64,000 nucleotides of DNA from an uncultured bacterium. GTDB lineage: Bacteria; Spirochaetota; UBA4802; JAGODF01. Where the stretch lies: contig CAKZSV010000031.1 of assembly GCA_937921485.1 (NCBI GenBank), positions 6,437-70,436 of the forward strand. Direction: 5' to 3'. The translations under genes were made by a program, and so were the position numbers. Numbering within the stretch: position 1 is the stretch's first letter; each line of letters starts with the position of its first letter. Under the pieces are notes generated by a model, which did not search any database, was not told where the DNA came from, and worked only from the letters and a program-made list of their open reading frames with translations. This document shows positions 1-64,000 of this stretch, one piece after another.

Positions 1-892
1 CTGAAGGGCGAAATATATCCGCGCATGCCGACTGTCGATCGAACATAGTCGTATTCAGATCCAAGGAAACCGCGGCTGATTTCAAATGCGTAATCGATGT
101 AGAAACCATTCTTGGGGTCGGGCTCGAAATCGCGCATGTCGATTGCCACTCCAGCGCGCGCGAAGCTCGTCCAGCCGCCGTCGAACCCGGTTGGCCTCAC
201 CTGCGAAAGCAGCGTAGGCTGTGTCTGCGTGTAAGAGTCACCGCCAAAGAGGCCCATCTCGAATTCCCGGTTATCCCAGGGATCGATATCCACCCGACGC
301 ACCTGATAGCCTAAGAGAAACCGCAAGAAATCAAAGTTGCGGTATATGTCGATCGAAAATTTCGGAGCTGTGATGGTATAGTTATTATATTTATAATTGG
401 CGTAGTTATTTGCTTTCAGGACTTCATCCTGATAGTCCTTATATGTATCGTATTCCTTGCCGCCATAGGTTAATGGATTTTTTGTTGTATCCGCTCCCTG
501 ACCGAAAAAGTTTGCATTCAGTTTTTTTTCAAAAACCACCGATGTCTTCACGCGAAAATCGGAACCGAAAACTTTAAACTGGTCGATGTTGAATTCATGA
601 TATTGCCAGCCAGCCGTGGTTGCGAAATACTGAATGTACATCTGCGTGAAATACGGCGCGTATGCAAAATCAGGATCGCTTTTCGAGCCGTTATTGTACA
701 TATACAGCCGAATCCCATACCCAAGACCGGTATCGCTGGAAAAGTTGACCAGCGGCAATCCGGTCGGATACCAGCCTTCACGCTTTTTCGCTAAGTCCTC
801 ATCGCTCATCCGCGCCGCAGACATGGCATTATCAGAAAGCACGACAAAAAGCGCGCACAACCCGACGAAAATCACTAACAAAGCTCTCCTCA
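1..892 (-). CDS. Secreted or outer-membrane protein, 3' end truncated by the window edge. Tyr/Gly/Asn-rich, beta-barrel-like composition.
   Basis: The reverse complement of 850-892 reads ATG AGG AGA GCT TTG TTA GTG ATT TTC GTC GGG TTG TGC GCG (MRRALLVIFVGLCALFVV), a signal peptide. The frame stays open to position 1. It is absent from the ORF table because there is no stop codon in the window. Confidence 0.5.
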
Positions 893-1132
893 TAAAGTAA
901 CCCCCTTTGTAATAATAAAATGCATCTTTGAATATGCATCAGACTCACCGCACTGCCCTAACATTTCACATCAACACAATTCCGTCAATCACAATACCAT
1001 GCATTTTCGGTAATTCTATAAATCCTTATGGATTTTTGTCAACAGAATTTTTATAATCATTTCTGGAATTGAATCCTAAACGAAATTTACCGATGTGCAC
1101 TTTAAAAATCGAGCGGAGGCTCAAATATTTAT

Positions 1133-1159
1133 TGACGAAGAAGTGAAATGTATTAAAAT
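1133..1159 (+). promoter_or_regulatory. Candidate sigma70-like promoter for the 5'-nucleotidase gene.
   Basis: TTGACG at 1133-1138 and TAAAAT at 1154-1159 with about 15 nt spacing, roughly 55 nt upstream of the ATG at 1214. Confidence 0.2.
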
Positions 1160-1213
1160 AAGAAAGTAGTACATTGCGAAATATCATACTGTTATTGAAA
1201 AAGGAATACTCAT

Positions 1214-3172
1214 ATGAAAACAATGCTACGCATGACAGTGATACTGGTTGTGTTATTTATTGCTTCCCAATCGCTTATCGCAGTCGAACGGCTGACAATT
1301 ATTCACACCAACGATCTGCATTCAGAGCTGATGGGATTTCCACCGAGCATCGATTATACGCCACATACAACCGGCGATGATGCCACAACAGGCGGCTGGG
1401 CGCGCATCGCGACAATTATTAATGAAACGAAAAAATCACGCACCAATCCGGTCATCGTCCTTGATGCCGGCGATTATACGATGGGTTCTCTTTTCCATAC
1501 GATTTGCCGTGAAGAGGGCCTTGAACTCAGACTTCTTGGAGCGATGGGGTATGATGCCGTGGGCGTGGGAAATCATGAATTCGATTTCATGCCGCTGGGG
1601 CTTGCGCGCATGCTCAATTCTGCGCACAATAAAGGCAAAATTCCTCTCGTCCTTCTTTCAAACGCGATAACAAGCAACGACAGCCCGCGCGATGATCTTC
1701 TTGAAGTTATCTATCAGAAAAATATTATTCGTACGCATGCAGTCATAAAAAGAGGAAATATTACAATCGGCCTTTTTGCCCTCTTAGGCGTTGATGCCGC
1801 GGAAGTTGCTCCCTTCGCATCGCCGGTAAAATTTGCCGACAGAATCGAAACTGCGAAAAAGATGGTTTCTGTTCTTCGAAATCAGGAAAAAGCCGATGTT
1901 GTGATATGCCTTTCGCACTGCGGGCTTACCAGAAGAGGCGGAAAGGACTCCGAAGACGAAGAGCTTGCCAGGAAGGTGCCGGGCATCGATGTCATTGTAA
2001 GCGGCCATACGCATACAAAATTAGAACAGCCGCTCGTGGTGGATGGCACCATTATTGTGCAGGCATGGGAATACGGCAAGCGGGTTGGCGTGCTGGATCT
2101 TTCCATTGAAAACAATACACCAAAAATTGAGAGGTATGCATATCACACGGTTGACGACAGCATTGTCGGCGATACCTCCATTCAAAGAATCATCGATCAG
2201 CACATCGCAATCATCGAAAAATCAATTCTTGCACCCTACGCGTTCACCTACCGCATGATAGTTGCAAAGACTGCGTTTGATATACCCTATGAAGAAAAAG
2301 CAATCGAGTATCCGATGGGCAATCTCATTGCCGATGCGCTGAGATGGTATGCAAATAAATATGCATTCGATGAAAAAGATCCCGAAACAAAAATCGTTGT
2401 TGCCGTCGAATCGAGCGGAATCATCCGCAACCCGCTTTCAAAGGGTAAGAGCGGCAATCTGGCTGTCTGCGATATTTTTAAAACATTTCCTCTCGGTATT
2501 GGTTTCACCGATGCGGATGACGCGATCGGCTATCCGATTGTGACGGTATATGTGACGGCGGAAGAAATAAAAAAGGCGCTTGAAGTGCTCACCACCGTTG
2601 CTCCGCTGAAAGGAAACAGCTATTTCCTTCAGGTGTCGGGCCTTAAAATCACCTACAATCCGCGGCGCATGCTTTTTGACAGAGTTACCGGCATCTGGCT
2701 GGGCGATGAACAATCAGGATACGAACCGCTTGATTATTCTTCGCGCAACAGGAAGCTCTATCGCATCGCCGCAAATATCTACAATGCGACATTTCTTAAA
2801 ATTATCGGACGTTTCACCTCGGGGATTCTCACCATCGTTCCGAAAGACCGGCATGGAAATCCCATCGACGATCTTAATAAAGCAATCATCGATCGCGATT
2901 CAAAGACGCCCGGCATTCAAGGTTTGCGCGAATGGGCAGGGATTATTGAATACATGAAAACATTCCCGGATACCGATGGCGATGGCATACCCGATGTTCC
3001 AGAACACTACAGGGAAAAACTCGGACGCATCATTGCAGAGCCCAGCATCAATCCCATAGCTCTTTTGCGCGGAGGAAGCTGGCTTACCTGGAGCGCGTTT
3101 GGCGTGATCGTTGTCATCATTGCACTTCTTGCAGGCGTGATAGTGTTCGTGGTGAGCAAAATCAGAAGGTAA
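1214..3172 (+). CDS. Bifunctional 5'-nucleotidase / metallophosphoesterase family (UshA-like), with a signal peptide and a C-terminal hydrophobic anchor.
   Basis: Calcineurin-like motifs (NDLHS, GDYTMGS, GNHEFD, GHTH), then a 5'-nucleotidase C-terminal region. The N-terminus reads MKTMLRMTVILVVLFIAS. The C-terminus ends in a TM helix followed by KIRR. Confidence 0.8.
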   Translation: MKTMLRMTVILVVLFIASQSLIAVERLTIIHTNDLHSELMGFPPSIDYTPHTTGDDATTGGWARIATIINETKKSRTNPVIVLDAGDYTMGSLFHTICREEGLELRLLGAMGYDAVGVGNHEFDFMPLGLARMLNSAHNKGKIPLVLLSNAITSNDSPRDDLLEVIYQKNIIRTHAVIKRGNITIGLFALLGVDAAEVAPFASPVKFADRIETAKKMVSVLRNQEKADVVICLSHCGLTRRGGKDSEDEELARKVPGIDVIVSGHTHTKLEQPLVVDGTIIVQAWEYGKRVGVLDLSIENNTPKIERYAYHTVDDSIVGDTSIQRIIDQHIAIIEKSILAPYAFTYRMIVAKTAFDIPYEEKAIEYPMGNLIADALRWYANKYAFDEKDPETKIVVAVESSGIIRNPLSKGKSGNLAVCDIFKTFPLGIGFTDADDAIGYPIVTVYVTAEEIKKALEVLTTVAPLKGNSYFLQVSGLKITYNPRRMLFDRVTGIWLGDEQSGYEPLDYSSRNRKLYRIAANIYNATFLKIIGRFTSGILTIVPKDRHGNPIDDLNKAIIDRDSKTPGIQGLREWAGIIEYMKTFPDTDGDGIPDVPEHYREKLGRIIAEPSINPIALLRGGSWLTWSAFGVIVVIIALLAGVIVFVVSKIRR

Positions 3173-3179
3173 CATTGCG

Positions 3180-4463
3180 CTAATCGGCATCATCAGGCGG
3201 TACATAGCCCCAGTCATCATCAATCATCTGGCGGCATATTCCCTGTGCGGCGATATCCGTCCCTACATCTGTAAAAAGTAGCTTTGTTCGGCTATAATGC
3301 GGGACATACCCGGAATCTCGATAATGTTCTTTAACCATACGAGTTATTGCAGCAACGGGATCGCCGTACATTTGTAAAAGCTCTCCGGAAAGAATTACCA
3401 CATCGGGCATTGTGATGTTGATGAGATCGAGAAGCGCACTTGCGAAACGCGATAATCGCGCATCCATCTCCGCGCGTACCTCTGCATTTCCTTCGGCATA
3501 GGCGCGCGCCAGTATAGCAAGCGCATTTTCCGCTTCCTCTTTCGAAGATGGAGCAATATGCGCCAGCTTATCGCGAAGAAGCTCCATAAAACTGTTTAAA
3601 GAAAAATAGCCGTCCAGGCATCCCTTCCTGCCGCAAATACACGGACGATCGTCATCTGCCACATGGATATGACCGAATTCGCCATGAGCAGTAACAACTG
3701 CGCCGCGGTGTATGATGCCGCTGGCGGTTGCAGAACGCGCAGAAACATAGAGAATTGTTTCATTTTGCTCTATGAGTTCCCGATCGAGCAAAAAATATGA
3801 GAGCATGCCGCGAATATTATGATCAATGGAAATCTTTCTTTTTGGAAAAAGTTCTTCCAGAAGTTCCCGGAAATTCATTCCATTGAGCTTCGGCATCAGG
3901 GTGTAGCTGCGCAGGATGCCGCTTTCGAAATCGATATCGCCGGGAACTGCAATGCCTGCTGCAACACAGGAAGACCTAAGCGCAGGTTCTTTTTCAAAAA
4001 GTGATTCAATATGCTTCCGCAGCGATTCAGAAAAATCATTGCGGGTAATTGACATGGACAGCGGGGTGAAGTGGGTATGAAGTGTTCGAAACGAAAAACT
4101 CATCAGTGCGGAATATATGCCGGATTGATTGAACGTGATTCCCAGATAGACGTTTTTACGCTCATTTAGCGAGAAAAACGTCGCCTTGCGCCCCATCGGC
4201 TTCTGTTCACCGCTTTTTTCTACTATGAGTTCTTTAGCCTGAAGGCTGTTGAAAATGGTGAGGATGGTGTTCATTGAATATCCGGACATAGTTCGAGCCT
4301 GGATCTTTGATAAAAGCCCGTTTCGCCGGAATAAATCGACAACATGGTTTCTTTTGTTTTTCTTCCTCTGGTCTATTCTCGATCCGAATGCCATGTTGAA
4401 ACCTGCATACACGATAAATTTGAAATTGTTGGTTATAATCCTGATGTAATCGATATGGCGCAA
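3180..4463 (-). CDS. ROK-family transcriptional regulator / sugar-kinase-like protein (NagC/XylR type). The start codon is uncertain (alternative Met at about 4394).
   Basis: N-terminal HTH segment (NTILTIFNSLQAKELI). ROK zinc motif HxH...CxCGxxGCLD (GHIHVADDDRPCICGRKGCLD). Confidence 0.8.
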   Translation of the reverse strand: MRHIDYIRIITNNFKFIVYAGFNMAFGSRIDQRKKNKRNHVVDLFRRNGLLSKIQARTMSGYSMNTILTIFNSLQAKELIVEKSGEQKPMGRKATFFSLNERKNVYLGITFNQSGIYSALMSFSFRTLHTHFTPLSMSITRNDFSESLRKHIESLFEKEPALRSSCVAAGIAVPGDIDFESGILRSYTLMPKLNGMNFRELLEELFPKRKISIDHNIRGMLSYFLLDRELIEQNETILYVSARSATASGIIHRGAVVTAHGEFGHIHVADDDRPCICGRKGCLDGYFSLNSFMELLRDKLAHIAPSSKEEAENALAILARAYAEGNAEVRAEMDARLSRFASALLDLINITMPDVVILSGELLQMYGDPVAAITRMVKEHYRDSGYVPHYSRTKLLFTDVGTDIAAQGICRQMIDDDWGYVPPDDAD

Positions 4464-4571
4464 TCACTTTTTTATTGACAAACATATAACGATGGCAGAA
4501 AAAAATTTTAATTGCTCGATTTATATACCATATTACATCTGTTTTAAAATTTTTCAGAAAAAGAGATTTTC

Positions 4572-5465
4572 ATGTCTTTTGAAAATGTAATCCAATATTT
4601 TATTGCGGGCATCACCACAGGAAGCATTTACGCAATTGTGGCGATCGGGTTTAATATCATCTACAATACGACCGGAATCATCAATTTTGCCCAGGGCGAG
4701 TTTTTAATGCTCGGCGGCATGATTTCAATCACCTTAGTCCAGTTTGTTCCGCTGCCGTTTGCTATCTGCGCAGCGGTGCTCATCACCGCCGGTGCAGGCT
4801 ACCTGCTCGAACGCACATTTATACGCGGAATAAAAAACCCTACTCCCCTGCGCATGATTATCATCACCATAGGCCTTTCCATACTCATACGCGAAGCCGC
4901 TCTTCATATATGGGACGAAAAGGTTCGTTCTCTTCCCTATTTCACCGGCAATGAAATCACTTCCATTGCAATTTTCGGCGCTCATTTTTCCCCGCAGGTT
5001 CTCTGGGTTCTTGGTACATCCGCACTCATCGTGGTTTTTCTGAATTTTTTCTTTTCGTACACCACGACGGGAAAATCAATGCGGGCATGCGCTTCAAACA
5101 GAATTGCAGCCGCGCTCTGCGGCATCGACATAACAAAAATGGTAAGCCTTTCCTTTGTGCTCTCAGCGGCAATCGGCGCTCTCGCGGGATGCGTGATTTC
5201 ACCCATCACTCAGACGCAATACGATTGCGGAACCTCGCTTGCCATTAAGGGATTTACCGCGGCCATTTTCGGCGGCATGGGTTCGAGCACCGGCGCAATC
5301 GCGGGCGGACTTATCATCGGCATTATCGAGGCGGCGAGCATCAGCATCATTCCCCTCGCCTATAAAGATGCTATCACGCTTACCGTGCTTCTCGGAATTT
5401 TAATTTTCAGGCCAGGCGGCCTCTTTGCAAACGGCGATGCATCGTCAAAGGTTGACCGCCCATGA
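4572..5465 (+). CDS. livH: Branched-chain amino acid ABC transporter permease (LivH type).
   Basis: Multi-TM permease with a typical LivH N-terminus (MSFENVIQYFIAGITTGSIYAIVAIGF). It is the first gene of a four-gene ABC operon. Confidence 0.85.
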   Translation: MSFENVIQYFIAGITTGSIYAIVAIGFNIIYNTTGIINFAQGEFLMLGGMISITLVQFVPLPFAICAAVLITAGAGYLLERTFIRGIKNPTPLRMIIITIGLSILIREAALHIWDEKVRSLPYFTGNEITSIAIFGAHFSPQVLWVLGTSALIVVFLNFFFSYTTTGKSMRACASNRIAAALCGIDITKMVSLSFVLSAAIGALAGCVISPITQTQYDCGTSLAIKGFTAAIFGGMGSSTGAIAGGLIIGIIEAASISIIPLAYKDAITLTVLLGILIFRPGGLFANGDASSKVDRP

Positions 5466-6532
5466 AAAAAACACGGTACATATCCCTTGCGCTGTTTGCC
5501 GCCGGAATCGTCGCCTGTCAGCTGATTTTCACCGCTCTCGGCACGGATTATCTCCTCATTCAGCTTACGATGTCTGCATATTATGCACTTGTGGTCATTG
5601 GCCTCTCACTTCTGATGGGATATGCGGGGCAGATATCTTTAGGGCATGCAGCCTTTTTTGCGCTCGGCGGATATCTCACCGCGGTTTTTTCCACCAACCA
5701 GCTTCAAGAAGTCGTATCGCATGAAATGCTTACCAGGCTTTCCCGCATCGGCATTGTATATTCTTCTGACGCGCATGACGCATTGTACCGATTGCATCCC
5801 GCGCTTTCTCTTCCAACTGTCATAATTGTCACCATTATCATTGCAATCATCATCGGCATTCCCATCCTCCGCCTCAAGGGTCATTATCTTTCGATGGCAA
5901 CTCTCGGATTCGGCATCATCCTTTACCGAATTTTTTTAGGAACAAAAGTTTTTGGTGAAGCGGATGGGATTTCAAATGTTGCGCCTTTTGATATCCCCGG
6001 ATTTTTCCCAATCGGCGGAGAATCTTCCTTTCGAGTGCCGAATTATTATTTCGCGTGGTTTCTTGTCATTATCGCGTTAGTGCTTCTTCTAAACATCATT
6101 GATTCGCGCGTTGGCAGGGCTCTCCGCGCAATTCACGACAGCGAGGAAGCCGCGAGCGCGATGGGTGTTGACACGGGAAGGTATAAGCTCATCGTATTCA
6201 TCATCTCCGCGCTTTTAGCCGCTATCGGTGGTTTTTTCATGACACATTACAATGCCGGCATAGGCCCATCAGAAGCAGGCATTATGAAATCCGTCCGCTA
6301 TGTGTCGATAGTCGCCGTGGGCGGAATGGCAAATCTGTGGGGATGCCTTATCATGGGTGTGGTGCTGAATTATTTATCCCTGCGCGGGTATTTCGGTTCG
6401 TATGATGATGCCGTCTTCGGGGCATTGCTTATTGCCATCATGGTGTTCGCACCGAACGGCATATTTAAAAAGGAAATTTTTGATAAAATTCGCCACTTCG
6501 TGAGCAGGATACCATGCCGATTTTCGAAGTAG
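5462..6532 (+). CDS. livM: Branched-chain amino acid ABC transporter permease (LivM type).
   Basis: Multi-TM permease. It overlaps livH by 4 nt and is followed by two ABC ATPases. Confidence 0.85.
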   Translation: MKKTRYISLALFAAGIVACQLIFTALGTDYLLIQLTMSAYYALVVIGLSLLMGYAGQISLGHAAFFALGGYLTAVFSTNQLQEVVSHEMLTRLSRIGIVYSSDAHDALYRLHPALSLPTVIIVTIIIAIIIGIPILRLKGHYLSMATLGFGIILYRIFLGTKVFGEADGISNVAPFDIPGFFPIGGESSFRVPNYYFAWFLVIIALVLLLNIIDSRVGRALRAIHDSEEAASAMGVDTGRYKLIVFIISALLAAIGGFFMTHYNAGIGPSEAGIMKSVRYVSIVAVGGMANLWGCLIMGVVLNYLSLRGYFGSYDDAVFGALLIAIMVFAPNGIFKKEIFDKIRHFVSRIPCRFSK

Positions 6533-7278
6533 AAAACATGTGCCGTTCATTCGGCGGACTCAAAGCGGTCGATGGAGTGAGCTTTTCAGTTGAAAGCGGC
6601 CAGATAAAGGCCATCATCGGCCCCAACGGCGCAGGAAAGACCACGCTTTTCAATCTCATCGCGGGAAGCATACAACCCGACAGCGGCGCGGTTACTTTTA
6701 AAGGAGCTGATATCTACGCGCTTCCTCCCCATAAAATTGCAGAAAAGGGAATATTGCGGACGTTTCAAAATATCAAGCTTTTTCCCCACATGACCGTCAT
6801 GGAAAATATCCTGGTTGGAAGCCACCGGAAAATGCGCGCGGGCTTTTTGCAGGCCGCTTTTCCGCTTCCATGGACATACCGGGAAGAACGTGATGCCAGA
6901 GAGAAAGCAGCGCAGATTGCCGAAGATTTAGGGATCGATACACTTCTCGACACTGAATTAGCAAATCTTGATTTTGGTAGCCAGCGTGTGGTGGAATTGG
7001 CGCGCGCCCTTGCGGGCGAACCGGAGATGCTTTTGCTCGATGAACCGGCAGCGGGCCTGAACATCCATGAAACCCTGCAACTCTCCGAAGCTATTCGGAA
7101 AATCATGGAAAAAGGAATCACCATCCTTCTCATCGAACATGACATGTCGCTTGTGATGGATATTTCCGATGAAATCATTGTGCTTTCATACGGGAAAAAA
7201 ATCGCGGAGGGCCTTCCCGCAGAAATACAGCGCAATCCGGAAGTCATCGCAGTGTATTTAGGAACCGACAATGCTTAG
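6514..7278 (+). CDS. livG: Branched-chain amino acid ABC transporter ATP-binding protein (LivG type).
   Basis: Walker A (GPNGAGKTT), ABC signature and Walker B (LLLDEPAAGL), plus the LivG-specific insert. Confidence 0.9.
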   Translation: MPIFEVENMCRSFGGLKAVDGVSFSVESGQIKAIIGPNGAGKTTLFNLIAGSIQPDSGAVTFKGADIYALPPHKIAEKGILRTFQNIKLFPHMTVMENILVGSHRKMRAGFLQAAFPLPWTYREERDAREKAAQIAEDLGIDTLLDTELANLDFGSQRVVELARALAGEPEMLLLDEPAAGLNIHETLQLSEAIRKIMEKGITILLIEHDMSLVMDISDEIIVLSYGKKIAEGLPAEIQRNPEVIAVYLGTDNA

Positions 7279-8005
7279 AATTAGAAATGTAGTTGCCGGC
7301 TACGGTAATCTCACCGTCATACGAAGAGCTTCCCTTCATGTGAAGACAGGCGAGATTGTCACGATAATCGGCGGAAACGGTGCGGGAAAGACGACACTTC
7401 TGGGAACTATTGCGGGCATCAATCAATCGCGCGAAGGCGAAATATTCTTCGATAACCACGATATCACAAAGCTTTCATCAGATAAAATCACATCAAGGGG
7501 GCTTTCACTTGTTCCGGAAGGCCGCCAGGTGTTTTCATCAATGACCGTGCTCGAAAATCTTGAAATGGGCGCGTTTATTCGATATCGTAAAGGTGAAAAA
7601 GACGAAATAATCTCGGACATTGAAAAGATGTACCGGCTCTTCCCCATCCTCGAAAGCAGAAAACATCAGCAGGCAGGAACGCTTTCGGGAGGCGAACAGC
7701 AAATGCTGGCCATTGCGCGAGCGCTTATGGGGCGTCCGAAATTGCTGATGTTAGATGAGCCTTCGCTGGGGCTTGCGCCGATAATTGTCCAGCAAATCTT
7801 TTCCATCATAAAAGAACTCCGCTCCTTTGGGAATACAATTCTTCTGGTGGAGCAAAACGCTAAAGCAGCGCTCAATATCGCCGACCGGGGGTATGTGATG
7901 GAAACCGGTCATATCCTTCTGGAAGGAACATCGAAGGAACTCCTCGAAAACAAGGATGTGCAGCGGGCATATCTCGGCAAGGAATACCGCCGCATTAACG
8001 AATAG
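7271..8005 (+). CDS. livF: Branched-chain amino acid ABC transporter ATP-binding protein (LivF type).
   Basis: Walker A (GGNGAGKTT), signature LSGGEQQ and Walker B (LMLDEPSLGL). Overlaps livG. Confidence 0.9.
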   Translation: MLRIRNVVAGYGNLTVIRRASLHVKTGEIVTIIGGNGAGKTTLLGTIAGINQSREGEIFFDNHDITKLSSDKITSRGLSLVPEGRQVFSSMTVLENLEMGAFIRYRKGEKDEIISDIEKMYRLFPILESRKHQQAGTLSGGEQQMLAIARALMGRPKLLMLDEPSLGLAPIIVQQIFSIIKELRSFGNTILLVEQNAKAALNIADRGYVMETGHILLEGTSKELLENKDVQRAYLGKEYRRINE

Positions 8006-8016
8006 GAGGAATTGTC

Positions 8017-9315
8017 ATGATTTACGACAGAGAATATGAAACAATGCCGCGCGACGAACTCGAGCAACTCCAGATTGAGAGGCTTCAAACGACGTTGAAC
8101 AGGGTTTACCGCAATGTGGCATTTTACCGGCACTCGTTCGACGAAAGAAAAATAAATCTTGAAAAAATCAAATACATTTCCGACTTAAAGGAACTGCCCT
8201 TCACCACCAAAGAAGATCTCATCAGAAGCTATCCTTACGACATGTTCGCAGTACCCTTGCGCGATATTGTGCGGATTCATTCTTCTTCAGGCACAACCGG
8301 AAAATCCATCGCAGTGGGGTATACCGCCAATGACATCCGCCACTGGTCAAGCCTGGTTGCTCGGCTTCTCACCGCCGGCGGGATCGGCGAGCATGATTTC
8401 GTACAGATTTCGCTTAACTACAATCTTTTTACCGGCGGCCTCGCCTATCACTACGGCGCGGAACTGCTCGGTGCCTCGGTCATTCCCGCCTCCGCAACCA
8501 GCGATATCGAAAAACAGATTATTTTTATGAAGGATTTCAAAACAACCGCGCTGATCAGCACGCCAAGCTATGCACTGGCTATCGCGAATGCCCTTGATGA
8601 TTTGAAAATTCATCCAGATGAGCTCTATCTGAAATTCGGCCTTTTCTGTGCGGAGCCGTGGAGCGAGAGCATGCGCACAAAAATAGAGGAGAAACTACAT
8701 CTCATAGCAACCGATAACTACGGAATTTCAGAAATCATGGGTGCGGGAGTGGCGGGAGAGTGCCAGGAGAAAAACGGCCTTCACATCAACGAAGACCATT
8801 TTATCGTCGAAGTGATAGACCCGAAAACCTTAACGCCGCTTGGAACCGGCGAAGAGGGCGAGCTTGTCTTTACGACACTCACCAAAGAAGGATTCCCGCT
8901 TATACGGTATCGGACGGGTGATATCGCCTCGCTTATTGAAGGTGCGTGCCCGTGCGGAAGGACGCTGGTGCGCATGAGCAGAATTACCGGAAGGTCGGAC
9001 GAAGTAATGCTGGTCAATGGCATCAAAATTTATCCTTCACAGATCGAAGAAATTTTTCTTAAGCTGACCAATCGAGTGCCGAGATATCTCATCGTTCTCG
9101 GCAAAGATCAGGAAAAAGACACGATGGAAATCATGCTCGAAATTTCTGGAATTGAGGCGCTCGATGAAATGAAAAATATTTTACACTACCGCGACCGTTT
9201 GCAGCAGGCGCTTGAGGCCGCGACAGGAGTCCAGTCGAAAGTGCTCCTCGTTGAAACCGATACGATTCAGCGCATGGAAACGCGATCCAAAATTATCGAC
9301 CGCCGCTGCGAATGA
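8017..9315 (+). CDS. Phenylacetate-CoA ligase family protein (PaaK / coenzyme F390 synthetase-like adenylate-forming enzyme).
   Basis: AMP-binding motif SSGTTGKS, PaaK-like length (432 aa) and an RBS (GGAGG 7 nt upstream). The gene immediately follows livF. Confidence 0.8.
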   Translation: MIYDREYETMPRDELEQLQIERLQTTLNRVYRNVAFYRHSFDERKINLEKIKYISDLKELPFTTKEDLIRSYPYDMFAVPLRDIVRIHSSSGTTGKSIAVGYTANDIRHWSSLVARLLTAGGIGEHDFVQISLNYNLFTGGLAYHYGAELLGASVIPASATSDIEKQIIFMKDFKTTALISTPSYALAIANALDDLKIHPDELYLKFGLFCAEPWSESMRTKIEEKLHLIATDNYGISEIMGAGVAGECQEKNGLHINEDHFIVEVIDPKTLTPLGTGEEGELVFTTLTKEGFPLIRYRTGDIASLIEGACPCGRTLVRMSRITGRSDEVMLVNGIKIYPSQIEEIFLKLTNRVPRYLIVLGKDQEKDTMEIMLEISGIEALDEMKNILHYRDRLQQALEAATGVQSKVLLVETDTIQRMETRSKIIDRRCE

Positions 9316-9617
9316 ATGCAGGAGGATGTATGCAGCGAATAATTGAATCTCTGATGGCGCAGCCGTTTTTTATTCTGGTACTTGCGTTTCTTGTGGCGCT
9401 TTTCATGTACGCGCTTTTAAAAAAGCTTTTAAAAATACTTGCGGTGATATCGCTTCTGCTGGTGCTGTATCTGGGATACCTGGTATATCGCGGAGAGACG
9501 ATTGTGCTTTCGAAAAAAAATCTTAAAAACTATTCCGAACAGAAATTGGAAAACATGAAAAAAAGCGCCGTTGAGAAAGCTGCTCAAAGCATTACAAAAA
9601 AGCGGGGGAATCGATAA
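9312..9617 (+). CDS. Small membrane protein (two predicted TM helices), hypothetical.
   Basis: The ORF overlaps the paaK stop by 4 nt. It has two hydrophobic helices followed by a Lys-rich tail. The start codon is uncertain. Confidence 0.4.
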   Translation: MNAGGCMQRIIESLMAQPFFILVLAFLVALFMYALLKKLLKILAVISLLLVLYLGYLVYRGETIVLSKKNLKNYSEQKLENMKKSAVEKAAQSITKKRGNR

Positions 9618-9669
9618 TCTGCAGTCTTTTTAGGAAATAATTAATTACATGCCCATCGCATTCGAGAAT

Positions 9670-10170
9670 TTAATGTACCGAGGATGTTATCAGGCAATCC
9701 ATCACCGTCTTGATGTGCATGATGATTACCGGCACGGCTTCATCCCTGATTGTTCCGCCGTATTCAGGCGGCCTGTCGATGACAAGTCCCATGAGAAACA
9801 GTATGAGAAACGGCTCTTCGCTTTCGTCATTGAGCATGCTTGACAACGCTTCATCGAAATTTTCCATCTCCTTTTCGATTTCATTCAAACGGTCGGCGTT
9901 ATAATCAAGTCGGGCGGAAAGCTCATCATCGCTAATTTCCCGTTCAATTTTCAGCGTTTCGTTTATTATGTGCCAGCCTAAAGTGGTAAAACTTATGAGA
10001 AGGTCGCGCTCGTCCTCGTTTAAATAATCGCCTTCCACTTCGAAAAGATAATCAGTGATATAATGCTGCTGCGCGTCCATCTTTTCGAAAAGCTGCGTCA
10101 ATGGATCATTGCCCAAACTGTTCAAACCGCCAACAATTTCTTTGATTTTTTCTTCTGTGATTGTATTCAT
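9670..10170 (-). CDS. Hypothetical acidic protein (166 aa).
   Basis: Clean ORF in an otherwise empty interval. Highly acidic (Asp/Glu-rich). No recognisable motif. Confidence 0.5.
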   Translation of the reverse strand: MNTITEEKIKEIVGGLNSLGNDPLTQLFEKMDAQQHYITDYLFEVEGDYLNEDERDLLISFTTLGWHIINETLKIEREISDDELSARLDYNADRLNEIEKEMENFDEALSSMLNDESEEPFLILFLMGLVIDRPPEYGGTIRDEAVPVIIMHIKTVMDCLITSSVH

Positions 10171-10236
10171 CTATACCACCTTATTTTGTAATTTCGCAGT
10201 TCGATTCAACAGCATCGCCTTCTTTCATCTGGCCAG

Positions 10237-11412
10237 TTACAGCCTTTGCTCAAGAATTTCGGCGATTTCATCAGGATTGAGTTTCACGGGATTATTCTTA
10301 TTTCCCGACTGTTCGATGATTGCGGTGAAATCGTCCCTGCACACGCCAAATGACGAAAGACGCGGTATATTCAGTTGTTCAATCCATTCTTCAAGCAATT
10401 CCACCAGGCGCTTGCAGGCACGTCCCGTTTCACGCACATCGCATCTTGCAAAAAGTGATCCGATCCGTGCGTATTTCTGCAGATAGGTATCCTGATTTTC
10501 CGCAAAGAGTTTCGTAATTGTAGCCTTCACCGCAACAGCGAGCATTGTACCGCAGGCAATACCGTGCGGGATACCGAAAAGAGCACCAAGCGGCGATGCA
10601 ATGCCATGCACCACGCCAAGCCCGGCATTTGCAAGCGTTATTCCCGACATTAATGCGGCGTATGCCATCGAAGCCCGATGTGAAATTTCTGACCCTGCGC
10701 CAGCACAAAGCGGCATGAAAGATGTTTTGAATTTTTCAAGACCGCTCCACGCAAGCGCATCGGTCATTGGATTTGCGCCGGTTGACACAAATGATTCGAT
10801 CAATTGGGTCAGTGCATCCAGGCCTGCGGCTGCGCTCACTGCAAGGGGAGTTCCCAATGCAAGTTCGGGATCGATGATGGCAATATCGGGGACAAAATTA
10901 TCGTGACGTAAAGAACGTTTGAATCCTGCTTTCCCTGTTTTGCTGAGCACCGCGTTTTTCGTAGCCTCGCTGCCGGTGCCCGCAGTCGTGGGAAGCGCGA
11001 TGAACGGCACTTTGTTGCCATTGTGTTGTTTCGTGCCCACAACTTCAAGATACTCTATTACGGAATTGCCTGTCGGGAGCATTGCAGAAACGGCCTTGCC
11101 CGCATCGATGGCACTGCCTCCTCCGATAGAAACAACAACGTCTATGTCACTATCCTTAAACTCATTCACCGCATCATCAACAACCTCGGGCGTAGGTTCA
11201 CCCGAAATTGCCAAAGGGAATGCGTCGATGTGCTCGTTCTTTAATAGCTGCAGCACCCGATCAAGCCGACCGGAAGAGCGGAGTGATGCTGATCCGGTTA
11301 CTAAAAGGCATCGCGTGCCAAACAAGCGAACCTTTTGAGGAAGAAGAGAAAGCATCCCCGCCCCAAAATAAATCGAAGGTATGCGGGCAATCGAAAACTT
11401 CAGGCTTTCCAT
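10237..11412 (-). CDS. Iron-containing alcohol dehydrogenase family protein.
   Basis: Fe-ADH family features: GGGSAIDAGK, an NAD-binding Gly-rich region, and metal-binding His residues (…AGLGVVHGIASPLG…). Confidence 0.85.
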   Translation of the reverse strand: MESLKFSIARIPSIYFGAGMLSLLPQKVRLFGTRCLLVTGSASLRSSGRLDRVLQLLKNEHIDAFPLAISGEPTPEVVDDAVNEFKDSDIDVVVSIGGGSAIDAGKAVSAMLPTGNSVIEYLEVVGTKQHNGNKVPFIALPTTAGTGSEATKNAVLSKTGKAGFKRSLRHDNFVPDIAIIDPELALGTPLAVSAAAGLDALTQLIESFVSTGANPMTDALAWSGLEKFKTSFMPLCAGAGSEISHRASMAYAALMSGITLANAGLGVVHGIASPLGALFGIPHGIACGTMLAVAVKATITKLFAENQDTYLQKYARIGSLFARCDVRETGRACKRLVELLEEWIEQLNIPRLSSFGVCRDDFTAIIEQSGNKNNPVKLNPDEIAEILEQRL

Positions 11413-11714
11413 TGCTTCCGCTCAACCGGAGCGATAACGCGATGTGCGATGCCGACTCTCGGTTTTTCCATCCAGGATTCGACGGTCTTTTTCCAGTGAA
11501 GATAGTGGGCGGTATTTTTATGGGCTCGTGCCGCATCCTCAGATTCATATGCCTCGTACAGCGTGAAGCGAGCGGGATCATCGATGCACTGAAGCACATC
11601 GAAGCGGAGATTGCCCGGCTCTCTGATTGAATCCTCGAAATTCTCGAGCGTGGCCTGAATAAAGTCTTCGATGTTTTCTTTCTTTACGTAGATTTCCACT
11701 ATCGTGACGTGCAT
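11400..11714 (-). CDS. Antibiotic biosynthesis monooxygenase (ABM)-domain protein / putative quinol monooxygenase.
   Basis: The ABM fold sequence starts at an internal Met (MHVTIVEIYVKKENIEDF…FDVLQ…YEAYESEDAARAHKNTAHY). The 143-aa table ORF probably over-extends the true start, which is at 11714. The 3' end overlaps the Fe-ADH start. Confidence 0.6.
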   Translation of the reverse strand: MHVTIVEIYVKKENIEDFIQATLENFEDSIREPGNLRFDVLQCIDDPARFTLYEAYESEDAARAHKNTAHYLHWKKTVESWMEKPRVGIAHRVIAPVERKQWKA

Positions 11715-11836
11715 TTTTTCCTCCAATTTTTTTAAACCTTCTGTACCATATGATAGATTTCCTATCAACCATTTTTTTGAGGGCATGCGGTATACGCGAT
11801 CAATATATCGAACCCGAATCGTCGGATACAACGCAA

Positions 11837-12502
11837 TCAGTGTACGATATCCACTCCTGAAATTTCACAGAGCAAAACCGGATTTCCTCCAAGCTCAGGA
11901 ATAGAAAAAAACGCGAAGGGATCATTTTTGGGAATTTTGCGAAATCGATCTGCGGCAATATTGAGCATCACCGCGCGATATGCAAGATCGAGCGTTTTTA
12001 TAACATACAGCATTTTTACTTTCTTAAATACTTCCAGTTCAACAAGATTGTCATCAACATCGAAAAGCAGATTGGTGACAAAATCGATATCGAACCCTCC
12101 TTTTTCATCGAAAATTTTATTCTGGAATTGCACTCGTGCATATATTTTTTCTTTAGAATCGATGAGTCCAGGAACATGTGATTTTTCGGTGAGTTCCGCG
12201 ATGGCGTATGTTTCATAGGCATCCGCAAACACAAGAGTGGGTACCTCCCCGGGGCCTTCATTGCCATCCCATTTGAGGCAGACCGCACCGATTTTGTTTG
12301 TGCCGCCTTGTAATTTTTTCGCATACAGCATCCAGGTATTTCCAAGTTCATTGGCGAAAATTTCTGCGATTTCATCGTCGTCAATCTGCATAAGATCCCC
12401 GACAAATTCTGTTACTCTGGAAAATTCCGGATCTGCGTGCAATTCCTCGTACTGTTTTTGAAAAATTTCGATAAACGGATTTTTCTCTGGTGTAATTTTC
12501 AT
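11837..12502 (-). CDS. Hypothetical protein (221 aa).
   Basis: Long clean ORF with no recognisable motif. Same strand as the ABM and Fe-ADH genes. Confidence 0.5.
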   Translation of the reverse strand: MKITPEKNPFIEIFQKQYEELHADPEFSRVTEFVGDLMQIDDDEIAEIFANELGNTWMLYAKKLQGGTNKIGAVCLKWDGNEGPGEVPTLVFADAYETYAIAELTEKSHVPGLIDSKEKIYARVQFQNKIFDEKGGFDIDFVTNLLFDVDDNLVELEVFKKVKMLYVIKTLDLAYRAVMLNIAADRFRKIPKNDPFAFFSIPELGGNPVLLCEISGVDIVH

Positions 12503-12556
12503 TGCAAGCTCCTTTTTTTTAATTTGTACCCGCCGCAGAATTATTTTTATCTTTCG

Positions 12557-13222
12557 TTAATGCTCCTCGTTACTCTCATCGATGTCGTTATCGTCATCCG
12601 TGAGATTTTTCTTTTCGGTTATGCCTTCTCCCTTTTCAGCCGGATCATCTCGCCTTTTTTCTTTTTTTGATTTCTTTTCTTCCGGAGGCGACATTGCGTC
12701 AAGAAGAACCCGCGCAACCGCATCACGCCTATGAAGCTGTGCGGCTTTCAGCGCAGTGATGCCTTTTGTATTGGCATGCCTGGCATCAGCCCCTTTTTCA
12801 AGAAGAAATTTTACGATTTCAACATGTCCCCGCATTGACGCCCAGATGAGCGCCGTGGTGCCGTCGTGCGATGTTGCATTTACATCTGCGCCGGCCTTTG
12901 CGAGTATCTTCACCGCGTCGAGTTTTCCCCTCTCCGCGGCTATCATCAGAGCCGTAACGCCGTTTTTCCTTTTCGCATCTATGCGGGCATCATGCGCAAT
13001 GAGATATTCCACCAATGTCGCATGCCCTTTTTCCGCAGCCCGCATGAGAGCGGTTTCGCCGCGTGAATCAGCTACATTGACATCTGCGCCTGCAAGAAGT
13101 GCTTTCCTGGCTTCATTCTCGTCACCCTTTTCCACCCCCCGCATAAGTTCTTCCTGCGGCCCTGCAAAAAGGGATACAGCAATTAAAATGATGACCGAAG
13201 CAAGAACGTGTATCTTTCGCAT
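12557..13222 (-). CDS. Secreted ankyrin-repeat protein.
   Basis: Signal peptide from the internal Met (MRKIHVLASVIILIAVSLFAG). At least four ankyrin repeats (GETALMRAAEKGHATLVEYLIAHDARIDAK…). The table ORF extends to 13276, but the probable start is 13222. Confidence 0.75.
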   Translation of the reverse strand: MRKIHVLASVIILIAVSLFAGPQEELMRGVEKGDENEARKALLAGADVNVADSRGETALMRAAEKGHATLVEYLIAHDARIDAKRKNGVTALMIAAERGKLDAVKILAKAGADVNATSHDGTTALIWASMRGHVEIVKFLLEKGADARHANTKGITALKAAQLHRRDAVARVLLDAMSPPEEKKSKKEKRRDDPAEKGEGITEKKNLTDDDNDIDESNEEH

Positions 13223-13456
13223 GAGATTACCACTGTGCCCGGTTATACTTCTGGTTGCTCGCAAAATCGTCAGCAATTTTTTTTAATTTCGCGATGATTT
13301 TTGAAAAAATTTTTTTACGAATGTCGTATTTCATCGTATTGTAAATATGCGATATCACAGGAGTTTATTATTGAAAAATAATACTTGCGATTTTCACCAT
13401 GCGTTCATATTATATCGCAATCTTTACAATCCTAAGTTTCAGGCATACATGAAATA

Positions 13457-13660
13457 ATGCTGAAAAAATTATTAGCACTTTATAAACCCGCTCCTTTCAT
13501 CGCACCGCTTCCAGAGGAAAAAGTTGATTCCACCTATCGAAGGCTTCGTATTCAGATGATGGTTACGATTTTTGCAGGCTATGCTATTTTAATTGCCAGC
13601 ATCGCATCAATGCTGTTGCTTGCTCTGACATGGCGCGCGCATGACCGGCGCGTTCATTAA
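13457..13660 (+). pseudogene. Relic N-terminal fragment of a GlpT/UhpT-family organophosphate:phosphate antiporter (MFS).
   Basis: The 67-aa ORF contains KPAPFIAPLPEEKVDSTYRRLRIQMMVTIFAGYA. This closely resembles the E. coli GlpT N-terminus (…KPAPH…LP…[22 protein letters not shown]). It stops after the first TM helix and no downstream continuation exists. Confidence 0.5.
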
Positions 13661-13692
13661 CAAATAACATATTTTTTCACGAGGTGATACGA

Positions 13693-14688
13693 ATGAAAAA
13701 GAAAATTGCTCTTGCGGTACTGCTGATTGCAGTAATTGCCTATACGGTACACTATAACTCTTGCCTTCCTTCCTATGAGTACACCGAGACCGCACTTCCC
13801 GCGAGTTTCGATGCATATTATGCGGAGCGCCTTGCGCAAAGCGCGGCATTGCACGCACGCCCTCGCAATGAAGAGCGCCTTGTACGTTACGCGCCGGGAA
13901 AAACGCCCGTGGCGATTCTCTACATTCATGGATACGGTGCTAGCCGGGCAGAAGGCGAATATGTCCTGGATAAAATCGCTGCACAGCTTAAAGCAAACAC
14001 CTATTATCTTCGCCTGCCCGGACATGGCACCAATAAAGAAGACCATAAAAACGCAACTCCGAAAGATCACCTGGATACTGCCATCACCGCACTTCGCATG
14101 ATGGATAAACTTGGCGAAAAAACCATTGTGGTAGGTACAAGCATGGGAGGGCTTATTGCAACCTATCTTGCGGCACAGTATCCCGAAAAAATGGCTGGCG
14201 TTGTGCTGGTTTCGCCTTTTTATAACTTCCCCGGTGCAGTAACAAGGCTTGTAAATCACTATCCGGTATTCAGGCTTTTCGTCGCCCTCAATCCAGTGCG
14301 CGTGAGCTCTCATCCAGTTCCTCCGGAAGAGGATAACTGGACAAAATACTGGTATCGAGAACAATATTTTATTTCTGGCAAACAGCTTATCGGGCTTGCG
14401 CGTATGATTGCCCGGGACGAGGTATTCGAAAAAGTCAGCATCCCCGTTCTTTTGCTCTATTATTATAAAGACGAAACGCATGAGGACAATACCGCATCGG
14501 TGTCGCACATGAAACTCGCCTTTGCGCATTTCGGAAAAGCGAAATCCCCCCATCCGCTGAACCGAGCCGTAGCAGTTGCCGAAGGCTCACATGTGCTGAT
14601 GAGCAAATACAGCAAAACAGATGAGAGGCTTGTGATTGCGGAAACGGTCGATTTCATTAAAAAAGCTGCAGGATTGCCTGCGAAATAA
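13693..14688 (+). CDS. Alpha/beta-hydrolase fold esterase or lipase with a signal peptide.
   Basis: GxSxG nucleophile elbow (GTSMGG) and HGYGAS oxyanion region. The ATG at 13693 has a GAGGTG RBS. The table ORF starts at an upstream GTG at 13684. Confidence 0.8.
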   Translation: MKKKIALAVLLIAVIAYTVHYNSCLPSYEYTETALPASFDAYYAERLAQSAALHARPRNEERLVRYAPGKTPVAILYIHGYGASRAEGEYVLDKIAAQLKANTYYLRLPGHGTNKEDHKNATPKDHLDTAITALRMMDKLGEKTIVVGTSMGGLIATYLAAQYPEKMAGVVLVSPFYNFPGAVTRLVNHYPVFRLFVALNPVRVSSHPVPPEEDNWTKYWYREQYFISGKQLIGLARMIARDEVFEKVSIPVLLLYYYKDETHEDNTASVSHMKLAFAHFGKAKSPHPLNRAVAVAEGSHVLMSKYSKTDERLVIAETVDFIKKAAGLPAK

Positions 14689-14690
14689 AT

Positions 14691-14811
14691 AAGGGAACTT
14701 CTAAAAACTGTTTTAAAGGATGTTCCCTTGTGGGCACAATATATAGGTAAAAACCGCTTTCTTTGATACTCATTTTAAAGATGAAAGCGGTTTTTAGAGG
14801 TGCCCATAATT
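14691..14811. repeat. Copy A of a ~120 bp structured interspersed element (candidate miniature-inverted-repeat transposable element (MITE) or structured small RNA).
   Basis: About 95% identical to 55356-55474. Internal hairpins: AAGGGAAC…GTTCCCTT (8 bp), and TGGGCAC…GTGCCCA enclosing AAAACCGCTTTC…GAAAGCGGTTTT (12 bp). It starts 3 nt after the hydrolase stop codon. Confidence 0.6.
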
Positions 14812-14864
14812 ACTACAGGCGCTGGCATAGCTGTCGCGTTTTCTTTGTGTAAGCAAAAAATTCT

Positions 14865-15257
14865 CTAAAGGAGCTTTTCGAGTTCCCGAATTACATTAAT
14901 TAGCACAAAGCGCTTTTTCTGCCTAATGCGGCTTTTGATCTTAGGTGATTCCTTGTTGATGGATTCTACTGCGGACCGCACCACCGATTTCACAAGCCCC
15001 TTGAATTCAGGGTGATGTTTGAGGCTCAATGATGCATCGTCCTGCTCCGATTCAATTTCACCGCGGTCTTCCGCATCGCCGTACCGTTTAATGAGTTCCC
15101 GTGCGGCAAGTTCCTTATCGAAATTTACGCTTTCAAGAATATCGCTGCTGCAGATGATCACTTCAAGAAGATCGAATAGCTCCTCAGTGGAGCGTTCCGG
15201 ATATTTTTTCTGCAGAAATTCGAGTACCTGATTGAACCGTTCATCCATTGCGCCCAC
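14865..15257 (-). CDS. Hypothetical protein (130 aa).
   Basis: Clean ORF convergent with the hydrolase gene. No recognisable motif. Confidence 0.45.
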   Translation of the reverse strand: MGAMDERFNQVLEFLQKKYPERSTEELFDLLEVIICSSDILESVNFDKELAARELIKRYGDAEDRGEIESEQDDASLSLKHHPEFKGLVKSVVRSAVESINKESPKIKSRIRQKKRFVLINVIRELEKLL

Positions 15258-15352
15258 CTCCGTTCAAAAAACTTTTTCTTCTTCGAAAAATCACAACCGG
15301 AATTGTTGACATATTTTCTTTCTTTCATCAGCATGCCTCATGATGAAGGGCA

Positions 15353-16159
15353 TTGAATACCGCACAACCGCAAACGTCCCCCAAGGAGGCCCACAAATTA
15401 ATGCTACTAAATGGCGTGAAAAAAAGCAAGCTTCTTTCTTTTTCGTGCGCAGACGATGTGCGCTCAGCATTATACAAACTTTCCGACGATAGGCAGGCCA
15501 GGATTTTATCAAAATTTTTCAAAACAGGCCCCGGCGAGTATGGCGAGGGAGATATTTTCTGGGGCATCAGGGTTCCGCAAATACGGTCGATTGCACGCCG
15601 GTGTTTGAACCTCCAGCTTTCTGCGCTTGATGGGCTTTTACACAACCCGGTGCATGAATGCAGGCTCTGCGCCGCGCTTGCCATTGTTGAAAAATATAAA
15701 AAGGGCGACGAAAAAATCAAGAAAACCTGTTTTCAATTTTATGTATCACACGTAACAGCAATCAACAACTGGGACATTGTCGATCTTACTGCACCTAACA
15801 TCATCGGCGATTATCTGTTCAGGAATCCGCGTGAAAGGAAACTACTCTCCCGTCTTGCAAAATCAAAAAATCTCTGGGAGCGCAGAATCGCCATTGTTGC
15901 GACGCATGAATTCATAAAAAACGGTGAACTTGAAGACACTTTTTCCATTGTGAAACTTTTGTTGAAAGACCCCCATGACCTCATCCATAAAGCGGTGGGC
16001 TGGATGCTCCGCGAAGCAGGAAAACGCAATCGTGATGCGGAGATTCAATTCCTGAATGAATATTGCACCATGATGCCGCGAACAGCGCTTCGCTATGCCA
16101 TTGAACATTTCTCAGAAAAGCAGCGCACACACTACCTTGCCTGTTCCCGGGCGCAATGA
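15353..16159 (+). CDS. DNA alkylation repair enzyme (AlkD-like HEAT-repeat DNA glycosylase family).
   Basis: Characteristic AlkD-family segments (…NWDIVD…; WERRIAIVATHEFIKNG; HDLIHKAVGWMLRE). The start may be an internal Met. Confidence 0.7.
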   Translation: MNTAQPQTSPKEAHKLMLLNGVKKSKLLSFSCADDVRSALYKLSDDRQARILSKFFKTGPGEYGEGDIFWGIRVPQIRSIARRCLNLQLSALDGLLHNPVHECRLCAALAIVEKYKKGDEKIKKTCFQFYVSHVTAINNWDIVDLTAPNIIGDYLFRNPRERKLLSRLAKSKNLWERRIAIVATHEFIKNGELEDTFSIVKLLLKDPHDLIHKAVGWMLREAGKRNRDAEIQFLNEYCTMMPRTALRYAIEHFSEKQRTHYLACSRAQ

Positions 16160-16252
16160 AATATTTTAATTGCACTAAATTATTATTGACATCTCTATAA
16201 TCTTTTTTTTAGTTCTCGTCTCAATCGTAAAATATATATTTTCGGGTTTTCT

Positions 16253-17383
16253 ATGTATAATCTATTCATCACCGGAGCCATTTTCATCTCATGCCTCTTC
16301 TCAATACAGGCATTTGCGCAAACGCATACTCCCGCGCACTGGAACGATATGGCGCGCTTTCTTGCCGGATTGCCGCTCGAGGCTTCGAGCCAGTTTGAGC
16401 AACTGACGAGGTCTAAAAACTATCTGCACCATAAGATGAAAATGAATGAATACTGGGAGCGCGTCGAAAAAGGCAATATCGCGCAGATTATCCCCTGGAG
16501 AGCCCGCTACATTGAACCTCATTTTAACCGCGGTACCGTGCTGTATCCTTTAAGCGGCGGAGATTTCATCAACATGTACACCTTTTATCCAGGCGCACGG
16601 CGGTACGTTATGATATCGCGGGAACCGGAAGGAACAATACCCGATCTCTTCTCTTTGAGCGACTCACAGCTTGCAAGCGGCCTTCAATCCATACGAAGCT
16701 GCATCTGGTCAATCGCTTCGGTGAATTATTTTGTGACAAAAGCCATGCGCGCGGAAATGAAAAACCGATACATCGGCGGTACGCTGCCGGTTTATCTCAT
16801 CTATGCGTCCCGATTGGGGCTCACCATCACCAATATTGAGCGTGTGGGCATCTCAAAAGAAGGAATGCTTTTCACGATTAACAATGGTGGCACCATCAAA
16901 GGGGAGACGCCGGTTATTAGCGGCAATCGCATTTCCTTCATCCAGCCGGGATCGAACACGCCCGGTGAACTTATATATCTTAGCATGTATATCACACCAA
17001 AATCCATGGATGCTGAAACACCAGAAGGGAAATTTCTCTCATCCCTTTCACGAATTAATGTCATCATCAAATCAGCGGTATACCTCCTGCATAGACCTGC
17101 GTATGAGCCGTTTGTCCGCGCACTTCTGCAGAGGACCAGCATGCTGATCGAAGACGATTCCGGTATTCCATTCCGCTATCTTAATCCGGATGTGTTTTCA
17201 ATTAAACTTTTCGGTGCGTTCGATACGCCGGTCAGATTGAAAGAAATACCAAATCCTCCGAAACAGCCGGATCTCGCGGATGCGATGAAAGAAAACACGA
17301 CACCGCTGCCTTTCAGCTTCGGTTATGGCGTCCTCAGGAAAGACCGTCAATCAAATTTAATATTAGCCATACGGCAACGGTGA
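16253..17383 (+). CDS. Secreted protein of unknown function, paralog A.
   Basis: Signal peptide (MYNLFITGAIFISCLFSIQAFA). Shares conserved blocks with the downstream ORF (NDMARFLAG; IIPWR; YPLSGGDFIN; ELIYLSM; NVIIKSAVYLLHR; PLPFSFGYG). Confidence 0.6.
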   Translation: MYNLFITGAIFISCLFSIQAFAQTHTPAHWNDMARFLAGLPLEASSQFEQLTRSKNYLHHKMKMNEYWERVEKGNIAQIIPWRARYIEPHFNRGTVLYPLSGGDFINMYTFYPGARRYVMISREPEGTIPDLFSLSDSQLASGLQSIRSCIWSIASVNYFVTKAMRAEMKNRYIGGTLPVYLIYASRLGLTITNIERVGISKEGMLFTINNGGTIKGETPVISGNRISFIQPGSNTPGELIYLSMYITPKSMDAETPEGKFLSSLSRINVIIKSAVYLLHRPAYEPFVRALLQRTSMLIEDDSGIPFRYLNPDVFSIKLFGAFDTPVRLKEIPNPPKQPDLADAMKENTTPLPFSFGYGVLRKDRQSNLILAIRQR

Positions 17384-18546
17384 TGAAAAACAAAATATTT
17401 TCAGGATTAGTTTTTGCTTTTTATGCGATTTGCATGTGCACTCACGCGTTTGCAACAGAGTTGCAAAGCAAAACAGAGACTGTAAATTATAATGACATGG
17501 CGCGCTATCTTGCTGGAATTCAACTTGAACAGCAAAGTTCCCTGTACCCGCTTACGCAAAAAAAATTTTTTCGTGAACACTCTGCGATGATGGAGAGGTT
17601 TTGGAGTGAGGTTCTCAGAGAAAACGTATTCAATATCATACCCTGGCGAAATTCTCATTTAATGCCTCATTATGATTATGGAACTGCGTTTTATCCGCTC
17701 TCAGGCGGCGATTTCATTAACTTCTATCTGTTTTATCCGCTTGCGAAAAAGTACATCATGGTTTCTCTCGAAGAGGCGGGTCGCCTTCCCAAATTAAACT
17801 CTTTGAAAGATCACGAACTGCAAAGCGGACTTCGATCTCTTCGCAATGCAATCGGAAATATCGCGAAGAAAAACTATATGATGTCGGCAATCATGAAGCA
17901 TGAGATGAAAAATCCTTTTCTTGAAGGAACGCTTCCGACCATACTGGTATTTGCGGCCAGAATGGAACTCGACATCCGCCGGATAGAACCGGTGATGCTA
18001 ACCGCCAGGGGAACACTGGTTTCGGCCGCCGATTTATCTCTTTCAAAAGATGAAGCCGTCGCGACCGGCAATCGTATTGTCTTCAAAGCGTCTCCCACAG
18101 GCCCGGAGCGAGAACTGATTTATCTTTCCATGCGCCTTCGTCATGATTCATTTGATCCCGTTGCTCCCGGCGGAAAATTTTTTTCCGACCTGCGGGATCT
18201 CAATGTCATTATTAAATCCGCTTTTTATCTTTTGCATCGCGCGAGTTTCGGACGATTTTGCACATCCCTGCTTGAACGGACCCGGCTGCTGATTCAGGAC
18301 GATTCAGGTCTTCCCTACAGCTTCTTTGACAATTCATCCTGGAATACCTTTTTATTCGGCCATTACACCCACCCGCTTGCCCTTCGGGACATGAAGCATC
18401 CTGTCGATCAGCCGGAGCTTGCGCGCGAATTCAAAAACAAAGCTCAGCCCCTGCCATTTAATTTCGGGTACGGTACCTGGCGTACCGATAAAAAATCCAA
18501 CCTCATCATGGCCGTAAGGAAAAGCAAAAAAAGCAATCAGAAATGA
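17380..18546 (+). CDS. Secreted protein of unknown function, paralog B (about 45% identical to paralog A).
   Basis: Its start overlaps the stop of paralog A (gTGATGa). It has a signal peptide and the same conserved blocks (NDMARYLAG; IIPWR; YPLSGGDFIN; ELIYLSM; NVIIKSAFYLLHR; PLPFNFGYG). Confidence 0.6.
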   Translation: MMKNKIFSGLVFAFYAICMCTHAFATELQSKTETVNYNDMARYLAGIQLEQQSSLYPLTQKKFFREHSAMMERFWSEVLRENVFNIIPWRNSHLMPHYDYGTAFYPLSGGDFINFYLFYPLAKKYIMVSLEEAGRLPKLNSLKDHELQSGLRSLRNAIGNIAKKNYMMSAIMKHEMKNPFLEGTLPTILVFAARMELDIRRIEPVMLTARGTLVSAADLSLSKDEAVATGNRIVFKASPTGPERELIYLSMRLRHDSFDPVAPGGKFFSDLRDLNVIIKSAFYLLHRASFGRFCTSLLERTRLLIQDDSGLPYSFFDNSSWNTFLFGHYTHPLALRDMKHPVDQPELAREFKNKAQPLPFNFGYGTWRTDKKSNLIMAVRKSKKSNQK

Positions 18547-18584
18547 AACATCGTTTTTTCGATATTATTATTATTTTTTAAAAT

Positions 18585-20330
18585 TCAAGTTCTTTTAAAA
18601 AGCCTGTCCATCTCGCTCTTGCCTAATCGATATACAAAAGGCCTTCCATGCGGACAGCGCAGTTCATGTGTGCCAGATAAAATTTCGTAAGCAATAGCGC
18701 GTGCGTCATGAAGTGAGATGCCATCTCCTGCCCGAAATGCGGAATGGCACGCAATCTTTTCTGCAATTATTTTCTTTAACTCATCTATCGATACTTTCCG
18801 CTCGCCCTCTCCCGAAAAATCCTGAAAAAATTGATCTATGTTTAAAGAAGAAGCAACCGAAGGAATCGCGCGCACGGCAAGCGCGCTTTTCCCTATTTCC
18901 TCAATTTCAAAACCGATTTCATTCAACATGTCTTTTTTTTCAAGAATTCGTTCGCATTCCGCGGGTGACAGCTCAAGCGGATGCGGAAATAACAGTGCCT
19001 GTGAGTCGGGCTCGTATGCTCTGTCCATGAGAGCATCATAAATAATCCGCTCATGAGCGGCATGATAGTCGATCAGTACAAGTCCTTCTTCGTCCTGTAT
19101 CAGAAGATAGGTGTCGAAAAGGATGTCCACGCGCAGTTCCGGTATATCTTTCCGTGCATAAAACGATTTTTCTTCTCCCACAAAAGAATTCCGGGATGCG
19201 GGCTTTTGCATCTCGATTCGTGACGCTTCTCCGAAAATCAATTCCCCCGCGCTATCGCGTTCCAATTCCCCGTTATTATTTTTTCTTTGCTGCGTAACGT
19301 TTTCTTTTCGACCCGTAAAAAAGCTTTCCTGGATTCTGTGCGCACCGCTTCCAAGACATTTTCGTGTGAGATTAATGATAAGCGCGTTGATGTAATTCTG
19401 ATCGAAAAAGCGAACTTCCTTTTTGGCAGGATGCACATTCACGTCCAAAAGAGCGGGATCGAGATGAATAAAAAGAAACGCCGCAGGATGCTCTCCATGG
19501 CGAAGCATGGACTCATAACTTTTTGAAAGAAGAAAACCTAAGGATTTATGTTCCACCGGGCGTCCGTTCACATACAAAAATTGAAGCGATCGATTCGGGC
19601 GCTTGAAAGCAGGGCCACTGACAAGACCCGCAATCAAAGCCCGAAGGTCTTTCAACTCCCCTTCAATTAAATGCTGTGCTACCACATCACCGTGAATCTG
19701 AAAGATCCGCTCGCGTACAGAATTTACGGCCGGCAGAACGGATTGCGATTTTCCATCAACAATCAGACGAAACGAAACATCCGGGCGGGCAATTGCCGTT
19801 TTGAAAAATATATCTTTAATTGCCCGAAGTTCATGAGAAGGCGAGCGCAGAAATTTTTTCCTTGCGGGGACATTAAAAAAAAGGTTTTCTGCTATCACCG
19901 TACACCCGGAAGAGCCAGCGTAATCCGATAGCTCACACCTTCCGCCTTTCGATATGAGCTTCGACCCAGGAACCTCCTCCTTTCTTCTGGAAATTATCGT
20001 AAGTTCGGAAATCGATGCAATGCTCGACAGGGCTTCACCCCTGAAGCCGTATGTGGCTATGGAAGAGATGTCTTCAATTTTTCGAATTTTACTGGTCGCA
20101 TGCTCTCTGCCGACGAAGGGCATGTCCTCACGGGATATTCCCTCGCCATCGTCGCGCACTAAAATTTTTTTCATGCCCGCATCATCGATCTCAACATCGA
20201 TGTGCATCGCTCCCGCATCGAGTGAATTTTCGATAAGTTCTTTTAGAACCGAGAACGGGCCTTCGACGACTTCGCCCGCCGCAATCTTGTGCTTTACCTC
20301 ATCGGGGAGAATGTGTATTCTTCCTGGCAC
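18585..20330 (-). CDS. mutL: DNA mismatch repair protein MutL.
   Basis: N-terminal GHKL ATPase motifs (IAAGEVVEGPFSVLKELIENSLDAG; DDGEGI) and a C-terminal dimerisation/endonuclease region. 581 aa. Confidence 0.9.
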   Translation of the reverse strand: MPGRIHILPDEVKHKIAAGEVVEGPFSVLKELIENSLDAGAMHIDVEIDDAGMKKILVRDDGEGISREDMPFVGREHATSKIRKIEDISSIATYGFRGEALSSIASISELTIISRRKEEVPGSKLISKGGRCELSDYAGSSGCTVIAENLFFNVPARKKFLRSPSHELRAIKDIFFKTAIARPDVSFRLIVDGKSQSVLPAVNSVRERIFQIHGDVVAQHLIEGELKDLRALIAGLVSGPAFKRPNRSLQFLYVNGRPVEHKSLGFLLSKSYESMLRHGEHPAAFLFIHLDPALLDVNVHPAKKEVRFFDQNYINALIINLTRKCLGSGAHRIQESFFTGRKENVTQQRKNNNGELERDSAGELIFGEASRIEMQKPASRNSFVGEEKSFYARKDIPELRVDILFDTYLLIQDEEGLVLIDYHAAHERIIYDALMDRAYEPDSQALLFPHPLELSPAECERILEKKDMLNEIGFEIEEIGKSALAVRAIPSVASSLNIDQFFQDFSGEGERKVSIDELKKIIAEKIACHSAFRAGDGISLHDARAIAYEILSGTHELRCPHGRPFVYRLGKSEMDRLFKRT

Positions 20331-20429
20331 AGCAGTCTCCAGAAATTATCATATAGGATTAGAAGAAATTGAATAAATCTTTGCTGTCAGACTATATTGC
20401 GTGCGGGGTATAATCATCGATATCGCACA

Positions 20430-21176
20430 TCACGCGAAGATAAGCTCAAGAAGTTTCGGAAGCGTTTCCCCGACCTTCCCCTGAATGAAGACATCGGTAA
20501 TAGAACCAGTCAACGTCGTCCGTTCAAGGTTCATCTCAATCACCTTTGCCCTGTTTTGCTTCGCGATATAGGGAATGCTGCTCGCCGGATATACTACCGC
20601 GGATGTTCCGACCACCAGTATCGCATCGGCCGAGTTGGCCAGCATCTGCGATTCCATCAGCGCATCGGGTGGAATCATTTCTCCGAAAAAAACCACCTGC
20701 GGCTTCATTATTTGACCGCACTTCGGACATCTCGGAGGCTTTCCGCCGAAATCCGGTGACCCGACGGGCTCTTCATGATGGCACACGAGGCATTCCAGCC
20801 GATGCGCATTTCCGTGAAACTCTATCACATTGAGGCTGCCCGCCTCCTGATGGAGATTATCAATATTCTGTGTGATGAGGGCTTTAAGGATATTTTTTTT
20901 CTCGAGTTCAGCCAGCGCCAGGTGAGCGGGATTGGGCCTGGCATTTTTCGTGAGATCAATCATCTCAAACAGCATCTCCCAGATCATTTCCGGGTTGCGT
21001 TTGAACGAATCGATGTGCGCGTACACCGCGGGGTCGTATTTTTCCCATAAGCCTCCCGCGCTGCGAAAATCCGGTATTCCGCTTTCCACGGATATTCCCG
21101 CTCCTGTGAGGGCTATCAGGTACTGAGATTGTTTAATGATTTCTGCTGCCGTTTTAAGAGATGTAGTGGTATCCAT
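20430..21176 (-). CDS. cobB: NAD-dependent protein deacylase, Sir2 family (CobB).
   Basis: GAGISVESGIPDFR, the Zn-binding Cys pairs CxxC…CxxC (CLVCHH…CPKCG), and the QNIDNLH motif. Confidence 0.9.
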   Translation of the reverse strand: MDTTTSLKTAAEIIKQSQYLIALTGAGISVESGIPDFRSAGGLWEKYDPAVYAHIDSFKRNPEMIWEMLFEMIDLTKNARPNPAHLALAELEKKNILKALITQNIDNLHQEAGSLNVIEFHGNAHRLECLVCHHEEPVGSPDFGGKPPRCPKCGQIMKPQVVFFGEMIPPDALMESQMLANSADAILVVGTSAVVYPASSIPYIAKQNRAKVIEMNLERTTLTGSITDVFIQGKVGETLPKLLELIFA

Positions 21177-21187
21177 CTGCGCGCTCC

Positions 21188-21215
21188 ATTTTAATGGCGA
21201 TTTACGTCATCGCAA
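21188..21215 (-). promoter_or_regulatory. Candidate promoter for cobB on the minus strand.
   Basis: On the minus strand: TTGCGA, then 16 nt, then TAAAAT, about 12 nt upstream of the cobB ATG. A GGAG RBS is present. Confidence 0.25.
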
Positions 21216-21279
21216 AATATCCGTCAAGACCAATATTATACCCTTCACGATTAAGTGATTGCATTCATCGGCAGCACTT

Positions 21280-22896
21280 TCAGCCATTTATTTTTTTCCT
21301 AAAACCCTGAGGCGATTCGCCGGTACATTTCTGGAACACGCGATAGAACGTGGGAAGGCTTTCAAATCCGACCGCGAACGCAATGCTGGCAATGCTGTTG
21401 TCGGGATCGGCAAGCAGTTCCTGCGCTTTGCGGATTCTCACTTCGTTTAAATATTCACCTGTTTTCTTTCCGGTATATTGCTTGAAGAGCTTGCCAAAGT
21501 AGTCGGCATTCATTCCCACTTCATCTGCAAGTGATTCGCGCGTGATGTCTTCGGCGAATTTTTCTTCGATGATGCGGAGTGCTATTTTTAATTTTTCTTC
21601 AGTTTCGGAGCCGATTCTGGACTTTTTAGCTGTCCCGGTAGTTTGATCGCGCCGTTCGGTACTTTCAACGCGCTTTTTCAATTCAACAAAACGGCAGTGC
21701 ATGATATAGGCGATGCCGATGATGAGGAACAAATACGCATATCCTGAAAGGCTGATGAAATTGTACATCGCACGGTTAACCAGAATGTCATTTATGAGCG
21801 TCAAAGTCAGAATGATGAATGCCGCCAGAAGAAAAACGAATTCTCTTCGGTTCCGCAACCTGCGTACAACAACATAAAACGAATATATCACAGGATAGAG
21901 CCACGTAGGCTGAATAATGTTCTTCAAAACCCAATTCCAGACGAGAGGGTTATTGCTCACCGTGACGATTATCACACCTGAAAGAGTTATCGCATGAAAG
22001 ATATAATGAAAAATGTTTCGTTTTCGCGCCGTATAATACGCCATAAACTCAAGAAACATTGAAAAAATCAGGAAAAGAACGATATATTCTAACTTTTTCA
22101 TCACAAGAAAATTGTCGGAAATGAGATATTTAATCTGCGTCCGAAAGAAAAAATACACCGCCGAAAGCATGGTGGCCAGGGAAAAAAAGAGATTGTCTCT
22201 CTCAACTGCATGAAGAAAAAATATAATACCGAAATAAAGACTCACGGCTAAATAGATAACAACAAAAAACATCGAAAAGAACTCACGGGAAAGCAAATCC
22301 CGCTGAAGCTGCATAAACGGACCTATGCGAAATTCACCGGTATACGGGCCTGACGGCGATGGAAAAAGCGAAGCCACTCTGAGGGCAAAGAGATTTACCG
22401 CACCAGGACGAATAAGAATGGTGGGTATTTCATAGACTCGAATTTTATCATAACAGGATCTTCGATTGGGGGGAAAAGCGCCGGAAGATGCAATTTTAAC
22501 ACCGTTGAAATACAACTCATCGACATCGCTGATGATGCCAAGCTGAATGCCGAGGCTGTGCGCGGGAAGCCTTGAGGGAAAGCGCACTGGAATGCGATAC
22601 CAGCATACCCCCTCCCATCCGGGAAAAACTTTCGTCCAGTCGGAAGGAAGCGGAATCACCTGCCAGGTGCTATCATCGAAAGAGAGGCGCGCGTATTCGG
22701 GATTATCGCCCTTTTGTATGCGCACGATTTTCATTTGAGAAAAAGCAATTATTTTATCAAATTCCTCCAGTGATAGCATGGGAACATCTGCGTTCGGCGC
22801 CGATTGAAGCAGAGCCATTAGCGGTGCAACAACAAAGAGTATTTTCATTTTCTTTATAATACGCATCATTATCTCATCAATTGCATGTGAAAACAC
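21280..22896 (-). CDS. 7TM-DISM (7TMR-DISMED2 + 7TM) membrane sensor fused to an AraC-family HTH transcriptional regulator.
   Basis: Signal peptide, an extracellular beta-rich domain, seven hydrophobic helices, then a C-terminal AraC HTH (…IASIAFAVGFESLPTFYRVFQKCTGESP). The probable start is the internal Met at about 22848. Confidence 0.75.
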   Translation of the reverse strand: MFSHAIDEIMMRIIKKMKILFVVAPLMALLQSAPNADVPMLSLEEFDKIIAFSQMKIVRIQKGDNPEYARLSFDDSTWQVIPLPSDWTKVFPGWEGVCWYRIPVRFPSRLPAHSLGIQLGIISDVDELYFNGVKIASSGAFPPNRRSCYDKIRVYEIPTILIRPGAVNLFALRVASLFPSPSGPYTGEFRIGPFMQLQRDLLSREFFSMFFVVIYLAVSLYFGIIFFLHAVERDNLFFSLATMLSAVYFFFRTQIKYLISDNFLVMKKLEYIVLFLIFSMFLEFMAYYTARKRNIFHYIFHAITLSGVIIVTVSNNPLVWNWVLKNIIQPTWLYPVIYSFYVVVRRLRNRREFVFLLAAFIILTLTLINDILVNRAMYNFISLSGYAYLFLIIGIAYIMHCRFVELKKRVESTERRDQTTGTAKKSRIGSETEEKLKIALRIIEEKFAEDITRESLADEVGMNADYFGKLFKQYTGKKTGEYLNEVRIRKAQELLADPDNSIASIAFAVGFESLPTFYRVFQKCTGESPQGFRKKING

Positions 22897-22907
22897 CTAT
22901 CGTCGTT

Positions 22908-24374
22908 TCACCGCTTTGAAAAAAGCATTCGGTGCTGTTCTATCAGCGAGCGTTTCGTTTGCGCCAGCCTGTCCGAAAGGCTCACTTTATACATATGAGG
23001 ATTCAAAAGACGTCGGTAGGTAGCATCGAGCGCTTGAATTTGCGCGGCACACCGGTTTCGCGCATCAGCAAGCGAAGGCAGACCATCCACGACCTTCCCC
23101 TTCACCATGACGGGAAGCAGAAGCGTTTCGGCATATCCATAATCATCCATCACAAATCCTGCAAAATCAGATATCGGATGATTGAAACGCAGCGGTTTTT
23201 TTCTCTCGATATCTGCCTGCAGTTCATCAGTTTCTTCCTCCAGATAGAGAAGGTCCGCCTTCATCTGCCCGTCTTCGCCATAGACCCGCATGATGTTTTT
23301 CACGCCAGGGTTGGTCACCTTCTCCGGTTGATTTGAAAGCTTGATGCACGGTTCCCATGTTCCGCGTTTCCATCGTGCCACAATTTTATACACGCCGGGA
23401 AGCGCAGGCTCTCCCCATCCTGTTACCATGCGCGTTCCCACCCCCCATGCGTCGATGGGGCAGCGGCTATTGCGAAGGTGTTCGATGATCCATTCATCCA
23501 TATCGCTCGATACAAAAATTTTTACCTCTGGAAGGCCTGCATCATCGAGCATCTTTCGAGCCGCTTTGCTGAGGTACTCCAGATCGCCGCTGTCGATGCG
23601 GATTGCCATGAGCTTTGGATTTTTGCTCTTCAGTTCACGGAATACCTCGATTGCATTGGGAACTCCCGAACGGAGCGTATCATAGGTATCTACCAGAAGC
23701 ACCGGTGCTTCCGGATATTGCGCAGAATATTTTTTAAACGATTCGAGTTCGGAATCAAAACTCATCACCCAGCTATGTGCCATGGTGCCGCTGACCGGTA
23801 TGCCGAAAACTTTTCCCGCCAGCGTGTTCGAGGTTGCCGACGCTCCTCCAACAAACGCAGCCCTGGAAGCAGAAAGTGCTCCATCCGGCCCATGCGCTCG
23901 CCGAAGTCCAAACTCAAGCACCGGCAATCCCCCTGCGGCATCCACCACCCGGGATGTCTTTGTTGCGATGAGGCTTTGAAAATTCACATAATTAAGCAAT
24001 AAACTCTCGATGATCTGCACCTCAAGAAGCGTACCTTCAACGCGTACAAGCGGTTCGTTGGGAAATGCAAGTGTGCCTTCAGCCAGCGAGTATATGGTTC
24101 CTTCGAAGTGAAAATTCTTTAAATATTCCGTGAATTTATTTTGAAAAATTTTCTGTTTTTCGAGAAACGCAATATCATCATCGCTGAAACGGAAATTTTC
24201 AAGCTCCTTCAAAAACGGCACGATGCCGGCACACACCGCATATCCTCCGCTAAACGGCTGATGGCGGAAAAAAAGCTCAAAGACCGCACGAGCCTCCGGC
24301 GAGGCGGCAAAATATCCCTGCATCATCGTCAGTTCATAGAAATCGGTGCACAGCGCTGAAATCCTTCCAGTCAT
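22908..24374 (-). CDS. pncB: Nicotinate phosphoribosyltransferase.
   Basis: 488-aa NAPRTase-family sequence (…GTMAHSWVMSF…). Its start overlaps the pncA stop (ATGA). Confidence 0.85.
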   Translation of the reverse strand: MTGRISALCTDFYELTMMQGYFAASPEARAVFELFFRHQPFSGGYAVCAGIVPFLKELENFRFSDDDIAFLEKQKIFQNKFTEYLKNFHFEGTIYSLAEGTLAFPNEPLVRVEGTLLEVQIIESLLLNYVNFQSLIATKTSRVVDAAGGLPVLEFGLRRAHGPDGALSASRAAFVGGASATSNTLAGKVFGIPVSGTMAHSWVMSFDSELESFKKYSAQYPEAPVLLVDTYDTLRSGVPNAIEVFRELKSKNPKLMAIRIDSGDLEYLSKAARKMLDDAGLPEVKIFVSSDMDEWIIEHLRNSRCPIDAWGVGTRMVTGWGEPALPGVYKIVARWKRGTWEPCIKLSNQPEKVTNPGVKNIMRVYGEDGQMKADLLYLEEETDELQADIERKKPLRFNHPISDFAGFVMDDYGYAETLLLPVMVKGKVVDGLPSLADARNRCAAQIQALDATYRRLLNPHMYKVSLSDRLAQTKRSLIEQHRMLFSKR

Positions 24375-24982
24375 AACGCACCCGATTCTACAATACGAAT
24401 TCCCGCTTCACGCATGGAAGCAATCACCTTTGTAAGAGAACCCTCCGGTACATCGATTCCCCTGCACGCGTCGATAATGACGGCCGTTTTAAACCCGATC
24501 ATGTGCGCATCCATTGCGCTGTAGTACACACAATAATCGGTAGCAAGACCGCACACAAATACTTCTGTGGTACCAATGGAATTCAAATAACCATCAAGTC
24601 CAGTTTTAGTTTTTTTATCGTTTTCTAAAAATGCCGAATAGGAATCGATATCGGATGACGTGCCTTTGCGCACAATGAGATCAACCAGCGTCGTGTTTAA
24701 ATCCGGATGAAAATCCGCTCCCCGCGAGCCCTGCACGCAGTGGTCGGGCCAGAGCGTCTGGCGATAGCCGTTTAGCTCAATCTCGTCGAAAGGTTTTTTC
24801 CCTTTGTGATTCGAAGCAAAAGAACTATGGTCGGCCGGATGCCAGTCCTGCGTCGCCACCACGCGGTTGAATTTCCAGATTATCGAATTGATAACCGGCA
24901 CCACTTCGTTGCCGCCGCCCACGGCAAGCGCTCCTCCGGGACAGAAATCGTTCTGGACATCAATAATCAAGAGAACTTTCAT
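24371..24982 (-). CDS. pncA: Nicotinamidase / pyrazinamidase (isochorismatase family).
   Basis: MKVLLIIDVQNDF start, the catalytic D…K…C arrangement (CGLATDYCV), and metal-binding His (WPDHC). The table ORF extends 15 codons upstream to 25027. Confidence 0.8.
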   Translation of the reverse strand: MKVLLIIDVQNDFCPGGALAVGGGNEVVPVINSIIWKFNRVVATQDWHPADHSSFASNHKGKKPFDEIELNGYRQTLWPDHCVQGSRGADFHPDLNTTLVDLIVRKGTSSDIDSYSAFLENDKKTKTGLDGYLNSIGTTEVFVCGLATDYCVYYSAMDAHMIGFKTAVIIDACRGIDVPEGSLTKVIASMREAGIRIVESGAL

Positions 24983-25085
24983 ATTCTGCCACCTCCCTTT
25001 ACACAGCGTGCATCGTATTATTGCCAACTGCTAATGTATCAGCTTAGGGGAATACATGTCTATCGTTTTATTATATTCCGCACAA

Positions 25086-26264
25086 TTATTTCACTGCGCC
25101 TTTCGCGCGCAAATCGGATATTGTTGCATCGGAATAACCGAGCCGATGTAAAATTTCATCAGTGTGCGAACCCATTTCGCATCCGGCCATTTTCGCCACA
25201 TATGTACCCGATGTAAACATGAGGCCACTGCCAAGCTGGCGAAATTCATTATTCTTTGAATCCCGCACGCTCACAATCATTGAGCGCTCACACAGGGGGG
25301 GAGCATTAATTGCTTCGCCAAGCGTCCTCACAGGCTCAACGCACGCGTCGATTGCACTGAAGACTTCTATCCAGTGCGAAAGCGGTTTTTCAGCAATGCG
25401 GCACGCAACTTCGCGTTTCATTTCGATCATCTCCTCTGCGCTTACTACGCCTTTTTCGATCACACCACTCATGCCGATGGCATTTAGAAATGCAGCTAAA
25501 AATTTCGGTTCAACCGGTCCTACTGAAAGGTAGCGCTTATCTGCAGTTTGATAAAAATCGTACAGCGAACCTCCGTTGAATAATTCGTTTTCCGCCTCCG
25601 GTTCGGATGCGCCGCCCAGGAATTGGGATGTTTGAAATGCAGTCATCGCAAAAACGCCGTCGAAGATGGAAATATCGATGTAATCACCCTCACCGGTGCG
25701 CAATCGCCGGATATACGCCGCCATGACTGCAATGCAGAGGTTTTTTGATCCGCTGCCGATATCCGCAATCTGTATGCCGCTGAGTGTCGGCCCCGTTGCT
25801 TTTTTGCCCGAAAAGGATTCCGCGCCCGAAAGCGCCATGTAGTTGATATCGTGCCCCGCGCGATGTGCATAGCTTCCTGTTTGTCCGTATCCGGTGAGAG
25901 AGCAGTAAATGAGCGCGGGGTTGATATCTCGAAGCCGTTCATACCCAAGCCCGAGCTTTTCCATCACCCCGGGACGAAATTGTTCCACCACGATATCGTA
26001 TTCGCGGACAAGCGCATATACCGCTTTCCGCGCCTCTTCGTGCTTGAGATTGAGCGCAAGCGAGCGCTTACCCCTGTTGATGTGCGCATAGGCTGCAGAA
26101 ATGCCGTGAACGAGAGGTGGCACCATGCGCATGAGATCCGGATTTTCTGGATTTTCCACCTTGATGATGTCAGCGCCAAGGTCGGCCAGCATCATGGTGC
26201 CGAATGGTCCGGGCAGCAAATAGGAAAAATCCAGAATTTTCATTCCGTCAAGAGGGGGATGCAT
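25086..26264 (-). CDS. CoA-transferase family III protein (CaiB/BaiF/formyl-CoA-transferase-like).
   Basis: MKILDFS…GPFGTMMLADLGADIIKVE N-terminal signature of family III CoA transferases. The start was chosen at an ATG preceded by GGAGGA. The table start at 26297 is a TTG. Confidence 0.8.
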   Translation of the reverse strand: MHPPLDGMKILDFSYLLPGPFGTMMLADLGADIIKVENPENPDLMRMVPPLVHGISAAYAHINRGKRSLALNLKHEEARKAVYALVREYDIVVEQFRPGVMEKLGLGYERLRDINPALIYCSLTGYGQTGSYAHRAGHDINYMALSGAESFSGKKATGPTLSGIQIADIGSGSKNLCIAVMAAYIRRLRTGEGDYIDISIFDGVFAMTAFQTSQFLGGASEPEAENELFNGGSLYDFYQTADKRYLSVGPVEPKFLAAFLNAIGMSGVIEKGVVSAEEMIEMKREVACRIAEKPLSHWIEVFSAIDACVEPVRTLGEAINAPPLCERSMIVSVRDSKNNEFRQLGSGLMFTSGTYVAKMAGCEMGSHTDEILHRLGYSDATISDLRAKGAVK

Positions 26265-26495
26265 TATTCCTCCGTGATGCGAACATTCACCGTCCAATAT
26301 GCATAGAAGACATTATTGGCAGCTTTTCCGCAAGAAAAAAAGCTCGTGAAGGTGCAAATCTCTTAAGTTCATGATTTTTTCTTCTATATGTTATTGCGCA
26401 GTTTTTTTATCACACCAAAAAAAACGATAGACGAATTACAAAAAAAATACTATAATTAAATTACTCAAAAGGAGATTGCGAAAGAACATAATTTT

Positions 26496-28634
26496 ATGGA
26501 CGAAAAAGCTCTTTACAGGCAATTTTTCAAATACGGCGGGATGGTCATCGGTTTCAATCTCACGCTGACCTTCATTATTCTTTCCATTGCGTACCCGATG
26601 TTTTCCGACAGAAGGCTGTTGGCGTTTTTTTTCATCGCACTCGTACTATGTTTTGTTTTGCTTAATCTATATTATTATTTTATTCTCAGGGTGGTCATTA
26701 CGCCCCTTCGCGATCTTGCGAAAAATTTCGATATAGCGAAGAAACGATTTGAAATCACGCCGCAGAGAACCTTCATCGCCAATATTCTCACCATCGTCCT
26801 GCTCTACGTGCCCGCCATTCCGTGTATGTACTTTTTCTTCGGCTATACGAATTTATATTTTCACGCGTTCGTTCTGTTCATAAATATCTTCGTATTTCTA
26901 TACCTCGGATATAATTCTGCTGGAGTGTGGTACACCCGCACCTACCCGCTGGGACGCTTCGGCATCCCTATCGTCGTACAGGGACTTGGCAGCAAAATCA
27001 TCAGCCTGGTTTTTCCGACGATTCTGCTTGCATCAGTCTTTATTTCAGTTATGATATACCTCGCCGGTCAGATGACCATCCGCAACGGCATCAATGCGCG
27101 CGTACGCGACAATCTCACCGCCATCGTACGGACACACGAGCGTGAAGGCTCTTTTTCGTATGATGAATTGCCGCCGGTTTTTTCCGAATATGAAGGTTTA
27201 CTTTTCATCACCGATTCCCAGGGAACCCTTCGCGTAGACCATTCCCAATACACAGCCGGGACATCATTATCAGGAATTATTCGCAGAGGAAATCAATCTG
27301 TTTCGCTCTATGAAGCCTCCAGAGATGCTCTTGCCAATCCGGGAGGAACTGCCGGTACTACGGTTCATGGCGTGTTTGAAGGCAAACCGGCAGTGATGTT
27401 CATCGAACATATACGCAATCTGGACAGCTATGCAATCGCCATCTTTTACGATGAAGTGCTCTACCGGCCATTTTACCGCTCGATATTCCTGCAATCATTC
27501 ATCCTTTTCCTGATAAACATCCTTCTCGGACTAATCGTATATCGAAAACTTCTGAAAACCGCGCGTTCTCTGGGACAAATTATTCCCGCGCTCACCAAAG
27601 CGGCGAAAGGCGACCTGAGCGAGGAAATTAAACTCGTAAAAACGAGGGATATTCTTGAAGATTTTACCCGCACGTTTACTAATTTCAAAAAACTTGTGGC
27701 CGATTTCGTCGGAAGCGCCCGCGATCTGGCAGCCATGCTTTTAGCAGAGGCTGAAGCAATTTCAGAATCGGGCTCGCAGATAAAAAAACTTTCCGAGCAA
27801 AACGCGGAGCTGCTTGGGAAAACCACCGATGGGCTCAAGCGAATAGCTGAAGCATTTACCGATATTGCAGAAAAATCCGGCATTCAGCATTCCAACATTT
27901 CCGAACTCGATGCGACAATTTCCTACATCAACAGGGCGATGGGTGTGCTGGCGGATGATGCACAGAAAGTCATCACTTCGATGAAGCAGGTTGAAGAAGG
28001 CGCTATCAGCGGAACCGAACTGGTGCGCGAGGCGTATGACCACATGAACAAAACTGATGAACTTTATCGGGGCGTGTTCAACATCATCCAGATGATTTCC
28101 GAAATAGCCGATCAGGTGAATCTCCTTTCCCTGAACGCATCTATTGAAGCCGCACGTGCGGGAGAATACGGAAGAGGTTTTGCCGTCGTGGCGGAAGAGA
28201 TATCGAAGCTCGCGGACCGAACGGGCGCAAACGTCAAAGAGATTACTGGTCTCATCAATGCGGGCAATGACGAAATACAGAAAAATATACAGATCATCTC
28301 GCATCTGCGCGATTCTTATGAGTCGATCGTTGACAGCATTGAAAATACCGGTGTGACCATCACCGGCTTCATTGATATGATTGGCAAGCACGGCGACGAT
28401 ATCAGAAAAACGCACGGCAAGATCGAATCCATTAAAGACTTTGCGAAAAACCTTTCGGATTCCACCAGCAATGAAAAAGAAAATACCATCCGCATGTTTG
28501 AAAACATCGAAAGCGTAAATAAAAACGCCGATGAGTTCGTCAGCCATTCTTCCGCTCTTGCCGGTTCATCCGACCAGTTGAAGCAGATGGCACATTCCCT
28601 CCTGGAAAAACTGCAGTTTTTCAAGCTTAATTGA
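26496..28634 (+). CDS. Methyl-accepting chemotaxis protein (multi-TM N-terminus, HAMP, MCP signalling domain).
   Basis: Six N-terminal hydrophobic helices, a HAMP-like segment, and the highly conserved MCP core ([32 protein letters not shown]). Confidence 0.85.
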
Positions 28635-28728
28635 ACATCAACTTTCCGTTCTTTTCTTCCACCCTCCAGCTGACGATAATAAAGAAAAGCATCACTCAAA
28701 TCCGTGCAAGCGATGAAGGAGCATTGCG

Positions 28729-29337
28729 GTGAAAATAAAATTTTTCGCGATAGCATTGGTATCTCTTTTTTTCATTATTTCAATCTTTCAGATGTTTCCC
28801 TTTCCCCCTTTCGCGGATGATGTATTCCCCCTCTACAGGTCGGGCTATTTCAGAGAGCTCGACAGACAGTTTGAAGTAATCGCCGATGCGTTCGTGTCGA
28901 TTAAAACAATGTCGCGCCCGGCATATGCATGGATTTTTATTGAAGATATAAAAAACAAACACGGCATTGAAATACGGGTGTACAATTCCCGATCTGAACT
29001 TATTCGCACTCCCGGAGAGGTGGCACCGGGCATGGATGCTACAGTTATACGAATGAGCACAATGCCTTCTCCATCACCGGTTTCTGAAATACGAGGCAAT
29101 CGCTATTTTTCAGCAATACCAATGACGGCGGCGCCTCGCTGCCGTTTTTGTCATACGCAACAGGAAAATACTATTATCGGAATCATCACTTTTGAACGGT
29201 CATTTGATGCATCGACTTTCTATGGGCGTGAGCGCAGTGTCATATTCGGAATTATCGCTTTGATTTCAGCATTCATTCTCCTGATACTAATCCGATGGGA
29301 ACCGTACAGAAGAATTAAAGAAATATTTGACAAATGA
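28729..29337 (+). CDS. Membrane-anchored c-type heme (CxxCH) protein, possibly a Tll0287/DUF3365-like sensor domain protein.
   Basis: N-terminal signal/anchor, a CRFCH heme-binding motif, and a C-terminal TM helix. It lies 95 nt downstream of the MCP on the same strand. Confidence 0.5.
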   Translation: MKIKFFAIALVSLFFIISIFQMFPFPPFADDVFPLYRSGYFRELDRQFEVIADAFVSIKTMSRPAYAWIFIEDIKNKHGIEIRVYNSRSELIRTPGEVAPGMDATVIRMSTMPSPSPVSEIRGNRYFSAIPMTAAPRCRFCHTQQENTIIGIITFERSFDASTFYGRERSVIFGIIALISAFILLILIRWEPYRRIKEIFDK

Positions 29338-29440
29338 CAGTTGCCTGCGCAATGGTTGGCTTCGGTTTAATGTCCTTCATGCGGTCCATTAACTACTTCC
29401 GCCGTTGTGCGGATGATAAAAGTGTAACATTGAGTGACAC

Positions 29441-31525
29441 ATGGCAAACGAACAAAACAATAAAACCCTTATAATCGTTGAATCGCCCACAAAAGCGCGG
29501 ACAATCACGAAATACCTTGGCAACAAATTCATCGTGCTTTCTTCAATGGGGCATATCATTGATTTGCCAAAATCGAGGCTGGCAATTGACATTGCGCACG
29601 ATTTCCGCCCGGAATACATCACCGTGCGCGGAAAGGCAAAGCTCCTCAATGAACTTAAAAAAAATGCCTCGCTCGCTTCCAGCGTGCTGCTCGCGACCGA
29701 CCCCGACCGGGAGGGCGAAGCGATATCATGGCATCTCCGGAATGCACTGGCTGAAAAAAACAGCAATATCCATCGAGTCGAATTCCATGAAATCACCGAT
29801 TCAGCTATCAAAGAAGCAATAGATCATCCCCGCGATATAGACCTGAATCTGGTCAATGCACAACAGGCACGGCGTGTTTTAGACCGCCTGGTGGGATATC
29901 ATCTCAGCCCCATTCTCTGGAAAAAAGTAAAAAAAGGGCTTTCAGCGGGAAGAGTGCAATCGGTCGCGCTTGCCATCATCTGTGAACGCGAAAAGGAAAT
30001 AGAAGCTTTCGTTCCTGCGGAATACTGGTCGCTCGACGCTCTGCTCAATCACAATCATAAGAAATTTCGCGCATCTCTCATATCATTCAGAGGAAATAAA
30101 GAATACCTCAAAAAAAAGGAACACGCGGATGAAGTCATCGCTCATCTGAACGATAAAACATTCAAAGTTATCTCGGTTACCAAAAAAGAACGGAAACGCA
30201 GACCGCTTCCTCCCTACATCACCAGCAAGCTTCAGCAGGATGCGGCCAACCGCCTCGGTTTTACATCTGCAAAAACGATGATGGTCGCGCAGCAGCTCTA
30301 TGAAGGTGTTGATATTACCGGCGAAGGCCCGGTTGGACTCATCACGTACATGCGTACGGATTCAACCAGAATTTCACCCATTGCCATGGAAGGGTTGAGA
30401 AACTATATTTCTGCGCATTATCCGCCCGAATACCTTCCCGAAACGCCAAACACCTATATGAATAAAAAAGGTGCTCAGGACGCTCATGAAGCGATACGCC
30501 CCACAGATGTAGCCCGAGATCCGGAATCAATAAAAAATGATCTCACTTCCGACCAATACAAGCTCTACCGGCTCATCTGGAAGCGGTTCGTGTCTTCGCA
30601 GATGACCGGCGAGGTTTCACTTGCCACCTCGGTTATTCTGAAAGCCGGAGACTGTGAATTTCGCGCATCAGGAAGCATCGTGCTTTTTGACGGATTCACC
30701 GCCGTGGAAAAAGAGGAAAAAACCGGGAGAGATACTCTGCCCGAACTCAAGGAGGGCGACACCCCAAAGCTTATGGAGCTTGTTCCCGAACAACACTTCA
30801 CCACTCCTCCTCCCCGCTATAACGATGCATCGCTGGTAAAGTTTCTGGAGGAATCGGGCATCGGCCGCCCATCTACCTATGCGCCTACGATAAATACGCT
30901 CATCAAACGATACTATGTCATCCGTCACGGCAAACAGCTCGTCCCGACGGCGCTCGGAAGAATCGTGAATGATATCCTTGTAAAATTTTTTCCGGAACTC
31001 ATCTCAATCGGATTTACCTCATCCATGGAAGAGAAGCTTGACCTTATCGAAGATGCGAAATCAGAATGGGTCGGCATGATACGTGACTTTTATTCTCCCT
31101 TTATTGAGACAGTGGAACATGCCGAAAAACATATTGAGGAGATAAAAGGCGTCCTCGATGAAGACACTGACTTCACATGCGAGAAATGCGGCAGGCCGAT
31201 GAAGAAAAAACTCGGCAAATACGGCTTTTTTCTTGCGTGTTCCGGATTTCCGGAATGCAGAAACGCCCTCCCCATTCCGCTGGGAAAGTGCCCGATAGCC
31301 GGTTGCGGCGGCAATGTGGTGAAACGCTCCTCAAAGAAAGGGCGTCCTTTCTATTCCTGCACGCGATATCCCGATTGCACCTTCATCACGCGTGACGTGC
31401 CTGCCGAAAAAGATTGTCCGCAGTGCGGCAGCGCGCTTTTCGTGAAGAAGAAAAAGGGAGAAGGCGAAACAGTTTTCTGCCTTAAAGAAGGATGCGGGTA
31501 CCACATCGACATTCTGAATGAGTGA
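29441..31525 (+). CDS. topA: DNA topoisomerase I with C-terminal zinc-ribbon repeats.
   Basis: TOPRIM region (LIIVESPTKARTI; ATDPDREGEAI), active-site region (GLITYMRTDSTR), and three C-terminal Cys4 zinc ribbons. Confidence 0.95.
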   Translation: MANEQNNKTLIIVESPTKARTITKYLGNKFIVLSSMGHIIDLPKSRLAIDIAHDFRPEYITVRGKAKLLNELKKNASLASSVLLATDPDREGEAISWHLRNALAEKNSNIHRVEFHEITDSAIKEAIDHPRDIDLNLVNAQQARRVLDRLVGYHLSPILWKKVKKGLSAGRVQSVALAIICEREKEIEAFVPAEYWSLDALLNHNHKKFRASLISFRGNKEYLKKKEHADEVIAHLNDKTFKVISVTKKERKRRPLPPYITSKLQQDAANRLGFTSAKTMMVAQQLYEGVDITGEGPVGLITYMRTDSTRISPIAMEGLRNYISAHYPPEYLPETPNTYMNKKGAQDAHEAIRPTDVARDPESIKNDLTSDQYKLYRLIWKRFVSSQMTGEVSLATSVILKAGDCEFRASGSIVLFDGFTAVEKEEKTGRDTLPELKEGDTPKLMELVPEQHFTTPPPRYNDASLVKFLEESGIGRPSTYAPTINTLIKRYYVIRHGKQLVPTALGRIVNDILVKFFPELISIGFTSSMEEKLDLIEDAKSEWVGMIRDFYSPFIETVEHAEKHIEEIKGVLDEDTDFTCEKCGRPMKKKLGKYGFFLACSGFPECRNALPIPLGKCPIAGCGGNVVKRSSKKGRPFYSCTRYPDCTFITRDVPAEKDCPQCGSALFVKKKKGEGETVFCLKEGCGYHIDILNE

Positions 31526-32474
31526 TGACATGACCGAAGAAATTGACCTCTTTATGGATTATCTTCAGTACGAAAAGAATTTTTCGGCAAAGACAATCGA
31601 ATCCTACAATAAAGATTTATTGCAGTTTTACAAATTTCTCATAGATAATGCGGAAACCGAATCAGCCTACGAAACAGATGCTGCGCGCGAAAACGACGAT
31701 ATTTGCATTGGTTCGATTACAAAAACCGATATCACCTCATTTGTTGAATTCTGCTATGACCGCGGAATGCGGAAAAGCTCAATTTCACGAAAAATTGCCT
31801 GCATCCGGTCTTTCTTTAAATATCTTCACCGGCGGGATATCATTCCCCAAAACCCGGCGTTGGCCGTACATTTTCCGAAAAAAGAACATCGAATCCCGAA
31901 GTTTTTGCGCATCAACCAGATAGATGTGCTCTTCGATTTTCCGGATGAGGATTTTGCCGGAGCGCGCGACCGTGCGATTCTTGAACTTTTTTTCTCAACC
32001 GGAGCACGCGTTTCTGAAATCGCACGCGCACGAATTAGCGACCTTGACATTGCTGCTAAAAAATTAAAAGTCACCGGAAAGGGCAATCGCGAGCGCATGG
32101 TGTTTCTCACAGATAGCGCGGTCAATTCTCTTAAAAAATATTTTTCATTGCGGGAAAAGCTTTTCAATGAATCCGATGACACAATCTTTATCAATTGCCA
32201 TGGAAAAACTCTCACCGAGCGCGGAATTTTTTACATCATCGACATGCGCGCGCGCACGAAAGGCCTTTTTCGAAAAGTGTCGCCGCATGCGCTTCGCCAT
32301 ACGTTCGCCACGGAGCTCATCAACCGGGGTGCCGATATCCGCGCGGTTCAGGAAATGCTTGGGCACAAAAATATTTCAACGACGCAGGTGTATACTCATA
32401 CCACACGAGACAGACTGAAAAAAGTGTTTGATGAGTATCATCCTCATGGGAAAAACAAAAACCGCGCACAATGA
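31518..32474 (+). CDS. Tyrosine recombinase, XerC/XerD family.
   Basis: N-terminal SAM-like domain (FMDYLQYEKNFSAKTIESYNKDL). Catalytic R…HxxR…Y residues (PHALRHTFATELI…HKNISTTQVYTH). It overlaps the end of topA. Confidence 0.85.
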   Translation: MSDDMTEEIDLFMDYLQYEKNFSAKTIESYNKDLLQFYKFLIDNAETESAYETDAARENDDICIGSITKTDITSFVEFCYDRGMRKSSISRKIACIRSFFKYLHRRDIIPQNPALAVHFPKKEHRIPKFLRINQIDVLFDFPDEDFAGARDRAILELFFSTGARVSEIARARISDLDIAAKKLKVTGKGNRERMVFLTDSAVNSLKKYFSLREKLFNESDDTIFINCHGKTLTERGIFYIIDMRARTKGLFRKVSPHALRHTFATELINRGADIRAVQEMLGHKNISTTQVYTHTTRDRLKKVFDEYHPHGKNKNRAQ

Positions 32475-32869
32475 AACACTATGACGACATCGCTGCGGAA
32501 GATTATTACGAGATGGGATATGCGTGGGCTGAGACGAAAAATTTCGCGAAGGCGAAGGAATGCCTTTCGCGCGCTATCGAATTGAATCCGCATTTTATCT
32601 ACGCCTACGTCACGCTTTCCAAAGTGCTCTCGGCGATGGGTGATTACGCTGAAGCAGCGCGCATTCTGAAAAAAGCATCAAAAATCGATCCTGAATTTCA
32701 TCGCCTGGAGTACCTTCAGGCGCGATATTTCTATAAAGATGGCAATTTCCCCGCCGCGCTTCGCGCAATAGAACGCGCCATTTCATCTTCCCCACAAAAA
32801 TTGTATCTCAAAAGCAAAAAAATAATTTTGCATGCGATTGACTGCGAAAGAGAAAAAAATAAGGGTTGA
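32471..32869 (+). CDS. Tetratricopeptide-repeat protein.
   Basis: Three TPR-like repeats (…YYEMGYAWAETKNFAKAKECLSRAIELNP…). Its start overlaps the recombinase stop. Confidence 0.6.
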   Translation: MKHYDDIAAEDYYEMGYAWAETKNFAKAKECLSRAIELNPHFIYAYVTLSKVLSAMGDYAEAARILKKASKIDPEFHRLEYLQARYFYKDGNFPAALRAIERAISSSPQKLYLKSKKIILHAIDCEREKNKG

Positions 32870-32921
32870 CAATCGAAATTTTCTAAAGCTTTCCTGTCAT
32901 TATACAGGCTTTCCCCGAGTA

Positions 32922-33341
32922 ATGAAAAAATTCAGCTTACATATCGCGAAACTTATTGCTGTTTTCATCGCATCCAGTATGTTTATATCGACGTCAATAC
33001 CACGCATCACGACCGATCACGCGCGCCAGCCGAAAGAACACGCTATCACCGGGGATACTTCGGATTTCTTATCAATCCCGAATTCATTCACAGGCAAAGA
33101 AATCTCAGAGTCATCCGCCGCCCTGTTTCTATCATATTATGCCGGCCGTACCGATACAGGCCATCAGAATTACATTCCCATTATCAGCGCAACAGCAATA
33201 TCCTTACAAAAAAGAATACAAATAGTGAAGGAATCTGGAGCAAGAAACGAATATGAAATTAAACTTGCGCAGGAAGCATTGAATGAGTTGCTGCGCATGC
33301 AAAACGATATCGAAGATGAAAATGATAAGGGAAATAGATGA
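32922..33341 (+). CDS. Small secreted protein, hypothetical.
   Basis: Signal peptide from the internal Met (MKKFSLHIAKLIAVFIASSMFIS). Its stop overlaps the start of the next gene (ATGA). Confidence 0.5.
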   Translation: MKKFSLHIAKLIAVFIASSMFISTSIPRITTDHARQPKEHAITGDTSDFLSIPNSFTGKEISESSAALFLSYYAGRTDTGHQNYIPIISATAISLQKRIQIVKESGARNEYEIKLAQEALNELLRMQNDIEDENDKGNR

Positions 33342-34435
33342 ACAACAATTTTCCCGTGCGACTTGCAGTTTGTTTTGTTTTGTGCGCGATGATTAGCATG
33401 CCCAATCCTCTCAATGCATGGCTATACGGCACTCATCACGCCGCAGTGCTGAAAGCATTTGAATATATGGAAGGCCCTCCGGCAAGTATAGAACAAAAGA
33501 GTGCGGTCAGGTTTTTGAAGATTTCCGGCGGAAATGATATTCATATCATAATTGCCGGAAAAAGCGGAAATACCGATGAATTTTCCGATACCTGCGCTGA
33601 ATCATGGTGGAACGGCAAAAGAACTATTGTCGATCTCGAAGCTAAGCGTATAAACATCTCAACGCTCTGGCATTTTCTAAGCATCACAAAACAGGGTCGC
33701 TTCCGAAATGAATTCCCCGGCTTTTCTTTTTCTTTCGCCCCGCCCGGAGGAGGAACGCGCTACAACGAATTGCTGCGGGCGTTATTATTCAATCACAAAG
33801 TTGATAGTTCAGGATTTGCAGGTCGCGGTATATCCATGCCAGTGCGATCAATTGGCCCGATTGAGGCGTATCGTTTTCGTGGACGATTTTCCGCATTCAG
33901 GTCGTATTATTCCATCACCTCTTTAGAGAACTACTTGCGATTTCAGAGTGTCGTATTTGAACCGTCTACCAACGCCGCAGCATTCTGGTACGGTCAGGCT
34001 CTTGAAGGTACGGCAGTTGGAATTACCAACATTCAGCACATCGGATTTCTGGGGCATGTGATGCACCTTGCAAACGATGCCACCGTGACGCATCATCTGT
34101 ACAGCACTTTAGATCACTATCACGATGAATATGAAAAGTTCGTGAATGATAATCTGTCTTCCCTATACAGCGAAAGAAAAGTCAGTGAGCTAATTTCGCT
34201 TTTTTATGATTCATCAGCCGGCAGAAAAGGCCTCGAAAACATCATGATTCGCGATATCATTTTCTTTTTTGCACGACGCTCGGCGGGAATGACTGCTCCC
34301 CTGTACAGCGATTTGTTTGAAACGCGGAAAAATTGCGGGAAAGAACAATTCTGTGCATCGGTTGCCGAGAACATCATCATCATAACCAAATACTTTATCG
34401 ATATCCACCGTGACGATACTATCAGGAGATATTAA
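33338..34435 (+). CDS. Secreted zinc-dependent phospholipase C / S1-P1 nuclease superfamily protein.
   Basis: Signal peptide cleaved before Trp (…PLNA|WLYGTHHAAVLKAFEYM). This matches the N-terminal Trp1/His zinc ligands of B. cereus PC-PLC. It also has H-x3-D-x5-H (HLANDATVTHH), matching the PLC His118/Asp122/His128 pattern. Confidence 0.55.
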   Translation: MNNNFPVRLAVCFVLCAMISMPNPLNAWLYGTHHAAVLKAFEYMEGPPASIEQKSAVRFLKISGGNDIHIIIAGKSGNTDEFSDTCAESWWNGKRTIVDLEAKRINISTLWHFLSITKQGRFRNEFPGFSFSFAPPGGGTRYNELLRALLFNHKVDSSGFAGRGISMPVRSIGPIEAYRFRGRFSAFRSYYSITSLENYLRFQSVVFEPSTNAAAFWYGQALEGTAVGITNIQHIGFLGHVMHLANDATVTHHLYSTLDHYHDEYEKFVNDNLSSLYSERKVSELISLFYDSSAGRKGLENIMIRDIIFFFARRSAGMTAPLYSDLFETRKNCGKEQFCASVAENIIIITKYFIDIHRDDTIRRY

Positions 34436-34549
34436 CACAGCATCGCACTTTTGTTTTCGTAATTACACATTCTTCAATGCTCTTGACAAATAGCCGCCCT
34501 GAGCGCAAAATGCCATGAGTATAATCAACAATCCTTTAACGGCAATGGA

Positions 34550-35449
34550 ATGATACGTATTGGAACACGCGGAAGCGAACTCGCGCTCTGGCAGGCGCGA
34601 TACATAGCTCAAAAGATTGGTGAACATAAAACCGAAATCATCATCATTAAAACAAAGGGCGACCGCATCCGGAATGTTTCTTTTGATAAAATGGAGGGAA
34701 AAGGTTTTTTTACCAAAGAAATCGAAGAGGCGCTCCTTGAAAAAAAAATCGATTGTGCGGTTCATAGCCTGAAAGACCTCCCGGTTGATGATACAGCGGG
34801 CCTCCGTATCGCGGCGATCACGTCGCGTGAAGATCCTTCGGATGTGCTGCTTATCAGAAGCGACCGCTATGATCCCGGTGCATCAATTCCGGTAGTAAAA
34901 AGCGCTGTTGTGGGGACGAGCTCTCTCCGACGATGCGCGCAGATACTTCATGAAATTCCTACCCTTTCCGTTAAGCCCCTTCGAGGCAATGTTCCAACTC
35001 GAATCAAGCGGCTTCGCGAAAAAAAGTTTGATGCTATCATTCTGGCACGGGCGGGAATCTCCCGCCTCGAGATCGACCTTACCGGCCTGATAGAATTCAC
35101 CCTCCCGTTCAGCTATTTTTTACCCGCGCCCGGTCAGGGAGCGTTAGCAGTGCAAATACGCGAGGGCGACATATCATTGCAAAAAGAGCTTTCATTTCTC
35201 AATGATGACGCAACAAGCCGGGCAGTTTCAGCAGAGCGCGCATTTTTAAAAGAGTTCGGCGCGGGATGCCATATTCCCCTCGGAGCGCTTGCCCACGCTC
35301 AAAACTCCACGATACATCTAAGCGGCATGGTGGCTTCACCTGACGGGAAATCTTTTTTTAGAGGGAGTAAATCCGGTACGCACCCTGATGAGACAGGCAC
35401 AAAGCTTGCGCGCACACTTAAAGATCAAGGAGCAGAGGCAATAGTATGA
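34550..35449 (+). CDS. hemC: Hydroxymethylbilane synthase (porphobilinogen deaminase).
   Basis: MIRIGTRGSELALWQA start and the dipyrromethane-cofactor Cys region (EFGAGCHIPLGALA). Confidence 0.9.
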   Translation: MIRIGTRGSELALWQARYIAQKIGEHKTEIIIIKTKGDRIRNVSFDKMEGKGFFTKEIEEALLEKKIDCAVHSLKDLPVDDTAGLRIAAITSREDPSDVLLIRSDRYDPGASIPVVKSAVVGTSSLRRCAQILHEIPTLSVKPLRGNVPTRIKRLREKKFDAIILARAGISRLEIDLTGLIEFTLPFSYFLPAPGQGALAVQIREGDISLQKELSFLNDDATSRAVSAERAFLKEFGAGCHIPLGALAHAQNSTIHLSGMVASPDGKSFFRGSKSGTHPDETGTKLARTLKDQGAEAIV

Positions 35450-36942
35450 ACACCATCGGCAAAGTGTATCTTGTGGGCGCTGGACCAGGCGATCCAGGGC
35501 TCATCACAATCCGTGCAGTTGAAGCGCTGCGCGAGGCCGACTGCATCATATACGATTTTTTAGCAAACCCGGAACTCATCTCATATCAGAACAAAGAACT
35601 CATATATGTCGGCAAGAAGGGCGGCGATCACACACTCCCGCAGGAAGAGATAAATCGCCTCATCATTGAAAAGGCGAAAGAAGGCAGGACCGTCGTCCGC
35701 CTCAAAGGAGGCGATCCCTTTATTTTCGGCCGCGGCGGCGAAGAAGCGGAAGAACTCGCCAGGCACGGTATTCCCTTCGAAATTATACCGGGTATCTCTT
35801 CTTTCTATTCCGCGCCCGCGTATGCCGGGATTCCCGTCACCCATCGGGACTGGGCGGATCGATTCGAAGTGATCACCGGCCACCGGCGAGGCGATACTGA
35901 CGAGCATCTTGAAATCACGCTCCCGGAATATCAGCCGCATAAAACATTTGTATTCCTCATGGGAATGAAGAATCTGAAAAAAATAGCACATAACCTCATG
36001 GAAGAAAAAAAATTTCCGCCTGACACTCCCGCCGCGGTGGTATCGTGGGGAACGACGCCGCAACAGAAAACAGCCATCGGCACCATTTCTGATATTTCCG
36101 GACGCGCTGCCTCCGACAAACTCGCCGCCCCCGCAATTATCATCATCGGCGAGGTGGTGAACGCAAGAAATTCACTGCGCTGGTTCGATAACCGGCCCCT
36201 TTTCGGCAAAAAAGTCGTCGTCACGCGAACGAGGGAACAGGCATCGGAATTGTCAAAAAAACTTGCCGCCCTGGGAGCGGAAATAATCGAGCTGCCCACA
36301 ATAAAAATTCGGCCACGCGATGACCGTCAAATCGATGAAGCAATTTCTAACTTGCCGCAATTCGACTGGGTAGTCTTCACCTCGCACAACGCTGTTGAGA
36401 TTTTTTTCAAACGGATGCGCACCCAACGGCTTGATGCACGCGCGTTCCAATCTGCCCGGGTGGCGGCCATCGGTCCGGGAACTGCACAATCGCTTGAATC
36501 GCACGGAATACTCTGCGACATCGTTCCTGAAAAATTCGTCGCGGAATCTCTATTGGAAGCTATGGAAAATCAGGGAATCCGCGGTGAAAAAATTATGCTG
36601 CCATGCGCCTCCGAGGCTCGCGATGTCCTCTTTGAAGGGCTTACCCGCGCTGGTGCGTCGGTGGCACGCGTTTTTCTCTACGATACGGTTTTGCCGGATG
36701 ATCTCCCCGGGGAAACTATCGAGGCGGCCGCAAACGCCGATATCGTGACATTCGCCAGTTCCTCAACCGCAAAAAACTATTTTTCCATTATCAAAAAATC
36801 TTCTGCTGTTCTCGCCTGCATAGGCCCCATAACCGCCGCAACCGTACGAGAGCTTTCAAGGGAACCCGAAATCGTCGCAGAACATTACACCATAGATGGG
36901 CTCGTGGCAGCAATCAAAGCCCACTTTTTAAAAAACTCATAA
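35446..36942 (+). CDS. cobA/hemD: Bifunctional uroporphyrinogen-III C-methyltransferase / uroporphyrinogen-III synthase (CobA-HemD fusion).
   Basis: N-terminal SUMT motifs (VYLVGAGPGDPGLIT; VRLKGGDPFIFGRGGEE), then a C-terminal HemD-like half (about 250 aa). It overlaps hemC. Confidence 0.85.
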   Translation: MNTIGKVYLVGAGPGDPGLITIRAVEALREADCIIYDFLANPELISYQNKELIYVGKKGGDHTLPQEEINRLIIEKAKEGRTVVRLKGGDPFIFGRGGEEAEELARHGIPFEIIPGISSFYSAPAYAGIPVTHRDWADRFEVITGHRRGDTDEHLEITLPEYQPHKTFVFLMGMKNLKKIAHNLMEEKKFPPDTPAAVVSWGTTPQQKTAIGTISDISGRAASDKLAAPAIIIIGEVVNARNSLRWFDNRPLFGKKVVVTRTREQASELSKKLAALGAEIIELPTIKIRPRDDRQIDEAISNLPQFDWVVFTSHNAVEIFFKRMRTQRLDARAFQSARVAAIGPGTAQSLESHGILCDIVPEKFVAESLLEAMENQGIRGEKIMLPCASEARDVLFEGLTRAGASVARVFLYDTVLPDDLPGETIEAAANADIVTFASSSTAKNYFSIIKKSSAVLACIGPITAATVRELSREPEIVAEHYTIDGLVAAIKAHFLKNS

Positions 36943-36981
36943 CAATTTCATTTACTGCCTTTCCATTCCGATATATATTAC

Positions 36982-37473
36982 ATGAGACGATTGAGAAAAA
37001 ATATCGGACGCAGTGCCCTGCTGCCAGCGGTTCTGCTGATTTTCGGTATCATCCATTGTACGCCGCCGCTGGTGAGAACAACTCGAGTTGCGCCCAGCCC
37101 CGAGATGCGCAGAAATATTGTACAGACCGCTCGGGCGCAGATCGGTACACCATACCGCTACGGGGGCTCTTCTCCTGGAGGATTCGACTGCTCCGGCCTT
37201 GTTATGTACGTATATCGAAAAAATGGCATCGATATACCCCGCACGGCAACCGATCAGTTTATTGAAGGCAGGCGTATTTCCAGGCGGAACATTCAGCCGG
37301 GTGATCTCGTCTTTTTCAGAATATCCGGTAGCGGAGTTTCGCACGTCGGGATCTACGCCGGCCGCGGAAAGTTCATCCACGCACCGAAGCCGGGGAAACG
37401 GGTAAGCTACGCAAGCCTGACTAATCCATACTGGTCGCGCCACTACTATGGCGCGGCGAGTTATTTCAACTGA
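36982..37473 (+). CDS. NlpC/P60 (C40) family cell-wall peptidase, lipoprotein-like.
   Basis: Catalytic Cys/His context (GFDCSGLVMYVY…SHVGIYAG…FIHAP) with a signal peptide. Confidence 0.8.
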   Translation: MRRLRKNIGRSALLPAVLLIFGIIHCTPPLVRTTRVAPSPEMRRNIVQTARAQIGTPYRYGGSSPGGFDCSGLVMYVYRKNGIDIPRTATDQFIEGRRISRRNIQPGDLVFFRISGSGVSHVGIYAGRGKFIHAPKPGKRVSYASLTNPYWSRHYYGAASYFN

Positions 37474-39271
37474 TTTTCTTCCCCAGATGTTCCAGCATAA
37501 ACTGATCGGTTTCCCATTCATCTAAAAGTTTATTGTACGCCTGAATGATCCGCTGATAGGTGAGCACGCCGACAATCTTTTCTGTGCCGACTTCCCCAAC
37601 CACGGGAAGGATTTCAAGATTATTTTTTTCCATCATAATAAGGGCACCGGAAACTTTCTCATCAATACGGACGACTTGCGTTTCGGAGTAAATATCGCCT
37701 GCGATAATGAGGTCGACGAGATCCTGCGAAAGAATGACTGTTTTTATGTCGTTCAAAGAAATGATGCCGAGAGGCTTTCCATTTTTATTTATGACCACCA
37801 CGCTGCCATAATGTGATGCCAAAAGCACATCAATAAGATTTTTAAACGGAGTTTCGTATGCAACGCTTGAGTAATTCGTTTCCATGATATCCGAAACCCG
37901 GATTTTCCCCAGCAGATCCACTTCCCTGCGTTTCGAAACATCTATCCCCTCATCCATCAGTTCTCGTGCATACACCGTCCCTTTATTGTAGTAGATCGTT
38001 ACCAGATAGGACATGATTGAAACAAGCATGAGAGGTAGTATAAATTTGTAATCTCCCGTCGTTTCAAACACAAGCATGATCGCCGTCAGAGGAATCGAAT
38101 TGATGCCGGAAAGCACTCCGCCCATCGCAATAAGCGCGAAGGTTACCGGATCGAGCGCAAGCCCAAATAATGAATTCATCGCCAGCGCACTCGCATAGCC
38201 GAGCATGATCCCTATGACCAATGCCGGAGCGAAGCTTCCTCCAAAACCGCCCGCATTGAGATACAGGGCGACAAAAAACATGTTCAAACACAAAAGAATG
38301 AAAAGAGTGGGAAGATCAAACGCGCCTGAAACGACCTGACCGATGGTATGATAGCCGATGCCGAAGAGGCTGTAATATTTCGTGATGATGAATCCGAAAA
38401 TAAGCGACAGGGGAAGCAATTTTACGAATGCGTTTGTGATGCCGAGCTTTTCCTCAATGATTTTTTTCGCGGTTTTTCGAATGCCGAAAAAGATAAGCGA
38501 TGCGAGACCGCAGAGAATACCCATCCCGAAAAAGAACGGTAAATCGGCAACACTTCCCGGATTATATGAAGGAATCACAATCGCGTGCCGGCCTACCATC
38601 ACGGAACGGGAAATGATGTCCGCCACCACCGAGGAGATGATGAGCGCCGAAAGCGATTGGTTTTTTAAATCGCTTAGAAGCACTACTTCAATACCGAAAA
38701 AAACTCCGGCAATGGGCGCGTTGAAAATCGCAGAAATTGCAGCACCCGCACCAGCAGCGGTGAACATCCGCATGTCTTTTTTATTGAGCCGAAGTAGCTG
38801 CGCCATCGCCGAACCGATCCCGCTTCCCATTTTCGCGGCCGGCGCTTCAGGGCCAAGAGGAGCTCCAGTGCCGATGGTAATAATCGATGCTAAAAAATGA
38901 AAAACCGTTTTTGCGAAAGGAATGTGGCCATTGCGAAGCAGAATAGCTTTTATGACGGATGTGACAGATCGATCCTTTGAAAGTTTCGGAAAAAAATGAG
39001 AAATCAGCGCAATAATTGCAGCTCCAAGAACCGGTATTATAAAAATCAAATTATGATTAATCTGCATAAGTGATGTAAATTTTTCCGGCTCGAAAAACCG
39101 TCTTGTGCCATCGAGCAAATAATTAAAAACAATTGCTCCCAATCCCGCAATGCAGCCAAGCATGGTGGAGAGAATAATGAGATAGAGATAGTGTGCCATC
39201 TCACTTGAAAAGTACGCATCCCGAATGGTTTTCATGCGTGCAATAATAGTCATAAAAATAAAGCCGATCAT
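37466..39271 (-). CDS. ClC-family voltage-gated chloride channel / H+-Cl- antiporter with C-terminal tandem CBS domains.
   Basis: ClC selectivity motifs (GSGIPE-like GPEAPAAKMGSGIG; GxFxP: GVFFGIEVVL), 10-12 TM segments, and a C-terminal CBS pair. Confidence 0.85.
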   Translation of the reverse strand: MIGFIFMTIIARMKTIRDAYFSSEMAHYLYLIILSTMLGCIAGLGAIVFNYLLDGTRRFFEPEKFTSLMQINHNLIFIIPVLGAAIIALISHFFPKLSKDRSVTSVIKAILLRNGHIPFAKTVFHFLASIITIGTGAPLGPEAPAAKMGSGIGSAMAQLLRLNKKDMRMFTAAGAGAAISAIFNAPIAGVFFGIEVVLLSDLKNQSLSALIISSVVADIISRSVMVGRHAIVIPSYNPGSVADLPFFFGMGILCGLASLIFFGIRKTAKKIIEEKLGITNAFVKLLPLSLIFGFIITKYYSLFGIGYHTIGQVVSGAFDLPTLFILLCLNMFFVALYLNAGGFGGSFAPALVIGIMLGYASALAMNSLFGLALDPVTFALIAMGGVLSGINSIPLTAIMLVFETTGDYKFILPLMLVSIMSYLVTIYYNKGTVYARELMDEGIDVSKRREVDLLGKIRVSDIMETNYSSVAYETPFKNLIDVLLASHYGSVVVINKNGKPLGIISLNDIKTVILSQDLVDLIIAGDIYSETQVVRIDEKVSGALIMMEKNNLEILPVVGEVGTEKIVGVLTYQRIIQAYNKLLDEWETDQFMLEHLGKKIS

Positions 39272-39382
39272 AACTCCTGTAATCTAATTGCACTCATGTC
39301 AGAAAATGTGCATGCCAGTTTGTCAAGGGAAATACCGATATCCGCGAATTTCCCGGATTTTAATCATTATACAATATTTTTA

Positions 39383-39412
39383 TTGCACGATTATGACGAA
39401 AAATGGTATAAT
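39383..39412 (+). promoter_or_regulatory. Candidate sigma70 promoter for the PilZ gene.
   Basis: TTGCAC at 39383-39388, 18 nt spacing, then TGgTATAAT (extended -10) at 39404-39412. A GAGGA RBS lies before the ATG at 39475. Confidence 0.4.
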
Positions 39413-39474
39413 ACCATATAATTGGCAATAAGTGCATCGGCCATAAAACCCATAAAGCATGCCGCGAGGAAGCC

Positions 39475-39903
39475 ATGGCAGTGAATCGTCGAGAATATCC
39501 ACGAGTGAAGCTTTTTCGGTTCAGCGTTGAAGTGTCAAAACACGGCGAAAACGCATTCGTACCTGTGGAAGCCGTCAACATTTCCGCAGGAGGGCTCTGC
39601 TTTTTAAGCAAGTCTATCATTTACCAAGGCGATATGCTCGATTTTCGCTTTCCCTTCAAACGTCGAGAAATCATCATGCCGGCTCGCGTGGTTCGCGTAA
39701 ATGGCCGTGAAGTCGGCGTGCAATTCACCGCTGACAGCGACGAGATAATGGATTTTGTAACCACCTACAACGAAGAAATTCAGTCAATGACGATTGCCAC
39801 AAAAGAAAATATTCGGCTTATACTTCCGGGATACAATTCACCTGAAAATCACAAGTTCAGCATAGACAACCTGCTCGATTTAGATTCGGAAGTGAAGCAT
39901 TGA
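39475..39903 (+). CDS. PilZ-domain (c-di-GMP-binding) protein.
   Basis: RxxxR (RREYPRVK) and the D/NxSxGG motif (NISAGGLCF) of PilZ domains. Confidence 0.7.
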   Translation: MAVNRREYPRVKLFRFSVEVSKHGENAFVPVEAVNISAGGLCFLSKSIIYQGDMLDFRFPFKRREIIMPARVVRVNGREVGVQFTADSDEIMDFVTTYNEEIQSMTIATKENIRLILPGYNSPENHKFSIDNLLDLDSEVKH

Positions 39904-39915
39904 CATTCCAAAGAC

Positions 39916-42900
39916 TCACATATTCCTACGGTACTTCCCTCCCGCTTCGTACAGCACTTTTGTCATCTGTCCAAGGCTTGCATAGCGCGCTGTTTCCATT
40001 ATCTGAGCAAAAATATTTTTACCTGTAAGAGCAGCTCCACGCAATTTCTCGAGTGTTTCTCGTGCCTTTGCTTCATTTCGCTTTTGAAATTCGCGCAGGT
40101 TGTGTATCTGCTCCATCTTTTCATCGTATGTCGCGCGCGAAAGCTGGAGCTTCGGTCTGCAGATTTCTTCATCAGAGGCTTTCGGATTGAGATAGGTATT
40201 GACGCCGATGACGGGAAGCTCACCGCTGTGCTTTTTGTGTTCATACAGTAGCGATTCATCCTGAATCATACTCCGCTGGTAATGCGTCTCCATAGAGCCA
40301 AGAACCCCGCCGCGGAGATTCAGTTCCCTGAATTTTTCAAGCACGGCTTTTTCAACCTCATCCGTGAGCCACTCGATAATAAAGCTTCCCTGCAAAGGAT
40401 TCTGGTTTTTGAATATGCCATATTCCTTTCCAATAATGAGCTGAATTGCCATGGCTCTTCGGACTGATTCTTCTGTCGGTGTGGTCACTGCCTCATCGTA
40501 CGAATTGGTGTGCAACGAATTGCAGTTATCATTCAACGCCATGAGCGCCTGAAGCGTGGTGCGAATATCATTAAACTGCATTTCCTGCGCGTGCAGCGAC
40601 CTGCCGGATGTCTGGATGTGGCATTTAAGCCTCTGGCTCTGCTCGTTCGCGCCATAACGGTACTTCATGGCGATAGCCCATATCCTGCGCGCAACGCGGA
40701 TGAGCACGTTGTATTCAGGATCCATTCCGCTTGAAAAGAAAAACGAAAGGTTCGGCGCAAAATCGTCGATATGCATGCCGCGGCTGAGATAGTACTCCAC
40801 ATAGGTGAATGCGTTCGAAAGCGTCAGCGCAAGTTGCGTAACAGGATTCGCACCCGCTTCAGCGATATGATACCCGCTGATGCTTACTGAATAGAAATTG
40901 CGCACATTGTTTTGAATAAAATATTCCTGAATGTCACCCATCATCTTCAGCGCAAAAGGAATGGAAAAGATGCAGGTATTCTGACCCTGGTCTTCCTTGA
41001 GAATATCAGCCTGCACAGTGCCTCGAACGTTCGCAAGCACATCTTTTGCGATTTTTTCTCTCTCCTCTTCGCCTGGATTGCGGCCGTTTGTTGCAGCAAA
41101 CTTTTCAATTTGCTGGTCAATAGCCGTATTGAAAAAAAACGCAAGCATCATTGGCGCGGGCCCATTGATTGTCATCGACACGCTCGTCATCGGGTCGCAC
41201 AGATCGAAACCCGCATAGAGTTTTTTCATGTCGTCGAGTGTGCAAATGCTCACCCCGCTTTCCCCGATTTTTCCGAACACGTCCGGTTCTTCGCCCGGGT
41301 CTTCTCCGTAGAGCGTGATGGAATCAAAGGCGGTCGAAAGCCGCTTTGCGGCATCATCGCGGGTGAGATAATGAAATCGCCGGTTCGTTCGCGTCGGAGT
41401 TCCCTCTCCCGCAAACTGGCGCTTCGGATCTTCGCCTTCCCGCCGGAAAGGAAAGACGCCTGCTGTATAGGGGAAAAAGCCCGGCAGGTGTTCCTTCCGG
41501 AGCCATCGCAAGGTTTCCGATTCGCTTCGGTAATGCGGCAGGGCAATTTTCGGGATGCGCAGGCCGGAAAGCGATGTTTCCACAAGCTTTGTTTTTATTT
41601 CCTTGTTACGAACTTTCACGCTTATTTCATCGCCTTTGTACTGCGATTTTATATTATTCCATTTTTCAAGAAGCACCTTTATCTCATCATCAAGTTTCGC
41701 CGATAGTGCTTGCTTCTTTTCACTGACCACTTCAGAGGAAAGCTCGCTTTCAAGTTCTTTAAGTGCTTCAAGCTTGCGGTAGAGTTCTGCCGCGGTTTCC
41801 GTTTGTTTGTGGTATTTCTCTATTGTATCCGATATCTCCCAGAGATACTGCTCTCGCTGCAGAGGAATTATGGTAACCGGCAATTCTGATTTCGATTCCC
41901 GAAAGGAAAGCCCTGCTGCGCCATCCTCCGAAAATCCTTTTTGTTTGATGAGTTCAATAATGTTATCAAAAAAAACATCGAGCCCGGAGTCATTGAAATT
42001 GCTGGCCGTGGTTGGGATGATGGGAAGTGCTTCATCGGGTAGATCAAAATATTCGCGGTTACGACGGTATTGCTTTCGTATGTCTCGAAGCGCATCCACC
42101 GAATTTTTATGATCGAATTTATTCAGCACGATGAGATCCGCATAATCGAGCATGTCAATCTTTTCAAGCTGGGTCGGGGCACCGTATTCTGACGTCATCA
42201 CATACACCGCGCAGTCGCTGTATTCGATGATACCGGCATCCCCCTGCCCAATCCCCGGAGTTTCCACCATGATGAGATCGAATCCGGCGGCGCGCAAAAT
42301 TGCAATTGAGTCGCGAATCGATATGGTAAGCTCATTTTTCGATTCGCGCGTGGCAAGCGAACGCATAAACGTCCTTTGGGGATCAAGAAAATTCATCCTG
42401 ATGCGGTCGCCCAGAAGCGCGCCGCCGGTTTTTTTCCTTGTGGGATCAATCGCAAGTATCGCAAGGCTTTTATTCGGATATTTCAACAGAAATCGCCGTA
42501 TGAATTCATCTTCAAGGGAGCTTTTTCCCGATCCGCCTGTTCCGGTGATGCCAATAACCGGTGTTTTTTTCACCATCGAGCGGATTTGTTTTCCAATTGT
42601 GCGATACACATCCTGCTTATCGTCATAATCCTTTTCCGCAATTGAAATGAGCTGTGATATGACGACGCTGTCCCGCATCGTTAATTTTTCGCTCCAGTTT
42701 ATGGGCAATTCCGGCACTTCAATCGCTGAAGCGCGGGCAATCATATCGCGAATCATGCCTACAAGCCCAAGCCTCTGCCCGTCTTCAGGAGAATACATTT
42801 TTTCAATTCCATATTCTTCCAGTTCCCTTATTTCTTCCGGTATGATGACTCCTCCGCCCCCGCCAAAAATTTTTATATGTCCAACTCCTAATTCATCCAG

Positions 42901-43161
42901 AAGGTCTTTAATATATTTAAAAAATTCAAGATGCCCGCCCTGATAGGAACTGACCGCGATCGCATGCACTCCTTCCTGGATGGCAGCATTGACTATTTCT
43001 TTTGCCGAACGATTATGACCCAGATGCACCACTTCGGCGCCTTCCTGCTGCAAAATTCTTCGAATGATGTTGATGGCCGCATCGTGGCCGTCGAAAAGGG
43101 ATGTAGCGGTTACAATACGCACCTTACGCACATGAGAGGCGCCATCTGTTTTTTTCTTCAT
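39916..43161 (-). CDS. icmF: Fused isobutyryl-CoA mutase IcmF (B12-binding domain + MeaB-like GTPase + acyl-CoA mutase substrate domain).
   Basis: 1081 aa. N-terminal B12-binding region (VRIVTATSLFDGHDAAINIIRRIL, DxHxxG), P-loop GTPase (GITGTGGSGKSSL), then a C-terminal methylmalonyl-CoA-mutase-like catalytic domain. The domain order is diagnostic of IcmF. Confidence 0.85.
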   Translation of the reverse strand: MKKKTDGASHVRKVRIVTATSLFDGHDAAINIIRRILQQEGAEVVHLGHNRSAKEIVNAAIQEGVHAIAVSSYQGGHLEFFKYIKDLLDELGVGHIKIFGGGGGVIIPEEIRELEEYGIEKMYSPEDGQRLGLVGMIRDMIARASAIEVPELPINWSEKLTMRDSVVISQLISIAEKDYDDKQDVYRTIGKQIRSMVKKTPVIGITGTGGSGKSSLEDEFIRRFLLKYPNKSLAILAIDPTRKKTGGALLGDRIRMNFLDPQRTFMRSLATRESKNELTISIRDSIAILRAAGFDLIMVETPGIGQGDAGIIEYSDCAVYVMTSEYGAPTQLEKIDMLDYADLIVLNKFDHKNSVDALRDIRKQYRRNREYFDLPDEALPIIPTTASNFNDSGLDVFFDNIIELIKQKGFSEDGAAGLSFRESKSELPVTIIPLQREQYLWEISDTIEKYHKQTETAAELYRKLEALKELESELSSEVVSEKKQALSAKLDDEIKVLLEKWNNIKSQYKGDEISVKVRNKEIKTKLVETSLSGLRIPKIALPHYRSESETLRWLRKEHLPGFFPYTAGVFPFRREGEDPKRQFAGEGTPTRTNRRFHYLTRDDAAKRLSTAFDSITLYGEDPGEEPDVFGKIGESGVSICTLDDMKKLYAGFDLCDPMTSVSMTINGPAPMMLAFFFNTAIDQQIEKFAATNGRNPGEEEREKIAKDVLANVRGTVQADILKEDQGQNTCIFSIPFALKMMGDIQEYFIQNNVRNFYSVSISGYHIAEAGANPVTQLALTLSNAFTYVEYYLSRGMHIDDFAPNLSFFFSSGMDPEYNVLIRVARRIWAIAMKYRYGANEQSQRLKCHIQTSGRSLHAQEMQFNDIRTTLQALMALNDNCNSLHTNSYDEAVTTPTEESVRRAMAIQLIIGKEYGIFKNQNPLQGSFIIEWLTDEVEKAVLEKFRELNLRGGVLGSMETHYQRSMIQDESLLYEHKKHSGELPVIGVNTYLNPKASDEEICRPKLQLSRATYDEKMEQIHNLREFQKRNEAKARETLEKLRGAALTGKNIFAQIMETARYASLGQMTKVLYEAGGKYRRNM

Positions 43162-43414
43162 GATTGATTCCTTAATCTACAGTTTGCCAATTGTTCCCAA
43201 ACGATTGACATTGCCAATTATCCTATTCAATAGAACATCAGACACCATAGCGAACATTGTTCTCCGTGTCCAGATGTTTTTGGACAGCAATCAAATTGTA
43301 TAATATTCTCACCATGTAACTATGTGCTGACAATTATGCAATATCATTTTTTTAATTCATTCATGATTTTTTATTGCAAAAAAAATTACATTGTAATAGT
43401 CTTAGAAGGAATTT

Positions 43415-43422
43415 TGTATAAT
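43415..43422 (+). promoter_or_regulatory. Extended -10 element (TGTATAAT) upstream of the MCP gene. A second TGTATAAT lies at 43298-43305, preceded by TTGGAC.
   Basis: Two plus-strand TGnTATAAT motifs in the 312-bp AT-rich divergent intergenic region. The -35 elements are weak. Confidence 0.25.
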
Positions 43423-43473
43423 TAATTTTTTTTGAAATCTTTCGCATGATTATTATACCACAAGGTAAATTTC

Positions 43474-45702
43474 ATGAAGTTTAATGATGCCGATAGGAAA
43501 CTCCTTTTGGACCTTCCGAAAAGGATTTTTCTCTATACCGATCTTATTGCCTACACGGTGAATATTCCCGTTACGCTTATCATTGTGCTTCTGCTGCTCG
43601 AACTTTCAGGTGGTAAAATAGCGCTTTTGCTCTCGATTGTCGCCGTGCTTGTGGCGATAGCGCTTTTCCTCACCAGAACACAGATGCGCGCTCATTTTAA
43701 ACCCATTCTTGCATATTTTGAATCGCTCTTCGATGGCACAACAATATCCAATGACCAGTATTTGCTTGCCCGAGATCGGCTCTATTCCCTTTCGCGCCTG
43801 CGCACGCGCGATGCGGTCATTGCATGGGCGGTGCTCATGCCGGTCGCAATCATCGCGATACATATTTTCTTCACGCCGACGCTCACAGCACGGATTATCA
43901 TCTACTGTTTGCTTTTCATGAACATCATATCCGTTGGCTGTCTGTACTATCTTGTCATCGAATATCAAACCAGAAAGATTTCGTTACTTGGAATATTCTC
44001 ACGCATCATAGAAGGTGAACGCACACACCATGTGCGCCTCAGCCTGGTACTCTCGGCAACTGCAATTGCATTTGTGGCATTTTTCAGCACAATCATGATC
44101 ATAACGGTTTACTATTTAATCAATCGCTCGCTTGAAACATCACTTAGAAATCAGATGCACAATGTCGCGCACATCGTCGATTACCACCTTTCAAAGACAT
44201 CGGAAGTCGCCATGGGCGACCTTGCACTTCGAACATTCGACTTTGCCATTGTTGCAGAAAGAGAGCACAGTTTTATTTCGAATATAAAAATCGGAGAAAA
44301 CGGCTATATCATTCTTGCGGATTCTCACAACAAAATTCTCATTGCACCGCACGCGTCGATGATTGGAAAAAATCTTTCGGACTTTCCCTGGGGCGAGAAG
44401 ATTATCGGCGCAGACAGCAACACAATACTCCCGGTCAAAACAGCCGACGGTGATGTGCTGATGTACGTTCTCACCAACACCTTCGGCTTCCGCACCATTG
44501 TGACGGCACCTGCTCGCTATATAGAACGAATGGGATTTTCAACAGTGCTGCTGATGGCGATACTTTTCATCGCAGGATTTATAATTACGGGAACAAGCCT
44601 CTACGTGTTCACTTCCGCACGACTGAAAGCGCTTGAACGGTGCAGGGAATTCCTTGAAGAAATGTCGAAAGGCGATATTTCAAAAAATCTCTATTCGCTT
44701 TCAGACGATGATGTAGGCGCCATCATGGCATCACTCAGCAAATTTATCGAAAAACTTCGTGCCGCCATCACCCACATTTATGATATTTCTCACGAAATGG
44801 CAGTCTCCTCTCAGCAGATGTCCCAGGCGGCAACAAGCTTCGCGGATAATGCTCAGAATCAGGCGGCAACCGCGGAAGAATGCACCGCAACCGGAGAAGA
44901 AGTGTTTTCGGGTGTTGAAAACATCGCCGCAGGTGCGCAGGTGCAATCCGAAAACATCCGCCAGCTCATGAGATTGATTGAAAATCTCACTGATAGCATC
45001 GACATGATGGCTAAAATGATTTCTGAAGCAGCGGGCATTAACGATGATATATCACAGAGAGCCAGGCGCGGTGATGAGCTTCTGCGCAATATGAACAGCT
45101 CCATGCTGCGCATCACCGAAAGCTCCGGGAAAATGCAAAACATCGTTGAAATCATCAATGATATTTCCGACAAAATAAATCTTCTTTCTCTGAACGCGGC
45201 AATCGAAGCAGCACGCGCCGGCGAAGCCGGAAGAGGGTTTGCCGTGGTAGCGGAAGAAATTTCAAAATTAGCCGACCAGACTGCGGCCAGCATCAAAGAA
45301 ATCGACCAGTACATAAGAAGCAACGCCAATGAAATCAGCGCGGGAATGGCGAGCATCTCCGAAACCACCAACACGATGATGTCCATCATCGAGGGCATCA
45401 ACCGCATTTCGGCAATGATGGATGAAATCGCAAACAACATGTCCAATCAGAAATCCATCAGTGCAACCGTTCATGAAAACGCCGCAGCTGTACAGAGCCG
45501 CGCCGAGGAAATTACCTTCAGCACCGATGAACAGAAGAAAGCGATGGATGAAATCGTCAAATCCATTTCGCATATCAACGAGCTCACGCAGGCAAACGCC
45601 TCAGGTGCAGAGGAAATCTCCGGTAGCTCGGAAAACCTTGCGGCCATGGCTGAGACGCTTAAGGAGTCGGTTGAGTTTTTCAGACTTACAGAGAAAAAAT
45701 AG
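43474..45702 (+). CDS. Methyl-accepting chemotaxis protein.
   Basis: Multi-TM N-terminus, HAMP, and MCP core ([32 protein letters not shown]). Confidence 0.85.
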
Positions 45703-45824
45703 TACCCTATGCCCATTTTATGTGACGCGCAAGTTGTTATCAATACCACACTCTGAAGAAATAATAGTTGCAAAATTCCGTATCTGTTATGCTGCTTGTA
45801 GCATTATTTTAAGAAGGGTGTCGC

Positions 45825-46418
45825 ATGTATTCTCTATTCCAGAAAGGCGGCCCGCTCATGTGGCCGATTTTAGTCTGTTCCATCATTGCACTGGCCATTT
45901 TTGTTGAACGGCTGATTGTTCTTTTCAAAGCAAGAAATTATGCACGCATTCCGATACTGACATATCAACGCCATCTGAAAACAGAGGATGCCGATACGCA
46001 ATCGTACACGCCGGATGGCATTGTCCGCGATCTAATAAACACTCCCGGCATTGCAAGCTTACCAGGAGAAGATGCTGAACGCATACTGTTCAGGCGCGCC
46101 ACGCTCTTTATCCGGAGCCTTGAGGAACGCCTCAACTGGCTTGCCATCATCGGCAGCATCACGCCACTTTTAGGGCTTTTAGGCACGGTCACCGGCATGA
46201 TAAAAGTGTTTATGGGAATACAGAGCATGCAGGGGCAGATCAACCCTTCTGCTCTTGCAGGCGGCATCTGGGAGGCGCTCATCACCACCGCGGCGGGATT
46301 GATTGTGGCAATACCCGCAATTATTGCGTATCATTTTTTTGAAGACCGCATTGACGATCTAAGCGGAGAAGTAAAAGACTGCATTGGACACATTATTGAG
46401 TCGCAGAAATGGAAATAG
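45825..46418 (+). CDS. exbB: MotA/TolQ/ExbB proton-channel family protein.
   Basis: Three TM helices and conserved C-terminal region (GLLGTVTGMIKVF…ALITTAAGLIVAIPA). GAAGGG RBS. Confidence 0.8.
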   Translation: MYSLFQKGGPLMWPILVCSIIALAIFVERLIVLFKARNYARIPILTYQRHLKTEDADTQSYTPDGIVRDLINTPGIASLPGEDAERILFRRATLFIRSLEERLNWLAIIGSITPLLGLLGTVTGMIKVFMGIQSMQGQINPSALAGGIWEALITTAAGLIVAIPAIIAYHFFEDRIDDLSGEVKDCIGHIIESQKWK

Positions 46419-46807
46419 AACGCCGAAAAAAAGTATCTGTTGATTTCAATATCGCGCCGCTCATTGACGTGGTATTTCAGCTGCTTGTGTTTTTTGCGCT
46501 CACATCGTATTTTGTGACCAATCCCGGCATTGAAGTTGCGCTCCCTGGAGCGGAAAGCGCAGTCAATGTCCAGAAACAGCACACTATCGTGTACATCACA
46601 CGAGAAGGTTCAATTTACTGCAACACCAATAAAACAGAGCTTCAAGAACTGACGGCTATATTGAAGGGCATGCCATCGCAGTCAAAAACGGTTATTCTTA
46701 AATCCGATGAAACGGTATCGCTGGGACTGGTGGTGAACGTCATCGATGCGATAAAATCGGCCGGCATCACAGATCTCATCATTGCAACGGAGAAGAAATC
46801 CGATTGA
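46409..46807 (+). CDS. exbD: ExbD/TolR biopolymer transport protein.
   Basis: N-terminal motif (INIAPLIDVVFQLLVFF) typical of ExbD/TolR. Overlaps exbB. Confidence 0.8.
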   Translation: MEIERRKKVSVDFNIAPLIDVVFQLLVFFALTSYFVTNPGIEVALPGAESAVNVQKQHTIVYITREGSIYCNTNKTELQELTAILKGMPSQSKTVILKSDETVSLGLVVNVIDAIKSAGITDLIIATEKKSD

Positions 46808-47364
46808 AAACGTCACGGAACAACGCATTTTTTTTGCGAGCGCTTTGCCTCTCGTTCATTTTGCACGCGGCGATTCTTTTTGCTTCGTATTCAGAACACG
46901 ATGTTTTCTCACACACCGAACGCATCCATATTTCTCTCCGCGCGCACCAGATACTGCCGCGTGTCGATATGCCATCTGCAAAAACTACGGTAAAAAACAG
47001 CGATGCGAAGCAACCTCATGCTTCTGGCATCGTGGCAGCGCAGGCACAGGCACTATCTTCCGAAGAGGCAGAAACCACCATGCTTCGCTACACCGATATG
47101 ATCCGCCAGCGGATTCAGGAAGCTTTGATATATCCTCATCATGCGCGAAAAGATGCAATCGAAGGACGTACTTTTGTGCGATTTTCAATTAACTCCGGTG
47201 GTGAGCTACTCTCAGTTGAACTATTGCGCTCATCGGGGTATTCTATTCTTGATGAAGAAGCGCTTGCAGCAATCCGCAGAGCATCGCCGTTTCCAAAAAT
47301 TCCTGAATCGCTCAATAAATCTCACCTCACCGTGGCTCTTGGGCTTGCTTTTGAATTGAAATAA
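46804..47364 (+). CDS. tonB: TonB-family energy transducer (C-terminal TonB domain).
   Basis: N-terminal anchor, then a C-terminal TonB-like region (YPHHARKDAIEGRTFVRFSINSGGELLSVELLRSSGYSILDEEALAAIRRASPFP). Overlaps exbD. Confidence 0.7.
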   Translation: MKTSRNNAFFLRALCLSFILHAAILFASYSEHDVFSHTERIHISLRAHQILPRVDMPSAKTTVKNSDAKQPHASGIVAAQAQALSSEEAETTMLRYTDMIRQRIQEALIYPHHARKDAIEGRTFVRFSINSGGELLSVELLRSSGYSILDEEALAAIRRASPFPKIPESLNKSHLTVALGLAFELK

Positions 47365-47430
47365 TACTTGCAAAAATATATCACCTGAATTATTCATCAA
47401 AAAACGAAAAACAAAAATTGGAGCGTTCTT

Positions 47431-49011
47431 ATGGAAACAAGCAATCGTACTCCAAGGCAGATTCTTGAAATTAAGGGAGCGTTTCTTTTCTTTATTTTCT
47501 GCATACCGATGGGTCTACTATCAGGAACATTTCAGATTCTTGCGAAAGTTGGTTTGAAAAATGCGCTTTTCACATTAACAATTTTCACAATCATAACCAT
47601 CCTTTCATTCTATGTATATACACGAAAAAAAAATCTTCAATCAGCGAAATTAATCGAATGGATTATTTGCAGTATCATAATAACGGCTATGATAATAACC
47701 CGCTATCGATATGCACTTCTATTGGATTGGACATATGCCGCGCAGGCATATCACATTGCAGCCTTTTCAGTATGCTTTCTTATTATGATGCAATTTTTTT
47801 ACAATAAAAAACTCTATATCGTATTTTCAATTTTCTATTTTTTCAATTACGCATTATTCCTGATAATTGCAGCTTCAAAGGGCGTTGCTTTTCATCCACA
47901 TTCAGTTATCAATGGCATAATCGTTCATGATGGGATACAGATTCATCGTGAAATATTTTTTTTCACTGTTCTTGTAATGATATCATATCTCGCCTACAGA
48001 AACATTCCTATTATCGACAATTACGATAGGAAAAACGAAAAACAGCGTAGCATTATTCAGCAAAAATCTAATTCCATCAGTGAACTCTATGAAGAAACGC
48101 GGGTAAGGATTAACGATCTTTTTGCGCGCCTTGAGGAACAAAACACAACCGTTGATGAAATAGCAGGACGTATTCAAAGCCAGGCTGCCTCGTTCGAAGA
48201 GATGTCCGCTACGATGGAAGAACTTTCGAGCGCTGCTGAGCAGATATCAAATCTGGCAACCAGCCAGATGAAAGAAAACACCCGCATGGATGAAATCATC
48301 GGTGAATTAAAAAAAGAAAAGGAGAACTCCCGAAAAAACCTCGATTCGACGTTGCAGGATATGGATTCGGCGGTGGCGCTCACCAGCACAGGCCACGAAA
48401 GAATCGGCATGGTTACCTCAACTATTGAAGAAATAAGCCAGCAGAGCAACCGGATCGCCGAAACGGTTAATATCATCATCGAAATCGCAGATAAAATCAA
48501 CTTGCTTTCACTTAATGCTTCGATTGAAGCTGCCCGAGCCGGTGATTACGGACGAGGTTTTGCCGTTGTCGCCGATGAAATCGGAAAACTAGCCGTCCAG
48601 ACATCAGACAGCATTAAAGAAATTGAACGCGTTCTTGCGCTCAGCACAAAGACCACACGCGATGGCGTGGAGGTTATCCAATCAGCGGCTGTCATTATCA
48701 AGAATATGATTGAAAATATTGAAGGAGGTGCAAAAAAAATAAAAATACTGAAAGAAAGCATGATGGCAGAGGAAGAGCGTATTGCTCAAATAACAGAACA
48801 AATGCGTCGTAACATCGAGCTATCGCGAAATATAGATAACGGTGCGCGAGAGCAAAAGGATGCCATTGCCGCCACAACAATTGCCATAGAACAGGTAAAT
48901 GAATCGATGACACGAATGGTAAGCGGCATGAATGATTTAGCAATAATCGCAAAACATATCTACGAGGATGCGAAAACACTTCTTGAAAAATCTTCGGAGG
49001 CATCGGAGTAG
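47431..49011 (+). CDS. Methyl-accepting chemotaxis protein with a polytopic membrane N-terminus.
   Basis: Six or more hydrophobic helices, then the MCP core ([32 protein letters not shown]). Confidence 0.8.
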
Positions 49012-49166
49012 TTCGACAAGAGAAGTTTTCTTCTGAATACATACATTTACATTAATTCCAGTACAAGATTGTTTTTCCAAAAAAATTATTGACAAAATTT
49101 ATTATAAATATTAACTTAGTTAAAATTAACAGTGTTTATATTATAACAAAATAGGAGTACTTCGAT

Positions 49167-50393
49167 ATGGCACAAGTTACAGTTCTTGGCGGTTGTGGTG
49201 CGGTAGGAAGCCGTGCGGTAAGAACCCTTGTTAAACATCCTGAATTTTCGCACGTAGTGATCGCAGATTACAACAAAGAAAAGGCCCATTCAATCCAGGC
49301 GGAACTCGCTTCTCCAAAAGTTTCGGTACATTGGTTCGATGCACATGATCGAAAGAGCATTTATCAGGCCATTGCCGGAAGCGATGTGGTGCTCAATTGC
49401 GTTGGCCCATTCTATTCTACAGTAAAACCGATTCTTGAAACAAGCATTGATGCAAAAATTAATTATGTCGACGTCTGCGATGATGTTGATGTCACTATTG
49501 ATATTCTGGAAATGAATGATACAGCAAAGCAAATGGGAGTGTCTGCCCTCATTGGAATGGGAAGTTCCCCAGGCGTTACCAATATTATCGCAAAGTTTGC
49601 TGCTGATTCCCTTTTTGACGAAGTTGAATCGATAGATATTTTTCATACACATGGAGGGGAACCTTTTGAAGGTGAAGGCGTAATAGGCCATCGCTTCCAC
49701 TGCATGTCGATTAATATTCCCATGTATCTCAATGGAAAATTGGAACACGTAAATTTTTTTAAGGATGACGGCATCGCGCTTCGCCAGAAATTCAATTTCC
49801 CCGGGATCGGAGAAACGCTGCTCTATCCCTACCCTCATCCCGAGCAAATCACCCTTCCTCGATATATCAACCTCAGGCAGGTTACCAACAAAGGAAGCGT
49901 TCTTCCCGACGAGTATTATAATCTCATACGCGATATTTGCGCACTCGGGCTTGCCAGCAAGGAACCGATAACCGTGAAAGGCCAAAAAGTTGTACCGGCC
50001 GATTTTGCCACAGCATTCATCATTCGCGAAAGGGAAAGAATTCTTCATGAAACTACATTCGGCGAACAACGCGGCTGTGTGAGTGTCATCGCGAAAGGTA
50101 TAAAAAATGGAAAACGTGAGGAATACCGGGTGCATATGGCATCTAAAAGTCAGGCGCTGGGCGAAGGAACCGGAATTCCCGCCGCGATGGGAGCAATTGC
50201 GATGCATAAAGGGCTCGTGCCCGGCAAGGGTGTGATGCCACCCGAGGCATGCATTAATCCCAATGAATTTATCAGTCTTATGCCGGAAATCATGAAGATC
50301 GATGATACTTCAAAAAGAGACGGCGCATTTGCCGGTTTTCTGGTAGAAAAAATTAATGATGACGGCTCGATCACTGAAATGAAAATACTATAA
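49167..50393 (+). CDS. Saccharopine dehydrogenase family NAD(P)-binding protein.
   Basis: N-terminal Rossmann motif (VLGGCGAVGSRAV) and saccharopine-DH-like length and organisation. AGGAG RBS. Confidence 0.8.
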   Translation: MAQVTVLGGCGAVGSRAVRTLVKHPEFSHVVIADYNKEKAHSIQAELASPKVSVHWFDAHDRKSIYQAIAGSDVVLNCVGPFYSTVKPILETSIDAKINYVDVCDDVDVTIDILEMNDTAKQMGVSALIGMGSSPGVTNIIAKFAADSLFDEVESIDIFHTHGGEPFEGEGVIGHRFHCMSINIPMYLNGKLEHVNFFKDDGIALRQKFNFPGIGETLLYPYPHPEQITLPRYINLRQVTNKGSVLPDEYYNLIRDICALGLASKEPITVKGQKVVPADFATAFIIRERERILHETTFGEQRGCVSVIAKGIKNGKREEYRVHMASKSQALGEGTGIPAAMGAIAMHKGLVPGKGVMPPEACINPNEFISLMPEIMKIDDTSKRDGAFAGFLVEKINDDGSITEMKIL

Positions 50394-50402
50394 GGCGCTA
50401 TC

Positions 50403-51995
50403 ATGAAACGCTTAGAATTGCCATATATACTTGCACTCGATCACGGTACATCGGGTTGCAAGACGGCAGTTGTTTCCTCCAGAGGGCGTATTATCGATTT
50501 CGAATATGTTCCTACCCGCATACGGTTTCTTCCCGACGGCGGTGCCGTCGCCGATCCTGAAGAATGGTGGCGAGCCTTCGCGAAAGGGACTCAAAAAATC
50601 CTAAGAAGGAGAAACGTTAATTCCAAACAGATAGCTGCGATTGCGGTTTCAAGCACCTTTTCGAGCACCGTTGCCGTTGATGCAAATGGCAGCCATCTCA
50701 TGGATTCCATGACGTGGATGGATTCGCGCGGCAGGCACATCATCAGGCGCATGGCTCGCGGCATAATAAATGTCGAGGGTTATGCCCTTAGCAACTTGGT
50801 TCGCTGGATCAGAAAGACAGCCGGAGGCCCCTCGCTTTCCGGAAAGGACGATATAGCCCATGTGCTTTTCATCAAGCACCATCATCCCGACGTATATGCG
50901 CGAACGTATAAATTTCTAAGTAGTAAAGATTATTTTGTTTTCCGCCTCACAGGTGAATGTTCAGCATCGTACGATTCGATGGCCCTCTTCTGGGTCTGCG
51001 ATATTCGCAACATCAACCATATCAGATATGATGACGGCCTCATCAGGCAATTTGGCATTGATCAAGATAAATTACCTCCGTTGCGCCATTCAACTGATAT
51101 CGCGGGAAGAATATCATCGACAGCCGCTAAAGAATTAGGTCTATCGTCGGATGTACAGGTCATAATGGGAGCTGCGGATCATCAGTGTGCGCTTATCGGT
51201 TCCGGCGCAGTTCGCGATTTTGAAGGACATCTGTACATCGGCACATCATCATGGATTGAATGTCTTATGCCTTTTAAAAAAACCGATCCCTTTCACAGTA
51301 TTGCAACTCTGCCCTCTGCCATCACGGGAAGATATCAATGTATAAATGAACAGGATGTGGCTGGCGGCGCTCTTACCTTTCTTAAAGAAAATATTCTCTT
51401 TCACAAAAACCTCATTCGGCATCGTTCATCAATTCATGATCCCTACTTTGAAATGGATAGAATTGCCCGGGAAGCGCCCCCCGGCTGCGATGGGCTCATC
51501 ATGACACCATGGCTCAACGGAGAGCGAAGTCCAGCAGACAGCGCAACTCTGAGAGCCGGAATTTTCAATATTTCAATGTCGAGCACACTCGACCATCTCA
51601 TTCGCGCGTGTTATGAGGGTGTTGCATTCAATACTCGCTGGAATTTAGAGTACGTGGAAAAATTCATTGGTAAAAAATTCGAAACATTGCGCATGATAGG
51701 AGGTGGGGCAAAATCATCTCTCTGGTGCCAGATATTCGCTGATGTGCTCAATCGAACGATTCTTCAAATGGAAGATCCGATCCAGGCCAATGCACGCGGT
51801 GCCGCTTTTTTAGCGCTTATGGGGATCGGCGAGCTTGCTATTGAAGATATTGGTTCTCTTGTACCGCAAAAGCAAGGGTTTGAACCGCTCGAACCACACC
51901 GCGGCCTTTATGACTCTCTTTTTAAAGAATTCAAAATGATTTACAAAAATAACCGGGCTATGTATTGGAGGCTTAACAGGAATAAAGCACCATAA
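50403..51995 (+). CDS. FGGY-family carbohydrate kinase (xylulokinase / glycerol-kinase-like).
   Basis: N-terminal ALDHGTSGCKTAV (actin-like ATPase phosphate-1 motif) and the FGGY C-terminal domain (…MIGGGAKSSLWCQIFADV…). Confidence 0.8.
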   Translation: MKRLELPYILALDHGTSGCKTAVVSSRGRIIDFEYVPTRIRFLPDGGAVADPEEWWRAFAKGTQKILRRRNVNSKQIAAIAVSSTFSSTVAVDANGSHLMDSMTWMDSRGRHIIRRMARGIINVEGYALSNLVRWIRKTAGGPSLSGKDDIAHVLFIKHHHPDVYARTYKFLSSKDYFVFRLTGECSASYDSMALFWVCDIRNINHIRYDDGLIRQFGIDQDKLPPLRHSTDIAGRISSTAAKELGLSSDVQVIMGAADHQCALIGSGAVRDFEGHLYIGTSSWIECLMPFKKTDPFHSIATLPSAITGRYQCINEQDVAGGALTFLKENILFHKNLIRHRSSIHDPYFEMDRIAREAPPGCDGLIMTPWLNGERSPADSATLRAGIFNISMSSTLDHLIRACYEGVAFNTRWNLEYVEKFIGKKFETLRMIGGGAKSSLWCQIFADVLNRTILQMEDPIQANARGAAFLALMGIGELAIEDIGSLVPQKQGFEPLEPHRGLYDSLFKEFKMIYKNNRAMYWRLNRNKAP

Positions 51996-52027
51996 AATCG
52001 GCATAAAAACAGGTGACGGTGTGACGA

Positions 52028-52672
52028 ATGACAAGACCCGCGCGAACTCGTGAACAAGTTGATCAAATCAAGAAACAAATTCTCACAAGCGCATTAGCAA
52101 TCCTAAGCACCCAGGGATATAATGCACTCACTATGCGAAGTATCGCAGCCGAATGCAAAATGACAGCCGCAAATATTTACAACTATTTCCACAGCAAAGA
52201 CGACATCTATCTTGAACTTGTTATTCAGGGATTCGAGTTCTTGCACTCTGCCATTAGCAATGCACTTGAAAAACCATTGCCCCCAAAAAAACGGCTTGCA
52301 GCAGTGATAGATGCATATTATGAATTTGGAAAAATATACGGTGAACATTACGATATCATGTTTACACTACCCACACCAAAATTCAACGATTTTGTGGGAA
52401 CGCCACTTGAGGAAAAAGCGCGTAAGGAAATGGAACTATCAGAAAAAATAATTGCGAAACTGGTACAATTTACCCGGGTATTCATATCCGATCAAGAAAA
52501 ACATGCGGACAAAGAAAGCATACTCAGGGTAGTTGAGGGCTGGGGAGCAATTCACGGCATCGTATCGCTTTCACGGAGCCGCGTGCTGATGTATGTCACC
52601 GCCGATGCAGATTCGGCGTATAGACGCCTTCGCGACGATTTGATTGCAACGATTGTGACACACGAATCATGA
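52028..52672 (+). CDS. TetR/AcrR-family transcriptional regulator.
   Basis: N-terminal HTH (ALTMRSIAAECKMTAANIYNYFHSKDDIY). Confidence 0.8.
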   Translation: MTRPARTREQVDQIKKQILTSALAILSTQGYNALTMRSIAAECKMTAANIYNYFHSKDDIYLELVIQGFEFLHSAISNALEKPLPPKKRLAAVIDAYYEFGKIYGEHYDIMFTLPTPKFNDFVGTPLEEKARKEMELSEKIIAKLVQFTRVFISDQEKHADKESILRVVEGWGAIHGIVSLSRSRVLMYVTADADSAYRRLRDDLIATIVTHES

Positions 52673-52674
52673 TT

Positions 52675-54243
52675 CTATTCCCATTCAATGGTGCTCGGCG
52701 GTTTCGATGAAATATCCAGCACCACGCGATTGATGCCCCTCACTTCGTTGATAATGCGGTTTGAAATGCGACGCAACAATTCCTCTGGAAGATATGCCCA
52801 ATCAGCGGTCATCGCATCCACGGAGGTGACGGCGCGAATGGCGATGACATTCTCATACGTGCGCTTATCGCCCATCACTCCCACTGAACGAACGGGAAGA
52901 AAAACTGCAAACACCTGCCAGAGGCTGCGATAAAGACCTGCAAATTTTATTTCTTCCACCAGTATGTCATCCGCCTCCTGAAGAATTTTAATTCGCTGCG
53001 GCGTCACCTCGCCAATGATGCGGATGGCAAGTCCTGGTCCTGGAAAGGGATGCCGGTAGACGAGCTCTTCGCTCATTCCAAGTTCAATCCCGAGTTCGCG
53101 CACCTCATCTTTGAAAAGCTCCTTCAGAGGTTCAATCACCTTTCCCGACTTGATGAGTTTGAGCACTTCCGGCACGCGGTTATGGTGGCTTTTTATCGTA
53201 TCGGAAGGGCCTTTTGTAGAAACTGATTCGATCACATCGGGATACAGCGTTCCCTGTGCAAGATAATCGAAACGTCCGATTTTTTTTGCTTCTTTCATGA
53301 ATACATTAATGAATTCACGTCCAATGATTCTTCGCTTTTGCTCCGGGTCATCAACGCCTTTGAGAAGCGCAAGGAAACGCTTTGAGGCGTCCACATAGAT
53401 GAGATTGAGTTTCATGTGCCGCTTGAATCGCTCAATTACCTTTTCCGATTCATTCTTGCGAAGAACACCGTTGTTTACGAACACGCAGTAAAGCCGATCG
53501 CCAATTGCCTTCTGCAAAAGCATCGCCGTGACTGATGAATCGACGCCGCCGGAAAGCCCCAGAAGCACAGTTCCATCACCCACCTCTCTTCGAATCGCCT
53601 GCACAGATGATTCAATAAACGATTTCATGGTCCACGAAGGCGTGAGCTTACAAATTTCAAACAGAAAGTTTTTCAATATCTGCTGACCGTTGACGGTATG
53701 ATAGACTTCCGGATGGAATTGTACCCCATAGATTTTTTTCTCGCGATGTTCGATAGCTGCAGTCTCCGCGTTTTCCGAACTTGCAACAATTTCAAATCCT
53801 TTCGGGGGCACTGCGACTTTGTCGCCATGGCTCATCCATACGGTCTCTTTCTTTTTAAGGCCTCTAAAAAGCGGGCTCTTTTTCTTTATTTCAATAACAG
53901 CACGACCGTACTCCCTTCGTGAGGCGCCTTCGATGTTACCTCCAAAATGCTTCACCAGCGCACAGAGGCCGTAGCAGATACCAAGCACGGGAACACCCAG
54001 ACTCAAAATCTCCGTTTGAAGCTGGGGCGCGTCTTTTTCATATATCGACGAGGGGCCGCCGGACAGCACAATCGCGGCAGGCTTTTCCCCGGCAATTTCC
54101 TTCCATGTTTTATGGAATGGAACGATTTCCGCATATACCTTCTGTTCGCGAATTCTTCGTGCGATAAGCTGTGTGTACTGCGAGCCGAAATCAAGGATAA
54201 CGACTTTTTGCTCCGGAACGCCCGAAAGAGCGTGGTCGATCAT
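52675..54243 (-). CDS. guaA: GMP synthase (glutamine-hydrolysing).
   Basis: N-terminal GATase (catalytic Cys in GICYG), PP-loop SGGVDSSV, and the C-terminal dimerisation domain ending …IEWE. Confidence 0.95.
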   Translation of the reverse strand: MIDHALSGVPEQKVVILDFGSQYTQLIARRIREQKVYAEIVPFHKTWKEIAGEKPAAIVLSGGPSSIYEKDAPQLQTEILSLGVPVLGICYGLCALVKHFGGNIEGASRREYGRAVIEIKKKSPLFRGLKKKETVWMSHGDKVAVPPKGFEIVASSENAETAAIEHREKKIYGVQFHPEVYHTVNGQQILKNFLFEICKLTPSWTMKSFIESSVQAIRREVGDGTVLLGLSGGVDSSVTAMLLQKAIGDRLYCVFVNNGVLRKNESEKVIERFKRHMKLNLIYVDASKRFLALLKGVDDPEQKRRIIGREFINVFMKEAKKIGRFDYLAQGTLYPDVIESVSTKGPSDTIKSHHNRVPEVLKLIKSGKVIEPLKELFKDEVRELGIELGMSEELVYRHPFPGPGLAIRIIGEVTPQRIKILQEADDILVEEIKFAGLYRSLWQVFAVFLPVRSVGVMGDKRTYENVIAIRAVTSVDAMTADWAYLPEELLRRISNRIINEVRGINRVVLDISSKPPSTIEWE

Positions 54244-54770
54244 TTCGATCCTCCAAGCTCTTTCAGATAATTTTTGTATCCTTCTTTCTGCAATTTTTCA
54301 TTTCGCGCGATCACTTTTTGCGACTGACGCACCCGATACTCTTCAAGAGATTTTGATAGCGAAGAATTGGAAAGAGCGAGCATTGAAAGTGCGAAGAGTG
54401 CGGCGTTTGCACCTCCGGATTTTCCCACCGGCATGGTTGCAACGGGAATGCCGGACGGCATCTGCAAGATGGAAAGCACGGAATCGAGTCCTCCCATAAG
54501 CGATGTCTCAATCGGCACGCCAATGACCGGCAGCGTGGTGAATGATGCAACAACGCCGGGCAGATGTGCAGCACCGCCTGCCGCGGCGATAATGACTTTT
54601 ACGCCTCGCTCCTTCGCGGATTTCGCCCAGGCCTTCGTTTCTTCCGGCGTGCGGTGCGCTGATGACACAACCACTTCAAAAGAAATGCCAAACTCCTCCA
54701 GGATTTCAAAGCATGGTGCAAGTTTGGGCATATCGGAATCGCTTCCCATGATGATTGCAATATCTGGCAT
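54240..54770 (-). CDS. purE: 5-(carboxyamino)imidazole ribonucleotide mutase (PurE).
   Basis: MGSDSD start and AAGGAAHLPGVVAS motif. Overlaps the guaA start. Confidence 0.9.
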   Translation of the reverse strand: MPDIAIIMGSDSDMPKLAPCFEILEEFGISFEVVVSSAHRTPEETKAWAKSAKERGVKVIIAAAGGAAHLPGVVASFTTLPVIGVPIETSLMGGLDSVLSILQMPSGIPVATMPVGKSGGANAALFALSMLALSNSSLSKSLEEYRVRQSQKVIARNEKLQKEGYKNYLKELGGSK

Positions 54771-54888
54771 ATCTTCACTCTCCGATATTCATTTTTCCGC
54801 ACTGTAGCGAATGCATTATAAAAGTGTCAAGTGTTTTGAGTAAAGGAAATATTATCACCATGTTACATTGTTATAGCCTTGACGATTA

Positions 54889-55257
54889 TTAAACAGTGGT
54901 CGGCGTTTGGAAACGCTTATATATCTGTATGATGATAAATCCTAAAAGCGTGGTATAATCGGTAATCGTGGCTGACTCAACTGAAAATATTTTATCCATT
55001 ACCAGCATACCGCTTACTACCAGCAGCAGCACAACGCCCGCTAACGCACGTGATGATCTTTCCATTATATGCTCAATCACGAACTCGTTCTCTGCTCCGG
55101 GTTTTTGAATAAAAGAAAGTATCATGAATGCAATTGAAACGATTGCCTGAACAACATATACCAGATTTGCCACCACCTCAATCGTTGAAGGAACTGATGG
55201 CACCAGGTAAAAAGTCGATGAAAGGATAATGCCCACAAACACGTTTCCTAAATACAA
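54889..55257 (-). CDS. Hypothetical polytopic membrane protein. The 5' end appears truncated; the first in-frame start is a TTG at 55257.
   Basis: Three to four TM helices. The frame continues upstream without a start codon through 55258-55365 (…YKLSAALYVYGALAALCAFIIIPAEWRRLLAWLL) until a stop inside repeat copy B. Confidence 0.45.
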   Translation of the reverse strand: MYLGNVFVGIILSSTFYLVPSVPSTIEVVANLVYVVQAIVSIAFMILSFIQKPGAENEFVIEHIMERSSRALAGVVLLLVVSGMLVMDKIFSVESATITDYTTLLGFIIIQIYKRFQTPTTV

Positions 55258-55355
55258 AAGCCACGCGAGTAGACGCCGCCATTCTGCAGGAATAATTATA
55301 AATGCACATAATGCTGCAAGAGCCCCGTATACATATAAAGCGGCAGATAATTTAT

Positions 55356-55474
55356 AAGGGAACTTCTAAAAACTGTTTTAAAGGATGTTCCCTTGTGGGC
55401 ACAATATATATGATAAAACCGCTTTCTTTGATGCTAATTTTAAAGATGAAAGCGGTTTTTAGAGGTGCCCATAA
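55356..55474. repeat. Copy B of the ~120 bp structured interspersed element.
   Basis: About 95% identical to 14691-14811, in the same orientation. Substitutions fall only in loop or unpaired positions (ATAGGTAAAAACC vs ATATGATAAAACC; GATACTCATTTT vs GATGCTAATTTT). Confidence 0.6.
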
Positions 55475-55667
55475 TAAGATCCAAAATCATCCCGTGCAGC
55501 CTGAATTCACTTTTTTCTTGACAAATTTCAATAGAAAATCGAATTGTATTATAGTAAATACAAATATACAAATAAGTATTCAGCCGGTTGTTATTTCTGT
55601 AGTGAAATCGATATCGAAAATTGTGCAATAATTATTCTGAGATTAATTCGCTATCGTTACCGCGTTA

Positions 55668-55679
55668 TTTATCGCGATA
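55668..55679. promoter_or_regulatory. Perfect 12-bp palindrome TTATCGCGATAA, a candidate GntR-family operator.
   Basis: The palindrome lies 24 nt upstream of the GntR start codon. Confidence 0.3.
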
Positions 55680-55703
55680 ATCATATTTCAATATTATGCA
55701 ACA

Positions 55704-56435
55704 ATGAAAATCAAACTCGACAACGCCCAGATACCCCTGCACTACCAGATTGCGGATTATCTTCTGGTGATGCTCGAAAAAGGCGAGCTTTCTTTCGACG
55801 AACAAATCCCGCCAGAGGAAGAACTCAGAGAACTTTTCGGCGTAAGCCGCACCACCGTCAGGCGCGCCATGGAGCATCTGCTCCATAAACGCATTGTGCA
55901 CCGAAAACAGGGAAAAGGATCGTTTTGGACTGAATCAGCAAAGGAGCTGAAAAATGAAAAACTTGCCGGATTAAACCGTCAGATTTTCAGCATTAACAAA
56001 GAAACGAAAGTGCGCGTACTTTCAAAACGAACTGAAAAATGCCGGGAGGATATTGCAGCACTTCTGAAATTACCCCCCGGCAGCGGTGTCGTCATTTTTG
56101 AACGCCTCAGACTGCTCAATGATAAACCGATGAGCTACACTACCAACTATTTACCCTTTAAAATCGGTTCGCGCATAAAAAAATCACATCTCGAAAAAAA
56201 GACCATGCTTGAAACCCTTGAGGATGTAGTAAAACTCGAGTTGGGCACCATCGAACATGAAGTAGAAATCACCCGCGCGAACTCCGAGATTTCGGAACTT
56301 TTACACATCCCCTCACTAAACCCGGTGCTCACCATACGGACATCGGTATTTGATAACGACGCCAGACCAATCGAAGTGGTATGGACGCATTTCGTAGAGC
56401 ATATGTATAAATTCAAAGTAGTGCTTGGAAGATGA
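55704..56435 (+). CDS. GntR-family transcriptional regulator (HutC subfamily with a UTRA effector domain).
   Basis: N-terminal winged HTH (ELFGVSRTTVRRAMEHL) plus a C-terminal UTRA-like domain (about 150 aa). Confidence 0.8.
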   Translation: MKIKLDNAQIPLHYQIADYLLVMLEKGELSFDEQIPPEEELRELFGVSRTTVRRAMEHLLHKRIVHRKQGKGSFWTESAKELKNEKLAGLNRQIFSINKETKVRVLSKRTEKCREDIAALLKLPPGSGVVIFERLRLLNDKPMSYTTNYLPFKIGSRIKKSHLEKKTMLETLEDVVKLELGTIEHEVEITRANSEISELLHIPSLNPVLTIRTSVFDNDARPIEVVWTHFVEHMYKFKVVLGR

Positions 56436-56518
56436 AGAGCACATGAAATTCGCATATATGAGCATCATCATTGCTTCGCCGAGGAAAGAAGCAATATTTT
56501 TTATAAAAGGAGCCTGCT

Positions 56519-58420
56519 ATGAAAGGAGCGTATCAACAAGCGTATGATGAATCCATCAAAAACCCGGATCAGTTCTGGAGTAAAGCGGCAGAGGACATTC
56601 ACTGGACAAAAAAATACACGAAAGTCCTCGACGATTCAAACAAGCCCTTTTACCGCTGGTTTGTCGGCGGTGAAATCAACACCTGCTACAACGCAATCGA
56701 CCGCCATGTCGAAGCAGGGCGCGGCGATCAGACTGCCGTAATTTATGACAGCCCGGTTACGAACACAATACAAAAATACACCTATCGAGAATTGCTTGAT
56801 CATGTTTCGAAATGCGCGGGAGCAATTGCGGAACTTGGCGTAAAGAAAGGCGATCGCGTGATTATCTACATGCCCATGGTCCCCGAAGCTGTTATTGCGA
56901 TGCTGGCGTGCGCTCGTATTGGAGCAATTCATTCCGTGGTGTTCGGCGGTTTCGCCCCGCACGAACTGGCCATCCGCATTGACGATGCGAAACCAAAAAT
57001 CATCATCTCGGCATCGAACGGCATCGAAGGCCAGAAAGTCATTGAGTACAAGCCCCTGCTCGACAGGGCAATTGATCTGGCAAAGCATAAACCAGAAAAA
57101 TGCATCATCTTTCAGCGAAAGCAGGTAACAGCTTCGCTCATTTCCGGCCGGGACCTTGATTGGAACGAGATTGTGCCGAACGCGAAACCTGCGCCGTGCG
57201 CGCCCGTTGCTTCTACCGACCCTCTCTATATTCTTTACACATCCGGAACAACAGGAATGCCTAAAGGCGTGGTGCGGGATAACGGCGGTCATGCTGTTGC
57301 ACTTCGCTGGAGCATGAAGAATATTTACGACATCAATCCCGGCGAGGTATTCTGGGCCGCTTCCGACGTCGGCTGGGTTGTCGGCCATTCATACATTGTC
57401 TATGCTCCGCTTATCAGCGGCGCCACAACGATTGTGTACGAAGGCAAACCCGTGGGCACTCCCGACCCCGGCGCATTCTGGCGCGTGATATCAACTCATA
57501 ACGTCAAAGCGCTCTTTACCGCGCCCACCGCATTCAGAGCCATAAAAAAGGAAGACCCAAATGGGCAATATCTTAAAAAATATGATATTTCGTGTTTCAA
57601 GCGCCTTTTCCTTGCAGGGGAACGACTCGATCCCGATACCTACCACTGGGCATTTGACATGCTGAAAGTCCCTGTCATTGACCACTGGTGGCAGACCGAA
57701 ACAGGTTGGGCGATTGCCGCAAATTGCGCCGGACTTGAAGAGCTTCCCATTAAGCCAGGCTCCCCTACCAAACCCGTACCAGGCTATCAGGTCGATATTC
57801 TCGATAACGAAGGGAAGCCGCTTCCTGCGAACACGGAAGGAATCGTGGCAATCAAGCTCCCGCTTCCTCCCGGGACGCTTCCCACTCTCTGGCAGAATGA
57901 CGAAAAGTTCAAGGAATCATATACCGATCCATTCCCCGGGTATTATTTCACCGGCGACGGCGGCTATAAGGATGAGGACGGCTATCTCTACATCATGGGA
58001 CGCGTGGACGATGTCATCAACGTCGCCGGACACAGGCTCTCCACGGGCGCCATGGAAGAAGTCATCGCGACGCATCCTGATGTGGCGGAATGCGCGGTAA
58101 TCGGCGCTGCAGATGATTTTAAAGGTCAGCTTCCCCTCGGATTTGTAGTGCTCAAAGCCGGCGTCACCAAAGACGAAAAGACAATTGTCGATGAACTCGT
58201 CAGGATGGTTCGGGATCAAATCGGCGCAGTTGCGGTATTCAAGACTGCGATGGTGGTTAAGCGCCTGCCGAAAACCCGTTCGGGAAAAATTCTTCGCTCC
58301 ACAATGCGCAAAATCGCGGACGGACAGGAGTACTCCATTCCTTCGACCATCGATGATCCTGCAATTCTTGGAGAAATCGAAGAGGCGTGTAAAAAAATCG
58401 GGTATGCGAAGAAGAATTGA
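56519..58420 (+). CDS. prpE: Propionate-CoA ligase / acetyl-CoA synthetase family (PrpE-like).
   Basis: 633 aa with PrpE/Acs landmarks (MKGAYQQAY…NPDQFWSKAAEDIHW; YTSGTTGMPKGV; the C-terminal lysine region TRSGKILR). Confidence 0.8.
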   Translation: MKGAYQQAYDESIKNPDQFWSKAAEDIHWTKKYTKVLDDSNKPFYRWFVGGEINTCYNAIDRHVEAGRGDQTAVIYDSPVTNTIQKYTYRELLDHVSKCAGAIAELGVKKGDRVIIYMPMVPEAVIAMLACARIGAIHSVVFGGFAPHELAIRIDDAKPKIIISASNGIEGQKVIEYKPLLDRAIDLAKHKPEKCIIFQRKQVTASLISGRDLDWNEIVPNAKPAPCAPVASTDPLYILYTSGTTGMPKGVVRDNGGHAVALRWSMKNIYDINPGEVFWAASDVGWVVGHSYIVYAPLISGATTIVYEGKPVGTPDPGAFWRVISTHNVKALFTAPTAFRAIKKEDPNGQYLKKYDISCFKRLFLAGERLDPDTYHWAFDMLKVPVIDHWWQTETGWAIAANCAGLEELPIKPGSPTKPVPGYQVDILDNEGKPLPANTEGIVAIKLPLPPGTLPTLWQNDEKFKESYTDPFPGYYFTGDGGYKDEDGYLYIMGRVDDVINVAGHRLSTGAMEEVIATHPDVAECAVIGAADDFKGQLPLGFVVLKAGVTKDEKTIVDELVRMVRDQIGAVAVFKTAMVVKRLPKTRSGKILRSTMRKIADGQEYSIPSTIDDPAILGEIEEACKKIGYAKKN

Positions 58421-58543
58421 CCTCGCCTGATTTCACTGGAGCTGTCCAGGAAATGGTTTGCACCCATTGCTGGATAGCTCCATTCGTAAAAAGCATTTAC
58501 AATGCGCTCGAGGATCAGATGAAATCTTACTTGATACACATAA

Positions 58544-58843
58544 TTACAGATTAAACACCTCAGAAAGCGAGCTCAACTGCAGCACATTCATCACCTGGGA
58601 GCTGACTTTCGTTATTTTGAAGTTTTTGCCTTTTTTCTTCTGGAGTTTCATGAGACTGATGAGCACACCGACTCCCGATGAATCGATATAATCAACATTG
58701 GAGAGATCGAGTTCGACATCCTTATCCGCGTTTTGGCCGATTTCAAAGAGTTTTTCCTTGAACTCTTTGATTGTCATCATTTCGATGTCACCCATTACAA
58801 CAATATTTACGGAATTTCCGCTGTCTTTTATTTCAATCTTCAT
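58544..58843 (-). CDS. STAS-domain anti-sigma-factor antagonist (SpoIIAA-like).
   Basis: 99 aa with the conserved DxSGxG region (YIDSSGVGVL). Confidence 0.75.
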   Translation of the reverse strand: MKIEIKDSGNSVNIVVMGDIEMMTIKEFKEKLFEIGQNADKDVELDLSNVDYIDSSGVGVLISLMKLQKKKGKNFKITKVSSQVMNVLQLSSLSEVFNL

Positions 58844-59052
58844 GATATTCCCAACCTGCTATACGCCTGAGTTTTACAGACATTTTCAATAGATAAACTA
58901 TATGTTAAACGTACTATATCAGCCATTTATACGTCAAATATTTATTTATTCAATAAAAAAATTTTTTTCGCAAATATTTGTTGACGCGGAAAAATCATCC
59001 TCCAGAATAAATGAAATAATGCAATCAGAATAAGGCCAAAGGCACTATTGAA

Positions 59053-59418
59053 ATGGGCAATCGCGCATCCCGCATCCGGCGTCTGGCAGTTATTATAATC
59101 GTACTTTCAACCCTGAGCTCTGAATCCATTTTATACGCGGACCGTCATTCCGAAGCCGAGGTAAAAAAATTATTAACTGATGTCGAAACGGCTTTTAATG
59201 ACTATATCCGTGCAGGCGTTATCGATTACGCGCCACTTGAAACACAAAGGGCTAGAAAATATATTGAAACCGCGAAAAAGATGCTCCTTCAAGATGAACG
59301 CGACCTGGCGTTTTATGAATTAAAAAAAACCGCCGCGCACTTTCGCCTTTTTGATGAAAAGCGTAAAATGGTGAATGCCGAAATTGAACTTGATCACACG
59401 GTAAAGAGTGCAAAGTAA
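59053..59418 (+). CDS. Small secreted/lipoprotein-like protein, DUF4398-like helical protein (tentative).
   Basis: Signal peptide, then an all-helical sequence similar to the N-terminal half of the next gene. Confidence 0.45.
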   Translation: MGNRASRIRRLAVIIIVLSTLSSESILYADRHSEAEVKKLLTDVETAFNDYIRAGVIDYAPLETQRARKYIETAKKMLLQDERDLAFYELKKTAAHFRLFDEKRKMVNAEIELDHTVKSAK

Positions 59419-59424
59419 CTTACA

Positions 59425-60231
59425 ATGAGAATACAAGAAAAAACTTATCGTTCATTTAAGGGTTTCGGTTGTGAAGTCATTCTGGCAATATCATTCATAA
59501 TTATTATTTCGGCGTTTGCTGTACCTGCATGGTCTGCTGAGCGATTGGAAGCCAAAGCCGATATCAGTGCCGCGCAGAAAGCGTTTGACGCTTTAGATAA
59601 AAACTCACTCCTGAAAAGATTCGTTCCCCACAAGGAGTACTACAGTGCTCGCGTATACCTCGATACAGCCCAATATCAGTTTTCTGAAGAACGCGACTAC
59701 TCAAACGCTTCATATTTTGCCATCATGGCTCTTGTTGAGGCCGAAACCGCCTTCGCCATTGCACGCACCCGGCTTGCACGGTATAATAAAATAAAAGTTG
59801 AAAGAAAATATTATTCAGAGATTGCACGCGCTCCGGTCCGCCCTCCTTCCATCAGACTCACTCTGAAAGAAGCTGGTTTCTACAAAGAAGAAAACCAATA
59901 CCAAAGGCTTTACCTCGACTCCCAGCTTTTCACAAGCGGCATCCTCGAACTTTCCGATAAAGGCAAAAAGCGCCTTGATGCGGTCGCGAATGCATTGAAA
60001 TTAGCCCGCCGCATTACGTTCGAAATATCCGCATTTACGCCCGAATCGGGCGACGCGGTAACCTTCGCGGAAAAGAAAGCCGCGCTTGTGGAAGGCTACC
60101 TGAAATCGCAGAAAGGCCTTGGCCACGTGAAATTCACCACCAAAGCAATGAATACAACGGACGGCCTTGTTATCGGCGGCGAGCTCTATCATGCAAACGG
60201 CATTGCATTCACTATCATCGGCATGCCGTAA
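59425..60231 (+). CDS. OmpA-like peptidoglycan-binding domain protein with an N-terminal helical (DUF4398-like) region.
   Basis: C-terminal OmpA-like signature (…TFAEKKAALVEGYL…, resembling LSxxRAxxVxxYL) and an N-terminal membrane anchor. Confidence 0.5.
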   Translation: MRIQEKTYRSFKGFGCEVILAISFIIIISAFAVPAWSAERLEAKADISAAQKAFDALDKNSLLKRFVPHKEYYSARVYLDTAQYQFSEERDYSNASYFAIMALVEAETAFAIARTRLARYNKIKVERKYYSEIARAPVRPPSIRLTLKEAGFYKEENQYQRLYLDSQLFTSGILELSDKGKKRLDAVANALKLARRITFEISAFTPESGDAVTFAEKKAALVEGYLKSQKGLGHVKFTTKAMNTTDGLVIGGELYHANGIAFTIIGMP

Positions 60232-60241
60232 ATGGCATTAT

Positions 60242-62254
60242 TCATTTTGGAAAAATATCCAGAATCACCATCTGCGGATATCTCCTGCCATTAAAACTTA
60301 CTGCTTCAAGGCGATACACAAGATTCAGCGCCTGCGCCGAAGCATATTGCTCCATGAGGTCCCCCATATTCCAGCCTACTGCTTCAGCTTCACAATTGTC
60401 TCTGAAGAGATATTTCCCGTGCCTGCCGTCAGCGCCTATTCGGAGAAATTTTTTAATCACCATATTCCTCGTGAGAAATACCGGCTCTTCATTGCCTTTT
60501 CCGGTTGGTTCCAGAAGTTCCATGCTCTCGGCCGCTTCAATAGTGATATCATGGATATCGAGCACGCAGTCAATCGAATCCAGCGGCGATTGGTAATTGC
60601 TATCGGATACAGCTTGCGAAATTTTTTTAACTGCCTCATCGAGCAATATTTCATTTATGGTAAAACCAAATGCCTGCGCGTGGCCGCCGATTTTTCCGAA
60701 AAGAGGCGCAAGGTCTGATATTTTAGAAAAAAAATCATAATCTCCCCTGACCCTTCCGCTTCCTTTTACCACCCCGTTTTCATCCGGACGGGAAACGACA
60801 ATTACGGGTTTTTTCAAAACATCCGAAACACGGTTTGCAATCAACCCGATCACTCCTTCCGGCAAATCGGCCTTCACAAAGACGATCTCTGAAGATGTAT
60901 CAATATTCCCGTTTTCAATTAATTCAGAAATCCTGGCGAATTCATTATCCACCATTTCCCGCCGCTTAGTGTTGAGGCCCAATATTTCTTCAAGGATCTC
61001 CCTGTGACCTCGGCCATCTGCTCCCAACAGGAACTCGGCGGTGCAATCGGTCTTGCCCATCCTGCCGGGCGCATTCAGAATCGGGGCAACATGCCAGCCG
61101 AGCGTTTTGCTCGTTACTTTTTTATTATTCAGCAGAAGCGATAACCCTTCATGCGGGGTGCTTTTGAGAGCTTCAAGCCCCATGCGGACAAGTATTCTGT
61201 TTTCATTCACAAGAGGAACAATATCAGCAATAGAACCGAGAGCGACAAGACCGAGAATGGAATTGTTAAATTCAATTATTCGCGGTGATTTCCTGTATTG
61301 AAGTTCTCTGAATGCGCAAACAGCGGCGTCTATGCTATTTCCCTTGATTCGATGATAATCTTGTCCGCTGGAAAGATTTTGATTCACGTTTAATAACGAT
61401 TTCAGTTCTTCTTCAATATCTACATGTTTTAATGTGTTTTTACGCAGTATATCGCCGCAATGATACCCCATCAGGTAATCGGCATCATTAGCCCGATTTG
61501 AAATATCTTTTTCATTTGCACACGAACCTGACCATAGGACTACCCCATTTAGAATCAATGCCATTTCAAAATGCGAGCGGCTCTGCGTCACAATAAGAAA
61601 TTTTTTTGAAAATGCGGGCACGTAACTCATAAGGACTGCATGGCAAAATTTAAAAACTACGCCAACGCCCGCCAGTTCCTTAAAAGGGTATTTGCAGTCC
61701 TTTCGTTTCGGATTCACAACCAGAGATCGTGGCAGTTCACCTTCCGCTTCGTGATGGTCGATGACGAGCGCATCGATCCCCTTCTCGGCAGCATAGGCGA
61801 TTTCCGCCACGTCCTTTGTCCCGCAATCCAGCGTTATGAGAAATGTCACATTTTTTTCATGGAATTCATCAATGACATCTTTCGTGAGACCATAATACTC
61901 ATTCCCGCGGGGATAGCGGAAATGAACATGTGCACCGGGCGAAATCCGCTGAATGAGCGTCATCAGCGCGGCGAGGGAGGTAAGCCCGTCGAGATCGGAG
62001 TCGGCAAACACTGCGATTGTTTCTTTTAGTTCGATGGCTTTTTTGAAGCGCACCACCGCATTTTCCATATCCTTCATCAAAAAAGGGCTATGCAGGAGGG
62101 TAATTGAAGGTTGCAGAAATGCAAGGGCATCTTCGGCTTTCCTTATTCCACGCGATGAAAGCACATCTGCCAGAGGTTTCGGAATGCCAAGAGATTGTAC
62201 AAAGCCCCGTGATGCTTCCGCATCCGCTTCCCGTATTGCCCAGCGTTTATTCAT
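60242..62254 (-). CDS. recJ: Single-stranded-DNA-specific exonuclease RecJ (DHH / DHHA1 phosphoesterase).
   Basis: DHH motifs (DSDLDGLTS; LVIDHHE), DHHA1 GGHAQAFG, and a C-terminal OB-like region. Confidence 0.8.
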   Translation of the reverse strand: MNKRWAIREADAEASRGFVQSLGIPKPLADVLSSRGIRKAEDALAFLQPSITLLHSPFLMKDMENAVVRFKKAIELKETIAVFADSDLDGLTSLAALMTLIQRISPGAHVHFRYPRGNEYYGLTKDVIDEFHEKNVTFLITLDCGTKDVAEIAYAAEKGIDALVIDHHEAEGELPRSLVVNPKRKDCKYPFKELAGVGVVFKFCHAVLMSYVPAFSKKFLIVTQSRSHFEMALILNGVVLWSGSCANEKDISNRANDADYLMGYHCGDILRKNTLKHVDIEEELKSLLNVNQNLSSGQDYHRIKGNSIDAAVCAFRELQYRKSPRIIEFNNSILGLVALGSIADIVPLVNENRILVRMGLEALKSTPHEGLSLLLNNKKVTSKTLGWHVAPILNAPGRMGKTDCTAEFLLGADGRGHREILEEILGLNTKRREMVDNEFARISELIENGNIDTSSEIVFVKADLPEGVIGLIANRVSDVLKKPVIVVSRPDENGVVKGSGRVRGDYDFFSKISDLAPLFGKIGGHAQAFGFTINEILLDEAVKKISQAVSDSNYQSPLDSIDCVLDIHDITIEAAESMELLEPTGKGNEEPVFLTRNMVIKKFLRIGADGRHGKYLFRDNCEAEAVGWNMGDLMEQYASAQALNLVYRLEAVSFNGRRYPQMVILDIFPK

Positions 62255-62259
62255 TTGTG

Positions 62260-62922
62260 TTATTGTCCCGCAGAGGCTTTTTTAGCTAAAAAGTCGGCTT
62301 TTTGATTTTGTTCGCGCGGAACATACTCAACTTTTACAGAGGGTATTTTTTTCATGAGTTCCGTTACCTGTTCAAAAAGAGGAATGAGCCCTTCGTGTTT
62401 CACCCTGTACTGCCCGTTTATCTGGCGGACAACGAGTTCTGAATCGGTGCGCACCCTCACGCTTTTCGCCTGAAAATAGACGGCTATTTTAAGCGCACGG
62501 ATGACCGCGCTGTATTCGGCAATATTGTTGGTGGTTTCTCCAACGTATTGCGAGACCTTTCCCACCTGGCGGTCCTGTGCATCAAAAATCACGATACCAA
62601 TCCCCGCCGGTCCGGGATTTCCGCTTGATGCGCCGTCGGTATAAAATGTTAGCGATGCTCCCACCGGCATAGCCGAGAGTTCAGCGCCCGATAGCAGTTC
62701 ATCCTTGACGGGTAGTTGCCGGTTTCGATCACTGCCTTGCGCGGCCTTTTTTAATAGCACTTTCTTTTTTGCTCTTGGTCCGTCATGCTGGAGTACAATT
62801 TTCCGCGCCTCTTCGATGAGCGCATGCACCTCTTCAACGGCAACGCCGGCGTTTTCTGCAATTTTTTCAGCAGATTTACCTTCCGCAAGCATCTTCAATA
62901 CGCGATCGATGTTTAACAGCAT
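62260..62922 (-). CDS. RNase H (RNase HI fold) with an ~80-aa N-terminal extension.
   Basis: RNase H core (FYTDGASSGNPGPAGIGIV…NNIAEYSAVIRAL…TDSELVVRQING), with the acidic catalytic residues in the conserved order. Confidence 0.7.
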   Translation of the reverse strand: MLLNIDRVLKMLAEGKSAEKIAENAGVAVEEVHALIEEARKIVLQHDGPRAKKKVLLKKAAQGSDRNRQLPVKDELLSGAELSAMPVGASLTFYTDGASSGNPGPAGIGIVIFDAQDRQVGKVSQYVGETTNNIAEYSAVIRALKIAVYFQAKSVRVRTDSELVVRQINGQYRVKHEGLIPLFEQVTELMKKIPSVKVEYVPREQNQKADFLAKKASAGQ

Positions 62923-63011
62923 TTGTGTAATCCTTATGAAATAGTGGTTTATATAGAATACGGCACAATTCGGACTGATTGAAAAATCTTCTCTTCCAGC
63001 TTCCGTAATTC

Positions 63012-63719
63012 CTAATTGTTTTTCTGGTAAATAAATCTACCGCAGTTGGTGCAATTCATGACCTTGTTTCCCGATGCTGCCTCCATGACGATATGCACCG
63101 GAATCGACGTATGGCACGCACCGCATGCCTCTCCCTCAAGAGGGGCGATCGCCTTCCCTTCTTTCGACTTTATGGTTTTATCAAAGCGGGATTTTATCTC
63201 CGGAGATAATTTTCCAAGCCCTTCATTGAACTGCGCCAGAAGGTCGTTGCTTTCATTCTCGCATGCTTGAATTTTTGACTTCAGATATTCTACATCATTG
63301 CGGGCCTTCGGCTCCTGCTCATGGAGGCTTGTTTCCAGCTCTTGTAGTTTTTTCTGAAGTTCTGAAGCCGCTTCCATCAATTCAATCACACGCGTTTCAA
63401 TTTCGTCTTTTTCCGCACTTGCCGCCGCAATCTCATTTTTGAGCGCCGAAAGCTCCTTTTCAGTTTTTATCGCATCACGGCGCTGGTTCAATTTTTTAAG
63501 TTTCTCCTCAACTTCATACATCTTTTTTTCGCCGGAACGAGTATCCAGCTCGTTTTTTGTAATTTGCTCTTTAAGCTGCGAAATTTCTTTTTTAGCATCA
63601 GAAATTTTCTTTTCCCAAAATGCAATTGACTTCTCGTGATGAGCGATTTCCGCTTCAAGCGTCATCTTTCTGTCCCACAACCCCTGCAGGTCAATCATTA
63701 TTCCAATATCTTTATTCAT
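63012..63719 (-). CDS. COG1579-type coiled-coil protein with a C-terminal C4 zinc ribbon.
   Basis: Long coiled-coil region followed by CGACHTSIP…CTNCGRFI. This family commonly neighbours RNase H genes. Confidence 0.7.
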   Translation of the reverse strand: MNKDIGIMIDLQGLWDRKMTLEAEIAHHEKSIAFWEKKISDAKKEISQLKEQITKNELDTRSGEKKMYEVEEKLKKLNQRRDAIKTEKELSALKNEIAAASAEKDEIETRVIELMEAASELQKKLQELETSLHEQEPKARNDVEYLKSKIQACENESNDLLAQFNEGLGKLSPEIKSRFDKTIKSKEGKAIAPLEGEACGACHTSIPVHIVMEAASGNKVMNCTNCGRFIYQKNN

Positions 63720-63747
63720 GCACTCTCCCGTAAAATTCTACCGCCTA

Positions 63748-63993
63748 TTACTTTTCCTTTTTCTCCTTCATAATCGAAAGAATTTCCTTGAGATTGAGAA
63801 GCTCTTCGCCGTACTTCGCCCAATTGCCTTCACGCTGAAATTTCTCAGCCTGTATGAAATGATAGTACGCCTTGCGCGCATAGGATTCAAGCGATTCGCT
63901 TTTTCCTCCTGCCGCATCACCCGGAGTTTTCCATGAGCGCTTTCCTGAAAAAATGCTCTCCAGCGCCTGCTCAAGATTCTCCTCCATCACCAC
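63748..63993 (-). CDS. Hypothetical small protein (81 aa).
   Basis: ORF upstream of the COG1579 gene on the same strand. No recognisable motif. Confidence 0.35.
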   Translation of the reverse strand: MVMEENLEQALESIFSGKRSWKTPGDAAGGKSESLESYARKAYYHFIQAEKFQREGNWAKYGEELLNLKEILSIMKEKKEK

Positions 63994-64000
63994 CTTATCC

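Follow-up and report, generated by a model that had tools for sequence, protein, structure and literature searches.

Correia elements (CREE) of Neisseria are about 100-155 bp long, carry 26-bp terminal inverted repeats and are present in hundreds of intergenic copies. They duplicate TA, insert in both orientations and contain an IHF site, and promoter or terminator activity is possible as a side effect of their presence. Another set of small repeats, the bcr1-type repeats, is known from the Bacillus cereus group (Okstad 2004; Kristoffersen 2011), where they have asymmetric TTTAT flanks and are proposed to move by a site-specific, recombination-like mechanism (PMC6542083). [quoted passage not shown] Here we examined a repeat that occurs twice in the window, by which we mean the whole 64,000-nucleotide stretch of DNA that was analyzed. 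The two window copies very probably belong to a family of small non-coding mobile elements in uncultivated Leptospira-like spirochaetes.

The two copies in the window

The first-pass annotation reported two copies of a structured element in the same orientation, about 95% identical, at 14691-14811 and 55356-55474. These coordinates were correct to within 2 nt. Both copies lie on the same strand, at 14689-14809 and 55354-55474, and each is 121 nt long when the flanking ATAA on both sides is included (Table 1). They differ by 5 substitutions (95.9% identity), and no other true repeat family was found within the window. A covariance model of the family scored both copies above 125 bits and detected no third copy in the window, where its next best match reached 10 bits. 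The 113-bp core is non-coding, being crossed by short spurious ORFs only. Copy A lies directly after a TAA stop codon (14686-14688) and between convergent ORFs, as the annotation had described.

All of the stems proposed from the two copies were found in place, including the 12-bp inner stem with its 21-nt loop, and the first two pairs of hairpin 1 in copy A take their AA from the flanking ATAA. It had also been claimed that the copies differ in loops only. The five substitutions (at 14746, 14748, 14749, 14768 and 14771) do fall outside every named stem, but the changes at 14748 and 14749 take away two further base pairs by which copy A can lengthen its inner stem, and the chance that 5 substitutions would miss 54 paired positions of 121 is about 0.05. 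Because of this chance probability, the window pair alone is suggestive at best and proves nothing; the evidence for structure comes from the wider family.

Table 1. Positions of the repeat copies, their parts and one unoccupied site in the window
Feature	Position	Strand	Evidence or detail
Copy A, left flanking ATAA (target-site duplication)	14689..14692	+	Left and right WTAA co-vary, 139 copies
Copy A, element core, 113 bp, GGGAAC...GTGCCC	14693..14805	+	Covariance model 126.7 bits; missing from L085, L086
Copy A, left terminal inverted repeat GGGAACTTCTAAAAACT	14693..14709	+	14-15/17 match in 4 subfamily consensuses
Copy A, hairpin 1, AAGGGAAC / GTTCCCTT	14691..14729	+	Arms 14691-14698, 14722-14729
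Copy A, hairpin 2, outer stem TGGGCAC/GTGCCCA	14731..14806	+	Arms 14731-14737, 14800-14806
Copy A, inner stem, perfect 12 bp, AAAACCGCTTTC/GAAAGCGGTTTT, 21-nt loop	14750-14761 / 14783-14794	+	Inside hairpin 2
Copy A, T-run	14791-14795	+	Inside hairpin 2
Copy A, right terminal inverted repeat GGTTTTTAGAGGTGCCC	14789..14805	+	Subfamily consensus comparison
Copy A, right flanking ATAA (target-site duplication)	14806..14809	+	Flank comparison
Copy B, left flanking ATAA	55354..55357	+	Flank comparison
Copy B, element core, 113 bp	55358..55470	+	Covariance model 125.1 bits; missing from L212, L213
Copy B, hairpin 1	55356-55394	+	Fold
Copy B, hairpin 2	55396-55471	+	Inner stem 55415-55426 / 55448-55459
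Copy B, right flanking ATAA	55471..55474	+	Flank comparison
Unoccupied target site, single ATAA	25086..25089	-	Holds TAA stop of ORF 25086..26297 (-); L040 filled

Size and distribution of the family

A count of occurrences in related genomes had been proposed as a check, and it came to more than 200 loci, which were spread over at least 13 assemblies of Spirochaetota/Leptospirales as well as metagenomes; one genome alone held at least 40 copies. Species-representative genomes (one genome per bacterial species) were scanned with the pattern AAGGGAAC-N(10-35)-GTTCCCTTGTGGGCAC, which gave at least 82 loci in 13 assemblies; the matches listed were all from Spirochaetota/Leptospirales metagenome-assembled genomes, and among them DAIUKG01 contributed at least 39 loci and CAZCYH01 ("uncultured Leptospira sp.") at least 18. 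The second scan, of metagenomes, was anchored in the second hairpin only, so that hairpin 1 and the left flank were free to vary, and it yielded at least 120 loci. Within the first 82 loci the covariance model recognized about 93 copies, some of which the exact pattern had missed. The plasmid and phage collections contained no match to the element by BLAST. Four 16-mer matches in viral contigs were due to chance, as the covariance model found no copy there.

Ends, flanks and occupancy of the insertion sites

The 113-bp core has imperfect terminal inverted repeats of about 17 bp (GGGAACYTCTAWAAA / GGGCACCTCTAAAAA). In each of the four subfamily consensus sequences, 14-15 of the first 17 positions agree with the right end when this is read as its reverse complement. 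Positions 14-17 of the repeats change jointly at both ends between subfamilies, and the reverse strand of each copy scores about 30-39 bits against the covariance model. The terminal inverted repeats of the element are genuine.

Across 139 distinct copies, similarity stops sharply at WTAA|GGGAAC on the left and at GTGCCC|WTAA on the right. The flanks of these copies were ATAA/ATAA in 119 cases and TTAA/TTAA in 8, with 3 mixed pairs and a single ATCG/ATCA (L186), and left and right flanks co-varied (Fisher p = 2.5e-10). TTAA/TTAA copies occur in at least four sub-lineages in which the sister copies are ATAA/ATAA; therefore, the flank is taken from the target rather than inherited with the element. 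We thus read the WTAA directly repeated on either side as a target-site duplication of 3 or 4 bp, and the comparison of insertion sites for such duplications that the first-pass annotation had recommended was borne out. At locus L139 two copies form a head-to-tail dimer with one common ATAA, at the place where L051 has a single copy. Insertion next to the asymmetric ATAA occurs in one orientation only: TTAT/TTAT was found in 0 of the 139 copies, a result that also holds in the scan in which the left flank was unconstrained. Beyond the flanks, the sequence is AT-rich for about 6 nt on each side and contains no longer motif. Targeting of the IS110 or bridge-RNA type was ruled out, since the flanks show AT-richness only and no conserved 10-14-nt target.

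Occupancy differs between the genome of the window and its relatives at three loci. From 22140 to 30066 the window shares synteny with L040 (CAZCYH010000002.1), the two being about 88% identical, and L040 is filled with a copy where the window holds a single ATAA on the minus strand. Copy A is missing downstream of the matching hydrolase gene in L085 (protein 92% identical) and L086 (87%), where the intergenic spacers measure 63 bp and 82 bp, respectively, and that of the window 176 bp. At L212 and L213, the syntenic guaA-purE-GntR loci, there is no copy B. The empty sites for copies A and B lie in diverged intergenic DNA and establish absence at less than base-exact resolution; only the pair formed by L040 and the window comes close to an exact comparison of empty and filled sites. 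Since insertion sites differ between genomes that are about 88% identical, the family has apparently been active recently.

Several decay products of the element, of a sort usual for mobile DNA, were found, including a 40-bp form that consists of the ends only (L071), an 84-nt form without the inner hairpin (L008), a 248-bp form that contains foreign sequence (L059) and a number of copies that are truncated (L068, L082 and L022). The repeat also explains contig breaks in short-read assemblies, because the short-read contigs L083 and L214, which come from the window's own sample, both end inside copy B, from opposite sides.

Gene context of the copies

Gene context was compiled for 70 copies, all of them intergenic. 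With E standing for the element and arrowheads for the direction of the neighboring genes, 26 copies were >E>, 18 <E<, 17 <E> and 9 >E<; same-direction gene pairs thus flank 44 of the 70 copies and divergent gene starts flank 17. In 8 copies the left ATAA provides the stop codon of the upstream gene.

These data bear on the suggestion that the repeat is a terminator module. We consider it very unlikely that the copies are terminators or insulators kept by the host, in which the inner hairpin would act as a two-way intrinsic terminator. This idea is prompted by the A-run upstream and the T5 downstream of the inner hairpin in every subfamily, by the position of copy A between convergent genes and directly after a stop codon, and by the eight stop codons supplied by the left ATAA. 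However, the 17 copies between divergent starts have nothing to terminate, and the 44 between same-direction genes would block expression of the downstream gene. Relatives lack the element at the same loci, and the terminator scan does not call the inner hairpin. The scan misses it because its loop (21 nt) and bulge exceed the usual range: the 12-bp stem and the T5 are present, whereas the loop is 21 nt or bulged compared to a usual 3-8 nt. Nor does the T-run need a role in termination, as it belongs to the right terminal repeat, where it is the mirror image of the A-run in the left one. A dedicated terminator role is therefore contradicted by gene context, above all by the copies between divergent gene starts. 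It is a separate matter that individual copies may terminate transcription as a side effect, a candidate being copy A, whose inner hairpin, with its A-run, stem and T-run, may do so between the convergent genes.

We also examined the claim that copy B sits at the 5' end of a gene that it disrupts. The minus-strand ORF at 54889..55257 stays open into copy B, up to a TAG located 24 nt inside the element, and in silico removal of copy B extends this ORF by 12 codons that include no start codon. The adjacent 117-aa ORF has no homolog but itself among 5.8 billion proteins, and relatives carry a different ORF of 52-55 aa at this locus. Disruption of a gene by copy B is therefore unsupported. Copy B lies in a divergent region between the unique ORF and a gene for a GntR-family regulator (55704..56435). 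A conserved promoter-like box (TTGACA) and a palindrome follow about 30 nt downstream of the copy, and an effect on the upstream region of the GntR regulator is possible. Such effects on the host are probably by-products. The family is a plausible source of regulatory variation, because its copies lie in promoter and terminator regions and sometimes supply stop codons.

Folding and conservation of the stems

Folding of the two copies had been proposed as a further check on the structure, and both did better than all 200 shuffled sequences (0/200 as good). As RNA, the plus strands of the copies gave z = -6.5 and -7.4 and the minus strand about -6.3; as DNA, z was about -7.2 to -7.7 and both strands folded equally well. 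Each end of the element has a complement inside it, the left tip pairing with GTTCCCTT and the right end with TGGGCAC and the 5' arm of the inner stem. As a result, a single strand forms two hairpins side by side and not one long stem.

The central hairpin is modular, in that at least five unrelated stem sequences were found, each with its own pairing partner; the inner-stem sequences seen were AAAACCGCTTTC, AAATCAGGAGTT, AAATCAGGTTTT, AAATTAGATTTTT and CAGAATTTT. Among 60 distinct copies, standard pairs made up 96% of cells, compared to 87.5% in shuffles and 39-56% when partners were slid. The alignment of copies that had been suggested as a test for covariation in the stems found changes on both sides in 11 of the 13 inner-stem pairs, and these compensatory differences go back to about 5-6 events at the level of subfamilies and not to dozens of separate changes. 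The search patterns dictated the sequence of hairpin 1 and that of the outer stem in hairpin 2, so their invariance is partly an ascertainment artefact. Two copies found independently do carry compensated changes in these parts: the outer stem of L026:3513-3628 is doubly compensated (TGGCTAC/GTAGCCA), and hairpin 1 of L184 reads AAGGAAAC/GTTTCCTT.

Within the four subfamilies, 27% of inner-stem sites were variable compared to 53% of unpaired sites (p = 3e-4), a comparison in which the inner-stem sites were never constrained by the search patterns. Singleton substitutions amounted to 0.22 per site in stems and 0.38 elsewhere (p = 0.047). Broken pairs were G.T in 37 cases and A.C in 18, an excess of G.T that weakly suggests folding of the strand as written. 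Taken as a whole, the alignments indicate that the fold is selected in some form. The selection on structure that the first-pass annotation proposed thus stands on the compensation in the inner stem and on stems that are less variable than loops, and not on the window pair from which it was first read.

Selection on the fold would also be expected if the copies were small structured RNA genes or cis-regulatory RNA modules, with the fold kept on the RNA and the spread of copies secondary. The predicted fold is very stable, the inner stem co-varies, the stems vary less than the loops, and G.T exceeds A.C among the broken pairs, all of which would fit an RNA. The comparable bcr1 repeats of Bacillus cereus are reported to be transcribed, which speaks in the same direction. 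We nevertheless regard an RNA gene or module as highly improbable. The Rfam search proposed as a check was run on the whole window and around copy A and gave nothing meaningful: with Rfam 15, no family reached its gathering score in the whole window, and around copy A, where matches up to E <= 10 were admitted, the best had E = 1.1. The copies occur in all four gene orientations, 17 of 70 of them between divergent starts, and the sole promoter-like match is weak and of a kind that occurs at chance frequency. As DNA, both strands fold equally well. Moreover, sharply defined ends, a duplicated target, sites that are empty in relatives and deletion derivatives are traits of inserted DNA and not of a family of genes.

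How the element may move

The copies very probably make up a family of non-autonomous, MITE-like mobile DNA elements. The first-pass annotation had left three options side by side, and of these the mobile element is supported by the many scattered copies with their terminal inverted repeats and duplicated WTAA, by the sites left empty in relatives and by the deletion derivatives; the structured RNA was left unsupported and the dedicated terminator contradicted.

The element inserts into AT-rich intergenic DNA at WTAA (ATAA, less often TTAA), in one orientation relative to this site, and the target is duplicated. It would be moved in trans by an enzyme encoded elsewhere in the host genomes, most simply a DDE-type transposase that binds both ends, and only copies keeping both fold-backs would be passed on. 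A requirement of the fold-backs for spread would account for stems that are kept or compensated next to loops that drift, and we infer that the fold-back ends are needed for the spread of the element rather than being those of an RNA gene. The conservation of stems within subfamilies could also reflect selection at the level of the host or hairpin-templated repair. An autonomous partner, that is, a transposase gene with the same ends, was sought as orphan or distant end pairs in all loci and as segments of 200 bp or more that recur between loci, and neither the window nor the roughly 1.5 Mb of flanking DNA contained one; because of this result, the trans-acting enzyme is one that we purely infer. 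The ORF beside an orphan left end in L022 resembles a secreted protein and not a transposase.

Two observations count against the plain DDE picture. Insertion takes place at an asymmetric site and in one orientation, whereas an element with near-identical ends would usually insert both ways. In addition, the compensated changes in the outer stem of L026 and in hairpin 1 of L184 show that pairing itself matters and not the end sequence alone, and compensated stems are not predicted by a simple model of two protein-binding ends. These same features are what a mechanism that reads hairpins and direction would produce, in which the element would be moved not by a DDE transposase but by an HUH/Y1 transposase or a site-specific recombinase. 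In the former case, single-strand transposition of the IS200/IS605 or REP-associated (RAYT) type would recognize the two fold-back hairpins; in the latter, a circular junction (...GTGCCC-ATAA-GGGAAC...) would present inverted arms around an asymmetric 4-bp core. Apart from the strict one-orientation insertion beside a fixed asymmetric tetranucleotide and the compensated changes in both stems, several details agree with this idea. The hairpins reach the ends of the element and pair flank bases (AA with an internal TT, A with T), the two stems have related sequences (GGGAAC/GTTCCC and GGGCAC/GTGCCC), and the 37 G.T compared to 18 A.C among broken pairs hint that one particular strand folds.

Even so, we think a mechanism of either known type quite unlikely. 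IS200/IS605 elements make no target duplication, because the tetranucleotide at their right end travels with the element, whereas here the left and right tetranucleotides change jointly (the 8 TTAA/TTAA copies and the one ATCG/ATCA). That family also lacks terminal inverted repeats, which are clear in this element. The hairpins are terminal and not subterminal, starting 2 nt outside the core, and therefore leave no room for a guide sequence of the IS608 style. Orientation relative to local genes is at most weakly biased (26 vs. 18), and the GTAG-type head of REP sequences is absent. As for a recombinase, we know of no close precedent for a core of 4 bp, which counts against this variant.

A more novel reading, which we put forward as unlikely, is that an enzyme other than an ordinary DDE transposase reads the two fold-back hairpins and picks ATAA in one orientation yet still generates a 4-bp duplication; the AA and A of the target might then be recognized through pairing with TT and T that lie inside the element, at the hairpin feet. 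If true, this would match no described bacterial transposition pathway and the element would represent a class of small mobile DNA that is new, and the mechanism would possibly be common to the bcr1-type repeats, which are themselves unexplained.

The practical consequence of the MITE-like reading concerns annotation: the repeat should be masked as mobile DNA in genomes of uncultivated Leptospirales, with no sRNA called on it and no ORFs drawn through it. With its inverted-repeat ends, a duplicated target that is asymmetric and serves in a single orientation, and its compensated stems, the family is a clean test case for how elements of this small, non-autonomous kind are recognized, although this wider value would be realized only if the mobilizing enzyme is found.

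Comparison with known systems

Bacterial MITEs are the known class that the family resembles in most of its traits. Like them, it is small, non-coding and free of a transposase, has terminal repeats and a short target duplication, and is present in tens of copies per genome that are mostly intergenic; it also shares its bacterial order with the MITEs reported from Leptospirales (PMC11602168). Its non-coding core of 113 bp lies within the 50-800 bp range of such elements, its terminal repeats exceed the 10-15 bp minimum, and the WTAA duplication falls within the range of 2-10 bp; the many dispersed copies and the differences in insertion sites between relatives agree with this class as well. 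However, the present family differs from bacterial MITEs in using an asymmetric target in one orientation only, and in consisting of two adjacent hairpins whose ends are paired internally and not of one long stem. The sequence of the family was not found in the literature searched, where its strings matched an unrelated plant paper only, a search that covered sources other than the supplements of the prokaryotic MITE census, and within that scope the 113-bp element is a previously undescribed, new MITE-like family.

The Correia elements of Neisseria are alike in several respects, as the present family also falls in the class of about 100-155 bp, has terminal inverted repeats and hundreds of intergenic copies, and may likewise have side effects as a promoter or terminator. 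In contrast, the TA duplication, 26-bp repeats, IHF site and two-way insertion of Correia elements were not seen in it. The palindrome-associated elements derived from IS200/IS605 and the REP/REPIN sequences share a hairpin at each end and a fixed orientation beside a fixed tetranucleotide, and the present element does insert in one orientation with a flank of ATAA or TTAA, save in a few decayed copies. However, those elements have no terminal repeats, no target duplication and subterminal hairpins, and on each of these points the present element is the opposite. REP/REPIN units are furthermore palindromes of 20-40 nt with a GTAG-type 5' head that occur in inverted pairs in genomes with a RAYT gene, whereas the unit described here is 113 bp long, has another architecture and carries no GTAG.

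By behavior, the closest analogs are the bcr1-type repeats. They are about 100-400 bp long, restricted to one bacterial group and present in tens to more than 100 copies, and the likeness extends to a short asymmetric AT-rich flank (TTTAT there, ATAA here), mobile behavior and no known transposase; they differ from the present family in host phylum, flanking motif and length. Set against these systems, the family is a genuine and neat case of a type of element that is already known, and not a new RNA gene, and the features that merit follow-up are its orientation-specific duplicated target and its structure-preserving evolution.

Insertion at stop codons and structural variants of the element

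In eight copies of the element, the upstream gene lies on the element's strand and its stop codon is the TAA within the left-flank ATAA, so the element was inserted exactly at the stop codon and the duplication restored the stop. The coordinates of these copies, and of the other features discussed here, are collected in the table.

Two near-identical copies lie head to tail at one locus (L139), with one ATAA in common. The matching locus, L051, carries one copy where L139 has two. This arrangement points to one of two events: the element inserted again into the target that flanks it, or it underwent a local tandem duplication. An older second copy is found ~70 nt downstream in L139 and L051 alike.

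In another copy, at L103, the left end is of right-end type, reading TTAT GGGCACCTCTAAAAAC rather than ATAA GGGAACYTCT, and thus both ends of this copy are of the GGGCAC kind. This copy may be a recombinant of two inverted copies.

Variation also extends to the tip of the inner hairpin, where the usual loop is replaced in some copies by a different, GC-rich module of ~45 nt (AACCCCCAC..CAGGGGGAG..GAGGGGGT). The presence of this module in both subfamilies of the DAIUKG assembly suggests either an exchange of modules between elements or a second small element nested within the first.

Features of the element and its surroundings (L-numbers, loci from Spirochaetota/Leptospirales assemblies and from metagenomes)
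Feature	Location	Detail
Left ATAA holds upstream stop codon	L012, L019, L039, L040, L055:1569, L062, L075, L078	
Head-to-tail copies	L139, about 795-1037	reverse strand
Single copy at matching locus	L051:1015-1139	
Right-type left end	L103:~460-585	reverse strand
GC-rich tip module	L046:6684-6831, L078:4298-4447, L059:5316-5566, L192	
Hydrophobic ORF	window 54889-55257 (-)	117-122 aa
TTGACA box and palindrome	window 55500-55590	
GntR-family regulator gene	window 55704..56435	
Second alignment break	window 26265-26493; L040:4246-4422	~228 bp vs ~176 bp
Short repeat	L011:5525-5680; L026:3238-3393	156 bp, 99%
Short repeat	L009:4297-4501; L066:2125-2327	205 bp, 96%
Short repeat	L032:4063-4620; L068:3784-4339	559 bp, 92%

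Surroundings of copy B

The hydrophobic ORF near copy B had no homologue except itself among 5.8 billion proteins searched, and syntenic relatives have unrelated ORFs of 52-55 aa in its place; the ORF is thus either possibly spurious or possibly a gene confined to this lineage. Copy B ends ~30 nt upstream of a region in which the palindrome TTGTATTATAGTAAATACAA accompanies a TTGACA box. This region precedes the GntR-family regulator gene and looks like this regulator's own operator/promoter. Both motifs are kept in two relatives' loci without copy B (L212 and L213), where the GntR protein is 85% identical.

Second alignment interruption and other repeats

The collinear 88% alignment of the window with CAZCYH010000002.1 (locus L040) has a second interruption, in which the covariance model found no copy of the element. 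Elsewhere, repeats common to two loci of the same assembly suggest that these genomes contain further repeat families.

Follow-up and report, generated by a model that had tools for sequence, protein, structure and literature searches.

Two adjacent genes, A and B, in the 64-kb window (the whole stretch of DNA analysed, 64,000 nucleotides) stem from a single gene that was duplicated in tandem in this lineage. They belong to a large family of exported proteins, still unnamed, that has neither a Pfam nor an NCBIfam model and no studied member. In other phyla its genes are linked to an amino-acid permease and, in Methylosinus, fused to it; this linkage is the strongest functional lead and points to an undescribed function in the cell envelope.

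A tandem duplication within a large exported family

The pair and its immediate surroundings comprise the following features:

15353-16159, AlkD-like gene (PF08713, DNA_alkylation), upstream flank
16160..16252, plus strand, AT-rich spacer upstream of A, 93 nt, with TATAAT at 16196-16201
16253..17383, plus strand, gene of paralog A, 376 aa (ORF list)
16253..16318, plus strand, predicted Sec signal peptide of A, MYNLFITGAIFISCLFSIQAFA, with A-F-A cleavage motif (read from the sequence)
17380..17383, plus strand, start/stop overlap GTGA, a junction of the translational-coupling type, 4 nt (read from the sequence)
17380..18546, plus strand, gene of paralog B, 388 aa from GTG 17380 or 387 aa from ATG 17383
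17380..17454, plus strand, predicted Sec signal peptide of B, MMKNKIFSGLVFAFYAICMCTHAFA (read from the sequence)
18585-20330, minus strand, MutL gene, downstream flank

The initial annotation described two neighbouring genes that overlap by 4 nt and encode paralogs of about 45% identity. Both points were borne out by the open reading frames (16253-17383 and 17380-18546) and by BLASTP, which aligned A and B with 166/381 identities (44%, E 1e-111). All seven sequence blocks that had been listed as conserved between the two proteins (NDMAR[FY]LAG, IIPWR, YPLSGGDFIN, ELIYLSM, NVIIKSA[VF]YLLHR, DDSG[IL]P and PLPF[SN]FGYG) lie within this alignment. The letters at the junction are ...CAA CGG TGA with G-GTG-ATG-A, and the stop codon of A is at 17381-17383. 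Its overlap with the start of B is 4 nt if translation begins at GTG 17380 and 1 nt if it begins at ATG 17383. We prefer the 4-nt overlap because the orthologous junctions at two other loci (L006 and L008) have ATGA at the same place. More distant pairs have gaps of 25-102 nt instead of an overlap.

Protein A is present in public assemblies as an exact match (P0001), and B, when read from ATG 17383, is identical to a protein (P0024) on the same 101,778-bp public contig. With the family HMM, A scored 486.6 bits and B 482.0 bits. The dN/dS ratio was 0.115 for A (against its L006 ortholog) and 0.128 for B; both genes are thus under purifying selection (dN/dS ~0.12).

Each N-terminus consists of a short n-region followed by a hydrophobic core and the motif A-F-A, with predicted cleavage at MYNLFITGAIFISCLFSIQAFA|Q in A and MMKNKIFSGLVFAFYAICMCTHAFA|T in B, which would leave residues 23-376 of A and 26-388 of B as the mature proteins. 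A hydrophobic, signal-like N-terminal segment was present in 237 of 240 family members, and a lipobox-like cysteine in approximately 70 of the 240. The family is therefore predicted to consist of exported proteins, some of them soluble and others lipoproteins. These N-termini agree with the signal peptides that had been noted on both proteins, and the idea of a duplicated exported module holds as a tandem duplication of one exported protein.

At E≤1e-3 the family comprised 3,300 representatives (50%-identity clusters). It occurs in at least four phyla and was found in Spirochaetota, Bacteroidota, Desulfobacterota and Methylosinus; the genome scan used a 17-sequence alignment as the query. In the searches made here, no member was found in any cultured Leptospira genome. 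Neither A nor B matched Pfam, NCBIfam or PADLOC, Pfam matched none of 48 family members, and a search of PDB sequences with one protein and two profiles gave chance matches to antibodies and viral polymerases only. The earlier statement that no characterised family is recognisable by sequence thus stood in all four resources. A literature search covering motifs, keywords, DUF7790 and periplasmic methyltransferases found no paper on the family. Among long family members, the fusion to an APC permease was the sole informative extension; the others were of low complexity or unannotated.

The flanking genes are, as reported before, an AlkD-like gene and mutL. The absence of a functional tie to these neighbours was also confirmed, since mutL adjoins the pair only in close relatives. 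We consider a functional connection of the pair with the AlkD-like and MutL genes extremely unlikely. The order of AlkD-like gene, pair, convergent mutL and sirtuin gene is kept at L006 and L008, and the pair stays next to mutL at L001, L009 and L011-13, but at these latter loci the upstream neighbour differs, and outside the clade the association is gone. Moreover, A and B leave the cytoplasm, in which the repair enzymes are located, and mutL is convergent and hence not co-transcribed with the pair. We rejected the link as local synteny that is lost outside close relatives. The TATAAT at 16196-16201 may be part of a promoter belonging to A itself; a scan for promoter and terminator consensus sequences found nothing convincing on the plus strand. 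Rfam gave no match (E≤1) at 12-22 kb of the window, so that no riboswitch was recognised in the spacer, and none in 13 permease-linked loci.

Predicted fold and conserved site

The AlphaFold2 (AF2) model of A had a pLDDT of 91.6 and a pTM of 0.88, and that of sequence P0096 a pLDDT of 94.3. In both, an N-terminal helical cap lies over a Rossmann-like alpha/beta domain; the mature protein is approximately 350 aa long. With the model of A, Foldseek ranked PPM1 (1rjd_C, E 5.8e-3) first, followed by LCMT1 (leucine carboxyl methyltransferase), DOT1L, COMT and NNMT. The P0096 model gave TPMT (thiopurine S-methyltransferase, 2gb4_B, E 1.6e-3, probability 1.00, TMt 0.50), then LCMT1, PNMT and GNMT. 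In BFVD, an uncharacterised giant-virus protein (E 5e-5) was followed by methyltransferases. No PDB fold match reached E≤1e-3, and TM-scores were 0.3-0.5. No hydrolase fold was found among the top structural matches of either model. Pfam, NCBIfam, PDB profiles and hhalign revealed no sequence or profile likeness to known methyltransferase families.

The structural matches are weak but consistent, and they suggest that the fold of A and B is not new and resembles that of class I SAM-dependent methyltransferases, with those acting on small molecules and carboxyl groups as the nearest structural relatives. The assignment is only suggestive because no PDB match reached the threshold given above, TM-scores were low and the profile comparison with TPMT was negative. 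For the latter, hhalign against human TPMT gave a probability of 0.1%. Against an 18-sequence TPMT alignment, the family alignment matched over no more than 54 columns, with a probability of 3.2% (E 0.013); this comparison was of limited power as the TPMT sequences were all from vertebrates and nearly all mammalian. Given these values (≤3.2%) and no match to PF05724, we rejected membership in the TPMT family. The structure matches, weak and unsupported by the profiles, thus stopped short of a confident family assignment that would explain the conserved blocks, and they do not refute the earlier idea of a novel family.

Conservation was counted over 252 sequences, with residues numbered as in A and secondary structure taken from the AF2 model. 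The conserved elements are located as follows:

16535..16573, plus strand, A residues 95-107, VLYPLSGGDFINM, strand β1 and glycine-rich loop (AF2 model and conservation)
16622..16624, plus strand, E124 of A, just after strand β2, 98% conserved (AF2 model and conservation)
17069..17092, plus strand, A residues 273-280, KSAVYLLH, after strand β4 (AF2 model and conservation)
17153..17170, plus strand, A residues 301-306, DDSGIP, after strand β5 (AF2 model and conservation)
17683..17721, plus strand, equivalent of the β1/glycine-rich loop block in B, TAFYPLSGGDFIN (A/B alignment)

Strand 95-98 runs into YP[LF]-S-G-[GA]-D, placing a glycine-rich loop right after β1, which by its position would correspond to methyltransferase motif I. 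In this block Y98, G102 and D104 are invariant, and position 101 is Ser in 236 sequences, Cys in 7 and Gly in 7. E124 lies two residues past the end of strand 117-122 (β2), where Rossmann and methyltransferase folds bind the ribose; the putative role of E124, binding of the SAM ribose, is taken from class I methyltransferases. K273 is invariant, and A275 (98%), Y277 (97%) and H280 (92%) are highly conserved; position 280 is His in 233 sequences, Gln in 9 and Tyr in 4. In the last block the conservation is 98% for D301, 97% for D302, 94% for S303 and 97% for G304. B as well as A keeps all invariant family residues, and the changes specific to A or B cluster at residues 157-163 in one helix.

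In the model, the invariant residues that follow β1, β2, β4 and β5 would form the canonical ligand or cofactor site of such folds, and the order of the strands suggests that the conserved residues cluster in space. The many acidic, Lys and Tyr side chains of the site would suit the binding of an amino-acid-type group. In the initial annotation, blocks containing Ser, Gly, Asp and His were taken as a hint of an enzymatic or ligand-binding fold. These blocks probably do mark a site of ligand binding or catalysis, but Ser and His are not its best catalytic candidates, given Gly in place of S101 in 7/252 sequences and Gln or Tyr in place of H280 in 13/252. Judged by conservation, Y98, G102, D104, K273, E124, D301 and D302 are better catalytic candidates.

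Comparison with known proteins places these features in context. TPMT (PF05724), PNMT, NNMT, GNMT and COMT share the architecture predicted for the family, in which N-terminal helices cap a Rossmann-like sheet. TPMT also has a similar β1 motif (FFPLCG, compared with FYPL[SC]G) and an acidic residue after β2. However, TPMT is cytosolic and the family exported, the profiles are dissimilar, and the family adds a three-strand β-meander (A residues 191-244) and has KSAxYLLH and DDSG as invariant motifs not shared with TPMT. LCMT1 and PPM1 resemble the family in size and in the helical additions to the methyltransferase core, and LCMT1 (3o7w) recurred in both Foldseek searches, but TM-scores were only ~0.3, no sequence relationship was found, and these are eukaryotic cytosolic protein-modifying enzymes, unlike the exported family. 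The DUF7790/LIC_10091 lipoproteins are, like the A/B family, uncharacterised, exported and found in Leptospirales. One is encoded directly upstream of a family gene (L041), and by eye they share a similar pattern of strands and glycine-rich loop. In contrast to the A/B family, DUF7790 typically occurs in fusion with an FGE-sulfatase domain. We rejected it as a distant paralog (hhalign probability 0.4%).

Permease linkage and copy number in other lineages

Outside Spirochaetota, an APC/LAT permease (PF13520; TIGR00911-like, 5.7e-61) directly adjoined the family gene in ~23 of ~27 loci, in three gene orders. In Methylosinus, permease and family protein are fused in frame (WP_246659694.1, 809 aa, 8 cluster members); the fusion of Methylosinus sporium is WP_244594765.1. 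The family domain of the 809-aa fusion is C-terminal to the permease and one extra hydrophobic helix, a domain order that would place it outside the membrane. A second paralog and a β-lactamase-fold hydrolase were often found near the family gene in these phyla. Enzymes of envelope peptides and amino acids recur as neighbours: an M23 peptidase, hydrolases of the β-lactamase fold (PF13354, PF00144) and secreted amidohydrolases with a relationship to Xaa-Pro dipeptidase. In Flavobacteriia, for example, one operon combines genes for an M23 peptidase, the permease, the family protein and a hydrolase. Within the 64-kb window no APC permease was detected. Gene contexts in Spirochaetota were heterogeneous, and the permease neighbour was missing at nearly all loci of this phylum, including those of the clade of the window; the function in the window may differ for that reason.

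The tight coupling of the two genes had led to the suggestion of a heterodimer. We regard an obligate heterodimer, in which A and B are each inactive alone, as improbable because most loci carry one copy: ~77 of 94 were single-copy, and 17 had two or more. The 4-nt overlap would favour equimolar co-translation, the A/B order is kept in five genomes, and at least five further lineages also have paired paralogs, in many cases together with the permease. However, a neighbour-joining tree (without support values) indicated that tandem pairs arose independently at least five times and not by one ancient split, and more distant pairs no longer have the overlap. In addition, the full conserved site is present in both copies, so neither resembles a degenerate scaffold. 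A and B may instead form a hetero-oligomer facultatively or have divided specificities between them.

Possible functions of the family

We propose, with about even confidence, that A and B are an exported ligand-binding or enzymatic module that acts on an amino-acid-like compound. The family protein would be located on the outside of the cytoplasmic membrane. Its target there would be an amino-acid-like compound carried into or out of the cell by the permease, and it would either bind this compound or convert it chemically. Both the location and the kind of compound are suggested by the operons and the fusion with an L-type (LAT/APC) permease. In the Leptospirales clade of the window there is no permease link; here the gene has been duplicated, and the copies would be co-translated via the 4-nt overlap. 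The divergence between A and B, mainly in helix 157-163, may then have produced two specificities or a facultative hetero-oligomer. The data show the two genes and their paralogy, the signals for export, purifying selection, the size of the family, the class of the predicted fold, the layout of the conserved site, and the synteny and fusion; the type of ligand, the choice between enzyme and binder and any contact between A and B are what we infer from them.

A different function that would fit the predicted fold is SAM-dependent methylation of envelope proteins, lipids or small molecules in the periplasm. The SAM would come from the cytoplasm, in other lineages possibly through the linked APC permease. 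SAM-methyltransferases account for all of the best structural matches, the glycine-rich loop after β1 (G102) and E124 after β2 are in the right places, and the β1 motif FYPL[SC]G resembles FFPLCG of TPMT (sequence P0379). Some permeases of the APC superfamily carry SAM or S-methylmethionine (yeast Sam3, E. coli MmuP), which would fit such a supply. Nevertheless, our literature search found no periplasmic SAM pool and no periplasmic SAM-dependent methyltransferase, and the exported location argues against ready access to SAM. The signal peptides are of the Sec and not the Tat type, meaning that the protein would fold outside the cell. As no HMM or profile likeness to any methyltransferase family was found, and as the window is without a linked permease, we consider this function rather unlikely for A and B. 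The family could also consist of cofactor-independent hydrolases (peptidase, amidase or esterase) with a site of the Ser/Cys-His-Asp type. Their role would be to free amino acids for uptake from peptides of the envelope or the environment. This would match the neighbouring peptidases, hydrolases and amino-acid permease, the strong conservation of H280, D301 and D302, and the exchange of S101 for Cys in 7/252 sequences, which is typical of nucleophile swaps. However, the variation at positions 101 and 280 described above affects both the nucleophile and the general base, so that neither can be essential and the idea of a Ser-His-Asp hydrolase is weakened. With no hydrolase fold among the top structural matches and no nucleophile-elbow or SGNH block pattern, we think hydrolytic activity of this kind clearly unlikely. 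The amino-acid-directed module outside the membrane is thus our preferred interpretation.

The SLC3 heavy chains (4F2hc, rBAT) of eukaryotic heteromeric amino-acid transporters offer an analogy to such an arrangement: they are enzyme-like ectodomains physically associated with L-type SLC7/LAT transporters. The family gene adjoins, or is fused to, the gene of a bacterial LAT-type permease, and any physical complex of the two proteins is hypothetical. The SLC3 ectodomains differ in having a glycosidase fold, in being eukaryotic and disulfide-linked, and in having no homology to the family; the window, moreover, is without a permease. A more far-reaching conjecture, which we regard as very doubtful, is that the family represents the first extracytoplasmic SAM-dependent methyltransferase system, supplied by or complexed with a dedicated LAT-type permease. 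Such a system would be the bacterial counterpart to the heteromeric SLC3-SLC7 transporters. In Leptospira interrogans, OmpL32 is reported to carry glutamate O-methyl esters and LipL32 to be methylated (PMC4214626). The free-standing, duplicated Leptospirales enzymes, if they are methyltransferases, could explain methyl modifications of envelope proteins; however, the cultured Leptospira genomes, as noted above, yielded no family member in our searches.

The family unites a methyltransferase-like Rossmann fold with an intact site of the cofactor type, export through the cytoplasmic membrane, and a close genetic coupling to L-type transporters that extends to an in-frame fusion, three features that are not normally found together. 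Bacterial LAT transporters serve as structural models for the human SLC7 transporters and, to our knowledge, are thought to act without partner subunits; an associated ectodomain, if true, would change this picture. As users of SAM, the family proteins would be the first methyltransferases of the periplasm; otherwise they would be a clear example of a methyltransferase fold put to new use in an extracytoplasmic binder or enzyme.

The paralog pair and its family

The two genes under study, A and B, lie in tandem:

16253-17383, + strand, gene A, 376 aa
17380-18546, + strand, gene B, 388 aa from GTG (387 aa from ATG at 17383)

Both open reading frames are real, and their products align over the full length with 44% identity (BLASTP, E=1e-111), confirming the paralogy proposed in the initial annotation; every conserved block quoted there is present in the alignment. 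The TGA stop of A (17381-17383) overlaps the start of B, and because ATGA occupies the equivalent junction in the orthologous loci L006 and L008 (L001-L094 being family-bearing loci from other genomes), the 4-nt overlap is a conserved arrangement. The nearest relative of the window is an uncultured Leptospirales MAG (L006, 93%), whose pair shares 93% (A) and 86% (B) amino-acid identity with that of the window. Using this closest ortholog pair as reference, dN/dS was 0.115 for A and 0.128 for B, indicating that both genes are maintained by selection.

The predicted signal peptide of each paralog was also borne out, as both N-termini have typical Sec features, a hydrophobic core followed by A-F-A. 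A signal-like hydrophobic segment is present in 237 of the 240 family members with enough N-terminal sequence; about 70 members carry a lipobox-like cysteine and few appear Tat-like.

Neither A nor B matched Pfam, NCBIfam or PADLOC, none of 48 diverse family members had a meaningful Pfam match, and PDB sequence searches, one with A and two with family profiles, returned chance matches only. By sequence, the pair matches no known family, in line with the initial annotation. A word-indexed search found 819 family clusters at 90% identity; with an exhaustive HMM search the count was 3,300 representatives at 50% identity (E≤1e-3; 1,546 with E≤1e-30); all matches bearing a name are called 'hypothetical protein'. 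Scanning one genome per GTDB species yielded 80 loci, the majority in MAGs of Leptospirales or other Spirochaetota and the remainder in Bacteroidota (including Muribaculaceae) and Desulfobacterota/Syntrophobacteraceae. An additional branch occurs in cultured Methylosinus.

Predicted fold, conserved site and duplication

Confident AlphaFold2 models were obtained for A (pLDDT 91.6, pTM 0.88; 48-sequence alignment) and, with better scores, for the compact family member P0096 (pLDDT 94.3, pTM 0.92; 93-sequence alignment). Each model predicts a signal helix, a ~60-residue helical cap and a domain of alternating β and α elements into which three strands are inserted. Foldseek found no PDB structure at E≤1e-3 for either model; class I SAM-dependent methyltransferases, an already known fold class, dominate both match lists. 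The A model matched PPM1 (E=5.8e-3), prenyl-diphosphate methyltransferases, DOT1L, COMT, NNMT and LCMT1, and the best match of P0096 was thiopurine methyltransferase (TPMT; 2gb4_B, E=1.6e-3, probability 1.00, target TM 0.50), with further matches to 3bgd, LCMT1, PNMT and GNMT. The FFPLCG motif of TPMT resembles the β1 motif of the family. Profile-profile comparison with a TPMT query identical to P0379 (PF05724) gave no support for TPMT-family membership (probability 0.1% with the single sequence, 3.2% with an 18-sequence alignment).

Among BFVD viral models, P0096 matched A0A5K0U891 of Yasminevirus sp. GU-2018 first (E=5.1e-5, TM 0.44), followed by methyltransferases. This uncharacterised giant-virus protein of similar length (393 aa) was the sole structural match of P0096 below E=1e-3; it is a candidate viral homolog.

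In an alignment of 252 sequences, six residues are invariant (Y98, G102, D104, G176, K273 and G321), and E124, A275, Y277, D301, D302, G304, F354 and Y358 are among those conserved in at least 97%. Rossmann-type proteins bind their ligand in the loops that lie along the C-terminal edge of their parallel sheet. In the secondary structure of the A model the conserved blocks are predicted to fall in these loops, with YP[LF]SG[GA]D directly after β1, E124 two residues past β2, KSAxYLLH after β4 and DDSG after β5. SAM or nucleotide binding is classically marked by two features, a glycine-rich loop that follows β1 and an acidic residue that follows β2.

According to the family HMM, 17 of the 94 loci carry two copies. 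In L091-L094 the permease or family gene is followed by an 'unknown' gene (338-358 aa), which is likewise a divergent family member (hhalign probability 100%, E=5e-82). Copies within a lineage were nearer each other than copies of other lineages in a neighbour-joining tree without support values, which would imply at least five independent duplications (window clade A/B split; L011-13; L043; L091-93; L066/L069; L080). Fixed differences between A-type and B-type proteins of the window clade cluster at positions 157-163 (NYFVTK versus NYMMSA) and include a few C-terminal positions, and both types retain all invariant site residues.

Genomic neighbourhoods

ORFs were predicted in every locus retrieved, grouped into clusters and compared with HMMs. 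The window pair is flanked, as first described, by an AlkD-like gene (PF08713) upstream and convergent mutL downstream, the latter followed by genes for a sirtuin and a 7TMR-DISM/AraC regulator. Convergent mutL also follows the pair in L006, L008, L009 and L001, and the separately duplicated pair of L011-13 adjoins mutL likewise. Since the upstream gene varies (AlkD-like in the window, L006 and L008, other genes elsewhere) and the pair-mutL arrangement is lost beyond close relatives, we conclude that the DNA-repair neighbourhood is local synteny, in agreement with the initial annotation, which saw no obvious functional link.

Three nearby window genes were also recorded:

12557-13276, - strand, 239-aa ankyrin-repeat protein with hydrophobic signal-like N-terminus and acidic Lys-rich tail
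14865-15257, - strand, 130-aa acidic ORF without Pfam match, between α/β-hydrolase and AlkD-like genes
21280-22896, - strand, 538-aa protein with 7TMR-DISM membrane sensor domain and C-terminal AraC-type HTH

Exported ankyrin proteins are, to our knowledge, uncommon in free-living bacteria. The acidic ORF (cluster c27) keeps its position in L006-L008, and the 7TMR-DISM/AraC gene (cluster c19) is kept beside the sirtuin gene in related loci.

Neighbours in other Spirochaetota are lineage-specific. About 10 loci have an upstream lipoprotein MsrB-MsrA fusion (SelR+PMSR), presumably periplasmic given its lipobox signal, together with a DUF2007 protein (L004, 3522-4550; ~9 others including L028, L034, L035, L037, L038, L040, L048 and L081). 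Another group has TetR and glycosyltransferase neighbours. Four Leptospirales MAGs carry a downstream secreted Amidohydro_1 gene overlapping the family gene stop by 4 nt (L023, 6125-7528; L052, 6116-7420; L079; L058), whose best NCBIfam relative is a Caulobacter-type Xaa-Pro dipeptidase; this makes a second kind of translationally coupled partner. A DUF7790/LIC_10091 domain adjoins the family gene in L041 (3783-4973). This uncharacterised exported Leptospirales family (homologs P0259-P0378) is mostly fused to an FGE-sulfatase (SUMF1/EgtB/PvdO) domain, and was rejected as a relative of ours (hhalign probability 0.4%).

Outside Spirochaetota the context is markedly uniform: in ~23 of ~27 loci the immediate same-strand neighbour of the family gene is an APC-superfamily permease (PF13520), with small gaps or overlaps and in three gene orders (L061, L063, L069, L072, L073, L075, L080, L082-L085, L086-L088, L091-L094; protein P0211). 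In NCBIfam this permease is closest to TIGR00911 (5.7e-61), the L-type amino-acid transporter (LAT) subfamily. In Methylosinus the family domain is fused in frame to the permease C-terminus (WP_246659694.1, 809 aa, 8 cluster members); the signal-like helix would there act as an extra transmembrane segment, placing the domain outside the cell. We know of no partner ectodomains of bacterial LAT transporters. Other genes that recur in these loci encode β-lactamase-fold serine hydrolases (PF13354 in Bacteroidota and Desulfobacterota; PF00144 in L086-88, L093 and L094), an M23 peptidase (Bacteroidota) and an α/β hydrolase (Muribaculaceae). Within the 64 kb of the window there is neither an APC permease nor such a hydrolase, and a third paralog is likewise absent. 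No riboswitch or other Rfam element was found upstream of family genes in the window region or in 13 permease-linked loci.

In L086-L088, an Rce1-like CPBP intramembrane protease gene lies upstream of the family gene and is translationally coupled to it through a 4-nt overlap; the permease and the convergent PF00144 β-lactamase-fold gene come next. In eukaryotes, Rce1 cleavage precedes carboxyl methylation; the combination with a methyltransferase-like fold is a curious parallel, observed in a single lineage.

Possible functions

In the best-supported interpretation, drawing on the predicted models, the proteins would be exported modules of methyltransferase-like Rossmann fold that bind a ligand or act as enzymes. 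We consider a true periplasmic SAM-dependent methyltransferase unlikely: its cofactor-type motifs are intact, but a periplasmic source of SAM is not known and sequence shows no link to methyltransferases. Less likely than this is a cofactor-free hydrolase. The Ser and His of the blocks highlighted in the initial annotation are not strictly required. At position 101, S (236 of the 252 sequences) is replaced by C (7) or G (7), and at position 280, H (233) gives way to Q (9) or Y (4), which weakens a Ser-His-Asp hydrolase model. We give still less credence to an obligate A-B heterodimer, an extension of the suggested heterodimer, because most loci have a single copy and a partner paralog is therefore not required for function. 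A DNA-repair role is very unlikely given the purely local synteny.

We found no description of the family, its export or its LAT-permease coupling in the resources or literature searched. In most lineages, the exported module would work at the outer face of the cytoplasmic membrane together with an L-type amino-acid permease and act on an amino-acid-like compound. The gene has no permease link in the Leptospirales clade of the window, where it occurs as a duplicated, co-translated pair. Duplicates have been retained repeatedly, which suggests an advantage, for example two specificities or the conversion of a homo-oligomer into a hetero-oligomer.

Follow-up and report, generated by a model that had tools for sequence, protein, structure and literature searches.

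Probable deletion next to a MITE truncates a membrane-protein gene upstream of purE in an uncultured Leptospirales-like spirochaete

Introduction

Gene inactivation by MITEs and IS elements, and deletions in the neighbourhood of such insertions, are textbook events. Adjacent deletions associated with IS elements and MITEs and recombination between repeat copies are both known for transposable elements. Members of the IS5 family make 4-bp target duplications and PIF/Harbinger-Tourist elements make TAA duplications. The repeat described here shares with these groups a short TA-containing target, a duplication of 3-4 bp and ends that begin with GG(G), a likeness of ends and target only. To our knowledge, PATEs (derived from IS200/IS605) and REP/REPIN elements make no target-site duplication. 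Both are, as is the present repeat, small, hairpin-rich and dispersed, with a short motif conserved at the insertion site.

The locus lies in a window of 64,000 nucleotides (positions 6,437 to 70,436 of contig CAKZSV010000031.1, assembly GCA_937921485.1) from an uncultured bacterium of the Spirochaetota. A sequence-only reading of the window had noted a minus-strand reading frame that can start only at a TTG and whose open extension upstream runs into a copy of a repeat, and had proposed that a mobile element inserted into the first codons of a membrane-protein gene. We use the label orfX for this gene, an uncharacterised membrane-protein gene of approximately 201 codons located between a GntR regulator gene and purE. 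The proposal was evaluated by homology searches with the fragment, by a census of the repeat and by comparison with orthologous loci, for which the syntenic region acs-GntR-spacer-purE-guaA was fetched from relatives with purE homologues as anchors. The features discussed below are collected in Table 1.

Results

A reading frame without its 5' end

The open reading frame at 54889-55257 on the minus strand encodes 122 amino acids when read from the TTG given in the ORF listing. Upstream of this TTG the same frame stays open for 36 codons (KFPYKLSAALYVYGALAALCAFIIIPAEWRRLLAWL; minus-strand translation of 55380-54889), none of which is ATG, GTG or TTG. The extension is preceded by an in-frame TAG 11 nt inside the core of the repeat, which begins at 55358 with GGGAAC. 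These statements of the sequence-only reading were all reproduced. The chance that 36 codons contain no start codon is approximately 0.18, calculated as (61/64)^36; the start-less run is thus not unusual on its own, and the case for truncation rests on homology and comparative evidence.

A word-indexed search of 5.8 billion proteins with the 158-aa frame as the query returned a sole match, the public protein P0001 that is encoded by the fragment itself. The orphan-ORF reading that followed from this search was overturned by an exhaustive phmmer search of 1.84 billion representatives, which recovered a small membrane-protein family. The best matches were P0122 (E value 4.8e-35) and P0123 (E value 1.8e-34), both of 201 aa, at 46% identity, and five weaker members of 134-213 aa were also found. 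Query residues 3-153 aligned with residues 45-197 of the two best matches (45 or 48 as the first residue), and by tblastn residues 46-196 matched the window at 55356-54907. A profile search with alignment A3 returned more distant members of 197-219 aa and did not return P0122 and P0123. Searches for a functional assignment gave little: the window fragment had zero matches in Pfam, the best Pfam match among the orfX homologues was DUF6064 at 19.3 bits, which is under the cut-off of 27, and the NCBIfam search for orfX gave nothing meaningful. Metagenome scans for closer orfX relatives found none. Linkage to purE was not seen for other members of the family, so their context gives no functional clue.

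The start-less stretch aligned with residues 47-83 of the 201-aa homologues and, because it did so together with the ORF, it is conserved coding sequence, as its hydrophobicity had suggested to the earlier reader. Of the 36 codons of the extension, the last 33 belong to the ancestral coding sequence of orfX; they begin with the tyrosine codon at 55356-55354 and make up the first hydrophobic segment that the remnant still has. The first three codons (KFP) come from the end of the repeat and the duplicated target. All full-length relatives have approximately 46 further N-terminal residues, with the consensus LxPLVNxExTLLLFxTxIFHxxYFGxxHPxS and one more hydrophobic segment. The similarity of the window fragment to the family is significant but confined to residues 47-197, the N-terminal 46 residues being absent. 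The gene is therefore truncated at its 5' end, and the point of truncation is the end of the repeat to the nucleotide.

That the short ORF functions as a whole gene from TTG 55257 or GTG 55242, with the frame upstream of it open by chance, is very unlikely. The public gene call agrees with such a gene (P0001 has 117 aa and was called from the GTG at 55242), as do an AGGA 3 nt upstream of this GTG and the intact frame. However, homology to the family extends over the 33 upstream codons, 9 of 11 residues being identical directly past the repeat (YKLSAALYVYG in the window and WKLPAALYVYG in P0123), and every full-length member of the family has 197-219 aa. The two candidate starts correspond to residues 37 (TTG) and 42 (GTG) of the fragment and lie inside a predicted transmembrane segment (residues 32-55), which makes them unlikely as native starts.

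Across its 155 codons the remnant shows neither a stop nor a frameshift, and the residues that are invariant in the family are retained (alignment A3), which indicates that the event was recent or that a truncated product is still made or tolerated. We infer that the remnant is a pseudogene, its frame being shut by the TAG in the repeat, its candidate starts lying in the middle of a transmembrane segment and its ancestral promoter region being gone. P0001 would then be a gene-caller artefact.

The repeat and its family

The window contains two copies of the repeat, at 14684-14810 (copy A) and 55349-55475 (copy B), which are 94% identical. The terminal inverted repeats are 16 nt long (GGGAACTTCTAAAAAC and GGGCACCTCTAAAAAC, 14 of 16 positions matching), and the ends are conserved across subfamilies. 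Copies were counted with a degenerate pattern of the element in one genome per species. The census gave at least 82 loci, all in MAGs of the Spirochaetota/Leptospirales; DAIUKG01 and CAZCYH01 each contributed dozens. The Leptospirales are strongly MITE-enriched according to a published census (PMC11602168). When the 82 copies were aligned with their flanks, the boundaries were sharp. The core measured 107-117 nt in the 76 complete copies, and no ORF fits inside it. The 4-bp flanks were identical on the left and right in 68 of these 76 copies (62 with ATAA and 6 with TTAA), and the first flank base co-varied between the two sides (Fisher p = 3.4e-6), which indicates that the flanks are a real target-site duplication. 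An identity as an IS200/IS605-type PATE or a REP element was rejected on the same co-variation, ATAA occurring with ATAA and TTAA with TTAA.

A filled and an empty site were found as a pair. Locus L042 (CAZCYH010000002.1), whose flanks are 89% identical to window positions 22140-30066, contains a copy at the position of a lone TTAT in the window. With terminal inverted repeats, a 4-bp duplication, a high copy number and this pair of sites, the repeat is, on its sequence features, a genuine MITE whose mobility the sequence-only reading had already argued for. Inverted pairs of terminal repeats 200-4000 nt apart in the MITE loci enclosed ordinary genes and no transposase, so that a parent IS was not found among them. 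A diverged copy, 72% identical to copy B, is present at 8385-8506 of L086, a locus that has no MITE next to purE.

Both strands of the repeat fold into structures far more stable than those of shuffled sequence (z approximately -6.2). Copy B has a terminal hairpin (GGGAAC..GTTCCC) and a second hairpin (GGGCAC..GTGCCC) that encloses an inner stem, with 55415-55426 paired to 55448-55459. When each copy was folded separately, 47 of the 56 distinct copies (L002-L083) formed an inner hairpin with 8 bp or more of unbroken helix. The inner stem (55415-55459 in copy B and 14750-14794 in copy A) is paired through at least four stem sequences, for example CCGCTTTC/GAAAGCGG, TCAGGAGTT/AACTCCTGA and TTAGATTTTT/AAAAATCTAA. 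RNAalifold analysis of 22 copies recovered the two outer stems only, and these are uninformative because they are fixed by the search pattern. The inner hairpin is flanked by an A-run and a T-run and resembles a bidirectional intrinsic terminator. Copy A lies 4 nt past the TAA stop of an ORF at 13684-14688 (334 aa) and ahead of a convergent ORF at 14865-15257, a 3' intergenic position at which a terminator-like hairpin could matter.

The GntR-purE spacer in relatives

The comparison with an element-free orthologous locus that the sequence-only reading had suggested was provided by L088, in which orfX has an intact, longer N-terminus. The start of the gene there does not correspond to 55257, and the stretch upstream of that point is conserved as coding. 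L088 is fairly distant from the window (45% amino-acid identity for orfX, 76% DNA identity for purE), and the contig includes only the end of the upstream divergent gene, which at the DNA level matches the GntR gene of the window.

The spacer of L084 contains the other end of the gene. Its N-terminal remnant matched the orfX N-terminus with tblastn E values down to 1e-12. A reading in which the ORF of L084 matches the family as far as residue 52 was rejected, since the DNA alignment assigned its last 17 codons to the purE promoter block. The 55-aa gene annotated at 3644-3811 of this locus is thus a chimera and a second mis-annotated remnant of orfX. The remnants in the window and in L084 are complementary, which indicates that orfX is ancestral at this site and was independently eroded in several lineages. 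L090, from the closest relative of the window, is uninformative because a toxin-antitoxin pair replaced the whole spacer. The DNA between the GntR gene and purE differs in each of six loci (the window, L084, L085, L086, L088 and L090), and from these comparisons the spacer looks like a hotspot of replacement.

Two parts of the spacer were conserved. On the purE side, a promoter block that belongs to purE itself is conserved, so expression of purE-guaA should be independent of orfX transcription. On the GntR side, a TTGACA box and a palindrome (TGTATTATAGTAAATACAAATATACA) at 55518-55575 are nearly invariant in the window, L084, L085, L086 and L088, and this block probably serves the divergent GntR/acs unit as promoter and operator. 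It stays intact, the MITE being approximately 45 nt away. A promoter and terminator scan of 54500-56000 gave a number of sites no higher than in shuffled sequence.

Table 1. Positions of the features at the orfX locus and of the GntR-purE spacers in related loci. Window positions count from the first nucleotide of the window; spacer positions are those of the locus named.
Feature	Position	Strand	Evidence or remark
MITE copy A	14689..14809	+	ATAA duplication at 14689-14692 and 14806-14809
Empty target site TTAT	25086..25089	.	MITE-filled in L042
purE promoter block (CTCAAAACACTTGACAC...)	54771..54840	-	Conserved in L084, L086/L087 and L088
orfX 3' remnant	54889..55356	-	Codons equivalent to 47-201 of the intact family; stop at 54889-54891; phmmer, alignment A3, tblastn
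Candidate starts (only two)	55240..55257	-	TTG 55255-55257; GTG 55240-55242
Start-less extension	55258..55365	-	36 codons; translation and alignment A3
Gene-side ATAA flank	55354..55357	+	Has the form of a target-site duplication; minus-strand TTAT overlaps ancestral (D)Y codons
MITE copy B	55358..55470	+	113-nt core; terminal inverted repeats 55358-55373 and 55455-55470
TAG closing the frame	55366..55368	-	Within the left terminal inverted repeat of the MITE
GntR-side ATAA flank	55471..55474	+	Part of ancestral TTATTAT, also at the orthologous position of L088
Ancestral GntR-side spacer	55475..55703	.	Palindromic operator-like block and TTGACA box; collinear with L084 and L088 to the MITE edge
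Spacer, window	54771-55703		MITE copy B and orfX 3' remnant
Spacer, L084	3437-3827		purE 86% identical; 55-aa ORF made of orfX codons 1-38 and 17 codons of the purE promoter block (CTCAAAACACTTGACAC)
Spacer, L085	3346-3968		purE 85% identical; unrelated DNA, 446 nt
Spacer, L086 (and L087)	3204-3997 (L086)		purE 84% identical; unrelated DNA with a 143-aa ORF resembling a ribbon-helix-helix protein
Spacer, L088	330-1348		Metagenome (JGI) contig carrying P0122; orfX intact (201 aa), with purE directly after it, then guaA; no MITE
Spacer, L090	5013-6000		CAZCYH01, closest relative, same 90% purE cluster; MNT(Polbeta)/HepT toxin-antitoxin pair

Breakpoints and missing DNA

Both sides of the locus could be placed against the ancestral arrangement. 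By blastn, window positions 55891-55479 were collinear with L084 3186-3600 (83% identity) and positions 54840-54600 with L084 3758-3998. At the outer breakpoint, collinearity of the GntR side with L084 stopped at 55479, 4 nt from the flank of the MITE. At this junction L088 reads GGCGTTATTAT followed by GGTTTT, where the minus strand of the window reads GGATCTTATTAT followed by GGGCAC. Since L088 shares the TTAT at the outer junction, this TTAT is ancestral; its distance to the orfX ATG downstream is 73 nt in L088 and approximately 43 nt in L084. At the inner breakpoint, the repeat abuts TTAT followed by AAATTATCT, and the codons TAT-AAA-TTA correspond to Y47-K-L, where protein homology begins. 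These alignments place each breakpoint exactly at an intact end of the MITE and at a TTAT that its ancestral context already contained.

The ancestral interval between the two breakpoints is 211 nt by L088 (481-691) and approximately 181 nt by L084. Read off L088, the missing interval held the start codon, 46 codons and a putative promoter-like site (TTGACA-17-TAATAA). The missing 46 N-terminal residues were not encoded beyond the repeat or elsewhere in the window (tblastn). Because the missing codons are absent from the far side and the far flank is ancestral spacer, a simple insertion is excluded by this comparison.

The original proposal, in which the element entered orfX within its first few codons and no other DNA was lost, is accordingly hardly credible. 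Its appeal lies in the junctions, since ATAA stands at both flanks as it would after a clean 4-bp duplication, and the deletion is visible only by comparison with other loci. In addition, removal of the 113-nt core alone puts an ATG at 55490-55488 in frame, as read from the sequence. A real insertion, however, is reversed by removing the core together with one copy of the 4-bp duplication, and this leaves the ATG out of frame. The far flank, including this ATG, is collinear with the L084 spacer, 43 nt upstream of the orfX start, and both the family and the intact orthologue in L088 have 46 more N-terminal residues. What is missing is thus 46 codons, the start codon and 43-73 nt of the 5' region, judged from the homologues and L088. 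The part of the sequence-only reading that placed the truncation at a mobile element stood, and the part that explained it by simple insertion did not: either an insertion came with a deletion of approximately 180-210 nt or two insertions recombined.

A deletion of approximately 200 nt that had nothing to do with the element, with the MITE landing later on the junction or the deletion ending at the MITE edge by chance, is improbable. The spacer is prone to deletion and replacement in all relatives examined (L084, L085, L086 and L090), and the deletion in L084 arose independently and has no MITE. Against this stands the position of both breakpoints at intact MITE termini and at the preferred ATAA target, an unlikely coincidence. 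The MITE ends are moreover complete, so no deletion ran into the element.

A third possibility is that the assembly collapsed two real MITE copies flanking the 5' part of orfX, in which case the gene would be interrupted and not deleted. The window comes from a metagenome-type assembly in which a pair of MITEs around approximately 200 nt could merge. We assume in addition that a repeat of 113 nt is comparable in length to a typical short read. An independent Logan assembly of ERR9287890 (L001, equivalent to window 44889-55377) breaks 20 nt inside the MITE core, which shows that the repeat confuses assemblers. A collapse nonetheless has no positive support and is unlikely here: the window contig continues across the repeat into unique sequence on either side, approximately 6% of positions differ between copies A and B, so not all copies are identical, and orfX would still be disrupted at codon 46/47. 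More generally, the MITE family fragments short-read assemblies of these genomes; scan hits in L012, L025 and L028, among others, lie within approximately 150 nt of the end of the locus.

Proposed history of the locus

The history that we favour is a MITE insertion with an adjacent deletion of approximately 180-210 nt at orfX, which probably left the pseudogene remnant upstream of purE. In the ancestral state, orfX would have occupied the space between the divergent GntR regulator gene and purE with its approximately 201 codons. The MITE would now join the TTAT located 43-73 nt upstream of the orfX start to the TTAT within codons 46-47. The DNA lost between these sites would have included the likely promoter, the ribosome-binding site, the ATG and 46 codons with the first hydrophobic segment.

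We infer that the deletion was made by the element. It could have arisen by recombination between two copies inserted in the same orientation at both TTAT sites, by intramolecular transposition leading to an adjacent deletion, or by slippage between the duplicated TTAT and the second TTAT. All three routes leave one copy with ATAA on each side, as observed, and the data do not discriminate among them. An intermediate, with the MITE at one TTAT site and the intervening DNA intact, was not found, and how insertion and deletion followed each other, and by what mechanism, is accordingly deduced from the end product.

Discussion

The comparison corrects a public annotation, the 117-aa hypothetical protein being what is left of a 201-aa membrane-protein gene that lost its 5' end. 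In addition, it provides a cleanly resolved case of MITE-linked gene loss, with both ancestral junctions reconstructed from relatives, and documents a high-copy MITE family (113 nt, ATAA/TTAA duplication) of uncultured Leptospirales-like spirochaetes. The case of orfX is one of ordinary genome decay and opens no long-standing question. The MITE family appears to be undescribed, but of a known kind. A broader role is a speculative reading to which we give little weight: the family, which is conserved in many species of Spirochaetota, could be a structured one, with a terminator-like hairpin whose inner stem is kept by compensatory changes, that remodels loci by adjacent deletions, insulates divergent or convergent genes and contributes to the origin of a GntR-purE hotspot.

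The repeat matched no Rfam family at the gathering threshold. Below that threshold, copy B (55354-55492) resembled RF02638, the Enterococcus sRNA EF0605_EF0606, with a score of 34.1 bits against a gathering score of 219 (E = 4e-5 in a search of 231 nt). The whole model (1-179) was matched, and the two share a layout in which a terminal hairpin precedes a nested one that contains an inner stem. Copy A, which is 94% identical to copy B, gave no match to RF02638 at E <= 1. Membership in RF02638 was rejected, given a score far under gathering and the lack of a match to copy A, and what is left is a resemblance of layout that may reflect chance or a distant similarity of repeat families across phyla.

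The closest described systems are the bacterial MITEs and the elements known for adjacent deletions. The repeat agrees with bacterial MITEs in being short and non-coding, in its terminal inverted repeats and 4-bp duplication, in its dozens of copies per genome, in its presence/absence polymorphism between relatives and in its mostly AT-rich flanks. It differs from them in its conserved internal layout of two hairpins, which goes beyond what terminal inverted repeats require, and in that no autonomous parent IS with matching ends was found in the MITE loci. In the comparison with adjacent-deletion systems, no intermediate was found here, and slippage at TTAT (4 nt) would yield the same product. 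As in those systems, a single copy joins points that were approximately 200 nt apart, with its ends intact and the preferred target at both junctions.
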